Below, piece by piece: positions 1 to 40,000 of a DNA stretch of 40,000 nucleotides. Origin of the DNA: Marinobacter sediminum (lineage in GTDB: Bacteria; Pseudomonadota; Gammaproteobacteria; Pseudomonadales; Oleiphilaceae); NCBI RefSeq assembly GCF_016820575.1, contig NZ_JAEMQH010000002.1, positions 1,326,933 to 1,366,932 of the forward strand. The letters run 5' to 3'. How positions within the stretch are numbered: position 1 is the first letter of the stretch; every line of letters starts with the position of its first letter. Under the pieces are notes generated by a model that was given only the letters and a program-made list of their open reading frames with translations, did not search any database and had not been told where the DNA came from. A program made the translations under genes and the position numbers.

Positions 1-405
1 ATCTGACCCTAGCGACGACTTTTCATCGTCACCAAGAAATTTGCCTGCGTAGGGGAACACTTCTTTTTCTTCCTCCTCAAGGTGATGCAGTAGCTTGTGG
101 GCAAGATTCTTTGCGTGAGCAAGCCATGCTGGAGAGTCCTGCTCAGCATTAGACAGGGCTTCGATTAACTCATCGAGCTCATGATGCTCAGCGACACTGT
201 GTCTGGCTTTCTCTTGGGTTTCATCAAACTTCATCAACGGGACATAGAAGTAGCGTTCTTCGGCGAGCGCATGGTCTTCTAGCTGCTTTTTCAAGTTCAA
301 AAACAGGCGATCACGCTCTTCGCTGGCGCCACTGGTTGCAAGTACCTGGTCGATCATCTCTCGCTGCTTGTCGTGGTCTGCCCGAAGCTCCTCAAAAATA
401 GTCAT
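1..405 (-). CDS. hemerythrin-like (HHE cation-binding) domain protein; C-terminus lies outside the window
   Basis: ATG at 405..403 opens a frame that runs to position 1 (135 codons): MTIFEELRADHDKQREMIDQ...HSVAEHHELDELIE...KLLHHLEEEEKEVFP. The repeated H-x3-E / HH..EE motifs are typical of hemerythrin-like domains. It is absent from the ORF track because it has no stop in the window. Confidence 0.6.
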   Translation of the reverse strand, partial: MTIFEELRADHDKQREMIDQVLATSGASEERDRLFLNLKKQLEDHALAEERYFYVPLMKFDETQEKARHSVAEHHELDELIEALSNAEQDSPAWLAHAKNLAHKLLHHLEEEEKEVFPYAGKFLGDDEKSSLGSD

Positions 406-654
406 CCTGAATTTCCTTTCTCAAGCTGGATTAAGCCTTGCCTACCTGTTGCTGATGGTGGCCAAGGCGCGATTCAATCTTTTCAACTCAACGTCCCTAC
501 GCCACCCTACCTACATTAGTTCAACGCTGATGCTAAATGTTCTTAATAGCGCCTCGCTGGATGACATGGTTGTGCAATTTCCAGATTTAAACAAATCTGG
601 AAAAAAGCCCAAAAAAATTCATCAGGCTTGTCCTCAAATACGAGCTGGCTCGCA

Positions 655-810
655 TTAGTAATTAGGCGAAGAAATGGTACCGTCCGCTTTGAAATACAGA
701 ACATCATCGGCGACGAGCGCAAACATCAGCCCGTCGTAATAGATGCCATAGCCTCCAAACATGCGCTTGGGCTCGATATCCACAAGGCTTTTAAGCCATC
801 CGGGAGGGGT
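655..810 (-). pseudogene. TfoX N-terminal domain gene fragment (remnant)
   Basis: A frame different from the VOC ORF reads GWLKSLVDIEPKRMFGGYGIYYDGLMFALVADDVLYFKADGTISSPNY*. The RMFGGYG..DG.MFAL..DD.LY.KAD core is the TfoX_N signature. Only about 45 residues are present, with an upstream stop at 813..811. Confidence 0.45.
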
Positions 811-1094
811 TCAATTTCATCTCGGCGGCGACAGCCCTGCTCCTTGAGATACTCGGCCGCATTGCCAATGTCGCTGGTGATGACTTCCAGCCAGATCTCG
901 GCTTGGCTCAAGCCAGGCACCTTATCGAGCCATAGGACCTTGTCCCCGAAGTCGAACCGAGGAGTGTCATCTCCCCCAGTGGCAGGCATCTCTTTGAAGC
1001 GGAGAATATCTCTGTAAAAGCGCACCGTATTCTGATGCTCGTGCGGCGGGATCTTCATCGCAATGTTGCGACCGGGCTGAAATTCTACGTCCAT
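726..1094 (-). CDS. VOC (glyoxalase/bleomycin-resistance fold) family protein
   Basis: ATG at 1094 with GGAGG upstream gives 122 aa: MDVEFQPGRNIAMKIPPHEHQNTVRFYRDILRFKEM... This resembles VOC-fold proteins. The longer track ORF (start 1277) overlaps the neighbouring gene. The 3' end overlaps the tfoX remnant. Confidence 0.55.
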   Translation of the reverse strand: MDVEFQPGRNIAMKIPPHEHQNTVRFYRDILRFKEMPATGGDDTPRFDFGDKVLWLDKVPGLSQAEIWLEVITSDIGNAAEYLKEQGCRRRDEIEPLPDGLKALWISSPSACLEAMASITTG

Positions 1095-1227
1095 GGATTC
1101 ATCGCCTCCGTAGTCTTGGTTAAACCTGCCGTATGACGGAATAAAGCTGCATTGCGCAGAGCGTTGCTTCCATTGGGACCGCAAAGCGGTTAAGAAATTC
1201 TCCAGCCACGGGCGCCTTGTTGGGGCC

Positions 1228-1689
1228 TTAAATCCACCGGCGTACTTCAGACCTGTACTTGTCGTACACCTCACCAAACTGATCGTGCATAAATCGCTCC
1301 TCCGGAACGATTTGAAAGCGGTTTATATACGCGATGAATCCGGGAAGGAACAGCAGAGAAACAACACTGCCCAAGTACAAACCCCACGCACATAGGGCCA
1401 GAAAGAAACCGAAATACATCGGATTTCGGCTGTACCGATAGACACCGCTAACGACCAGGTTTGCAGATTGGTCCGGCACCCTCGGATCTACCGTTGTACC
1501 GGCGGCTCTGAACCGAAGAACACCAAGAATGGCAATGCCAATACCGACGACTGCAAGGCCGGCCGACCACCAGGCCACTCCAGGAATCGAAAAGTATAGA
1601 TTCGGCGCGATACCTGAAATCGCCCACATAGCGGCAATGACCACGACTACCAGTGCAGCGGGCGGAACTTTAAGCTCAAGTGCTTTCAC
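1228..1689 (-). CDS. isoprenylcysteine carboxyl methyltransferase (ICMT)-family membrane methyltransferase
   Basis: 153 aa with multiple hydrophobic helices. It carries the YRYSRNPMYFG motif and a C-terminal EERFMHDQFGEVYDKY typical of the ICMT/PEMT family. Confidence 0.75.
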   Translation of the reverse strand: MKALELKVPPAALVVVVIAAMWAISGIAPNLYFSIPGVAWWSAGLAVVGIGIAILGVLRFRAAGTTVDPRVPDQSANLVVSGVYRYSRNPMYFGFFLALCAWGLYLGSVVSLLFLPGFIAYINRFQIVPEERFMHDQFGEVYDKYRSEVRRWI

Positions 1690-1760
1690 GAAATATTCTC
1701 TCAGTGAGGTCAGTGCCCGACGCCCAAAGCACCGCGTCCGAGCATGCGCCCTGATTGCTT

Positions 1761-2108
1761 TCAGACCAACTTTTCCAAGTATTCCTTCAAGATATGGGCG
1801 TGACTGTGTTTCTTGTCTTTCGCCCCATACAGCAGAATGAGGTTCTTCCGGCTCACTTCTTCAAGGCGCTCTTTGGCGTCTTTTTTATGATCGCTCAGTT
1901 CACTCAAATACTCCTTTCTAAAGTCGCCCCATTTGTCTGGATCATGATCAAACCACTTCCGTAGATCATTGCTGGGCGCCAACTCTTTCCAGTGACCATC
2001 AAGATCAGCCTCAGCTTTGGATATACCACGAGGCCACAAGCGATCCACAAGAGCATGATATCCCTGCGGCAGATCATCATCATAAATGCGATAAATTCTG
2101 ATGTTCAT
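1761..2108 (-). CDS. DUF488 (YeaO-like) family protein
   Basis: MNIRIYRIYD...YHALVDRLWPRGISKAEADLDGHWKELAPSNDLRKWFDHDPDKWGDFRKEY matches the DUF488 pattern. The ATG at 2108 is preceded by GGAGG. Confidence 0.8.
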   Translation of the reverse strand: MNIRIYRIYDDDLPQGYHALVDRLWPRGISKAEADLDGHWKELAPSNDLRKWFDHDPDKWGDFRKEYLSELSDHKKDAKERLEEVSRKNLILLYGAKDKKHSHAHILKEYLEKLV

Positions 2109-2256
2109 TGCGCCTCCGTTCCCTTGCTTCACTCGTCAGAAAATACCCTACAAACTAACGCTGCTGACGCACGCCTGACAAGGTCGTTCAGTGGAGGGTC
2201 ACAATTGTCTATGGGGCTGAATCCCCTGGGAAAAGCGACTTGAACAAGACAACCGG

Positions 2257-3015
2257 TTGAAAAAAACAACCTCGGGTCTAATGTTAGGCCCGCAGGTAAT
2301 GAGATTTTTCACTAATCAAAGGGTGCTTCATTTCATAATGATTGAGCAGATACAGTCAACAATTGACAGCTGGACTCTATTGGCGGGCTGGCTTCTATTA
2401 GTTGTCGCCAGCGTGGCTTGGATGATCCATGACCTCAGAACCAACAACAGCCATATCCCCTCTATCATGCAATGGGTATGGATACTCACAGGCTTCTATT
2501 CTGGACCGATCGGCTTATTAATCTATCGGTATTCCGGGCGTAAACAGATAGCCACCGACAGCCTTTCACGCAAAAGTTTTCGTTCTGTGGCGCATTGTTA
2601 CTCCGGTTGCGGAATCGGTGAGATTCTGGGAGTTCTGATTTCCGTCGGGCTATTTGCGCTGGGAAACTTTTGGGCCGCTGTCGTCACCTTTTCACTGGCC
2701 TATATTTTCGGTTTTGCCCTGAACATCGGGCCAATGATGCAAAATGGCATGGCGTTCAGAGAAGCCTTTAAGGGAGCCTTCCTAGCTGAAACAATCAGCA
2801 TCGTGGTCATGGAGTCTGTTGCGATCACCACGGACCTTTATTTAGGTGGCCAAGCCACCATGAGCGATGCCCTGTTTTGGAGCTCTCTTTATGTTTCCCT
2901 GTCTCTGGGCCTGTTCGCTGCCTGGCCCGCTAATCTCTTATTGATTAGATATGGCTTGAAAGGTGGCATGGGGGACCCCCGTGATGAACACGGTCAACAC
3001 GCCCACTGTCACTGA
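2257..3015 (+). CDS. DUF4396-like integral membrane protein (start uncertain)
   Basis: A polytopic membrane protein with HCYSGCGIGEILG and METV-like motifs as in DUF4396. The track start is TTG 2257; in-frame ATGs at 2281, 2299 and 2338 are alternatives. Confidence 0.6.
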   Translation: MKKTTSGLMLGPQVMRFFTNQRVLHFIMIEQIQSTIDSWTLLAGWLLLVVASVAWMIHDLRTNNSHIPSIMQWVWILTGFYSGPIGLLIYRYSGRKQIATDSLSRKSFRSVAHCYSGCGIGEILGVLISVGLFALGNFWAAVVTFSLAYIFGFALNIGPMMQNGMAFREAFKGAFLAETISIVVMESVAITTDLYLGGQATMSDALFWSSLYVSLSLGLFAAWPANLLLIRYGLKGGMGDPRDEHGQHAHCH

Positions 3016-3120
3016 GCGCCCTACTTGAACACGAGGTTGATGAGATTGGCCAGAAAACCGGCGGACACCTTATGCGTTTCTGCAAGAGCGCCGCTGGCTG
3101 GCCTGTTAGCCGGGTTGGCA

Positions 3121-3408
3121 CTAGTAAGGAGATGGCTCTATCCGTTCAATTAGATAGTCCTTCAACTGAAAGTCGTCACTAAGTATGACCTGAATAGCAT
3201 CCCCACCTAGTTCCATCTCTTTAGGTCCAATATAAATCTCGTAGCCATCCTCCAGCTCAGTGATGGTGACAACACTATATCTGATATCAATTTTTTCGCT
3301 GACCAGTCCATTGGGCAAACTATAAATCCATTCAATTGAATCCAAATGCTGCCTGAAATCATAAAGCTCTGTGTCCAATTTTTTGTCCTTATTGTTTATG
3401 GCTAACAT
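3121..3408 (-). CDS. hypothetical small acidic protein (low-GC ORF)
   Basis: A 95 aa ORF with clearly lower GC than its neighbours. I recognise no family. Confidence 0.4.
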   Translation of the reverse strand: MLAINNKDKKLDTELYDFRQHLDSIEWIYSLPNGLVSEKIDIRYSVVTITELEDGYEIYIGPKEMELGGDAIQVILSDDFQLKDYLIERIEPSPY

Positions 3409-3810
3409 TCAAGTTAACTGATAGCAGGACAACAAAGAAGGGACGAAGCGGTTGTTTGTTCAACCAGGTCGAGACGAGTGCGACTGGATTACAGGCAGTG
3501 CCCAACGCAGAGGGCAAGAGCAAGTATGTTGATAACGGTGAGCTTACCAATGAATAGATGAATGAGTTCAAAGGCAACGGCGCAGACCCCATTCAACCAG
3601 AGCACAACCCTACTTCCACCTCTCTATGCTGATCTGTCAAACGGTTAAAAGCGCTGACAGCAAGGCTGTGCAACGGATCGCATAAGGCGGGCAATCGGAG
3701 AATGGCGATAAACTGGCGGAGTTGTTCGGGAGGTATAGGGCGGACTGGTTCGACCCTGAGCCGAAACCAGTCCTGGCCTGTGCTTCTAGCGAATACTGCC
3801 AGTGCGGCTA

Positions 3811-4356
3811 TCAGCCGACGGGAGACAGAACCTCAATAATCGTGGCGCAAAAGGCGTCGAGATCATCGGGAACACGGCTGGTAATCAAGCCATTATCGTT
3901 ATGAACCTGCTCGTCGACCCAGTGGCCGCCGGCGTTCTGAATATCGGTTTTCAGGCTCGGGAACGATGTCAGGGTGCGGCCACGAACCTGTTCCGCTTCA
4001 ATGAGCGTCCAGGGTGCATGGCATATCGCTGCCACCGGTTTATGCTTGTTGCAGAACTGCTTGATCAGCGAGACAGCGCTTTCATCCATTCTCAGCGCAT
4101 CCGGGTTGGCGACGCCGCCGGGTAGAATCAGTGCATCGTAATCGTTTACATCGGCATTCGCTGCCGTTTTATCCACCGGAAAGGTATGCGCTTTATCCAG
4201 GTGGTGGTAACCCTGGATATCACCTTCTTCCAGCGAGATCAGATGCAACTCGGCACCAGCGCCCTGCAGGTCTTTCCAGGGTCGGGTCAACTCAACCTGT
4301 TCGACACCATCGGTCGCGAGAAACGCAATTCTTTTTCCATTTAATGGTGCACTCAT
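3811..4356 (-). CDS. DJ-1/PfpI family protein (type 1 glutamine amidotransferase-like)
   Basis: KRIAFLATDGVEQVEL...DALILPGGVANPDALR...KPVAAICHAPWTLIEA contains the nucleophile-elbow Cys-His. The ATG at 4356 lies 6 nt after AGGAGG. Confidence 0.85.
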   Translation of the reverse strand: MSAPLNGKRIAFLATDGVEQVELTRPWKDLQGAGAELHLISLEEGDIQGYHHLDKAHTFPVDKTAANADVNDYDALILPGGVANPDALRMDESAVSLIKQFCNKHKPVAAICHAPWTLIEAEQVRGRTLTSFPSLKTDIQNAGGHWVDEQVHNDNGLITSRVPDDLDAFCATIIEVLSPVG

Positions 4357-4464
4357 CATCAACCTCCTTATGACCAAATGTTCGTACCTTCGCAGGCACG
4401 AAATACCCTAACGTATTTTTTTTGGTGAAAGCTAAAGATGAACAGATGGACATCCCTGACAGGT

Positions 4465-4713
4465 TCAAACGGAGAACGGAATATACCGCTCATGGAGCTC
4501 ATTGTTATACTCGCCAAGGCGCTCACGAGCATGTTCAAGCTTCTTCCAGGCTTCCTGCAACTCAGCCAAGTCTTCCTCGGCGGGCGCCTGGTCCTTGGTA
4601 CCGCCATCAAGGCTTTCGTACTTGGCATCTATCCGCTCTGCCACGTTCTAGTACTTGGCCCACGCTGCCTGATACCGTTCCCGCTCAGACTTCCAGTCTT
4701 GCACGTTTTCCAT
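4465..4713 (-). pseudogene. 83-codon frame (82 positions plus terminal stop) interrupted by an in-frame TAG at codon 22
   Basis: GAAGGAG SD, then ATG at 4713: MENVQDWKSERERYQAAWAKY-TAG(4650..4648)-NVAERIDAKYESLDGGTKDQAPAEEDLAELQEAWKKLEHARERLGEYNNELHERYIPFSV-TGA(4467..4465). I verified it codon by codon. Confidence 0.35.
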
Positions 4714-4842
4714 TACTTGCCTCCTTCTGATGCGTGTCATTGCTTGGTGTGTTTTCCACTACACCAACCATCACCTTAAGGATGAACAAGGCTCTTTCAA
4801 CCTGGAGCAGATTACGAAATGGACGGATACTGATAGAAAGTG

Positions 4843-5616
4843 TTACTTTGAACTCCTTTGCAAACCCAACTTATATTTTTTTAATAGATCTTTAAACTGG
4901 CTGCTAACTTTTATTTTTTCAAAGCTAAGCTGAAGCTTTCCCACTATTTCTGGATCGGTATTTCTGCTCAAAACAAAGTAAATATCATTGCCACCAAAAT
5001 TAATTAGCCTCTTGTATTTTGAAAAATCAATACCAAGCTTAATCGCCAAGGCTCTGAAGTTTTCCCAGTTATCAACAATTATATCCACTCGCCCCCTATC
5101 TAGCATACGAATCGTTGATTCAATATTAGAAACTTTATAGATGTTTTTTTCGTTTACCCCAAGACTCCTAATATTATTAACGCTTGCATCTCCAATCACA
5201 GTGGCAGCAGTAACATTGTTACCAGAATTAAAGCTCTCCTTAGTTAACGCGCTATATTTTTTAACTATCACATAGTTATTTATCGTATGAAATGGACCAA
5301 TCCATTGGTACATCCCCTCTCTCTCGGGTGTCTTTAACATTGAAAATCCAAGCGTGTCTTTTCTTTTCAGATTAGCGACAAGCCTTGCCCACGGAATAAA
5401 CTTAAAGTCACTCTTAGACTGCATCGAGTTTACGTCTTTTAACATCATGTCCAGAAGATCAACAGCAAATCCTTTTACCTCTCCACTCTCATCTTCAAAT
5501 TGGAATGGATCCCATTCCTCCATGTAAATATCAAGCTTTGGAAATTCACCACTTCCATTCACATGACCTAAACTAGAAAAAAACAAAATCACAAAAAAAG
5601 CTAATATTCTATTCAT
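4843..5616 (-). CDS. periplasmic solute-binding protein family 3-like protein (orphan, AT-rich)
   Basis: 257 aa with a signal peptide (MNRILAFFVILFFSSLGHVNG). The body has the two-lobe SBP_bac_3-like pattern (WDPFQFEDESGEVKGFAVDL...IPWARL...). No permease or ATPase gene is adjacent. The GC content is strikingly low. Confidence 0.6.
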   Translation of the reverse strand: MNRILAFFVILFFSSLGHVNGSGEFPKLDIYMEEWDPFQFEDESGEVKGFAVDLLDMMLKDVNSMQSKSDFKFIPWARLVANLKRKDTLGFSMLKTPEREGMYQWIGPFHTINNYVIVKKYSALTKESFNSGNNVTAATVIGDASVNNIRSLGVNEKNIYKVSNIESTIRMLDRGRVDIIVDNWENFRALAIKLGIDFSKYKRLINFGGNDIYFVLSRNTDPEIVGKLQLSFEKIKVSSQFKDLLKKYKLGLQRSSK

Positions 5617-5984
5617 ATATCACCACGTGAAGCTTTATATGATATATCGCAAGAAAGGAAATAATAAACGAACACTTCCGCGCAGCGACCGCCGAAAACG
5701 GGAGCGGACGTATTCTGGCTCATCACAGCATAAATATGGTCAAGCCGGCGCTTGCCGAATGCTTCGGCAGTCAACTTATCAACAGCTTCTATCGAGCGAC
5801 TATCAAGTGCATGGGTAAAGGCGAGAGTGGCTGAACCAAGATCGAAGCCTACAGGTTTCAGACACGCGTAAGGCGCACCTCCAGATGCAAGACATGTAAG
5901 GATATGGGACTCAGGCAGCTCCCTCGTGAAAACCTCGGGCAGCTTCAACTCGAAAGTGCTCACCCAAGAGAAACCGCACGGCAA
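5613..5984 (-). CDS. hypothetical protein, translationally coupled to the downstream SBP-like gene
   Basis: A 123 aa ORF. Its TGA overlaps the ATG of the 4843..5616 gene in an ATGA arrangement (5616..5613). I recognise no family, and the C-terminal codons extend into the AT-rich segment. Confidence 0.3.
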   Translation of the reverse strand: MPCGFSWVSTFELKLPEVFTRELPESHILTCLASGGAPYACLKPVGFDLGSATLAFTHALDSRSIEAVDKLTAEAFGKRRLDHIYAVMSQNTSAPVFGGRCAEVFVYYFLSCDISYKASRGDI

Positions 5985-6181
5985 CTAGTCGTAAGCATAA
6001 TGGGCCTCATGACGTGGCCATCGAAGCAATACAAGAAGTATAGGTGCAAAACGCAAAACAGATTGGTTTTAATTGGCTGGCCGGCACCAAAGCTGATCTT
6101 TGAGACTGACGGTGCGTATCACCGGCAGTCCAAAATGGTCTCTTGTTAAAGGGACTTTTCCCTGCCCCAAATTAACCTGCC

Positions 6182-7105
6182 CTATTGGTGCGCCAGCGCG
6201 TAGTCGATCGCCGCACACACCGCAGCAGCCTGCGCGGCATCGCATTGCTCGGAGGTTATACGGGAGCTGTCAGGATAAACCTCAGTGGTCGTTTTGTAGG
6301 GCGCTCTGGTGACACTGGCACACAGCCCCAACTCATTGAGCGGGTACTGGATCACGCCCCGGGCGACCACCGGTGAGCCGAAGATCTCGCCGCGGTCATC
6401 GGCAGGAGCGATATACGTAACCCGCTCCACCGCTTCAATTATCGCCTGCTGAAATTCAGGCTGCGGGTTCTCGGTATCAGCGACCAGATAAAAACCGTCG
6501 GGAATCCCGCCCGGCTCGAAGGGCTTGCCATCTCGGGCCGCCAGCGCAGGGCGAAATTCGGATTCGTCGGTGTCGGTGGTCTCGTGCAGGTCGATATGCA
6601 ATAGCGCACGATCACGCACGGGCGCGACCAGGCGCATGAGTGCGGCCGACTCTTCAGCCGGACTGTCTTCGCGGAACGAACGGTTCGGGTCCACCGCGTT
6701 CGGGTTCCAGCGGTGAATGCGCTCGTAAGCCCAGGGGCTGACACAGGGTGCGACCAACAGGTTAGCGCGGCCCGCGTATGCTTCTGCATGCTGATCGAGA
6801 AACTGCAGCCCGCCGTGCACACCGCTGGTTTCGTAGCCGTGCACTCCCCCGGTTATCAGTACAACCGGCAACTCGTCACGCCAGTCGCGGCTCCTGATCG
6901 CCATCAACGGATAGCCATCGGAGCCGTAGTCGAGATGGCCATACTCTTGCACGTCGAAGCACGAGCGCAAGCGCTCGATCACACTCAACACCTCCGACTC
7001 GTAGCTGCGTTGACGAGTCTGCCGTGACAACCACTCTGCGCGTTCAGCGTCGCCCCAGGGAGTGCCTGACGTACCAATTGGATAGGGCGTAAGAGCCGTG
7101 TTCAT
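6182..7105 (-). CDS. M14-family zinc carboxypeptidase-like protein (AstE/AspA-type)
   Basis: 307 aa with LITGGVHGYETSG (H-x-x-E zinc ligands) and HIDLHETTD (third ligand region). Confidence 0.7.
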   Translation of the reverse strand: MNTALTPYPIGTSGTPWGDAERAEWLSRQTRQRSYESEVLSVIERLRSCFDVQEYGHLDYGSDGYPLMAIRSRDWRDELPVVLITGGVHGYETSGVHGGLQFLDQHAEAYAGRANLLVAPCVSPWAYERIHRWNPNAVDPNRSFREDSPAEESAALMRLVAPVRDRALLHIDLHETTDTDESEFRPALAARDGKPFEPGGIPDGFYLVADTENPQPEFQQAIIEAVERVTYIAPADDRGEIFGSPVVARGVIQYPLNELGLCASVTRAPYKTTTEVYPDSSRITSEQCDAAQAAAVCAAIDYALAHQ

Positions 7106-7150
7106 GTTGCTTTTTCTCCAGTAAAAATAGATGCCGGCGGGCAGAAGTGT

Positions 7151-7804
7151 TTAGATGTAGCGGCTGTCGCCTGGAAACACTACCAAGTCATCACCTTCCT
7201 GCCAGGGCTGGTACTTGACCATGACCTTCTGGAATATTGGGTGTTCCAACCAATCCCTCAGCCATTGCTGTAGTTTCGGATAAGGTAGGCTGTAAAACAC
7301 CTCTCGATCGACATGGGCGAACTGCCTTACAAACGGCATGATGCCAATATCAGCAATGCTGATGTTTTCCCCCAGGAGATACCGATTCTTGGCTAACAAG
7401 CTCTCTAACTCCTGTAAAAACACCTCGCCGTTCTGCCGGTACTCCAGCTGTGTGAGTTCTGGGTGGCGATCAGCGTATTTATAGCGATCCAGCCAGTGTT
7501 TAAATTCGTTATCGTTACGCTCAATCAGGGCATCGGCGCGTGCTAAATCGACGCTTAACAAACCGTGCGGATCGCTCTGCTGCAGCGCCCACTCCAGTAT
7601 TTCCCTGCTTTCCTCGATCACGAGACTCCCGGAGCTATCACGCTCGGCCAGCTCCAGAACAGGAACCGTGCCTTTTGGGCTGATTGCCAGCATCTGCGCC
7701 GGTTTGTGTTTCAGCACGATCTCCCGCAGCTCCACGTTCAGCTCGGCAAACAAGATACCGAGGCGAGCGCGCATGGCGTAGGGGCAACGACGGAAGGAGT
7801 ACAA
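7151..7804 (-). CDS. glutathione S-transferase family protein
   Basis: YSFRRCPYAMRARL...SPKGTVPVLEL forms a thioredoxin-like N-domain, followed by a helical C-domain. The start is TTG at 7804. Confidence 0.8.
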   Translation of the reverse strand: MYSFRRCPYAMRARLGILFAELNVELREIVLKHKPAQMLAISPKGTVPVLELAERDSSGSLVIEESREILEWALQQSDPHGLLSVDLARADALIERNDNEFKHWLDRYKYADRHPELTQLEYRQNGEVFLQELESLLAKNRYLLGENISIADIGIMPFVRQFAHVDREVFYSLPYPKLQQWLRDWLEHPIFQKVMVKYQPWQEGDDLVVFPGDSRYI

Positions 7805-7878
7805 ACGATGCAGTGCAACAGTGATGGCGAGCCTCCTGGCTGAATTGACTGAGGTATAAATCGGGCGGCGCTTTCCGG

Positions 7879-8229
7879 TCAGGACGTCGCAGCAACTACC
7901 GAGATTTCGACCTTCAACTCAGGAGACGCCATCTGCGCTTGCACACAAGCCCTGGCTGGAGCTGCGCCTTCAGGTACCCAGTTATCCCACACTTCGTTTA
8001 GGGCTTTGAAGTCAGCCATATCAGCAAGGTAGATGGTTGCAGACAGAATTTTATCCCGGCCGGAACCGATGCTCTCCAGCAGCTCGTCCACTTTCTCCAG
8101 CATCCCGGTTACCTGGGTATGAATGTCACCATTCCTGTCCTTGGCCACCTGGCCGCATAGGTAAGCGGTACCATTGTGTTTTACGATCTTGCTCATGCGG
8201 TTATTGGTGGAAATGCGCTCAATAGTCAT
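7879..8229 (-). CDS. RidA/YjgF family reactive-intermediate deaminase
   Basis: [29 protein letters not shown]...[21 protein letters not shown]...[22 protein letters not shown] at 8229. Confidence 0.85.
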
Positions 8230-8380
8230 TGCTGTCGCCTTTTGGGAAAATGAATGTACAGTCAGAGGGCTCATGCGACCCCCGAATTGCCGGGTATGCC
8301 CAACACCTGCATTAAGAATATAATCACGGGCCAAGCCAGACCTTCTCTACTTCAGAATTCCAAGCCTCGGGCCTATTACT

Positions 8381-9313
8381 GTGAGCACCCCGTATCGAAG
8401 TGAAAAAAAACAAGCCAAGCCTGCGAACAAAGGTCTGCACCCGAGGAATTTACACAACCAGGGCTATGACTTCCAAGGCCTCGTGAATAGCCACCCAGCG
8501 CTCGCCCCTCATGTGAAACCGAACGCTCATGGCAACCTGTCCATCGATTTCGCAGACCCATTGGCGGTAAAAACGCTCAACGCCGCGTTGTTGAACCGAT
8601 ACTACAACATTGTCGATTGGGATATTCCAGAGGGCGCGCTTTGCCCCCCAATCCCAGGCAGAGCGGATTACATCCATTACATGGCTGACTTGCTCAAGCC
8701 TGACCAAGCCAACATCAAACTGCTCGACATAGGGACGGGAGCCAATGGAATCTACCCGCTACTGGCCTGCCAGATCTACGGCTGGCAGTGCGTGGGAAGT
8801 GACATTAACACTGAGTCGCTGGAGAACGTAGCCACGATTATCGCCAACAACCCCACACTCAAAGACCGCTTCACGCTGCGCACCCAGCACGATAAAAACC
8901 ACATTTTTGAAGGGATCATTCAGGCCGGGGAGTTCTTTGACGTCAGCGTGTGCAACCCACCGTTTCATGCCTCACTCGATGAAGCACTGAAAGGTAGCCA
9001 GCTCAAGCTCGACAACCTTGCCCGTAGTCGCGGTGAACGAAACGCAAACACCACATCCCCTACCCTAAATTTTGGTGGGCTGGGAGCAGAGCTTTGGTGC
9101 AAGGGCGGCGAGCAGCTGTTCCTTAAAAAGCTCATAAGAGAAAGCCAGCAGTATTCAACTCAATGCCGCTGGTTCACCAGCCTGGTTTCAAAAGCCGACA
9201 ATGTTAAGCCTGCGAAGAAGTTGATTCGAAAACTCGGTGCCGTTGATGTTCGGGAAATAGAGATGAAGCAGGGTAAAAAGATCACCAGGATATTGGCCTG
9301 GACGTTCATCTGA
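8381..9313 (+). CDS. rlmF: 23S rRNA (adenine1618-N6)-methyltransferase RlmF
   Basis: GLHPRNLH...YDF..L....P.L......N..G..SIDFADP.AVK.LN.ALL, IPGRADYIH and the CNPPFH catalytic motif are characteristic of RlmF/YbiN. Confidence 0.9.
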   Translation: MSTPYRSEKKQAKPANKGLHPRNLHNQGYDFQGLVNSHPALAPHVKPNAHGNLSIDFADPLAVKTLNAALLNRYYNIVDWDIPEGALCPPIPGRADYIHYMADLLKPDQANIKLLDIGTGANGIYPLLACQIYGWQCVGSDINTESLENVATIIANNPTLKDRFTLRTQHDKNHIFEGIIQAGEFFDVSVCNPPFHASLDEALKGSQLKLDNLARSRGERNANTTSPTLNFGGLGAELWCKGGEQLFLKKLIRESQQYSTQCRWFTSLVSKADNVKPAKKLIRKLGAVDVREIEMKQGKKITRILAWTFI

Positions 9314-10661
9314 TCAGGGTGAAGAAAAACTCGCTGCCGCCCGTGGCTCTGGAACGGTAACCTATTTGACCACCGTGTAATTCAATGATGCCCTTGCAGA
9401 TGTACAGACCGAGCCCGGAGCCGCCAGAGCGTCGACGGGTGTCGGACGTCTCCTGAGCAAAGCGCTCAAACAGATGGTTGCTGAACTCCTCCGACACGCC
9501 CTCCCCTTCATCCTGTACGGTGCACATAACCCCTTCCTCTGACGGTGCCAGATGGACCACCACCTCACCACCGGCACGAGAGAACTTGATAGCGTTGGAC
9601 AAGAGGTTCTGCACCACCTGCAACAGGCGATCAGGATCGGCCATGACCGACGGCGCGGGCTCAAGCCGGGTGCTCAATGCAATGCCCCGCTCGTCGGCCA
9701 GGTATTGTTGGATTTTCACTGCTTCGTCGATGACGTCCGCCAGATCAATTATTTGCAGGTTCAGCTCGAAGCGGCTTTCGGACAATCGCTCAATGTCCAG
9801 AACATCATTCACCAGACCAATGAGCCGTTCGGTATTGCGGGTCGACATCTTCAGCAATGCTTGCTGTTTTTCCGGCTGCTCGTTCAGATTGCCATTGGCC
9901 AGCAGTTTGAGGCCGCCGTAAAGGGAAGTAAGGGGCGTTCTCAACTCATGGCTAACCATGCTTACCCAGTCACTCCTGGTACGACTCAGGGCGTCTCTTT
10001 CCTTATCGGCCTGGCGCCGGGAATCCTCGTAGGCATAGGCAATGGCCGAGACAAACAGCATGGAACCAAAACCGGCTGCAAGCCGCCCGACCAACGATTC
10101 GTCCGGGTAGCTGGTAGTAATCCACTGCATTTCATGGGCCGCCAACAGCATCAACAACCCAACCAGCACCAGGAAGGTCGTTCGAAGGGCAGTCAGTCTG
10201 GCTGAGGTGAAATTGGCAATCAGCGGCAACGACGGCAGCCAGGTGAGTACCCGGGAATACAGCCCGTTGTCGTTAAAAGCAGTCATGAAAATAGCGGCAA
10301 CAACGCTAAGAATCATCAGATCGCCCGCTGCCCCACTCTTGCCTGTCCGGACGAAAAAAACGAGGCTGGCAACGATGGCAAACACCCCCAAACACGCTAC
10401 CAGGGAGACTGGCCCAATACCTTCGGTCGACAAGCGCACAAATGCCATGGCGGACATTGCCAGAACACCGAAAATCAACAATGCCACCATCACCCGACCA
10501 CGACGTAACTCCTGCTGGGACAAGCGCGACAGGTGGCGCCTGAGAAACAGGTCAAGAAAACGCCTCTGGGCATCAAAATAGGCAACTGCGACACCGCGCT
10601 TATCAGTTTTATTGGGATGCTGTAGATGGTCCAACTCGCCGATGCCTCTTTGACGTTCCAA
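9306..10661 (-). CDS. membrane sensor histidine kinase (no adjacent response regulator)
   Basis: N-terminal hydrophobic helices, then the H-box SHELRTPLTS, an N-box (LLSNAIKFS) and a G-box (GSGLGLYICKGIIELHGG). The start is uncertain (TTG 10661 in the track). Confidence 0.85.
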   Translation of the reverse strand: MERQRGIGELDHLQHPNKTDKRGVAVAYFDAQRRFLDLFLRRHLSRLSQQELRRGRVMVALLIFGVLAMSAMAFVRLSTEGIGPVSLVACLGVFAIVASLVFFVRTGKSGAAGDLMILSVVAAIFMTAFNDNGLYSRVLTWLPSLPLIANFTSARLTALRTTFLVLVGLLMLLAAHEMQWITTSYPDESLVGRLAAGFGSMLFVSAIAYAYEDSRRQADKERDALSRTRSDWVSMVSHELRTPLTSLYGGLKLLANGNLNEQPEKQQALLKMSTRNTERLIGLVNDVLDIERLSESRFELNLQIIDLADVIDEAVKIQQYLADERGIALSTRLEPAPSVMADPDRLLQVVQNLLSNAIKFSRAGGEVVVHLAPSEEGVMCTVQDEGEGVSEEFSNHLFERFAQETSDTRRRSGGSGLGLYICKGIIELHGGQIGYRSRATGGSEFFFTLIR

Positions 10662-10794
10662 GCTCTGTAGTGGAGGTTACCCGAGACTAACTTCCCGTTC
10701 TCATCTATTTAATCACCTGGACACCCCAAGAAGGATGAAATCGCGATGCGGGTCTGAGCAGTAAACATCGCCGTAACTGGCCTGGTTAGGCGCA

Positions 10795-11196
10795 TTACAC
10801 CTGCCCTCTCAGCTTAGCAGCGATGTATGGTGCAAGAACCGTTGCCGCAAGAACAACGGGCCAGATGTTGCCACCCTTGAATGTGTACGCTTCAAGCAAC
10901 TCGGACCACGACTTGCCTTGCCAAAGCCCGAACGAAAACTCAAAAACGAGAGTAAGAACGAGCCAGCCCACCCCGACGACACAGAACCCAACGGGGCGAC
11001 TAATTTGCAGCCAAGGAAGCGAAAAATACGCTACGCCAATGATTGAGGCTGAGAGCAGCAAACCACTTAGCACGAGCGCGACCGGAATTCCGAACTCTGG
11101 CACAAATACCGATTCACGCAACACTCCATTGGCAACAGCTAGGACCAGGATGCCAACCCAGATTGCTAAAGCCTTTAAAGCGACTACCGTCAGCAT
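10795..11196 (-). CDS. small integral membrane protein, possibly the terminal integron cassette
   Basis: 133 aa with four hydrophobic segments. The ATG at 11196 is preceded by GGAGG and begins 17 nt after the attC at 11213..11284. Confidence 0.5.
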   Translation of the reverse strand: MLTVVALKALAIWVGILVLAVANGVLRESVFVPEFGIPVALVLSGLLLSASIIGVAYFSLPWLQISRPVGFCVVGVGWLVLTLVFEFSFGLWQGKSWSELLEAYTFKGGNIWPVVLAATVLAPYIAAKLRGQV

Positions 11197-11212
11197 TGAC
11201 TGCCTCCATAGC

Positions 11213-11284
11213 GCCTAATGCCGTGGGTAAGCCGCCGGGCCAAGGCGCAGCTTAGCACCGGTCGGCTGGACCCACTTGTTAAGT
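11213..11284 (-). repeat. attC site 0 (core mutated: ATTAGGC instead of GTTAGGC)
   Basis: Minus-strand reading: CTTAACAAGTGGGTCCAGCCGACCGG...CCGGCGGCTTACCCACGGCATTAGGC. The arms GTGGGT.AGCCG.CGG and CCGG.CGGCT..ACCCAC are complementary. The R' GTT is replaced by ATT. Confidence 0.6.
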
Positions 11285-11406
11285 TCAATCAGTAAAGAAT
11301 TCGCCACCAGAATCTCCCAAACCAACCCGACTATCGGCACCGCCACTCATACCACTGATCAAACTGTTTAGGTGCCTGGCAAATCGATCTTTGGCCGCCA
11401 GCTCTC

Positions 11407-12147
11407 CTACTTGTCCGGCTGAATCGAGATGTGCCGGTCCGGCGGCGGCAATTCGGATAGCATGGCCTCCACGTCAACCTTGTGGGTAGCGAAAAAAGCT
11501 TCCGCAGCCTCAATCAGAACCGATTCGGTTTTGAGGATACCAAGATAGACCGGCCATTCGGCATCGATCAGCGGCGTGCTGTAACGGTCCGAATCGACTT
11601 CCGCCAACAATGCAAAAAATTGGAACTCCATTTCGTTCATGACAATGTAATCGCACCGTTTGCGCAGAAACATGCCCAGCATCTGTTGGGCATTGTACGC
11701 GTCATGGCGGACCAGATCCGTGCCGATCCGCCGCTCGAGTCGATCACTGTAGACAAACCATCGGCGCAGACAGATGCTGCCCTTTAGGCCATCGAAGGAG
11801 TCCGGTTGACGTTCAGGTTGCGCGAACACGCGGTCACGCCAGGTTAATACCGGTCCGACGGCGTGCATCCGATCCGGCAGCGGCATCCACCGCGGGTTGG
11901 CGAAAACCGCGTTAGCTAGTCCTTGTTCCAAGGCCCAGGCATGGCGTTTGCGCGCCATTGGGCGGAAATCGGCTTCGATATCGGTCTTGATGGTGAACTC
12001 ATTGATCACCTCGACCAGAATGCCCTTATTAAGGTTGTTACCGTAATAAAACGGCACAAAGCCCTGGTCCGACCCCATAATCTGAAGCGTTTGGGACGAG
12101 ACTGGAAGGACCCAGAATGCTGCGATGATCAGCAGGCCTATTCTCAT
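11407..12147 (-). CDS. periplasmic solute-binding protein family 3-like protein (orphan), inside a composite cassette
   Basis: 246 aa with a signal peptide (MRIGLLIIAAFWVLPVSS) and an SBP-like body. It is a distant analogue of the 4843..5616 product and has no transporter partners. Confidence 0.5.
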   Translation of the reverse strand: MRIGLLIIAAFWVLPVSSQTLQIMGSDQGFVPFYYGNNLNKGILVEVINEFTIKTDIEADFRPMARKRHAWALEQGLANAVFANPRWMPLPDRMHAVGPVLTWRDRVFAQPERQPDSFDGLKGSICLRRWFVYSDRLERRIGTDLVRHDAYNAQQMLGMFLRKRCDYIVMNEMEFQFFALLAEVDSDRYSTPLIDAEWPVYLGILKTESVLIEAAEAFFATHKVDVEAMLSELPPPDRHISIQPDK

Positions 12148-12357
12148 TGGATCATCCCCCCAGTGATCGATCGGGATAGGTCGTCGCTTGTTCGAGGTTG
12201 CCTCGGCCAGCTAAAGACAACCTGCACACGACTTTGTGCAAACCGTTTAAGGAATAGTTCCGTTGTGCCATATCACTCTGCAGTCCAATGCCTGCTGTAG
12301 TGCGTCGCAGCACATCCCCCAATAATCACAAAGTTGCATGCGTAAATTGCGGAGATG

Positions 12358-12507
12358 TAGCTTGCACCCAGCCTAGCCTATGGCGAAAGAAACCAGAAAA
12401 CAAAACTAAAAGATTTTGCAGTGTCTTGCGGGGAGAAACGTTGAACTGACGCGATCAATTGAGAGCAACTCCCTGCTCTAATGCCTGAATTCTTCCGAGG
12501 CCTTGGC
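12358..12507 (-). repeat. ORF-less cassette family, copy 1 (distal ~55 nt and its own attC missing)
   Basis: By hand alignment it matches 16226..16375 and 20104..20253 at about 84% identity. The homology stops abruptly at 12358. Confidence 0.8.
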
Positions 12508-12579
12508 CATTAACGCCTTGGCTTTGCGGCGTGACGGAGCGCCAGCGTAAGCACGCCCGACAACAGCCATAGGTTAAAT
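12508..12579 (-). repeat. attC site 1 (family D; belongs to the ccdAB cassette)
   Basis: CATTAACGCCTTGGCTTTGCGGCGTGACGGAGCGCCAGCGTAAGCACGCCCGACAACAGCCATAGGTTAAAT. It is about 85% identical to the attC at 15393..15464. Confidence 0.85.
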
Positions 12580-12581
12580 GC

Positions 12582-12610
12582 TTGCATGCGCATGGCTATG
12601 CGCATAAGAT
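12582..12610 (+). promoter_or_regulatory. putative ccdAB promoter with tandem ATGCGCAT palindromes (operator candidate)
   Basis: -35 TTGCAT (12582..12587), a 17 nt spacer, and -10 TAAGAT (12605..12610). Two copies of the self-complementary octamer ATGCGCAT sit at 12586..12593 and 12598..12605. Confidence 0.5.
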
Positions 12611-12645
12611 CAAACTTTGTATTCGATATCTTCTGGGAGGCCCTC

Positions 12646-12891
12646 ATGGCCGAACTCTATAACTCAGCCGCCCCCAAAAAAGCAGCGAATCTCTCAATCA
12701 ATAGCGATCTTCTGCGTAAAACTCGGGAACTGAACATTAACTTGTCTGCCACCCTGGAACGAGCCCTGAAAGAAGAGCTTTCGAAACGCGAAGCCGCACA
12801 ATGGGTTGAAGATAATCGCGCTGCGATAAAAAGCTACAACGATTTCGTCGAACAACATGGATGCTTCGGCGACGAATTCCGGGAGTTCTGA
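12646..12891 (+). CDS. ccdA: type II antitoxin CcdA
   Basis: MAELYNSAAPKKAANLSINSDLLRKTRELNINLSATLERALKEELSKREAAQWVEDNRAAIKSYNDFVEQHGCFGDEFREF is the CcdA family pattern. GGGAGG SD. The TGA overlaps the ccdB ATG by 1 nt. Confidence 0.85.
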   Translation: MAELYNSAAPKKAANLSINSDLLRKTRELNINLSATLERALKEELSKREAAQWVEDNRAAIKSYNDFVEQHGCFGDEFREF

Positions 12892-13208
12892 TGGCACAGT
12901 TCGATGTGTACCCCAACCCGAGCAAAATCAGCAAGGCTCACTATCCTTACCTTGTGGATATTCAAAGCAGCCTTCTGAGCGATTTGGCAACTCGCATTGT
13001 TATCCCTTTGGGCAAACGTTCTGCCTTCGGTGGCGAAGCCATGCAAGGCCTCACTCCCGAAATCAGTTTTGCCGATCAAGAGCTGTTGCTGTTAACTCCG
13101 CAAATTTCCTCCGTGCCTGAAAAACATCTCAAGAGCCCTATTGGCTCTCTCTCACATTTCAGAGACCAGATTGTTGGAGCTCTGGACCTCGCTATCACCG
13201 GCATTTAA
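12891..13208 (+). CDS. ccdB: type II toxin CcdB (gyrase poison family)
   Basis: MAQFDVYPNPSKISKAHYPYLVDIQSSLLSDLATRIVIPL... is the CcdB family pattern. The stop codon TAA lies inside the attC core at 13206..13208. The cassette is inverted relative to the array. Confidence 0.85.
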   Translation: MAQFDVYPNPSKISKAHYPYLVDIQSSLLSDLATRIVIPLGKRSAFGGEAMQGLTPEISFADQELLLLTPQISSVPEKHLKSPIGSLSHFRDQIVGALDLAITGI

Positions 13209-13280
13209 CGCCCGGCGCACGCGCCGGTTTGGAGCCGCGAAGCGGCGGAAAATCGGTCGCTGTGCAGCCGATTGTTATGC
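13203..13280 (-). repeat. attC site 2 (family B; belongs to the higBA-1 cassette)
   Basis: TTAACGCCCGGCGCACGCGCCGGTTTGGAGCCGCGAAGCGGCGGAAAATCGGTCGCTGTGCAGCCGATTGTTAT has complementary arms with bulged bases. It is near-identical to 19286..19363. Confidence 0.85.
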
Positions 13281-13589
13281 CCTGTGCCCGATTTCGGATA
13301 CAGCATTCCACGGACGAATATTCTTCAGCTGATCCTCTAGCGCATCTTCCGCAATCTCAGTGTCGTAGGCTGCCTGAGCTCGCAACCAGTAGCCATTGGA
13401 CAAACCAAAGAAACGACAGAGTCGCAGGTCCGTGTCTGCGGTTATCGAACGCTTTCCCGCAATAATCTGGCCGATCCTCTGAGCAGGCACCCCAATCTCT
13501 TTAGCCAAGCGGTATTGAGAAATACCCATCGGCTCGAGGAACTCTTCCTTCAGTAACTCGCCTGGCGTTACGGCTTCAATGTTGCGCAT
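13275..13589 (-). CDS. higA: HigA-family antitoxin (XRE HTH)
   Basis: TPGELLKEEFLEPMGISQYRLAKEIGVPAQRIGQIIAGKRSITADTDLRLCRFFGLSNGYWLRAQAAYD is the typical HigA/VapI HTH. The stop lies in the attC core. Confidence 0.85.
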   Translation of the reverse strand: MRNIEAVTPGELLKEEFLEPMGISQYRLAKEIGVPAQRIGQIIAGKRSITADTDLRLCRFFGLSNGYWLRAQAAYDTEIAEDALEDQLKNIRPWNAVSEIGHRA

Positions 13590-13599
13590 GAGTTACCTC

Positions 13600-13878
13600 C
13601 TACTGGTAATCAACAATTTCGACATCTTCCGCACCAGCTTTGGTCCAACGGAAGCAAACCCGGAACTGCCTGTTGATTCGAATGCTGTGCTGACCTTGGC
13701 GGTTACCATGCAATGGCTCCAACATATTCCCGGGCGGTACTTTAAGATCATCCAACTGACTTGCAGCTTGGAGTTGCCGAATTTTCCTCAAGGCAACTCG
13801 CTCAAAATTGACGAAGCGTCTGACGCGGCGTCCACTTGCCAGCTTCTCGGTATCCCTACACTTGAACGATATGATCAT
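13600..13878 (-). CDS. higB: HigB-family toxin (RelE/ParE superfamily)
   Basis: MIISFKCRDTEKLASGRRVRRF...LEPLHGNRQGQHSIRINRQFRVCFRWTKAGAEDVEIVDY is the plasmid-maintenance killer HigB pattern. It lies upstream of higA, the reverse order typical of higBA. Confidence 0.85.
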   Translation of the reverse strand: MIISFKCRDTEKLASGRRVRRFVNFERVALRKIRQLQAASQLDDLKVPPGNMLEPLHGNRQGQHSIRINRQFRVCFRWTKAGAEDVEIVDYQ

Positions 13879-13884
13879 AGGGAA

Positions 13885-13913
13885 ATGATGACGCAGTGCG
13901 TTATTAACGTCAA
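13885..13913 (-). promoter_or_regulatory. putative higBA-1 promoter, predicted leaderless transcript
   Basis: Minus strand: -35 TTGACG (13913..13908), a 17 nt spacer, -10 CATCAT (13890..13885), then only TTCCCT before the ATG at 13878. There is no SD. Confidence 0.4.
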
Positions 13914-13959
13914 GCGTTAGTATGCGGAAAAGCGGTCGCTGTGCAGCCGATTGTTAAAT
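13902..13959 (-). repeat. attC site 3, degenerate half-site (family B arm only; yefM-yoeB cassette)
   Basis: The TTAAC and GTTAA cores are present. Only the arm GCGGAAAAGCGGTCGCTGTGCAGCCGATTGTTAA matches family B. The other arm (GTCAAGCGTTAGTAT) is not complementary to it. Confidence 0.5.
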
Positions 13960-14013
13960 CCTTACATGTACGCTATTCTGCACACGAACAATATCCTGTA
14001 CAGGAGCAGCATT

Positions 14014-14265
14014 ATGGATGCAATTAGCTACACAGCCGCTAGAACCAATCTAGCAAAAACCATGGAGCAGGTCTGTGAAGACCATTCTCCTGTGATCATC
14101 ACCCGGAGCAAGTCGCAATCCGTGGTAATGATCTCTCTTGAGGACTACGAGGCATTGCAAGAGACCGCATACCTTCTGCGCGCACCCAAAAACGCCCGTC
14201 GTTTGCTGGAATCTGTTGCCGAGCTTGAGCAAGGCGGTGGTCAGGAAAAGGAACTTCTTGAATGA
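14014..14265 (+). CDS. yefM: YefM/Phd-family antitoxin
   Basis: MDAISYTAARTNLAKTMEQVCEDHSPVIITRSKSQSVVMISLEDYEALQETAYLLRAPKNARRLLESV is the canonical YefM pattern. AGGAG SD lies 7 nt upstream of the ATG at 14014. Confidence 0.9.
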   Translation: MDAISYTAARTNLAKTMEQVCEDHSPVIITRSKSQSVVMISLEDYEALQETAYLLRAPKNARRLLESVAELEQGGGQEKELLE

Positions 14266-14516
14266 AACTCATCTTCTCCGAGAACGCCTGGGAAGACTAT
14301 CTGTACTGGCAGAAAACCGACAAAAAAATTCTGAACCGAATCAACAAGCTCATCAAGGAGACCGAACGAGAACCATTCGATGGAGTGGGCAAACCGGAAC
14401 CCCTCAAACACAGCCTCGCTGGTTACTGGTCCCGCCGAATTAACGAAGAACACCGCATCGTTTACAAGGTCACGGATGACGCTTTGCTCATTGCTCAGCT
14501 TCGGTACCACTACTGA
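14262..14516 (+). CDS. yoeB: YoeB/Txe-family toxin
   Basis: MKLIFSENAWEDYLYWQKTDKKILNRINKLIKETEREPFDGVGKPEPLKHSLAGYWSRRINEEHRIVYKVTDDALLIAQLRYHY is the canonical YoeB pattern. It overlaps yefM by 4 nt, and the cassette is inverted. Confidence 0.9.
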   Translation: MKLIFSENAWEDYLYWQKTDKKILNRINKLIKETEREPFDGVGKPEPLKHSLAGYWSRRINEEHRIVYKVTDDALLIAQLRYHY

Positions 14517-14599
14517 TTTAACGCTTGCAGCATGCGCGCCCACGGAATGGAGCCGAAGGCGCAATGTAGTGGGCGTCGCCGTGCCTGCACTGGTTAGGC
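14516..14599 (-). repeat. attC site 4
   Basis: TTAACGCTTGCAGCATGCGCGCCCAC...GTGGGCGTCGCCGTGCCTGCACTGGTTAGGC has complementary arms and AAC/GTT cores. Confidence 0.8.
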
Positions 14600-14600
14600 A

Positions 14601-15380
14601 TCAGACTACCCCTTGTTCGATAGCCCACATCCACGCTTGAGACAAGATCCCTGCTATACCCACAAAGACGATTGCCCAAGTTAATCGATTACCTACCTTG
14701 GCCGTTTTGATCTGATCTTGGTGGCGCTGAACGTTCAGCTCGAATTCCGAGAGGGTAACCAGAGCTTTACCGGTCACGACATAGTTCGTACCTTTCTTAG
14801 TCAGCTCTCCGGAATCCACAAATGATTCAAGTACAAGTTCAAGGTGGGCTTTGTGCTTATCTTTATCTGGATGATAGAGCCACTTACGCGAATATTTCTG
14901 CACTGCCAGCATAAGCGGATATATCTCATCTCGTGGGTTATCGATTTTACGTTCTACGAGATGACGAAGAAGTTCCATTCTCTCTTCACGAACCAGGCGC
15001 TTTTTGTTGTATAAGGATTGGCTTACCCGGTCTCGGTACTTAACAATTTTGTGCCAACAGGCAAGATCCATCAGCAGAAATTTACCGGGGTCGGTATAGT
15101 CGAACTGGTACCCTTGGTAATAGTGCTCTATTCTCAGATCAAATTTTGCTGGGTCAATATCCTCTTCTGAAAGGGTTTTCTCCTTCCCGGACTCCTCACC
15201 TTTCCAAACCAACGCCTCGTACCCGGCCTTTTTACGTTTCCGGATCAATATGCGTGTGTTTGACTCAGTATCTTCCAGTTTGACTGAGTAGAAGTCGTTA
15301 TCCATTGCCCCTGGCGAGCTAAGCGTAATACGCTCAGGGGCCGGCTTCTCCAATGCCTTGTTCAGAGCACGAAAGAACAA
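14601..15380 (-). CDS. hypothetical cassette protein with a C-terminal transmembrane helix
   Basis: TTG at 15380 lies 6 nt after AAGGAG, which directly abuts the attC core. An alternative ATG is at 15305. The K/E-rich soluble body ends in LTWAIVFVGIAGILSQAWMWAI. I recognise no family. The track's N-terminal extension runs through the attC. Confidence 0.55.
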   Translation of the reverse strand: MFFRALNKALEKPAPERITLSSPGAMDNDFYSVKLEDTESNTRILIRKRKKAGYEALVWKGEESGKEKTLSEEDIDPAKFDLRIEHYYQGYQFDYTDPGKFLLMDLACWHKIVKYRDRVSQSLYNKKRLVREERMELLRHLVERKIDNPRDEIYPLMLAVQKYSRKWLYHPDKDKHKAHLELVLESFVDSGELTKKGTNYVVTGKALVTLSEFELNVQRHQDQIKTAKVGNRLTWAIVFVGIAGILSQAWMWAIEQGVV

Positions 15381-15392
15381 CTCACTCTCCTT

Positions 15393-15464
15393 GCCTAACG
15401 CCCTGGCTTTGCGGCGTGCCGGAGCGCCAGCGCAGGCGCGTCCGACAACAGCCACTGGTTAAGC
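15393..15464 (-). repeat. attC site 5 (family D; higBA-2 cassette)
   Basis: CTAACGCCCTGGCTTTGCGGCGTGCCGGAGCGCCAGCGCAGGCGCGTCCGACAACAGCCACTGGTTAAGC. Confidence 0.85.
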
Positions 15465-15752
15465 TGCTTCGAAGTCCAGGCGATGAATACCATCCAGATT
15501 GACTGTGCCGCGAGCCACCCATAGGTCATACATATCTTGCATCGCCAACCAGCTCTCAGGAGTACGCCCGAGAACCTTGGACAGCCGCAAAGACATTTCA
15601 GGGCTAATGCCACTATCCCCTTTGAGCAGCCGAGACAAAGTAGAAGGTGAAACGCCCAGACTGGAAGCAAGCTGACGAGAGCTGATACCAAAAGGCTCCA
15701 GGTACACCTCGCGAATGAATTCACCAGGATGCGGCGGATTATGCATAGTCAT
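15459..15752 (-). CDS. higA: HigA-family antitoxin (XRE HTH)
   Basis: [70 protein letters not shown]. The stop lies in the attC core. Confidence 0.9.
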
Positions 15753-16030
15753 TAGTGATAATCCTCATAATCAAGAATGTAGGCGTTGCCGTCCTGGAAT
15801 TCGAACGTCATGCGCCAATTTCCGTTAACCCTAATCGACCACCGGCCTTTGTCTTTGCCCTTCAGTGGATGAAGCCGAAAACCAGGGATATCCATGTCTT
15901 CCACTGAAGTCGCCGTATCCAGAGCAGCCAGCTGCATGCGCAGCTTCTTGGCGTGATCTGGCTGTATGCCGGACGTGCTGCCAGTCGAGTAGAACCGTTT
16001 CAGTCCTTTGTGACGGAATGATTTAATCAT
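15752..16030 (-). CDS. higB: HigB-family toxin (RelE/ParE superfamily)
   Basis: [40 protein letters not shown]...[40 protein letters not shown] is the canonical HigB pattern. Confidence 0.9.
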
Positions 16031-16036
16031 GAGGGA

Positions 16037-16065
16037 ATGCTAGCATGTTGCGCACCACGCAACAA
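16037..16065 (-). promoter_or_regulatory. putative higBA-2 promoter/operator, predicted leaderless transcript
   Basis: Minus strand: -35 TTGTTG (16065..16060), a 17 nt spacer containing the inverted repeat GTTGCG-N5-CGCAAC, -10 TAGCAT (16042..16037), then TCCCTC and the ATG at 16030. There is no SD. Confidence 0.45.
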
Positions 16066-16069
16066 TAGA

Positions 16070-16170
16070 GCTTAACGCTGAGCTTAGCGGCGGCCTTGTA
16101 ATGGAGGCGAAGCCGCAATGAAAAGGCCGTCCGGCGGCCATCGGCCGCGTACTACAGCGGCTTGTTAATG
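16070..16170 (-). repeat. attC site 6 (family A, 101 bp; belongs to ORF-less cassette copy 2)
   Basis: TTAACGCTGAGCTTAGCGGCGGCCTTGTAATGGAGGCGAAGCCGCAATGAAAAGGCCGTCCGGCGGCCATCGGCCGCGTACTACAGCGGCTTGTTAATG is near-identical to 19948..20048. Confidence 0.85.
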
Positions 16171-16375
16171 GCCGGTTACCCGGCAGTTTCTCCCTGGCAC
16201 CCAAACCCGAATGCCCTTTACCAAATAGCTTGCACTGACCCTAGCCCATGGCGCGAGGAACCAGAACACGAAACTCGCAGATTTTGCAGTGTTTTGCGGG
16301 GAGAAGAGTTGAACGGACGTGAACATTTGAAAGCAACTCCCTGCTCTACTGCCTGAATCCTTCAGTGGCCTTGGC
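16171..16375 (-). repeat. ORF-less cassette family, copy 2 (complete)
   Basis: The whole interval between two attC sites. It is about 92% identical to 20049..20253 by hand alignment (about 16 substitutions, no indels). No reading frame is conserved between the copies. Confidence 0.85.
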
Positions 16376-16476
16376 CATTAACGCTGAGCACAGCGGCGAC
16401 CTTGGAGTGGCGACGAAGGAGCCACGTAAAGGGCGTCCGGCGGCCATCGGCCGCGTACTGCTGCGACTTGTTAAAG
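16376..16476 (-). repeat. attC site 7 (family A)
   Basis: TTAACGCTGAGCACAGCGGCGACCTTGGAGTGGCGACGAAGGAGCCACGTAAAGGGCGTCCGGCGGCCATCGGCCGCGTACTGCTGCGACTTGTTAAAG. Confidence 0.85.
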
Positions 16477-16896
16477 GTTTTTGAGGGCTGTTTTTGCCCT
16501 GTATGCTTGCACGAACTGAAAGAGGCCCAACCCAATGAACGACGCAACCACTGCATTTGAGATGTCAGCATCTCCATGTAACAGGCCAGCAGTCGCCACA
16601 CAAAAAAGCCCGCCAAAAATGTACTCGTTAGGCTCATAGCGATATTTAAACTTCAGGGACTGCCCATAAAGGTCTGGGTCAAAATCGACGGGGACGTTCA
16701 GCTCTTCCGCCTGCTTAATAGCGAACCGGTTTACTTTTCCACGCCAGAGCGACCAGTAAACAATTTCTTCACCTGGTAATGCAATCACTCGAAAACCTCT
16801 GCCTGTTCCAGTTGCGATTTGTGTTATCCGCAAACCAGTGATTTTCGAAATATTACCAAGCCTTATTGTTCCATCTAGGAACTGCTTCCGTGCCAT
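16471..16896 (-). CDS. hypothetical cassette protein with C-terminal hydrophobic helices
   Basis: 141 aa, ATG at 16896. The stop TAA lies inside the attC core. It has a soluble N-terminal half and two hydrophobic segments near the C-terminus. No family recognised. Confidence 0.55.
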   Translation of the reverse strand: MARKQFLDGTIRLGNISKITGLRITQIATGTGRGFRVIALPGEEIVYWSLWRGKVNRFAIKQAEELNVPVDFDPDLYGQSLKFKYRYEPNEYIFGGLFCVATAGLLHGDADISNAVVASFIGLGLFQFVQAYRAKTALKNL

Positions 16897-16910
16897 GATT
16901 CGCTACTTAC

Positions 16911-16994
16911 ATTTAACGCTGCAATAAACGGCGCCCTGACAAGGGCGTCCGGTGGAGGCCGTAGGCCGGAACGAATTTGATTGCCTGGTTAGCT
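16911..16994 (-). repeat. attC site 8 (family C)
   Basis: TTAACGCTGCAATAAACGGCGCCCTGACAAGGGCGTCCGGTGGAGGCCGTAGGCCGGAACGAATTTGATTGCCTGGTTAGC is closely related to 20254..20337. Confidence 0.85.
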
Positions 16995-17275
16995 GGGGGT
17001 AACGAAGAAGACCAATCCCTGGCTAACAATTCGACGGCATGCTCCGCTGCCCTGGCACCGCCACTCGCTGATGCACGGTGATTAATACCACCGCCTTTGT
17101 TGCGGTGAATGAACCTGAACTTCAGAGTAGCAGAGCGCAACCGAATTTTCGGTGGACTGCCCCACAAGGTGAACACCCAATCTCAGTAGAACGCCGCTGA
17201 CAAACCGAGCTACCAAACCTCTGGCGGATTTGTCGGAATGGGCACCAAGCCACCCAAAAGACCGAAGCACTACCC

Positions 17276-17333
17276 AGCTAACGCTGAGCGAAGCGGCGGC
17301 TGAAAGCCGTCCGCCTTACGCGACTTGTTATCG
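17276..17333 (-). repeat. attC site 9 (short, 58 bp)
   Basis: CTAACGCTGAGCGAAGCGGCGGCTGAAAGCCGTCCGCCTTACGCGACTTGTTATC is related to 20637..20697. Confidence 0.8.
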
Positions 17334-17335
17334 AA

Positions 17336-17698
17336 TTAGTCTGCGTCTTCAATCACCAACGTTTTATTCTCGGGGACCTTTTCGTCAAACAAGCTTTCCA
17401 GCTCTCTCTTGAACCTTTGGTACTCACCGACTGCACTCTCTTCGAAGGCAATAACCTCATGCTTGTCAGCAAACGAAAGGACAATAGCTTTTTTACAGCC
17501 CCCAAGCTCAGGAGTTGGTTCGGGGCCACGAAAGAAAAAATCGAAGTTGTCGTGAAATTTGAGGCTTGAGATAGCATTGAGATTTACATGATATTCGCCG
17601 GAAACAACCTCTGGAGGAGTGTTGTCGTACCCTCTGTCGTCAGCGTTAGTAATATCATAAGTAAAAATGTCAGAACGGTTCTTGATAGAAATTTTCAA
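17336..17698 (-). CDS. hypothetical acidic cassette protein
   Basis: 120 aa. TTG start at 17698, 6 nt after GAGGAG, which sits just inside the cassette boundary. No family recognised. Confidence 0.55.
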   Translation of the reverse strand: MKISIKNRSDIFTYDITNADDRGYDNTPPEVVSGEYHVNLNAISSLKFHDNFDFFFRGPEPTPELGGCKKAIVLSFADKHEVIAFEESAVGEYQRFKRELESLFDEKVPENKTLVIEDAD

Positions 17699-17715
17699 AG
17701 TTGACTCCTCTATTT

Positions 17716-17832
17716 CGATAACGCCGCAATCAGCCGCGGCTTACATTGTGTGCCTTTTGCACGAAAATGGGAGCGCAGCGACCGTGTAAAAGATGCACAG
17801 AGTAAGACGTCGACTGCATTGCTTTGTTAAGC
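17716..17832 (-). repeat. attC site 10 (117 bp, longest)
   Basis: ATAACGCCGCAATCAGCCGCGGC...GTCGACTGCATTGCTTTGTTAAGC, with AAC/GTT cores and a long variable centre. Confidence 0.7.
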
Positions 17833-18294
17833 GGGATCTGGCTCCTCATCCTTTTTTAGGAAATGGTTTACTATCGAAGGACCATATTGATGGTAAAGCT
17901 CCATAGCCTTACGAGTTACCCACCGGACCACAAAATAGGAAATAAAAACCCCGGGAAGAATTACCAACCAATTGAAGTTGTATTGATCCGGGTTTCTGAA
18001 AATGTGCACTAACGAACCAAGCCCTAAACCGCCTAGCGCCCCTCCCAGCATGAGCGAAAATAGACCAAGCGCTCCATAGATTGCTCCCGATACCCAACCT
18101 ATAGCTCCAAACACCACGAAAAATGCCAAACCAGCGAGAGCACCAGCGGTTCCCCCACCTAAGATATCGGCGAACATTTGGAAAAATGACTTTTTCTCTA
18201 CGCCAAACATCAGAATCAGCTGAAAGCAGACCCACGTCGATGAACCAAGCACCGAATACCTTACAAGTTTTTCTGCGATTTTCTTTCGGTTCAT
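17827..18294 (-). CDS. hypothetical glycine-zipper-rich membrane cassette protein
   Basis: 155 aa. GGGTAGALAGLAFFVVFGAIGWVSGAIYGALGLFSLMLGGALGGLGLGSL forms GxxxG-rich helices. The stop lies in the attC core. Confidence 0.6.
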   Translation of the reverse strand: MNRKKIAEKLVRYSVLGSSTWVCFQLILMFGVEKKSFFQMFADILGGGTAGALAGLAFFVVFGAIGWVSGAIYGALGLFSLMLGGALGGLGLGSLVHIFRNPDQYNFNWLVILPGVFISYFVVRWVTRKAMELYHQYGPSIVNHFLKKDEEPDPA

Positions 18295-18304
18295 TCTTAG
18301 ACTC

Positions 18305-18382
18305 GCTTAACGCGAAGCACAGCGGCGACCCGTCAGGGACGTCCGGCGGCCACCGGCCGCGTACTGATGCGCCTTGTTAAAT
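18305..18382 (-). repeat. attC site 11 (family A-related)
   Basis: TTAACGCGAAGCACAGCGGCGACCCGTCAGGGACGTCCGGCGGCCACCGGCCGCGTACTGATGCGCCTTGTTAAAT. Confidence 0.85.
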
Positions 18383-18838
18383 GGCCCTGGGCACACGGTC
18401 CGACTGAGCCACTGTTTGATTGAGTTGCCGGAGCTTGTTGAGAGAGATTTGAAACTGGCCATTACTCGGTAGCCGTTTACCTGTGAACTGATCCCAAACA
18501 AGGGCTCCTGGCCCGTTATAAATTTCTTCGAATGTTCCGTCACGCAAGATCTTGATGATGATCGTATGCTGCGGCTGGCTCCGGAATGCTACAGATTTGG
18601 ATTGCGTAGCTTTGATCTCAACTTCCAAGCCGGTTTCGGTGACAGCGTCATAGCCTTTGTTGGAAGCTATCTTCAGCTCCAAATTATAGGCGTCGGCCAC
18701 GATGCACTCACCCAGACTGCCAACCATGTGACCATCCGGGGTGAAGTGCCTGCCCGGGAACATGGTCTCCAACTCATTGACCGTGGCATAGAGTTGCTTG
18801 ACCAAGGTCCGGAATTTATCGTGATCGATCATAGGCAT
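18377..18838 (-). CDS. hypothetical cassette protein with a PD-(D/E)xK nuclease-like motif
   Basis: 153 aa. GSLGECIVADAY...NKGYDAVTETGLEVEIKATQ gives an E...D...ExK arrangement resembling restriction-endonuclease-fold proteins. The assignment rests on the motif only. The ATG at 18838 overlaps the attC core. Confidence 0.5.
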   Translation of the reverse strand: MPMIDHDKFRTLVKQLYATVNELETMFPGRHFTPDGHMVGSLGECIVADAYNLELKIASNKGYDAVTETGLEVEIKATQSKSVAFRSQPQHTIIIKILRDGTFEEIYNGPGALVWDQFTGKRLPSNGQFQISLNKLRQLNQTVAQSDRVPRAI

Positions 18839-18925
18839 TTAACGCTGAGGTAACCGGCGCCGGAGCGTAGCGGAGGGAACCAAAAGCGCCACGCTTTTGG
18901 CGTCCGGTTGACCGCCTGGTTATGG
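18837..18925 (-). repeat. attC site 12
   Basis: TTAACGCTGAGGTAACCGGCGCCGGAGCG...CCAAAAGCGCCACGCTTTTGGCGTCCGGTTGACCGCCTGGTTATGG. Confidence 0.8.
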
Positions 18926-19270
18926 CCTCGCATGCTTAGTCACCGTATGAATTACAAATTTTCCGCAAACCAAGCAAATGACGAGCATTAGTAAAATTTG
19001 GATGGGGAGGTTCGCGGCGAAATACCACCAGTACTGGTCAGATACCTCTTCCTTAGCTGCGACCAAGCGGTCCAAAAATTCCGGAGAGCGCCTCAATGCA
19101 TTGCCCTCTTCTCGGGAAAGATCTGATATGGACCTGCCATCTAACGCTAATTCAATAGCCTCTTTATTAACGTGCTCTGTCAGTGCTCGCCCATAACTTC
19201 CGCCTGCGGCGCTGACAAACACTGCCAAAATTAGGCTGGCAAAAATGGACAGATAAACCTTCTTCTTCAC
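18920..19270 (-). CDS. hypothetical exported/membrane-anchored cassette protein
   Basis: 116 aa. GTG start after AAGGAAG. It has an N-terminal signal-like helix (MKKKVYLSIFASLILAVFVSAAGG) and a C-terminal hydrophobic helix. Confidence 0.55.
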   Translation of the reverse strand: MKKKVYLSIFASLILAVFVSAAGGSYGRALTEHVNKEAIELALDGRSISDLSREEGNALRRSPEFLDRLVAAKEEVSDQYWWYFAANLPIQILLMLVICLVCGKFVIHTVTKHARP

Positions 19271-19285
19271 TCGACTTCCTTGTGG

Positions 19286-19363
19286 TCATAACTCCCGGCT
19301 CACGCGCCGGTTTAGAGCCGCGAAGCGGCGGAAAAACGGTCGCTGTGCAGCCGCTTGTTAAAG
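19286..19363 (-). repeat. attC site 13 (family B; parE-like TA cassette)
   Basis: ATAACTCCCGGCTCACGCGCCGGTTTAGAGCCGCGAAGCGGCGGAAAAACGGTCGCTGTGCAGCCGCTTGTTAAAG. Confidence 0.85.
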
Positions 19364-19651
19364 CCTGCCAAGCCAGTACTGCGGACGTCGCCGGTCGTGG
19401 GCAACCGCCAGAACTTGAAAACCGTCAGGTTTCTCTCGGTAAACGATGGATAGCGGAAATCTGTGAGGGGGCGCTCTACGAATATCTGGCTGCAACTCAA
19501 CTTGCCAGGCTTTTGGTGACTCGCCAACTAAATTGGCCAGGGCCTCAAATTCCTCTATGAAGGCACCACCCAATCCCGGAACTTTTGATTCGTAATAACC
19601 AACTGACTCCAGGAACTCGGCTTCCGCTGCCGGGTGAAAAGAATAGTTCAT
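19358..19651 (-). CDS. RelE/ParE-family type II toxin
   Basis: MNYSFHPAAEAEFLESVGYYESKVPGLGGAFIEEFEALANLVGESPKAWQV...RFPLSIVYREKPDGFQVLAVAHDRRRPQYW is the ParE/RelE pattern. It overlaps the upstream antitoxin gene by 4 nt. Confidence 0.8.
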   Translation of the reverse strand: MNYSFHPAAEAEFLESVGYYESKVPGLGGAFIEEFEALANLVGESPKAWQVELQPDIRRAPPHRFPLSIVYREKPDGFQVLAVAHDRRRPQYWLGRL

Positions 19652-19872
19652 TTGATCAGTGCTCTAGCCTTCCTCATGACATCTTCACCGGACACGGCCT
19701 GAACTGAACCATTATCTAGCTCTTCGCCTCTACGGCGGGCCTCAAGCAACCAATCGGACCTGAGTTCTTCTTCTGAGGGAGACTCCAGACTCAATACCAG
19801 TCGCTGGATCAATTGGGCTCGCTCCTCTTTGGGAAGGTGGAGCGCCTCGTCTTCAATTTTCTGGAGATTCAT
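19648..19872 (-). CDS. putative addiction-module antitoxin (small helical component)
   Basis: 74 aa. EDEALHLPKEERAQLIQRLVLSLESPSEEELRSDWLLEARRRGEELDNGSVQAVSGEDVMRKAR resembles the addiction-module-component family paired with ParE-like toxins. Confidence 0.7.
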   Translation of the reverse strand: MNLQKIEDEALHLPKEERAQLIQRLVLSLESPSEEELRSDWLLEARRRGEELDNGSVQAVSGEDVMRKARALIK

Positions 19873-19947
19873 AGAAGAAACCTCTCGTTCGCGTATCGTT
19901 CAGTTTTGACACGGATGGGTATCTGGTGCCACGACTCGGCTTTCCAG

Positions 19948-20048
19948 CTTTAACGCTGAGCTTAGCGGCGACCTTGTAATGGAGGCGAAGCCGAAATGAA
20001 AAGGGCGTCCGGCGGCCATCGGCCGCGTACTACAGTGGCTTGTTAATG
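19948..20048 (-). repeat. attC site 14 (family A, 101 bp; belongs to ORF-less cassette copy 3)
   Basis: Differs from 16070..16170 at only a few positions. Confidence 0.85.
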
Positions 20049-20253
20049 GCCGGTTACCCGGCGGTTCGTTCCTGGCACCCGAACCCGAATGCCCTTTACC
20101 AAACAGCTTGCACTGACCCTAGCCCATGACGCGAGGAACCAGAACACGAAACTCTCGGATTTTGCAGTGTTTTGCGGGGAGAAGGGTTGAACTTACGTGA
20201 TAATTTGAAAGCAACTCCCTGCTCTACTGCCTGAATCCTTCCGTGGCCTTGGC
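20049..20253 (-). repeat. ORF-less cassette family, copy 3 (complete)
   Basis: See 16171..16375. It occupies the entire space between two attC sites. Confidence 0.85.
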
Positions 20254-20337
20254 CATTAACGCTGCAATAAACGGCGCACTGAAAAGGGCGTCCGGTGGAG
20301 GCCGTAGGCCGGAACGTATTTAATTGCCTTGTTATAC
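20254..20337 (-). repeat. attC site 15 (family C)
   Basis: TTAACGCTGCAATAAACGGCGCACTGAAAAGGGCGTCCGGTGGAGGCCGTAGGCCGGAACGTATTTAATTGCCTTGTTATAC. Confidence 0.85.
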
Positions 20338-20343
20338 ATAAGG

Positions 20344-20616
20344 CTACCAGCCCCACCAACGTTCAATCCTGACAATGCCACGCCAGATGCCCCCGAGAAT
20401 AGATGGAAACAGTTGCGGGAGCAGCAATGCCAGCACAGCAAAGACGATGATACAGGCGACCAGATAGGTACTGCTGAGAAAGCCGCCCCAAAACGAGAGC
20501 TCTTTATTAACCCCAGGCCAGATGAAGGCTGCGGTCGGGACCGAAAAAAACAGAGATGCAAAGAGACTTATCAACCTTGACTCGATTGGCCCACCTTGGC
20601 CACGCTTCCTTGCCAT
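20344..20616 (-). CDS. hypothetical small membrane cassette protein
   Basis: 90 aa with a basic N-terminus followed by two or three hydrophobic helices. AAGGAG lies 12 nt upstream of the ATG. Confidence 0.55.
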   Translation of the reverse strand: MARKRGQGGPIESRLISLFASLFFSVPTAAFIWPGVNKELSFWGGFLSSTYLVACIIVFAVLALLLPQLFPSILGGIWRGIVRIERWWGW

Positions 20617-20636
20617 TTTCCGTGACTACTCCTTGT

Positions 20637-20697
20637 GTATAACGCTGAGCGCACCGGCGGCCTGACAAGGCCGTCCGAGTGACGCGGCTTGTTATCA
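20637..20697 (-). repeat. attC site 16 (short, 61 bp)
   Basis: ATAACGCTGAGCGCACCGGCGGCCTGACAAGGCCGTCCGAGTGACGCGGCTTGTTATC. Confidence 0.8.
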
Positions 20698-20702
20698 CTG
20701 TC

Positions 20703-21101
20703 TCAGTCATACTCCGCATTCTGAGGCAGATCGTCCGTAATCTCGAACCAAGGAGCCCTGCTGGCAACGAACACGTGGCGCTCGGCTTTTACTCCTGGGT
20801 CGGTATCGAGTGTTCCAAAGGGAAAACCATAAATATCAGGGTTTGCATCGAATCTTGTGTAAAGGCTGGAACCGCAGTTTGAACAAAAGCCCTTATGCTC
20901 ACCTGGAGAAGATTCGTAGAACTTCATCAACTCCTGACCATGAACGGTATGCCAGTCAGAGGACTTTACCTTGGCTCGGGTTCTGAACGCTGAAGCATGT
21001 AGCTTCCGGCACATTGAGCAGTGACAGTTCAGCACATCGGTCAGTGGACCGTTGATTTCGTATTGGATGCCTCCGCAGAGACAACTACCCGTTTGCTTCA
21101 T
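20703..21101 (-). CDS. GFA (glutathione-dependent formaldehyde-activating / CENP-V-like) family protein
   Basis: GSCLCGGIQYEI...LNCHCSMCRK...GFCSNCGSSL are the characteristic Cys clusters of the GFA family. AAGGAAG SD. Confidence 0.8.
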   Translation of the reverse strand: MKQTGSCLCGGIQYEINGPLTDVLNCHCSMCRKLHASAFRTRAKVKSSDWHTVHGQELMKFYESSPGEHKGFCSNCGSSLYTRFDANPDIYGFPFGTLDTDPGVKAERHVFVASRAPWFEITDDLPQNAEYD

Positions 21102-21118
21102 TGATGCACTTCCTTGTG

Positions 21119-21178
21119 TGATAACGCCAGCGGCAGGGGCGCGACGTCAGGAGCGTCCCTTGACCGCTTTTGTTAGAT
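21119..21178 (-). repeat. attC site 17 (short, 60 bp; first cassette)
   Basis: ATAACGCCAGCGGCAGGGGCGCGACGTCAGGAGCGTCCCTTGACCGCTTTTGTTAGAT. Confidence 0.75.
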
Positions 21179-21190
21179 TTTAGACCTTCA

Positions 21191-21847
21191 TTATCGTGGT
21201 TTGAGGCCAATGACAATCCTGATTACCCCAGGCTTCTTTTCCGCTTCGTTATCTAGACCGGCCTCGGCCATAATTCCAACATCGTTTAGAGCTTTAGCCA
21301 GTGCAACTGCTGCAGCTCCTATTCTATCTTTTTGACTTGGTGCGACACCGAGGAAAACCCCTGGCGGAGCGTTAATTGCGACGCCCGCAGGCGGCTCTCC
21401 AACAACAAGACCGGGAGGATCGACTCTTTTCCAGCCAGCATCTGACAGCGTCTTGTTGAGAATCGCCCAAAACGATTCTGTGTCTAAACCGGCGGGTGGC
21501 AGAAGGGCACAGTATTCTTGGTTAACAAACGCCTTTGTCGCTTCTACCAGAGCCTGTCTTTGGCTTTCATCCAAAATGCGGGGAGCTTTCAGCCTTTCCA
21601 GTTCAAGCTTAGCTTCCGCTGCTCGCGCATTCGCTTCTGAAATAGCTTTTTGAGATTCCGTGATTTGACTTTCAAGAAGCGTGGAGCGCTCTTGAGCTGC
21701 ACCCAAATCCCGGTTCAAGTATTCCTCTTTTATATTACCCATCCAGACGACAAAGACTGTGGAGACAGCCCCTCCGACTAGAGACGCAATCAAACCGATA
21801 TTTGCCCAGTGATACAGCTTTGAAGCAACTTCCAAGGACAACCACAT
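21191..21847 (-). CDS. hypothetical first-cassette protein (N-terminal TM helix, coiled-coil, C-terminal domain)
   Basis: 218 aa. AGGAGG SD lies 10 nt before the ATG at 21847. It has a TM segment (IGLIASLVGGAVSTVFVVWMG) and a heptad-like stretch (QERSTLLESQITESQKAISEANARAAEAKLELERLK). No family recognised. Confidence 0.6.
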   Translation of the reverse strand: MWLSLEVASKLYHWANIGLIASLVGGAVSTVFVVWMGNIKEEYLNRDLGAAQERSTLLESQITESQKAISEANARAAEAKLELERLKAPRILDESQRQALVEATKAFVNQEYCALLPPAGLDTESFWAILNKTLSDAGWKRVDPPGLVVGEPPAGVAINAPPGVFLGVAPSQKDRIGAAAVALAKALNDVGIMAEAGLDNEAEKKPGVIRIVIGLKPR

Positions 21848-21879
21848 CGGATCAACGCCTCCTTATCGTAGCCTGATCA

Positions 21880-21960
21880 TCTTTAAATCTAACAGCTAAT
21901 TCAACGACAAATGACGTATATCACGAACGCGCTTATTTCCGCGCGGTCCAGACATTACCC
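21880..21960 (-). other. putative attI region (first-cassette junction)
   Basis: On the minus strand, GTTAGAT (21893..21887) lies 39 nt upstream of the first cassette ATG. An alternative core, GTTGAAT, is at 21905..21899. There is no attC-type palindrome between here and intI. Confidence 0.35.
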
Positions 21961-22183
21961 ACCATAAATTCTTTTATTTTCAGAAAACTACGAATTCTAA
22001 AAACAAGCTAGCCTGGAAATAAGCGTCAATTGTCGGATTTTCCCAAGCGTACCCATTCGTTTATCTGTTTTCGTTATTCACTGACTATTCCATACCTTTC
22101 ATAGAGTTGTAAGCCAGATGGGGCGGAATTTACGAAGTTTTGCGACAGTTGTCGTATATCTCCGCTTTTTACCGTGGCATTCT

Positions 22184-22212
22184 TTGAATTCAGTCTTAAA
22201 ATACTGTATATA
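22184..22212 (+). promoter_or_regulatory. putative intI promoter
   Basis: -35 TTGAAT (22184..22189), a 17 nt spacer, and -10 TATATA (22207..22212). Confidence 0.55.
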
Positions 22213-22221
22213 AGAACAGTA
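22202..22221. promoter_or_regulatory. LexA (SOS) box overlapping the intI -10
   Basis: TACTGTATATAAGAACAGTA matches the gammaproteobacterial consensus TACTG-N10-CAGTA (CTGT-N8-ACAG). Confidence 0.85.
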
Positions 22222-22235
22222 TGGAGGCTGTGCGC

Positions 22236-23228
22236 ATGATTTTGGATGTACCACCAAAACTGCCGGATAACCCTACCCGCTTCATGGATCAGCTTCGGGT
22301 GCTTATCCGCAGCCGGAATATGGCCTACAAAACCGAACAAACTTACTGTCATTGGATCAGGCGCTTCATCCGCTTTCATGGCATGAAGCATCCGTCCACC
22401 TGTTCCGCAGAAGACGTAGAGAAGTTTTTGTCCCACCTTGCGGTACAGCGTAATAACAGTGTGAGTACCCAGCGCACGGCTTTGAACGCCATTGTTTTCC
22501 TGTTTCGGGAATTCCTTCAGCAGCCGCTGGAGGAGCTGTCGTTTGAGATGGCGCGCAAGCCTCGGCGGTTACCTACGGTGTTCACTCACGATGAAGCCCG
22601 GGCGGTGATTGGTCACCTGCACGGTGAAGCCCAGCTAGTCGCCCGGCTGATGTACGGTGCGGGGCTTCGAATCAACGAGGCCTTGAGGTTGCGGGTAAAA
22701 GACGTGGATTTCGGAATGCAGCAAATCATCGTTCGCAGCGGCAAAGGCAACAAAGACAGAACCACCCTGCTCCCAGACTCACTGATTGAACCACTGACGT
22801 TGCAGATGGAAAGCTGTCTGGCCCAGCACAGGAAAGATCTTGCTCAAGGTCTCGGTGAGGTCTATATGCCCACGGCTTTAGATCGAAAATACCCCAGCGC
22901 AGGTCGGGAACCGGCATGGCAGTATGTGTTTCCCGCCACAAAATTATCCAAGGATCCGCGTAGTGATGTGCTCCGCCGGCACCACCTGCTGGATCGAAGT
23001 GTCCAGCGAGCCATTGGTGCCGCCATCAGCGAAGCGGGCGTTTACAAGCAGGCGAACAGCCACGCGTTGCGGCACAGCTTTGCTACTCGTCTGCTTGAGG
23101 CCGGTTATGACATCCGCACCATTCAGAAACTGCTGGGTCATGCCGATGTACGTACCACCGAAATCTACACCCACGTGGTGCGCAAAGGTGGCTTTGGCGT
23201 GCGTAGCCCCATCGATGATGCGGTCTAG
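22236..23228 (+). CDS. intI: integron integrase IntI (tyrosine recombinase)
   Basis: YKTEQTYCHWIRRFIRFHG N-domain. Catalytic R (AGLRINEALRLR), HALRHSFATRLLEAGYDIRTIQKLLGH and EIYTHV. It also has the IntI-specific insertion ALDRKYPSAGREPAWQYVFPATKLSKDPRS. The ATG at 22236 lies 8 nt after GGAGG; the track start 22221 lies inside the LexA box. Confidence 0.92.
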   Translation: MILDVPPKLPDNPTRFMDQLRVLIRSRNMAYKTEQTYCHWIRRFIRFHGMKHPSTCSAEDVEKFLSHLAVQRNNSVSTQRTALNAIVFLFREFLQQPLEELSFEMARKPRRLPTVFTHDEARAVIGHLHGEAQLVARLMYGAGLRINEALRLRVKDVDFGMQQIIVRSGKGNKDRTTLLPDSLIEPLTLQMESCLAQHRKDLAQGLGEVYMPTALDRKYPSAGREPAWQYVFPATKLSKDPRSDVLRRHHLLDRSVQRAIGAAISEAGVYKQANSHALRHSFATRLLEAGYDIRTIQKLLGHADVRTTEIYTHVVRKGGFGVRSPIDDAV

Positions 23229-23500
23229 TTGTCCCAGTGGCTTGCAGGAATCCGCTTGACGTGGATATGGCTAACCAACCGGATGGTGGGGCGTATCAGA
23301 AACTGAAAGCTGCCGATGATAAATAGCCAGATGGCCGCTTTTTCATACTCGGGGAAAAGAAACAGGATACTGCCAACCAAAAACCAGATAGCGATAAAGA
23401 AATCGTTCACGATACTGATCACTTCGTACCGGCGGCGAATGATCAGCTCTTCGTGGCCAAACTTCAGTGTAAGCGGGCTATCGCTGCGGTCTTCAACCAT
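23225..23500 (-). CDS. YrhK-like small membrane protein
   Basis: The ATG at 23500 gives 91 aa. RRRYEVISIVNDFFIAIWFLVGSILFLFPEYEKAAIWLFIIGSFQFLIRPTIRL matches the YrhK-like pattern. Confidence 0.65.
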   Translation of the reverse strand: MVEDRSDSPLTLKFGHEELIIRRRYEVISIVNDFFIAIWFLVGSILFLFPEYEKAAIWLFIIGSFQFLIRPTIRLVSHIHVKRIPASHWDN

Positions 23501-23538
23501 GGCTCGTCCTGTTGCTGATGGCTGGGGGAAAGGGTTAT

Positions 23539-23562
23539 GTGGCGGAGGCTCGGCTCCGCCAC
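23539..23562 (-). terminator. stem-loop downstream of phhB (no U-tract)
   Basis: GTGGCGGAG-gctcgg-CTCCGCCAC forms a 9 bp stem. The following sequence is not T-rich, so terminator function is uncertain. Confidence 0.3.
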
Positions 23563-23571
23563 CGCAGATGG

Positions 23572-23916
23572 TTACATGTCGCGATAAGCCGCGTCGGTCT
23601 TCGCCGCCATGATGAAATCGTTGCGATGCAGGCCGCCGATGGCATGGGTCCACCAGCTGACGGTCACCTTGCCGTATTCCAGCAATATGGCGGGGTGATG
23701 GTCTTCCGCCTCGGCCAGGTCACCCACTTTGTTGGTGAAGGCCTGGGCCTGGGCGAAGTTCTTGAGCTTGAACACTTTGTGCAGCTGCTCTTCCCCATCG
23801 GTCTCAACAATCTTCCAGTCTGGGATGTCCTTATGCAGCGTTTGCTTCTCGTCGCTGGTTACCTTTGGCGCGTCTTTACGGCACGCCACGCAGTGCTGTT
23901 GGGTTAACTCGCTCAT
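23572..23916 (-). CDS. phhB: 4a-hydroxytetrahydrobiopterin (pterin-4-alpha-carbinolamine) dehydratase
   Basis: W......[62 protein letters not shown] is the PCD/DCoH signature. ATG at 23916 after GGGAG. Confidence 0.9.
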
Positions 23917-23982
23917 GACCAAACTCCCTGGTTGATGACTGTATTACTAGCGTGGGTGCCGGCACGGGTATTATCAACCCCG

Positions 23983-25287
23983 CTACCACTGCCCCACCAC
24001 AAACCCGAGTTTGTCCGGTAGCCACAGGGCAATGCCCGGTATCAGCATCACCAGCAGCAAGCTCACGCCCATGGCCGCAATGAACACCAGGGCCCAACCC
24101 AGGGTGTGTTCCAGTCGAATATTGGCTATGCGGGTAGTCACCATCAGGTTGACGGCCACCGGCGGTGTGAACTGGCCGATGGCAATGTTCATGGCCAGCA
24201 GGATGCCGAACCACACCGGGTTCCAGCCAAAGTGATTCATCAGTGGCAACACAATGGGAATCAGGATGAGGTAAATCGATACCGCATCCAGCAGCATGCC
24301 GGCAATCAGCACCAGCACCATCACCAGCCCCAGCAGTACCCAGCCGTTGTCAGACAGCGACAGCAAGGCATCGGCCAGATGCTGGAAGGTACCCAAGGTG
24401 GTTCCGGCCCAGGCAAAAATGCCGGCCAAAGCGATGATCAGCATTACCACGCCAGAGGTAACCGCGGCATCGGTAACGAGGTCAAACAGGTTCCGGATGC
24501 TCAGGTTGCGATACACCAGGCAGCCCACGATTACCCCATAAGTTACCGCCACCACGGCGGCCTCGGTGGGAGTAAACAACCCTGACCGCAGCCCGCCCAG
24601 AATGATCACCGGTGCGAACAGCGCGGGCAGCGCGGCCTTGAAGCTGGGCCAGAATGGCGGCCGCTCGGAGTCTTTCGGGTCTTCCCAGCGGTACTTGCGG
24701 GCCAGAAACAGTGCCGGTACCAGCAAAGACAACCCAGCCAGAATGCCCGGGAAGACACCGGCGGCAAACAGCGCACGCAGGTCCACGCCCGGCACCACGA
24801 TCGAGTAGAGAATCAACGCAATGGACGGCGGAATCAAAATGGCAGTGGAAGATGAAGCCGCAATCAGTGTTGCGGAGAACGGCTGCGGGTAACCGGCCTT
24901 GCGCATGCTCGGCAGCATCACCATGGCCACCGCGGCGGCGTCTGCTGGCCCGGAACCGCTCATGCCACCCATGATCAGGCAGACCAGAACGGCAACCACA
25001 GTTAATCCGCCATGGCGGGGCCCAATGATGGCCTGGGCAAAGCGCACCAGGCTGGCCGCCACCCCGGCCCGCTCGAAGATAAGACCGGTCAGGATGAACA
25101 GCGGAATTGCGATCAGGGGGTATTTGGCCACGCTGTTGTAGGTATTGGTGCCCAGCGTTGCCAGCATGTCCGGTGACAGGCCCGCCAGAATACCAACCAC
25201 GCCGCCCAGGCCAAGGGCGATCGCCACCGGCACGCCCAGTAAGAGCGCCAACAAGAAACTGCCGATCAGGAGCAGATCAGGACTCAT
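23983..25287 (-). CDS. dctM: TRAP transporter large permease subunit (DctM family)
   Basis: 434 aa polytopic. MSPDLLLIGSFLLALLLGVPVAIALGLGG..., GPRHGGLTVVAVLVCLIMGGMSGSGPADAAAV. ATG at 25287 after GGAGG; it overlaps dctQ by 11 nt. Confidence 0.9.
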   Translation of the reverse strand: MSPDLLLIGSFLLALLLGVPVAIALGLGGVVGILAGLSPDMLATLGTNTYNSVAKYPLIAIPLFILTGLIFERAGVAASLVRFAQAIIGPRHGGLTVVAVLVCLIMGGMSGSGPADAAAVAMVMLPSMRKAGYPQPFSATLIAASSSTAILIPPSIALILYSIVVPGVDLRALFAAGVFPGILAGLSLLVPALFLARKYRWEDPKDSERPPFWPSFKAALPALFAPVIILGGLRSGLFTPTEAAVVAVTYGVIVGCLVYRNLSIRNLFDLVTDAAVTSGVVMLIIALAGIFAWAGTTLGTFQHLADALLSLSDNGWVLLGLVMVLVLIAGMLLDAVSIYLILIPIVLPLMNHFGWNPVWFGILLAMNIAIGQFTPPVAVNLMVTTRIANIRLEHTLGWALVFIAAMGVSLLLVMLIPGIALWLPDKLGFVVGQW

Positions 25288-25771
25288 GGATAACCTCCGG
25301 ATCAACCTTGCCGCGCAGGCGATCAATGAGGTTCTGGGTCATCCGGATAATGATGGCAAGCGACAGCACCGGCAGCCAGATCACGTAAATCCAGTTCGGC
25401 AGTCCCAGCCCCGGCGACAGCGACTCCCACTGATACTCCTCAAGCGCAAACTTGCTGCCGTACCACACGGTGATGCCCAGCACGGTAACTCCGGCCAGCC
25501 ACTGCAGCACAAACACAACCTTCCTGAAGCGTGGTGGCAGGAAGTCTTCGATCAGCTCGATACGGATGTGCTGGTTATGGCGGGCGGCAACCGCGGCCCC
25601 GGCAAAAGTCAGCACCACCAGCAGGAACACGGAATACTCTTCGGTGAAGGCAAACGAGGCATCGGTGGCGTAGCGGACAATCACATTGCCCAAGCTGATG
25701 ACACAAATTCCAATCAAAGCCAGGGCGGCCAGCCAGGCGTCAGGCCTGAACTTCGGGGGGCGAGCAGACAT
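25277..25771 (-). CDS. dctQ: TRAP transporter small permease subunit (DctQ family)
   Basis: 164 aa with four hydrophobic helices, positioned between dctP and dctM. Confidence 0.85.
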   Translation of the reverse strand: MSARPPKFRPDAWLAALALIGICVISLGNVIVRYATDASFAFTEEYSVFLLVVLTFAGAAVAARHNQHIRIELIEDFLPPRFRKVVFVLQWLAGVTVLGITVWYGSKFALEEYQWESLSPGLGLPNWIYVIWLPVLSLAIIIRMTQNLIDRLRGKVDPEVIHES

Positions 25772-25792
25772 GAAAACTCCGGATTCAATAAC

Positions 25793-25816
25793 AGCACCCG
25801 CCAGCGGGCGGGTGCT
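25793..25816 (-). promoter_or_regulatory. intercistronic stem-loop between dctP and dctQ
   Basis: AGCACCCGCC-agcg-GGCGGGTGCT forms a perfect 10 bp stem. On the transcribed strand it is followed by GUUAUUG. This resembles the attenuating hairpins often found after binding-protein genes. Confidence 0.5.
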
Positions 25817-25832
25817 TTCACAGACAGCGCCT

Positions 25833-25856
25833 GGGGTTAGGGGTTAGGGGTAAGGG
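25833..25856 (+). repeat. telomere-like G-tract repeat (GGGGTTA GGGGTTA GGGGTAA GGG)
   Basis: Four G-runs of at least 3 separated by 3 nt loops sit on the + strand directly abutting the dctP stop codon (25858..25860). This satisfies the G3+N1-7 x4 quadruplex motif. Confidence 0.6.
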
Positions 25857-25857
25857 T

Positions 25858-26862
25858 TTAGCGGTTAGCCACGGCTTCCTGAGCCTGCTCAACCAGATCC
25901 TCACCAATGCGGTCGGTCCACTTGTCGTACACGGGGCGGGTTGCCTCAACAAAGGCAGCGTGTTGCTCCGGGGTCAGTTCAACCACCTGCACGCCACGCT
26001 CTTTGATGGCCGCCAGGGTCGCTTCCAGTTCACCACGGGATTTTTCGATCTCCCACTGGCCGGCATCAATGGCCGCCTGCTTGAGCAGGGCCTGGTCTTC
26101 CGGATTGAACTGGCTCCACACCCGGTTGCTCACCGCAAACACCAGGGGATCGGCCATGTAGTGCCACAGAGTAAGATGCTCCTGCCCAACCTGGTCGATA
26201 CGGGCAACGTCAAACACCGAAATTGGATTTTCCTGGCCATCCACAGCGCCGGTGGTCAGCGCAGGCTTGGCGTCGGCCCAGCTCATTTGGGTCGGGTTCG
26301 CGCCCAGTGTGGTGAAGGTATCCTGGAACAGCGGAGAGCCAACCACCCGGATTTTCAGACCCTCAACATCCGAGGGGCCGGTGATCTTGCGCTTGGAGTT
26401 AGACAGCTCGCGAAAGCCATTCTCGCCCCACGCCAGCGGGGTAACACCGCGCTTCTTGATTGCCTCGAAAATAGCCTCACCGGCCTCACCCTGGGTAATG
26501 GCATCGATGGCTTCGTAATCCGGCATCAGGAACGGCAGAGAAAACAGGTTCAGCTCCGGCACCTGGGGCGACCAGTTGATGGTGGAGCCAACCGCCATGT
26601 CGATCAGGCCCGAACGCATGGCGGAAAATTCCTTGGTCTGGTCCCCGGAAACCAGCTGGGAGTTGCTGTAAATCTTCATGTTGATACGCCCGTCTGAGCG
26701 CTCCCGCACCAGTTCAACCCATTTGTCGGCAGCCTGGCCCCACGGAAACGCAGACGGCAGGACGGTGGAAACGGTGTATTCATCCTTGTATTGGGCGGTC
26801 GCCGCAGCACTGAACAGCAGGGTTGCGGCTGTGGTAGCCAGGAGGATCCGGCGTTTCAACAT
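25858..26862 (-). CDS. dctP: TRAP transporter solute-binding subunit (DctP family)
   Basis: 334 aa with a signal peptide (MLKRRILLATTAATLLFSAAATA). YSNSQLVSGDQTKEFSAMRSGLIDMAV and the overall DctP pattern are present. Confidence 0.9.
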   Translation of the reverse strand: MLKRRILLATTAATLLFSAAATAQYKDEYTVSTVLPSAFPWGQAADKWVELVRERSDGRINMKIYSNSQLVSGDQTKEFSAMRSGLIDMAVGSTINWSPQVPELNLFSLPFLMPDYEAIDAITQGEAGEAIFEAIKKRGVTPLAWGENGFRELSNSKRKITGPSDVEGLKIRVVGSPLFQDTFTTLGANPTQMSWADAKPALTTGAVDGQENPISVFDVARIDQVGQEHLTLWHYMADPLVFAVSNRVWSQFNPEDQALLKQAAIDAGQWEIEKSRGELEATLAAIKERGVQVVELTPEQHAAFVEATRPVYDKWTDRIGEDLVEQAQEAVANR

Positions 26863-27051
26863 GTCTTTTTCCTTTTTATGGTTATGAATATCCAGCTGGT
26901 CACGCTGTAACAGCGTAAATCTACAGCACCAGCAGGCGATTATAGAAGGGGGTTTTAACGAGACGCAAAAATAAAAAGTCTATATAGAATATATGAAAAT
27001 CAGTTTTACAAATTACTCCTTCCTCCCCCCACTGTTCCCCTCACCCATGCC

Positions 27052-27080
27052 TTGAAATCTGCCCCTATTCAGAATACTGT
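27052..27080 (+). promoter_or_regulatory. putative imuA-imuB-dnaE2 promoter
   Basis: -35 TTGAAA (27052..27057), a 17 nt spacer, and -10 TACTGT (27075..27080) inside the LexA box. Confidence 0.5.
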
Positions 27081-27094
27081 ATATTTAAACAGTA
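27075..27094. promoter_or_regulatory. LexA (SOS) box upstream of imuA
   Basis: TACTGTATATTTAAACAGTA is a perfect CTGT-N8-ACAG palindrome, 17 nt upstream of the imuA ATG. Confidence 0.85.
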
Positions 27095-27110
27095 TTCTGA
27101 GATATTTCCC

Positions 27111-27800
27111 ATGAGCGAGCTTCTGAACACACTGATGCAAGATGCCCGTGTCTGGCAGGGGCACAAGCACCAGCAAACCACCCAACCGGCCGAGCCCACT
27201 GGCTACCAGGTGCTGGATAACCAGCTCGGTGGCATCGGCTGGCCCCGGGGTGCGCTGAGTGAATGCCTGCTGGATGCACCCGGCATTGGCGAGCTGCACC
27301 TGCTGCTGCCGTTAATGCAGCGGTTGTCCCACAACGGTAAAACCATATTCTGGCTGAATCCGCCGCACACACCCTATGCCCCGGCGCTGGCCCGGGAAGG
27401 CGTGAATCTGGATCAGGTGGTGATGATCCACACCGAAGAAGCCGGCGATTTCCTGTGGACCCTGGAAAACTGCCTGCGCTCGCCGGTGACCGGTCTGGTG
27501 ATGGCCTGGCCCGGCAAGCTGGCGTCCCGGGATATCCGGCGCCTGCAGCTAGCGGCAGAAGCCGGCAGCAACGTGTGCGTGCTCTTCCGCGAACGCCGCT
27601 ATGCCGAGCAGAATTCGCCCGCCGCCCTGCGCCTGGAACTGGAACCCGGCGACAACCAGGAGCTGAAGATCAACATCGTGAAACGCCGCGGCAGCTGGCC
27701 CGGCCAACGCTGTGCCCTGGCCATGGCGCACCGGGCCGATCTGGCCTTCCGCGAGGCGCCCCGCGTGGTTCAGGGCCCCTGGCCCACCTCTACCCGGTAA
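27111..27800 (+). CDS. imuA: translesion-synthesis-associated protein ImuA (SulA/RecA-like)
   Basis: 229 aa. LDNQLGGIGWPRGALSECLLDAPGIGELHLLLPLM is the typical ImuA core. It is the first gene of the LexA-controlled imuA-imuB-dnaE2 cassette. Confidence 0.85.
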   Translation: MSELLNTLMQDARVWQGHKHQQTTQPAEPTGYQVLDNQLGGIGWPRGALSECLLDAPGIGELHLLLPLMQRLSHNGKTIFWLNPPHTPYAPALAREGVNLDQVVMIHTEEAGDFLWTLENCLRSPVTGLVMAWPGKLASRDIRRLQLAAEAGSNVCVLFRERRYAEQNSPAALRLELEPGDNQELKINIVKRRGSWPGQRCALAMAHRADLAFREAPRVVQGPWPTSTR

Positions 27801-27807
27801 ATTCGCG

Positions 27808-29226
27808 ATGCTCTGGTTGTATCTGCACTTCCCGCACCTGCTGCTGGACCACATTCGCCGCACCCGCGAGGAAACCGGCGCGCTGGTGATTGTCGAGGGG
27901 TCCGGGCAAAAAGTGATACAGGCCTGCCCGGAAGCCCGGGACCAGGGCGTGCATGGCGGCATGCGCCTGAAAACCGCCATCAGCCTGGTGCCAGAGCTGG
28001 GCACCGTGCGTGCCGACCAGCAACAGGAAGCCCGCATTCTGGAAGATCAGGCCCGCTGGCTGTATCGCTACGCCGCCCACATTGTGCTGGTGCCACCGGA
28101 TGGCCTGATGGCGGAAATCGGCAGCCTGCAGCGGCTGTATGGCGGCCTGCCAGCGGCCTGGCAAACCGTGGAGCAGGCCCTGGACGAGCGGCAGCTCATC
28201 GCCTGGCCGGGCCTTGGCCACACGCCCCTGGCGGCCCGCCTGATTGCCCGTGCCGGCAAGGGTGAATGCACCGATGATAAGGGCCACATTCAACGCACCC
28301 TGGGCCAGATGCCGCTACTGGCGGCGGAGTTTGATGCCCGCACCTGTACCCGCCTGCAACGGCTGGGGCTGAACACCCTGGGGGAAGTCTTTGCCCTGCC
28401 GGCGGCCGAACTGGCGCGCCGGCTGTCCCCGGAAACCCTGGCCCGCGTCCAGAAAATCCAGGGCACCCGGCCTGACCCACAAGCGCCCTGGCAGCCGCCG
28501 CACCACTTTCGCCAGCAAGCGGATTTTGTGCAGGAAATCGAACAGTCCCAGGGGCTGCTGTTCCCGCTGCAGCGTATCCTGGCGGAACTGGAGGAAGACC
28601 TGTGCTGGCGCCAGCAGGAAACCGACAGCCTGTTGCTGGTGCTTCAACACCGGCACGAAGAACCCTCCCGCCTGCGCATCCGCACATCTGGCCCGGAGCA
28701 TCGGGCCGAGGCATTCCTGAATCTGGTTCGCCTGCGCTTTGAGCAGCACCCCTTACGGGCGCCGGTCATGTCGCTGCAGTTGTCGGTAAAACGCTTTTTA
28801 GGCCGGGAGGCAGACACCGGGCAGGATCTTCTCGGCGAATCCCAGGATCTGAACGAAGCCTGGCACACTCTGATGAGCCGGCTACAGGCCCGGCTGGGCG
28901 ACCAGGCCCTGCAACAGCTGTCGCCCCAGGCCGACCACCGCCCGGAACGGGCCTGGACTGCTTCCGGCGTTCAACGCAACAACCGGCCGGCGGCCACTAT
29001 GAATGACCAACTGCCGCGCCGCCCCCTGTGGTTACTGCAGGGGCCACAACCGCTCACGGAAGCGCCAACCGCCTGGTTTGCCGGCCCGGAACGGATAAGC
29101 GGGGGCTGGTGGGACGGCCAGCGGGTACACCGGGATTACTACATCGCCCAACTGCACAATGGCCAACTGGCCTGGGTGTTCCGGGATGTCCGCGACGGCT
29201 GGTTTGTGCATGGATGGTTTGGCTGA
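27808..29226 (+). CDS. imuB: Y-family polymerase-like protein ImuB
   Basis: MLWLYLHFPHLLLD... is the typical ImuB N-terminus. 472 aa. The stop overlaps the dnaE2 ATG (GCTGATG). Confidence 0.85.
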   Translation: MLWLYLHFPHLLLDHIRRTREETGALVIVEGSGQKVIQACPEARDQGVHGGMRLKTAISLVPELGTVRADQQQEARILEDQARWLYRYAAHIVLVPPDGLMAEIGSLQRLYGGLPAAWQTVEQALDERQLIAWPGLGHTPLAARLIARAGKGECTDDKGHIQRTLGQMPLLAAEFDARTCTRLQRLGLNTLGEVFALPAAELARRLSPETLARVQKIQGTRPDPQAPWQPPHHFRQQADFVQEIEQSQGLLFPLQRILAELEEDLCWRQQETDSLLLVLQHRHEEPSRLRIRTSGPEHRAEAFLNLVRLRFEQHPLRAPVMSLQLSVKRFLGREADTGQDLLGESQDLNEAWHTLMSRLQARLGDQALQQLSPQADHRPERAWTASGVQRNNRPAATMNDQLPRRPLWLLQGPQPLTEAPTAWFAGPERISGGWWDGQRVHRDYYIAQLHNGQLAWVFRDVRDGWFVHGWFG

Positions 29227-32200
29227 TGACGGAATCCGCCTACGCCGAGCTGTTCTGCTTCAGCAACTTCACTTTTCTGACCGGCGCCTCCCACCCCCAC
29301 GAATTGGCGGAGCGAGCGGCAGAGCTGGGCTATGCCGCCCTGGCCATCACCGATGCCTGTTCGGTGGCCGGTATTCCCCGGGCCTGGGCCGCCCTGAAAG
29401 ACAGCCCGGTGAAACTGATTACCGGCAGCTGGTTCGAACTGGACGATGCCCCACCCGGCGCCAGCCTGCCCCGGTTCATTTTGCTGGCCCGCACCCGCCG
29501 GGGCTATGGCCAGCTATGCCAGCTGATCACCACCGGCCGGCGCCGGGCGGAGAAAGGCCAGTACCAACTGTTGTTCCGAGACGTGGAAACCCACGAGCTG
29601 GATGACTGCCTGTGCCTGTGGTTACCGCCCACCCTGGCTGAAGCTAACGCCGACCAGGCCCTGGCCTGTGGCGAATGGCTGCAACGCCTGTTTGAGCCCA
29701 GGCTATGGCTTGCGGCGGCCCGCACCCTGGAATCGGGCGAGGAACAGCAACTGGCCCGGGCCCGCTGGCTGGCCGACCAGTTACGCTGCCCCATCACCGC
29801 CACCGGCGAGGTGCACATGCACAGCCGTGAACGCCAGCCGCTACAGGACGTACTCACCGCCCTGCGCAACCACACCAACCTGGAACAGGCCGGGCATTGC
29901 CTGTTCCAGAATGGCGAGCGCTACCTGCGCCCGGTACCGGTGCTGCAACGCCTGTTCCCGGACACCTGGCTGCGGGAAACCCGGCGGATTGCCGACCAGT
30001 GCACTTTCCAACCCGGCAGCCTGCGCTACGAATACCCGCCGGACCTGGTACCCGAAGCAGAAACCCCGGCCGGCTACCTGAAACGCCTGACCCGCGAAGG
30101 CGAACGCCGCCGCTACCCGGAGGGCACCCCGCTGACCGTGCAGGCGCTGATCCGCAAAGAGCTGGACCTGATCTCGGAGATGAAGTACGAGCACTACTTC
30201 CTCACCATTCACGACATCGTGGCCTTTGCCCGCAGCCAGGGCATTCTCTGCCAGGGCCGGGGGTCGGCCGCCAACTCGGCGGTCTGTTACTGCCTGGGCA
30301 TCACCGAAGTGAACCCGGCCCGGGTTGAACTGTTGTTCGAACGCTTTATTTCCAAGGATCGCAACGAGCCACCCGACATCGATGTGGACTTTGAACACGA
30401 ACGCCGGGAAGAAGTCATCCAGTACATCTACCGGCGCTACAGCCGGGAACGGGCGGCCCTGGCGGCCACGGTCATCCGCTATCGCCCCCGCAGCGCCATC
30501 CGCGATGTCGGCAAGGCTCTGGGTTTTGATCCGGCTCAGGTAGAGCAATTGCTGGAAGGCATCGACTGGCGCGACAAAGCCACCGGCTGGCGCCAGCAGG
30601 TACTCGACAAACGCCTGACCCGCAACCCCAAGGTAGCGGACCAGTTCTTTACCCTGGTGAATACCCTGCTCGGCTTTCCCCGCCACCTGTCCCAGCACGT
30701 GGGCGGCTTTGTCATCAGCTCCGGCCCGCTGGCCGAACTGGTGCCGGTGGAAAACGCCGCCATGGCTGACCGCACCGTGATCCAGTGGGACAAAGACGAT
30801 CTGGAAAGCCTGGGCCTGATGAAAGTCGACGTACTCGCCCTGGGCATGCTGTCCGCCATCCGCAAGGCGCTGGAGCTGATCAGTGATCAAAAGGGCCAAA
30901 CCTTCCAGATGCAGGACATCCCCCAGGAAGACCGCGCCACCTACGCCATGCTCCAGAAAGGCGACAGCATCGGCGTGTTCCAGGTGGAATCCCGCGCCCA
31001 GATCAACATGCTGCCGAGACTGAAACCGGAAACCTTTTACGACCTGGTGATCGAAGTCGCCATTGTCCGCCCCGGCCCGATTCAGGGTGACATGGTGCAC
31101 CCCTATCTGCGCCGCAAACACGGGCTGGAACCGGTGAACTACCCTAACGACGCCATCCGAAAAGTGCTGGAACGCACCCTGGGCGTACCCATCTTCCAGG
31201 AACAGGTGATCAAACTGGCCATGGTCGCCGCCGGCTTCTCCGCCGGCGAGGCCGACCAACTACGCCGGGCCATGGCGGCCTGGAAATCCCACGGCGATCT
31301 CACCCAGTTCCGGGAAAAACTCATCACCGGCATGCTCGAGCGCGGCCACGATGCCAACTTCGCCGAACGGTTGTATGAGCAAATCTGCGGCTTTGGCGGC
31401 TACGGCTTCCCGGAATCCCACTCCGCCAGCTTTGCGTTGCTGGTGTACGTCTCGGCCTGGATAAAATGCCACTACCCGGCTGCCTTCTACTGCGCCCTGC
31501 TCAACAGCCAACCCATGGGTTTTTACTCACCGTCACAACTGGTACAGGATGCCCGCCGCCATGGCGTTGCTGCATTGCCAATTGATGTTAACCACAGCCA
31601 ATGGGACCACACCCTGGAAGGCCCCGAACGCCAACTGCGCCTGGGCCTTCGACTAGTCCAGGGCCTATCCGCCAAAGGCGCCGAACGCCTGTGCCAACAG
31701 CGCCCGGCCCAGGGCTACCGCTCCACCAGCGAACTGCGCCAGCGCGCCAGCCTGAACCAGCGCGACATGGAACTGCTCGCCGGCGCCAACGCCATGCCCG
31801 GCTTCACAGACAACCGGCACCAGGCCTACTGGCAACTACTCGGCCACGAACAACCCGCCGAACTCTTCGCCGCCGAAGCGGCCGAAACCTACACGCAGGA
31901 AGCCTGCGAACAACTACCGGAGCCCACCGAAGGCCAGAACGTACTCGCCGATTACGCCAGCCAGGGCCTGACCCTGCAGCGCCATCCCCTTGCCCTACTC
32001 CGGGAACAAGGCCATTTGCAGTTCTGCCTGAGCGCCGAACAACTCCAGCAAACCGAGGCCGGCCGCCCAGTCCAGGTCGCCGGTCTGGTCACCGGCCGCC
32101 AACGCCCCGGCTCCGCCTCCGGCGTCACCTTCGTGACCCTGGAAGACGAAACCGGCAACGTGAACGTGGTGGTCTGGCTCGAAACCGCCCGCCGCCAGCG

Positions 32201-32345
32201 CAAACCGCTGCTAACTGCACGGCTGCTGCATGTGAAAGGGGTACTGGAAAGAGAGGGCAATATCATCCACGTGATGGCCGGAAAGCTGTCCGACCTGAGC
32301 CACTTGATTAAGACCCTCCCGGTCGACTCCCGGGATTTTCATTAG
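29226..32345 (+). CDS. dnaE2: error-prone DNA polymerase DnaE2 (ImuC)
   Basis: MTESAYAELFCFSNFTFLTGASHPHELAERAAELGYAALAITD forms a PHP domain, followed by the Pol III alpha core (GRGSAANSAVCYCLGIT, PDIDVDFEH) and a C-terminal OB fold. 1039 aa. Confidence 0.93.
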   Translation: MTESAYAELFCFSNFTFLTGASHPHELAERAAELGYAALAITDACSVAGIPRAWAALKDSPVKLITGSWFELDDAPPGASLPRFILLARTRRGYGQLCQLITTGRRRAEKGQYQLLFRDVETHELDDCLCLWLPPTLAEANADQALACGEWLQRLFEPRLWLAAARTLESGEEQQLARARWLADQLRCPITATGEVHMHSRERQPLQDVLTALRNHTNLEQAGHCLFQNGERYLRPVPVLQRLFPDTWLRETRRIADQCTFQPGSLRYEYPPDLVPEAETPAGYLKRLTREGERRRYPEGTPLTVQALIRKELDLISEMKYEHYFLTIHDIVAFARSQGILCQGRGSAANSAVCYCLGITEVNPARVELLFERFISKDRNEPPDIDVDFEHERREEVIQYIYRRYSRERAALAATVIRYRPRSAIRDVGKALGFDPAQVEQLLEGIDWRDKATGWRQQVLDKRLTRNPKVADQFFTLVNTLLGFPRHLSQHVGGFVISSGPLAELVPVENAAMADRTVIQWDKDDLESLGLMKVDVLALGMLSAIRKALELISDQKGQTFQMQDIPQEDRATYAMLQKGDSIGVFQVESRAQINMLPRLKPETFYDLVIEVAIVRPGPIQGDMVHPYLRRKHGLEPVNYPNDAIRKVLERTLGVPIFQEQVIKLAMVAAGFSAGEADQLRRAMAAWKSHGDLTQFREKLITGMLERGHDANFAERLYEQICGFGGYGFPESHSASFALLVYVSAWIKCHYPAAFYCALLNSQPMGFYSPSQLVQDARRHGVAALPIDVNHSQWDHTLEGPERQLRLGLRLVQGLSAKGAERLCQQRPAQGYRSTSELRQRASLNQRDMELLAGANAMPGFTDNRHQAYWQLLGHEQPAELFAAEAAETYTQEACEQLPEPTEGQNVLADYASQGLTLQRHPLALLREQGHLQFCLSAEQLQQTEAGRPVQVAGLVTGRQRPGSASGVTFVTLEDETGNVNVVVWLETARRQRKPLLTARLLHVKGVLEREGNIIHVMAGKLSDLSHLIKTLPVDSRDFH

Positions 32346-32375
32346 TTTTAGAAGCCTGAACCGTGGCTGCGAGCG

Positions 32376-32479
32376 CCTGTGTGGAAGCCCTTTTCAGGAA
32401 TGTTGGAGGCCATGGACGGCCGGAAACAAGCGCACATGGATGTGCTCGTAGCGGTTCCTGAAAAGGGCTTTCACACAGG
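32376..32479. repeat. 104 bp inverted-repeat element (25 bp arms, one mismatch)
   Basis: CCTGTGTGGAAGCCCTTTTCAGGAA (32376..32400) pairs with TTCCTGAAAAGGGCTTTCACACAGG (32455..32479). The 54 nt centre contains a second small palindrome, GCACATggATGTGC. Confidence 0.7.
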
Positions 32480-32515
32480 AGCCACCACCAAATTCGAAGC
32501 CAAGAAAAAGAAAAA

Positions 32516-32546
32516 CCCCGCTAAGCCAGAAGCCAAGCGGGGTTTT
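32516..32546. terminator. bidirectional rho-independent terminator (dnaE2 / oadB convergent)
   Basis: CCCCGCT-aagccagaagcca-AGCGGGG is followed by TTTT on the + strand and preceded by an A-run (T-run on the - strand). Confidence 0.7.
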
Positions 32547-32566
32547 CGGTACTGAAGGAACGAAGA

Positions 32567-33901
32567 TCAGCTAAGCAGCTTGATCATCACACCCGCAGCA
32601 ACTGCAGAGCCGATAACACCAGCCACGTTCGGACCCATGGCGTGCATCAGCAGGAAGTTCTGCGGGTTGGCTTCCAGACCAACCTTGTTGGAAACCCGCG
32701 CCGCCATCGGCACCGCAGATACACCGGCAGAACCAATCAGCGGGTTGATCGGATCCTTACTGAACTTGTTCATCAGCTTCGCCATCAGAACACCAGAGGC
32801 GGTGCCCACACCGAAGGCAACGATACCCAGACCCAGGATACCCAGAGTCTGGCCATCCAGGAACTTGTCGGCCATCAGCTTGGAGCCAACCGACAGGCCA
32901 AGGAAGATCGTCACGATGTTGATCAGCGCGTTCTGGGCAGTGTCGCTCAGACGCTCAACCACGCCACACTCACGCATCAGGTTACCGAAGCAGAACATAC
33001 CCAGCAGCGGCGCTGCATCAGGCAGGAACAGAACGACGGCAATCAGTACGACCAGCGGGAAGACAATCTTCTCCTTCTTGCTGACCGGACGAAGCTGAGT
33101 CATCTTGATGGCCCGCTCATCCTTGTTGGTGAGCGCCTTCATGATCGGCGGCTGAATCATCGGAACCATCGCCATGTAAGCGTAGGCCGAGACAGCGATT
33201 GCACCCAGCAGATGCGGTGCCAGCACGCTAGCCACATAGATAGACGTTGGGCCGTCCGCACCACCGATGATACCGATGGCCGCAGCTTCCAGGATGTTGA
33301 AGTCCAGAACACCGGTCCAGTCCAGAAGCGCCGCACCAATAACAGTACCGAAGATACCGAACTGTGCCGCCGCACCCAGAAGCATGGTCTTCGGGTTTGC
33401 GAGCAGAGGACCGAAATCGGTCATCGCGCCCACACCCATGAAGATCAACAGAGGACCAATGGTGCTGCCGATAACCACTGAGTAGAAGTTATACAGCATG
33501 CCATTGCCATAACCGGCGTCCTGGGCCACAGCATTCGCCATCGCCATTTCGGAATAATTAGCCTCTTTCACCGCCACCTTAAAGGCTTCCTTCAGCTCAG
33601 GCGTGATCGCCTGGCCAGCCTGGTAAGCCACATCCAGCTGCGCCGCCAGAGCGGCCAGCAACTGAGTCGCCTCGCTCTTCAGGCCAAAGTGGATGGCATT
33701 TTCCGCCGCAGTCAGGGCCAGCCCTGCCTCCGGAATGTTCGCCAGAATGCCACCGAACCCAATGGGTACCAGCAGCAGTGGCTCAAACCCCTTGCGAATC
33801 GCAAGGAACAGAAGAAGAAGACCGATGGCGATCATGATCACCTGGCCCAATTCGATGTTGAACAGGCCACTGCCTGTCCAGAGCGTCATAATTTTATCCA
33901 T
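32567..33901 (-). CDS. oadB: Na+-translocating oxaloacetate decarboxylase beta subunit
   Basis: 444 aa polytopic. [42 protein letters not shown] and [13 protein letters not shown] are OadB/GcdB-family signatures. Confidence 0.9.
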
Positions 33902-33915
33902 GGAATGCTGGCCCT

Positions 33916-35706
33916 TTATGCGATTGTCAGCATTTCATCATCAGGAGAGACGGCATCACCGACCTTGATGAAGACTTCGCCGATAGTACCGGCCTTGGGT
34001 GCGCGAACCTCAGTTTCCATCTTCATGGCTTCGAGGATAATCATCACGTCACCTTCTTCCACAACGTCGCCCGGTGAGACCAGAACCTTGAAGATGTTGC
34101 CGCCCAGAGGCGCAACAACCGGCTCACCTTCACCTGCAGCAGGTGCAGGCGCAGCAGACCCTGCAGCCGGAGCTGAGGCAGCACCGCCCTCGCCCTGGAT
34201 CTGGGTGATCTCGCCACCTTCAGATACCGCAACCACGAACTTCTTGCCGTTAACATCAACGGTGTAAGTCTCGGGTCCGCCAGCCTTCTTGGCAGGTGCG
34301 GCGTCTTCAGCAGTCGGTACCGGCTCAAACGCGTCCGGGTTGCCACGGTTTTCCAGGAACTTCAGGCCGATCTGCGGGAACAGTGCGTAGGTCAGCACGT
34401 CGTCCTCAACATTGTCGGCCAGCTTGATGCCTTTCTCGTCCGCCAGCTTCTTCAGCTCGTCGGTCAGCTTGTCCATCTCAGGCTCAAGCACGTCCGCCGG
34501 ACGGCAGGTCATCACTTCCTTGCCATCGAGAACACGCTCCTGCAGCTCCTTGTTCATCGGAGCCGGTGCCGCACCGTACTCGCCTTTAAGGATTGCAGAG
34601 GTTTCCTTGGAGATAGACTTGTAACGCTCGCCGGTCAGCACGTTCAGTACCGCCTGGGTACCGACAATCTGGGAGGTTGGCGTTACCAGCGGGATGAAGC
34701 CCAGATCTTCACGAACCTTGGGAATCTCGTCCAGAACCTGGTCAAACTTGTCGCTCGCGTTCTGTTCGCGCAGCTGGTTTTCCATGTTCGTCAGCATGCC
34801 GCCCGGAACCTGAGCAATCAGGATGCGGGAATCGGTGCCCCGGAGGCTGCCCTCAAACTTCGCGTACTTCTTACGAACTTCGCGGAAGTAGCTGGCAATT
34901 TCTTCAAGCAGGTTCAGGTCCAGGCCGGTATCACGGTCTGTGCCTTCAAGAATCGCCACAACCGCCTCGGTGGGCGAATGGCCATAGGTCATGCTCATGG
35001 AAGAAATGGCGGTATCCACGTTGTCGATGCCGGCTTCCGCGGCCTTGATGGCGGTGGCGGTAGACATGCCGGTAGTCGCGTGGCACTGCATGTGAATCGG
35101 GATATCCAGTTCTTTCTTCAGGCGGCTGACCAGATCAAAGGCCACATACGGCTTGAGGATACCCGCCATGTCCTTGATGGCGATCGAGTCCGCGCCCATG
35201 TCGGCAACTTCTTTCGCCAGCTCTACCCACATGTCGATGGTGTGCACCGGGCTTGTGGTGTAGGCAATGGTGCCCTGGGCGTGCTTGCCGGTCTTACGAA
35301 CGGCCTTGATGGCACGATCCAGGTTACGCGGATCGTTCATTGCGTCGAAAATCCGGAACACGTCTACGCCGTTCTCGGCGGCACGCTCACAGAAACGGTC
35401 GACGACGTCGTCCGCGTAATGACGGTAGCCCAACAGGTTCTGGCCACGCAGCAGCATCTGCTGTTGAGTGTTAGGCATCGCCTTTTTCAGTTCACGAATG
35501 CGCTCCCAGGGGTCTTCGCCCAGGTAACGGATGCAGGAATCGAAGGTAGCTCCACCCCAGGATTCCAAAGACCAGAAACCAACCTTGTCGAGTTTCTCGG
35601 CAATGGGAAGCATGTCATCAAGTCGCATGCGGGTGGCAAGCAGGGACTGGTGGGCGTCACGCAGGATAACGTCCGTAATCCCCAGCGGTTTCTTAGTGTC
35701 AGTCAT
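33916..35706 (-). CDS. oadA: oxaloacetate decarboxylase alpha subunit (carboxyltransferase + biotinyl domain)
   Basis: [19 protein letters not shown] is the HMGL-like carboxyltransferase start. The C-terminal biotinyl domain carries [11 protein letters not shown] at 35706; the longer track ORF is an N-terminal over-extension. Confidence 0.93.
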
Positions 35707-35746
35707 CGTGTCAGCCTTCTGTTTAAAGGTTCTATCTAGTACCGGG

Positions 35747-35998
35747 TCACTTCTTGTGGCGTGACCGGAATTGTGCAATTGCCTTCTTGATGGCCTCGGC
35801 GGTGTCCGGATCAACCGACGCAGGCGCCTTGGGCTTGGCACGTGGTGTTTTCGCCGGGGTTGCCGGCTCTGGCGGCGCAAACCGGGCAATCAGCTTGGAC
35901 ATGAGCAGCGTTGCGAACACCAGCACTACCAGGAATGCAAACACAAATCCCATGCCGGCAATCATCAGATCCGCGGCTTGTGACATCAGGTCATTCAT
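35747..35998 (-). CDS. oadG: oxaloacetate decarboxylase gamma subunit
   Basis: 83 aa with a single N-terminal TM helix ([26 protein letters not shown]) and a Pro/Ala/Lys-rich tail. It is the first gene of oadGAB. Confidence 0.8.
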
Positions 35999-36222
35999 AT
36001 CGAATAGCTACCTGTTTCTGGTTTGTTGATTTCCCCGAATTGCCTGGTTAGACCAGTTCTACTAAAGTCTTAGGCCACACCAAGACAGTTCGGGAGGCAA
36101 AATCCTGCGTAATTTACCGTTTTAGCCTGCCATGAGCAACCTAAATGCAAATTACTATACGGGGTTTCCGAGCCGTTCACCTGAATTTCATACTGCATTA
36201 ACCGGGGCCACAGCGCCCCATT

Positions 36223-37596
36223 TCACGCATATCGAACGCGTATTTTCCGGCCCTTGATTCGCCCACTCTCAAGTCGCTTCAGCGCCTTATCGGCGACACT
36301 TCTCTCTACGGCCACAAAACACTGAAAATCGAACAGGTCGATTTTCCCGACCGCCTTGCCCGGAATCCCGGCTTCGCCTGTGAGTGCTCCCAGAACATCA
36401 CCCGGACGAATTTTCTCCTTGCGGCCGCCGGCGATGCATAGGGTTGCCATGGCAGGTTTAACCGGCTGCAGCGGTACCGCCATCAGCGCCTCGGTATCGC
36501 CCCATTCCGCCGCCTGGCCACGGTCTGATTCCAGACGGTTGATCTTGTGGCCCTTCGAGGGAGTGCAGAAGGTCACCGCCAGGCCCTGCTCACCCGCGCG
36601 TCCGGTACGCCCTACCCGGTGGGTATGAACCTCGCTGTCACGCGCCGGCTCGGCGTTAATCACCAGCGGCAGGGATTTGATATCAAGCCCACGAGCCGCC
36701 ACATCCGTCGCCACCAACACCGAACAGCTTTGATTGCCGAAGCGCACCAGCACACTGTCGCGGTCCCGCTGTTCCAGGTCACCGTGTAACGCCAGCGCCG
36801 AAAACCCGCGCTGGCGCAATGCCTCGGCCAGCTCGTCGCACTGCTGCTTCATGGTGCAGAACACGATGCAGGACGCCGGCTGCCGCTCCGACAACAGCGC
36901 CATCACCGCATCCTGGGCAGTGCCAGGGGCGATTTCGTAGAACAGCTCCTGGATATCGGGATTGCCCTTCTTGGCCTCGGCCCGAACGTCCTCTGGTTCA
37001 CGCTGATAGCGGCCACTGAGCGCGCGAATCGTCTCAGGCCAGGTGGCGGAAAACATCAGGGTCTGACGGGAATCGGGAGTTTGCCCCAGAATGTCTTCCA
37101 TGGCCTCTTCAAAGCCCATGTCCAGCATCCGGTCCGCCTCATCCAGAACTACGGTATTTACCCGGTCCAGTGTCAGGGTGCCCTTGCGCAGGTGATCCTG
37201 AATGCGTCCTGGAGTGCCCACCACGATGTGAGCGCCGTGGCTCAGAGAGCCAATCTGGGGCCCAATCGATACCCCACCGCACAGAGTCAGGATCTTTACA
37301 TTATCCCGGGCGCGCGCGAGTTCCCGGAGCGCCTTGGCCACCTGGTCCGCCAGCTCCCGAGTCGGGCACAGTACCAGGCCCTGAACCGCAAACAGGCGCG
37401 GATTGAGGTGCTCGATCAGACCAATCCCGAAGGCTGCGGTCTTGCCACTTCCGGTCTGGGCCATGGCAATGACATCCTTTTTCGCCAAGCATGGGGGCAA
37501 GGCTTTCGCCTGAATTTCGGTAGGCTGCTCGAATCCAAGCTGCTCTAGGTTGGAGGCCATAGCCGGGGAAAGACCAAACTCTTTAAAGGAAGGCAT
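36223..37596 (-). CDS. dbpA: ATP-dependent RNA helicase DbpA (DEAD-box)
   Basis: AQTGSGKT, VLDEADRMLDMGF, SAT and HRVGRTGRAG are present. The DbpA-type C-terminal RNA-binding domain reads GGRKEKIRPGDVLGALTGEAGI...IKGRKIRV. ATG at 37596 (457 aa); the track ORF over-extends upstream. Confidence 0.9.
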   Translation of the reverse strand: MPSFKEFGLSPAMASNLEQLGFEQPTEIQAKALPPCLAKKDVIAMAQTGSGKTAAFGIGLIEHLNPRLFAVQGLVLCPTRELADQVAKALRELARARDNVKILTLCGGVSIGPQIGSLSHGAHIVVGTPGRIQDHLRKGTLTLDRVNTVVLDEADRMLDMGFEEAMEDILGQTPDSRQTLMFSATWPETIRALSGRYQREPEDVRAEAKKGNPDIQELFYEIAPGTAQDAVMALLSERQPASCIVFCTMKQQCDELAEALRQRGFSALALHGDLEQRDRDSVLVRFGNQSCSVLVATDVAARGLDIKSLPLVINAEPARDSEVHTHRVGRTGRAGEQGLAVTFCTPSKGHKINRLESDRGQAAEWGDTEALMAVPLQPVKPAMATLCIAGGRKEKIRPGDVLGALTGEAGIPGKAVGKIDLFDFQCFVAVERSVADKALKRLESGRIKGRKIRVRYA

Positions 37597-37723
37597 ACGG
37601 GAAAATCCTGAAATCGGGGCTGCGAATTGTGGAGGCACATTAGTGAGGGCGTATACTACCGCATCAGGATACCAGAGTTTGTCACCAATTAACTGAGTTA
37701 CCGGGAGCCACGAGGAGTTACCA

Positions 37724-38260
37724 ATGCCTTCCCTGCAGGACCAGCTACTGAAAGCCGGCCTGGCCGACGAGAAAAAGGCCAAGGCTATTCGCACCGAGAA
37801 ACGCAAAAAGCGCAAGGCCCAGCCCAAGGGTGCGGTGCAGGAAAACGAGGCCGAGATTCGGGCGCGCCAGGCCCGTGAAGAAAAAGCCGAGCGAGACCGG
37901 GAACTGAACCGGCAACGCCAGCAAGAGGCCAACAAGAAGGCCATCCAGGCCCAGATCCGCCAGCTGGTAAGCACCAACCGCCTGGATCGAAGCCGGGGCG
38001 AAACCTCCTACCAGTTCGTGCACGACAAGAAGATCAAGAAGATCTTTGTCGACGACACCATGGTGGACCAACTGTCCCGGGGCCGACTGGCTATCGTGTT
38101 CGTGAACGACAACTACGAGCTGGTTGCCGAGGGAGTGGCCCGGAAAATCCAGGAGCGGGACGAAACCGCTGTAGTGGTCCTGCACGACCGAAAGACCGAT
38201 GACACCGGTGAGGACGACCCTTATGCCGGGTACGAGATTCCCGACGATTTGATGTGGTAA
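37724..38260 (+). CDS. DUF2058 (YaiL-like) family protein
   Basis: MPSLQDQLLKAGLADEKKAKAIRTEKRKK..., a K/E/R-rich middle and a conserved C-terminal half, as in E. coli YaiL. Confidence 0.75.
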   Translation: MPSLQDQLLKAGLADEKKAKAIRTEKRKKRKAQPKGAVQENEAEIRARQAREEKAERDRELNRQRQQEANKKAIQAQIRQLVSTNRLDRSRGETSYQFVHDKKIKKIFVDDTMVDQLSRGRLAIVFVNDNYELVAEGVARKIQERDETAVVVLHDRKTDDTGEDDPYAGYEIPDDLMW

Positions 38261-38410
38261 TCACCTGGGTCGGGCAGCCCATCAACTGCCCGACCAAAAT
38301 TATTTATCCCTGCCTGCAACCTTTTACCCGTCTGAAACGCATCTCCTAGGCAGTCCAACCCTTTGTTCTGCTCCAGACTTTTTAAAGCAGATACCGACAG
38401 GAGATACATC

Positions 38411-38911
38411 GTGAAAAAACTGACAATGAACGCCCTGCTTACAGCAATCGCCGCAACCTCACTGGGCCTCGCCTCTACCGCCTATGCGGGCCACACCAAT
38501 CACGTACTCGACGCCAAGCTGAGCGGAGCAGAGATGATCGGCTCCATGGGCGACAGCGACGGCAAGGGTTACGCCCACGTCTTCGGTATCGACGGCGACC
38601 CCACCACCCTGTGCTATGTGGTGCAGGTGCAAAACATCCAGACCGTACCCGTCAAGGAAGGCATGGCTGCCCACATCCACGAAGCGGGCAAAGGCATGAA
38701 TGGCGCCCCGGTGGCAATGCTGGCAGGCCCGGAAGATGGCGATGCCGCTGATTGCCTGACCGAAGGCGAGGAAGGCAAGTTCCCCACCGGCGAAGCCGGC
38801 ATTGTTCAACGCATTCTGGAGAATCCGTCGGACTTCTACATTAACGTGCACAACCCCGAATTTCCCAAGGGTGCGGTACGCGGCCAGCTGATGGGCCCTC
38901 ACGGCATGTAA
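38411..38911 (+). CDS. CHRD domain-containing exported protein
   Basis: GTG at 38411, 6 nt after AGGAGA. It has a signal peptide (KKLTMNALLTAIAATSLGLASTAYA). AAHIHEAGKGMNGAPV and FYINVHNPEFPKGAVRGQL are CHRD motifs. Confidence 0.75.
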   Translation: MKKLTMNALLTAIAATSLGLASTAYAGHTNHVLDAKLSGAEMIGSMGDSDGKGYAHVFGIDGDPTTLCYVVQVQNIQTVPVKEGMAAHIHEAGKGMNGAPVAMLAGPEDGDAADCLTEGEEGKFPTGEAGIVQRILENPSDFYINVHNPEFPKGAVRGQLMGPHGM

Positions 38912-38934
38912 GACGGGACTTTTCTGCAGGCAAT

Positions 38935-38970
38935 AAAAAACCCCGCTCTTGGCGGGGTTCTTTATTTTAT
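38935..38970. terminator. rho-independent terminator (CHRD gene; also faces the tRNA operon)
   Basis: AAAAAA-CCCCGC-tcttg-GCGGGG-TTCTTTATTTT. Confidence 0.8.
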
Positions 38971-38971
38971 A

Positions 38972-39048
38972 TGGCGCGGCTGGGAGGATTCGAACCTCCG
39001 ACCGCCTGGTTCGTAGCCAGGTACTCTATCCAGCTGAGCTACAGCCGC
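38972..39048 (-). tRNA. tRNA-Arg (anticodon ACG)
   Basis: The reverse complement GCGGCTGTAGCTCAGCTGGATAGAGTACCTGGCTACGAACCAGGCGGTCGGAGGTTCGAATCCTCCCAGCCGCGCCA folds as a cloverleaf with anticodon loop CU-ACG-AA. It is close to E. coli tRNA-Arg(ACG). Confidence 0.95.
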
Positions 39049-39075
39049 TTAAAACTGGGCAAGATATTGAAGAAG

Positions 39076-39152
39076 TGGCGCGGCTGGGAGGATTCGAACC
39101 TCCGACCGCCTGGTTCGTAGCCAGGTACTCTATCCAGCTGAGCTACAGCCGC
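39076..39152 (-). tRNA. tRNA-Arg (anticodon ACG), identical tandem copy
   Basis: The same 77 nt sequence as 38972..39048, separated by a 27 nt spacer. Confidence 0.95.
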
Positions 39153-39212
39153 GCATTCATCACTTGCTGTGGTTGAGTGCTACGTCAACCTGCTCTCGTT
39201 TCCAAAAAGGAA

Positions 39213-39304
<92 letters not shown>

Positions 39305-39386
39305 TTGAGAACGGGGCGTATACTACCATAAGATTTCTGTTTTCATAGGGTTGACACCAATTTTTTTGGCTTCGATTTGCCGAGAA

Positions 39387-39420
39387 AACAAAAAAGCCGC
39401 TCAGGTTTCCCTTGAACGGC
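39387..39420 (-). terminator. rho-independent terminator downstream of csrA
   Basis: Minus strand: GCCGTTCAAGGGAAACCTGAGCGGC hairpin followed by TTTTTTGTTTT. Confidence 0.75.
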
Positions 39421-39430
39421 TTTTTCTCTG

Positions 39431-39628
39431 TCAGCTGTTGCCCGGTTCTGGCTCCTCAGAGCCCTTCTCCGACTGTATACGCTGATAGATCTCTTCCCGG
39501 TGAACCGCAACTTCCTTTGGCGCGTTGACGCCGATGCGCACCTGATTCCCCTTCACACCTAGGACGGTTACTGTGATTTCGTCACCGACCATCAAGGTTT
39601 CGCCAACTCGGCGAGTCAAAATCAACAT
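39431..39628 (-). CDS. csrA: carbon storage regulator CsrA
   Basis: [52 protein letters not shown] is the canonical CsrA sequence. Confidence 0.97.
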
Positions 39629-39817
39629 ATCCCTTACTCCCTTTACAGAGCTACCTGTTTCGACAAATGGTTATTCTTGATATACCACAATTTTATAGTG
39701 AGGCCACTTGTTGTCCTAAAGACGCGCATCCCTTTATACGAATGCACTTTGCGATAGGGCCAGCAAATGATTCTCTTATTTAACGGGCCTGCCACTTAAC
39801 CCTGGCAACTGCCCCCT

Positions 39818-40000
39818 TTAACCTTCTTCCTTTACCGCAAGCTTATCCAGCTCGAACTCACTGTGCAGAGCACGAACCGCCAGCTCGAGATACTTCTCAT
39901 CAATCACCACGGAAATCTTGATTTCTGACGTGGAGATCATCTGAATATTAATGCCCTCGTTGGACAATGCCTCGAACATCCGGGTGGCCACACCAGCGTG
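39818..40000 (-). CDS. lysC: aspartate kinase, C-terminal ACT-domain end (N-terminus outside window)
   Basis: The frame is open to the window edge: [60 protein letters not shown]. This is the typical aspartokinase C-terminus, in the conserved position upstream of csrA. Confidence 0.8.

Follow-up and report, generated by a model that had tools for sequence, protein, structure and literature searches.

A lineage-restricted family of ORF-less integron cassettes in Marinobacter-type bacteria, with nucleotide-level purifying selection

A 218-nt unit that occurs three times in one integron array of Marinobacter sediminum belongs to a lineage-restricted family of non-coding (ORF-less) integron cassettes, which is mobilised via its own attC site like any other cassette. 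Arrays hold several copies of it, and these often lie in tandem. Purifying selection at the nucleotide level affects about 40% of the interior positions of the unit, while the patches between them drift freely. The unit is also modular: the 112 nt next to attC are common to a second ORF-less family, and the other half is specific to the first (hereafter families B and A, respectively). We found no published description of the unit family in the literature.

The unit, its integron array and its distribution

In the window, i.e. the whole stretch of 40,000 nt of the M. sediminum genome that was analysed, we identified an integron integrase of the tyrosine recombinase type (Pfam Phage_integrase, 4.7e-37; Phage_int_SAM_4, 1e-29), and about 17 attC sites within 12511..21175, to the left of the integrase gene. 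Because the attC array lies on this side of the integrase gene and the cassette ORFs are mostly on the minus strand, the cassette orientation is the minus strand of the window. Two complete copies of the unit, each making up a whole cassette, and one truncated copy are found in this single array beside the integrase gene, all in the orientation of the array:

22221..23228, plus strand: integron integrase gene, divergent from the array, with Phage_integrase and Phage_int_SAM_4 domains
20042..20259, minus strand: unit copy 2 (family A), complete, 218 nt (nhmmer E = 3e-73)
19950..20049, minus strand: attC of unit copy 2, 96% identical to the attC of copy 1
19358..19872, minus strand: Unstab_antitox antitoxin and a 97-aa partner without Pfam match, the cassette downstream of unit copy 2
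16164..16381, minus strand: unit copy 1 (family A), complete, 218 nt (nhmmer model positions 1-218, E = 8e-75)
16072..16171, minus strand: attC of unit copy 1; its R'' box (CATTAAC) overlaps the unit end, and R' is GTTAAGC
15459..16030, minus strand: higB-like toxin and HTH_3 antitoxin-like genes, the cassette downstream of unit copy 1
12355..12513, minus strand: unit copy 3, which closes the array as its last cassette and is truncated near unit position 159, without attC

The natural unit is exactly 218 nt long and runs from the TT of the upstream crossover point, directly after the crossover G (TTAATGGCCAAGG...), to the AAC of its own R'' box (...CCGGGTAACCGGCCATTAAC). The original prediction, made from the window alone, had described two ORF-less intervals of about 92% identity with nearly identical attC sites and a third, more diverged copy at the array end, and this description holds: 16171..16375 and 20049..20253 differ by 15 substitutions in 205 nt (92.7% identity) with no indels, their attC sites are 96% identical over 100 nt, and the whole 300-nt cassettes of copies 1 and 2 are 94% identical. 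The third copy, which has no attC and has lost the last ~60 nt of the unit, is 84-85% identical to copies 1 and 2, and is orthologous to a truncated copy in one of the metagenome contigs (L040). The longest ORFs are also those that had been listed, at 16162..16356 on the plus strand (64 aa) and at 20096..20359 on the minus strand (87 aa), and their frame differs between copies.

A profile search of all fetched sequences gave 39 full-length and 13 partial copies of the unit, coming from one Marinobacter genome and 38 marine metagenome contigs. The genome and metagenome scans used exact patterns only, and their counts are therefore biased to close relatives: among 185,579 species-representative genomes, one scan picked out only one genuine record, a Marinobacter MAG that carries the unit as three consecutive cassettes, two of them identical; when metagenome contigs were scanned with another conserved block, 42 loci were obtained, 38 of them genuine. 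Two archaeal loci from the genome scan (L002 and L003) were discarded as chance 21-mer matches inside a protein-coding gene, and four further loci (L014, L019, L030 and L041) were chance 21-mer matches as well. The unit was not found in plasmids (blastn) or in viral contigs (two scans). Outside the array, several of the contigs show synteny with the window (L040 at ~90%, L016 and L006 at ~80%), indicating that their hosts are relatives of the organism of the window.

The length of the unit is almost invariant, with 33 of the 38 extracted full-length copies measuring 218 nt, three 217 nt and two 219 nt. All 39 full-length copies start with TTAATGG directly after ..GCG and end with ..GGCCAYTAAC, followed by an attC of 47-88 nt, so that they have the R'' and R' boxes and the TT start at the upstream crossover that delimit an integron cassette. 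Tandem copies are present in L001, L035 and L044, and two of the copies in L001 are identical. That the unit has been kept as a mobile cassette, as initially proposed, is supported by these 39 attC-bounded copies of 217-219 nt, which are followed by 22 different downstream cassettes.

Coding potential and nucleotide-level constraint

The view that the unit is unlikely to code for a protein is upheld by the comparison of copies. All six frames are interrupted in a considerable fraction of them, there is no 3-base periodicity (substitution steps by phase, counted by parsimony, 92/112/90, p = 0.22), no protein family is recognised, and in the segment that looks most like an ORF, pN/pS ranges from 0.4 to 1.5 across the six frames. 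About 20 of 31 copies keep the longest frame (plus strand, MAGYPAV..., 62 aa) open; it was rejected as a protein on account of a diverse clade of seven copies with two adjacent stops and three frameshifted copies, and its 62-aa peptide, compared with 5.8 billion proteins, had one match, which is itself a unit copy (in L038). Two further candidates were set aside: a minus-strand frame running from R' to R'', which has only the boundary stop and is otherwise open in 13 of 31 copies, and a 10-codon ORF at the cassette start (MAKASEGFRQ-stop), which has premature stops in L017 and L027 and, by eye, no ribosome-binding site. Concerning the criteria that Boucher et al. (2006) applied to non-coding cassettes, the frame of the longest ORF, taken as query, has no protein-level database match, the homologues are conserved over their full length (217-219 nt) with no synonymous-site pattern, and, relative to the 150-bp ORF limit, single copies hold ORFs of 53-64 aa that are broken in ~40% of copies, so that some copies exceed this limit when it is taken literally, although its purpose is respected.

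We looked for any conserved ORF under purifying selection, which would have spoken against the original prediction, and found none; the best candidate, a 24-codon ORF on the plus strand, fails. It would encode a 24-residue basic peptide, MA(R/K)GTRTRN..ILQCFAGRR... followed by a stop, and a small protein of this kind, or from another short ORF, is one rival explanation to be weighed. Of 29 copies, 28 retain the start and 24 have a length of exactly 24 codons, the stop alternates between TGA and TAA, and arginine and lysine are exchanged at codon 3 via a two-base change, all of which would suit a translated product. However, the ORF has a pN/pS of 0.86, its three codon positions count 31/47/28 parsimony steps, the second being the most variable, and five disruptive alleles are observed where 5.7 are expected. 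Moreover, there are no synonymous changes inside the invariant blocks and no ribosome-binding site before the ATG, and in family B, which has no consistently open frame, two copies have ATT for ATG and another is frameshifted. The survival of the 24-codon ORF is thus explained by conservation at the nucleotide level, and we regard a small protein as highly improbable.

The constraint test covered 165 interior columns in 29 distinct copies, with the attC-tied ends and the 21 bases of the search pattern excluded. We counted 63 invariant columns, against 27.5 expected from 295 steps spread randomly, and an index of dispersion of steps of 2.58, against a largest simulated value of 1.49. A tree-free runs test gave 54 runs versus 79.4 +/- 6.0 (p < 1e-4), and the longest invariant run was 10 versus 4.9 expected. 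The most variable columns have up to nine steps each, and interior identity between copies has a mean of 83.7% and a minimum of 73%, which indicates that the free positions are near saturation and that recent spread is not the explanation. Indels account for ~5 events versus 309 substitution steps; such a fixed length, with variable patches free of indels, suggests that the spacing of the blocks matters, and would fit either a folded RNA or a nucleoprotein complex.

The truncated copies provide a neutral benchmark. Those of the window and of the syntenic contig L040 are 79.6% identical, and the flanking genes of the same pair are 78.7% identical at third codon positions and 73.6% at four-fold sites: truncated copies without attC evolve at about the neutral rate. 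In columns without variation among the 29 intact copies, they have 4 and 5 changes (intact-copy mean 0.55), which shows that the blocks are not intrinsically slow to mutate. These data bear on another rival explanation, namely that the unit has no function, its similarity among copies reflecting recent spread plus gene conversion, and its conserved blocks being cold spots of mutation. Recombination between copies does take place, since the variable patches CGAGAG/ATTAGG and CTCGCG/CTTTCG occur in all four combinations (four-gamete), and identical copies within one array also speak for this explanation. Yet saturation of the variable patches contrasts with 63 columns that never change, changes do occur in the supposedly cold columns of the truncated copies, and the same blocks persist in the much more distant family B, so that we give the absence of function very little credence.

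Family B emerged from the profile search as diverged matches confined to unit positions ~100-218. Its members are 268-332 nt long and occur in two contigs (L018 and L038), as four complete copies, one of them split by an insertion sequence, and one partial copy. The 5' half is different from that of family A and has the opposite G/C bias. The blocks common to both families, all directly before R'', are GTGTTCTGGTTCC, GCGCCATGGG, GGTGCAAG, GGCATTC-loop-GGGTGCC and CCGGGTAACCGG. In copy 1, the main elements of the unit are placed as follows:

16332..16345, minus strand: invariant block AGCAGGGAGTTGCT, complementary to CTCCCCGC of the block at 16280..16303, a predicted helix without covariation
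16280..16303, minus strand: CTCCCCGCAAAACACTGCAAAATC, the longest conserved block of the family-A-specific 5' half, in which the repeat GCAAAA occurs twice, 10 nt apart; the search pattern consisted of 21 of its bases, whose invariance is partly ascertainment
16248..16322, plus strand: the 24-codon ORF (MARGTRTRNSQILQCFAGRRVERT followed by a stop), opposite to the cassette strand, intact in most copies, with no protein-level selection
16164..16275, minus strand: attC-proximal module, unit positions 107-218, common to ORF-less family B
16196..16215, minus strand: predicted hairpin H1, GGCAUUC-loop-GGGUGCC, with two U-G pairs; the stem is kept in families A and B, and the loop varies
16171..16184, minus strand: predicted hairpin H2, GCCGG-GUAA-CCGGC, abutting the R'' box; the stem is kept across the loop variants GUGA, UGC and GCAGCU

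Promoters, predicted folds and the possible role of the unit

No sigma-70 promoter was found in the unit, in agreement with the original prediction: a scan of the window gave none there, and no -35/-10 pair is conserved on either strand among 29 copies, the best sigma-70-like pairs being all weak and none of them common to more than 9 of the 29. Matches resembling sigma-54 and ECF promoters, examined by eye, were rejected as having the wrong spacing or falling inside variable patches. The proposed placement of the two complete copies immediately before toxin-antitoxin cassettes holds. A HigB-like/HTH_3 pair does follow copy 1 and an Unstab_antitox gene follows copy 2, whereas the partner of the latter, taken to be parE-like, is the 97-aa protein without Pfam match. 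A general link to toxin-antitoxin cassettes did not survive the wider comparison, as only 3 of 22 distinct downstream cassettes are of this type; the others carry Sel1, DUF3303, Abi_C, HNH, glyoxalase, PhzF, SeqA, and unknowns.

A role as a promoter or regulatory cassette for its neighbours, notably for promoterless toxin-antitoxin cassettes, would account for the fact that all three copies in the window touch toxin-antitoxin cassettes, CcdAB being among these neighbours. ORF-less cassettes with promoter activity exist in Treponema integrons (PMC6557892), and our consensus promoter scans cover sigma-70 only. However, the low share of toxin-antitoxin genes among downstream cassettes makes such a role unlikely, the -35/-10 search and the misplaced sigma-54/ECF-like matches argue in the same direction, and copies in tandem would drive one another instead of a gene. 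We consider this explanation very improbable.

The unit also has no intrinsic terminator of its own, and without its own promoter or terminator its transcription would depend on read-through. One could imagine that it serves as a transcription insulator, in which a C-rich, G-poor untranslated RNA would load Rho, stop read-through from upstream and isolate downstream cassettes from the array promoter. On the cassette strand, unit positions 51-100 have 16-18 C versus 4 G per 40 nt, and the lack of a translated ORF would leave the cassette RNA free of ribosomes. But this composition, the sole basis of the proposal, is limited to a C-rich stretch of only ~50 nt that includes hypervariable positions, it is reversed in the 5' half of family B, and the conserved attC-proximal module is left unexplained, making an insulator very improbable.

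Since no protein is selected for and no promoter is conserved, we infer that the unit acts as a nucleic acid. A search of the whole Rfam 15 library, a check that had been proposed at the outset in case the unit were a structured RNA, gave no meaningful match to a described RNA family, and only tRNAs were recognised in the window. In searches at the gathering score and at E = 10, the top match to the unit had E = 1 and 16.8 bits against a 50-bit threshold. Concerning a group IIC-attC intron or its remnant, there is no Rfam intron match and no long ORF in the unit.

The RNAalifold consensus predicts 44 pairs for the whole unit. Compensatory changes were seen in 0 of these 44 pairs and in 0 of the 12 pairs of hairpins shared with family B, equal to shuffled controls, in a test to which a mean identity of 87% leaves little power, and the folding of a single copy does not surpass that of shuffled sequence (cassette strand z = -0.28, other strand z = -0.85). 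Consensus folding energies, which come from structures fitted to the same data, are -41.3 kcal/mol on the cassette strand versus -36.7 on the opposite strand for the whole unit, and -14.6 versus -5.7 kcal/mol for the shared module. Hairpin H1 is better on the cassette strand, as its U-G pairs turn into C-A mismatches on the other, and the loop of H2 is of the GNRA type (GUAA, or GUGA in one variant). Among helices drawn by eye, CGAGAG/CTCGCG shows no covariation, all four patch combinations being present, and CUGC/GCAG and GAGUUG/CAACUC are broken in several copies. A long-range helix of family B (CGGGGC/GYYCYG) is consistent in 5 copies with only one position informative, and none of these helices was retained.

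The reading that we favour, tentatively and with somewhat less than even confidence, is that the unit works at the RNA level, read on the cassette (minus) strand, and is either a small regulatory RNA or a protein-binding RNA domain. It would be transcribed within array transcripts, and the RNA would act on its own and not as a dedicated regulator of the cassette that follows. The cassette strand is preferred because the array is transcribed that way and because of the better energies, the U-G pairs of H1 and the GNRA-type loop of H2, which are weak arguments: the choice of strand comes down to two short hairpins and the fitted energies. Several observations go against an RNA, i.e. that no predicted pair shows a compensatory change and pairing statistics equal those of shuffles, that a single copy folds like shuffled sequence and no Rfam family applies, and that the unit has neither promoter nor intrinsic terminator of its own. 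In addition, conserved blocks at fixed spacing fit a DNA-protein complex equally well, and the 5' half of family B differs and has the opposite G/C bias.

The main rival, a DNA-based one that we judge unlikely, is that the unit is a selfish cassette, a non-autonomous parasite of the integron whose 112 attC-adjacent nucleotides aid its own excision and re-insertion as DNA, the host gaining nothing. For example, the folded attC strand might gain stability from the hairpin abutting R'', or the integrase or a host factor might bind at the blocks. This agrees with the number of copies of the unit and their arrangement in tandem, as well as with the fact that some contigs, such as L018, are made up almost entirely of ORF-less cassettes. 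It also agrees with the position of the module common to families A and B, which touches attC, and with that of H2, directly against R'' and kept with different loops; in addition, the R'' flank of the unit is complementary to its first 9 nt (TTAATGGCC), and copies without attC decay at the neutral rate. A selfish nature is also one of the two options considered by Boucher et al. (PMC1382264). On the other hand, the family-A-specific half is constrained too, up to 180 nt from attC, and none of the unit motifs is present in the attI region. Cassette recombination needs only an attC site, and no accessory flank is known for this process.

We also consider, as a rather doubtful proposal, that the 112-nt module is a new integron-specific functional nucleic-acid element, an RNA or single-stranded DNA fold that would bind the integrase or a host factor and tune recombination or array expression, the 5' halves being exchangeable 'payload' domains.

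Relation to known non-coding cassettes and significance

Non-coding cassettes make up 6-49% of Vibrio arrays (PMC1382264), where they are often paralogous and purifying selection has been inferred, with both selfish elements and promoter or RNA roles proposed (Boucher et al., 2006; PMC1382264). The unit family is the Marinobacter counterpart of these paralogous Vibrio cassettes. The two share the lack of a conserved ORF and of protein homologues, the presence of several copies per array, homologues with >80% nucleotide identity in related genomes and none elsewhere, and conservation over the whole length with no synonymous-site pattern (PMC1382264). Unlike the Vibrio cassettes, the unit resides in a Marinobacter-type lineage with its attC sites, and its sequence is unrelated (PMC1382264). 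The class is therefore already known, and the family itself is new, in a different host lineage than Vibrio. What goes beyond the Vibrio work (PMC1382264) is the mapping of the constraint to blocks, the neutral benchmark, and the module common to two ORF-less families.

ORF-less Treponema cassettes from an oral metagenome have sigma-70-like promoters, which are active in E. coli (Tansirichaiya et al., 2019; PMC6557892). Like the unit, they are ORF-less with a normal attC, and they have been proposed to act on the expression of other cassettes; unlike them, the unit has no conserved sigma-70 promoter on either strand (PMC6557892). The functional model that we deem most likely for the unit is a regulatory RNA on ORF-less cassettes such as sRNA-Xcc1, a trans-acting small RNA encoded by an integron cassette in Xanthomonas (Chen et al., 2011, as cited in PMC8876359). 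The unit departs from this model in having no recognisable promoter or terminator and no Rfam match better than the E = 1 given above. Promoter cassettes and the cassette-borne small RNA are the two functions shown so far for such cassettes (PMC8876359, PMC6557892). Finally, attC sites themselves have surfaced as 'structured RNA' motifs, so that a conserved motif of an integron array may function as single-stranded DNA and not as RNA, the two being indistinguishable by sequence (Weinberg et al., 2017; PMC5737381). In contrast to these attC motifs, the unit is flanked by an attC on either side, and its sequence is conserved to a far greater degree than that of a usual attC.

The role of non-coding cassettes has been debated since at least 2006, as selfish elements or as useful promoters or RNAs. 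The present family offers a compact test case for this debate, with a fixed 218-nt unit, ~50 natural variants, a map of the constrained positions, truncated orthologues without attC as neutral control, and another family by which the shared module is singled out. If the 112-nt module has no effect, the family would be a clean example of a parasite of the integron system. If it does affect recombination or expression, this would change the way in which cassette arrays are read, and non-coding cassettes would represent a regulatory layer of chromosomal integrons rather than junk.

Repeats and tandem copies of the unit

All copies of the unit, a 218-nt ORF-less integron cassette (family A), carry two GCAAAA repeats exactly 10 nt apart (CCGCAAAACACTGCAAAATC), lying within the longest conserved block (window 16280-16303, minus strand). 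The repeats are thus phased by one helical turn, a hint that the DNA may be bent here or bound by a dimer; most of this block, however, served as the search pattern by which the copies were found.

In a Marinobacter MAG locus (L001:3732-4538) we found three unit cassettes in succession, the first and third identical over 218 nt and the middle one, whose attC is longer, 90% identical to the two that flank it. Such identical outer copies around a diverged middle one suggest a recent duplication or re-insertion.

The array end and its truncated copies

The array ends in an attC-less, truncated copy of the unit (window 12355-12513, minus strand), whose orthologue lies in a syntenic metagenome contig (L040:5983-6130). 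Both share a C-to-T change at unit position 124; after that, each copy changed at position 23, otherwise invariant, the window copy to A and the L040 copy to T. The RNAalifold consensus fold pairs these two positions. Under this model the pair in the window copy has gone from G-C to A-U, a compensated change, and the L040 copy shows no such compensation; the case is too slight to serve as evidence.

Adjoining the truncated copy is a ccdA/ccdB toxin-antitoxin cassette (window 12586-13208, plus strand) oriented inversely to the array; L040 has the same cassette, 83% identical. A stretch of about 1.6 kb that in the window separates the end of the array from the flanking genes is missing from L040 (window 10686-12366 versus L040:5872-5983), and with it a 246-aa ORF (11407-12147, minus strand) with no Pfam match. 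The array boundary has therefore undergone an insertion or a deletion.

A second ORF-less cassette family

Family B, found together with family A within the same arrays, comprises ORF-less cassettes of 268-332 nt that have only the attC-proximal ~112 nt in common with the unit and contain as many as three repeats resembling GTGTTCT(K)GG. Its copies lie in two metagenome contigs:

L018: 305-573 (-), 1-239 (-), and the split copy 1873-2000 plus 3540-3736 (-), family B
L018: about 2000-3555, insertion sequence interrupting one family B cassette within the conserved block GGTTCCT|AGC
L038: 1823-2090, 7262-7592 (+), family B

The transposase C-terminus of the insertion sequence includes RGLEKVAGEWTLATLAWNVKRM, and its inverted ends are CTGTCAGGTGCAAGTCCGACAGGCTGC.

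attC pairs, tRNA genes and a LexA-type box before the integrase gene

Three more attC pairs in the window array are 88-94% identical, yet their cassettes differ:

16913-16991 / 20256-20334, one member being the attC that immediately precedes copy 2 of the unit
13206-13284 / 19289-19367
12511-12577 / 15396-15462

The window also carries three consecutive tRNA genes (38975-39304, minus strand), two with identical Rfam scores.

Integron integrases are known to be under SOS control. A near-perfect LexA-type box directly precedes the integrase gene intI, abutting its start codon at 22221:

22202-22220, LexA-type box (CTGT-N8-ACAG at 22204-22219), minus-strand sequence ACTGTTCTTATATACAGTA

Such a box in this place would fit SOS control of this integrase.
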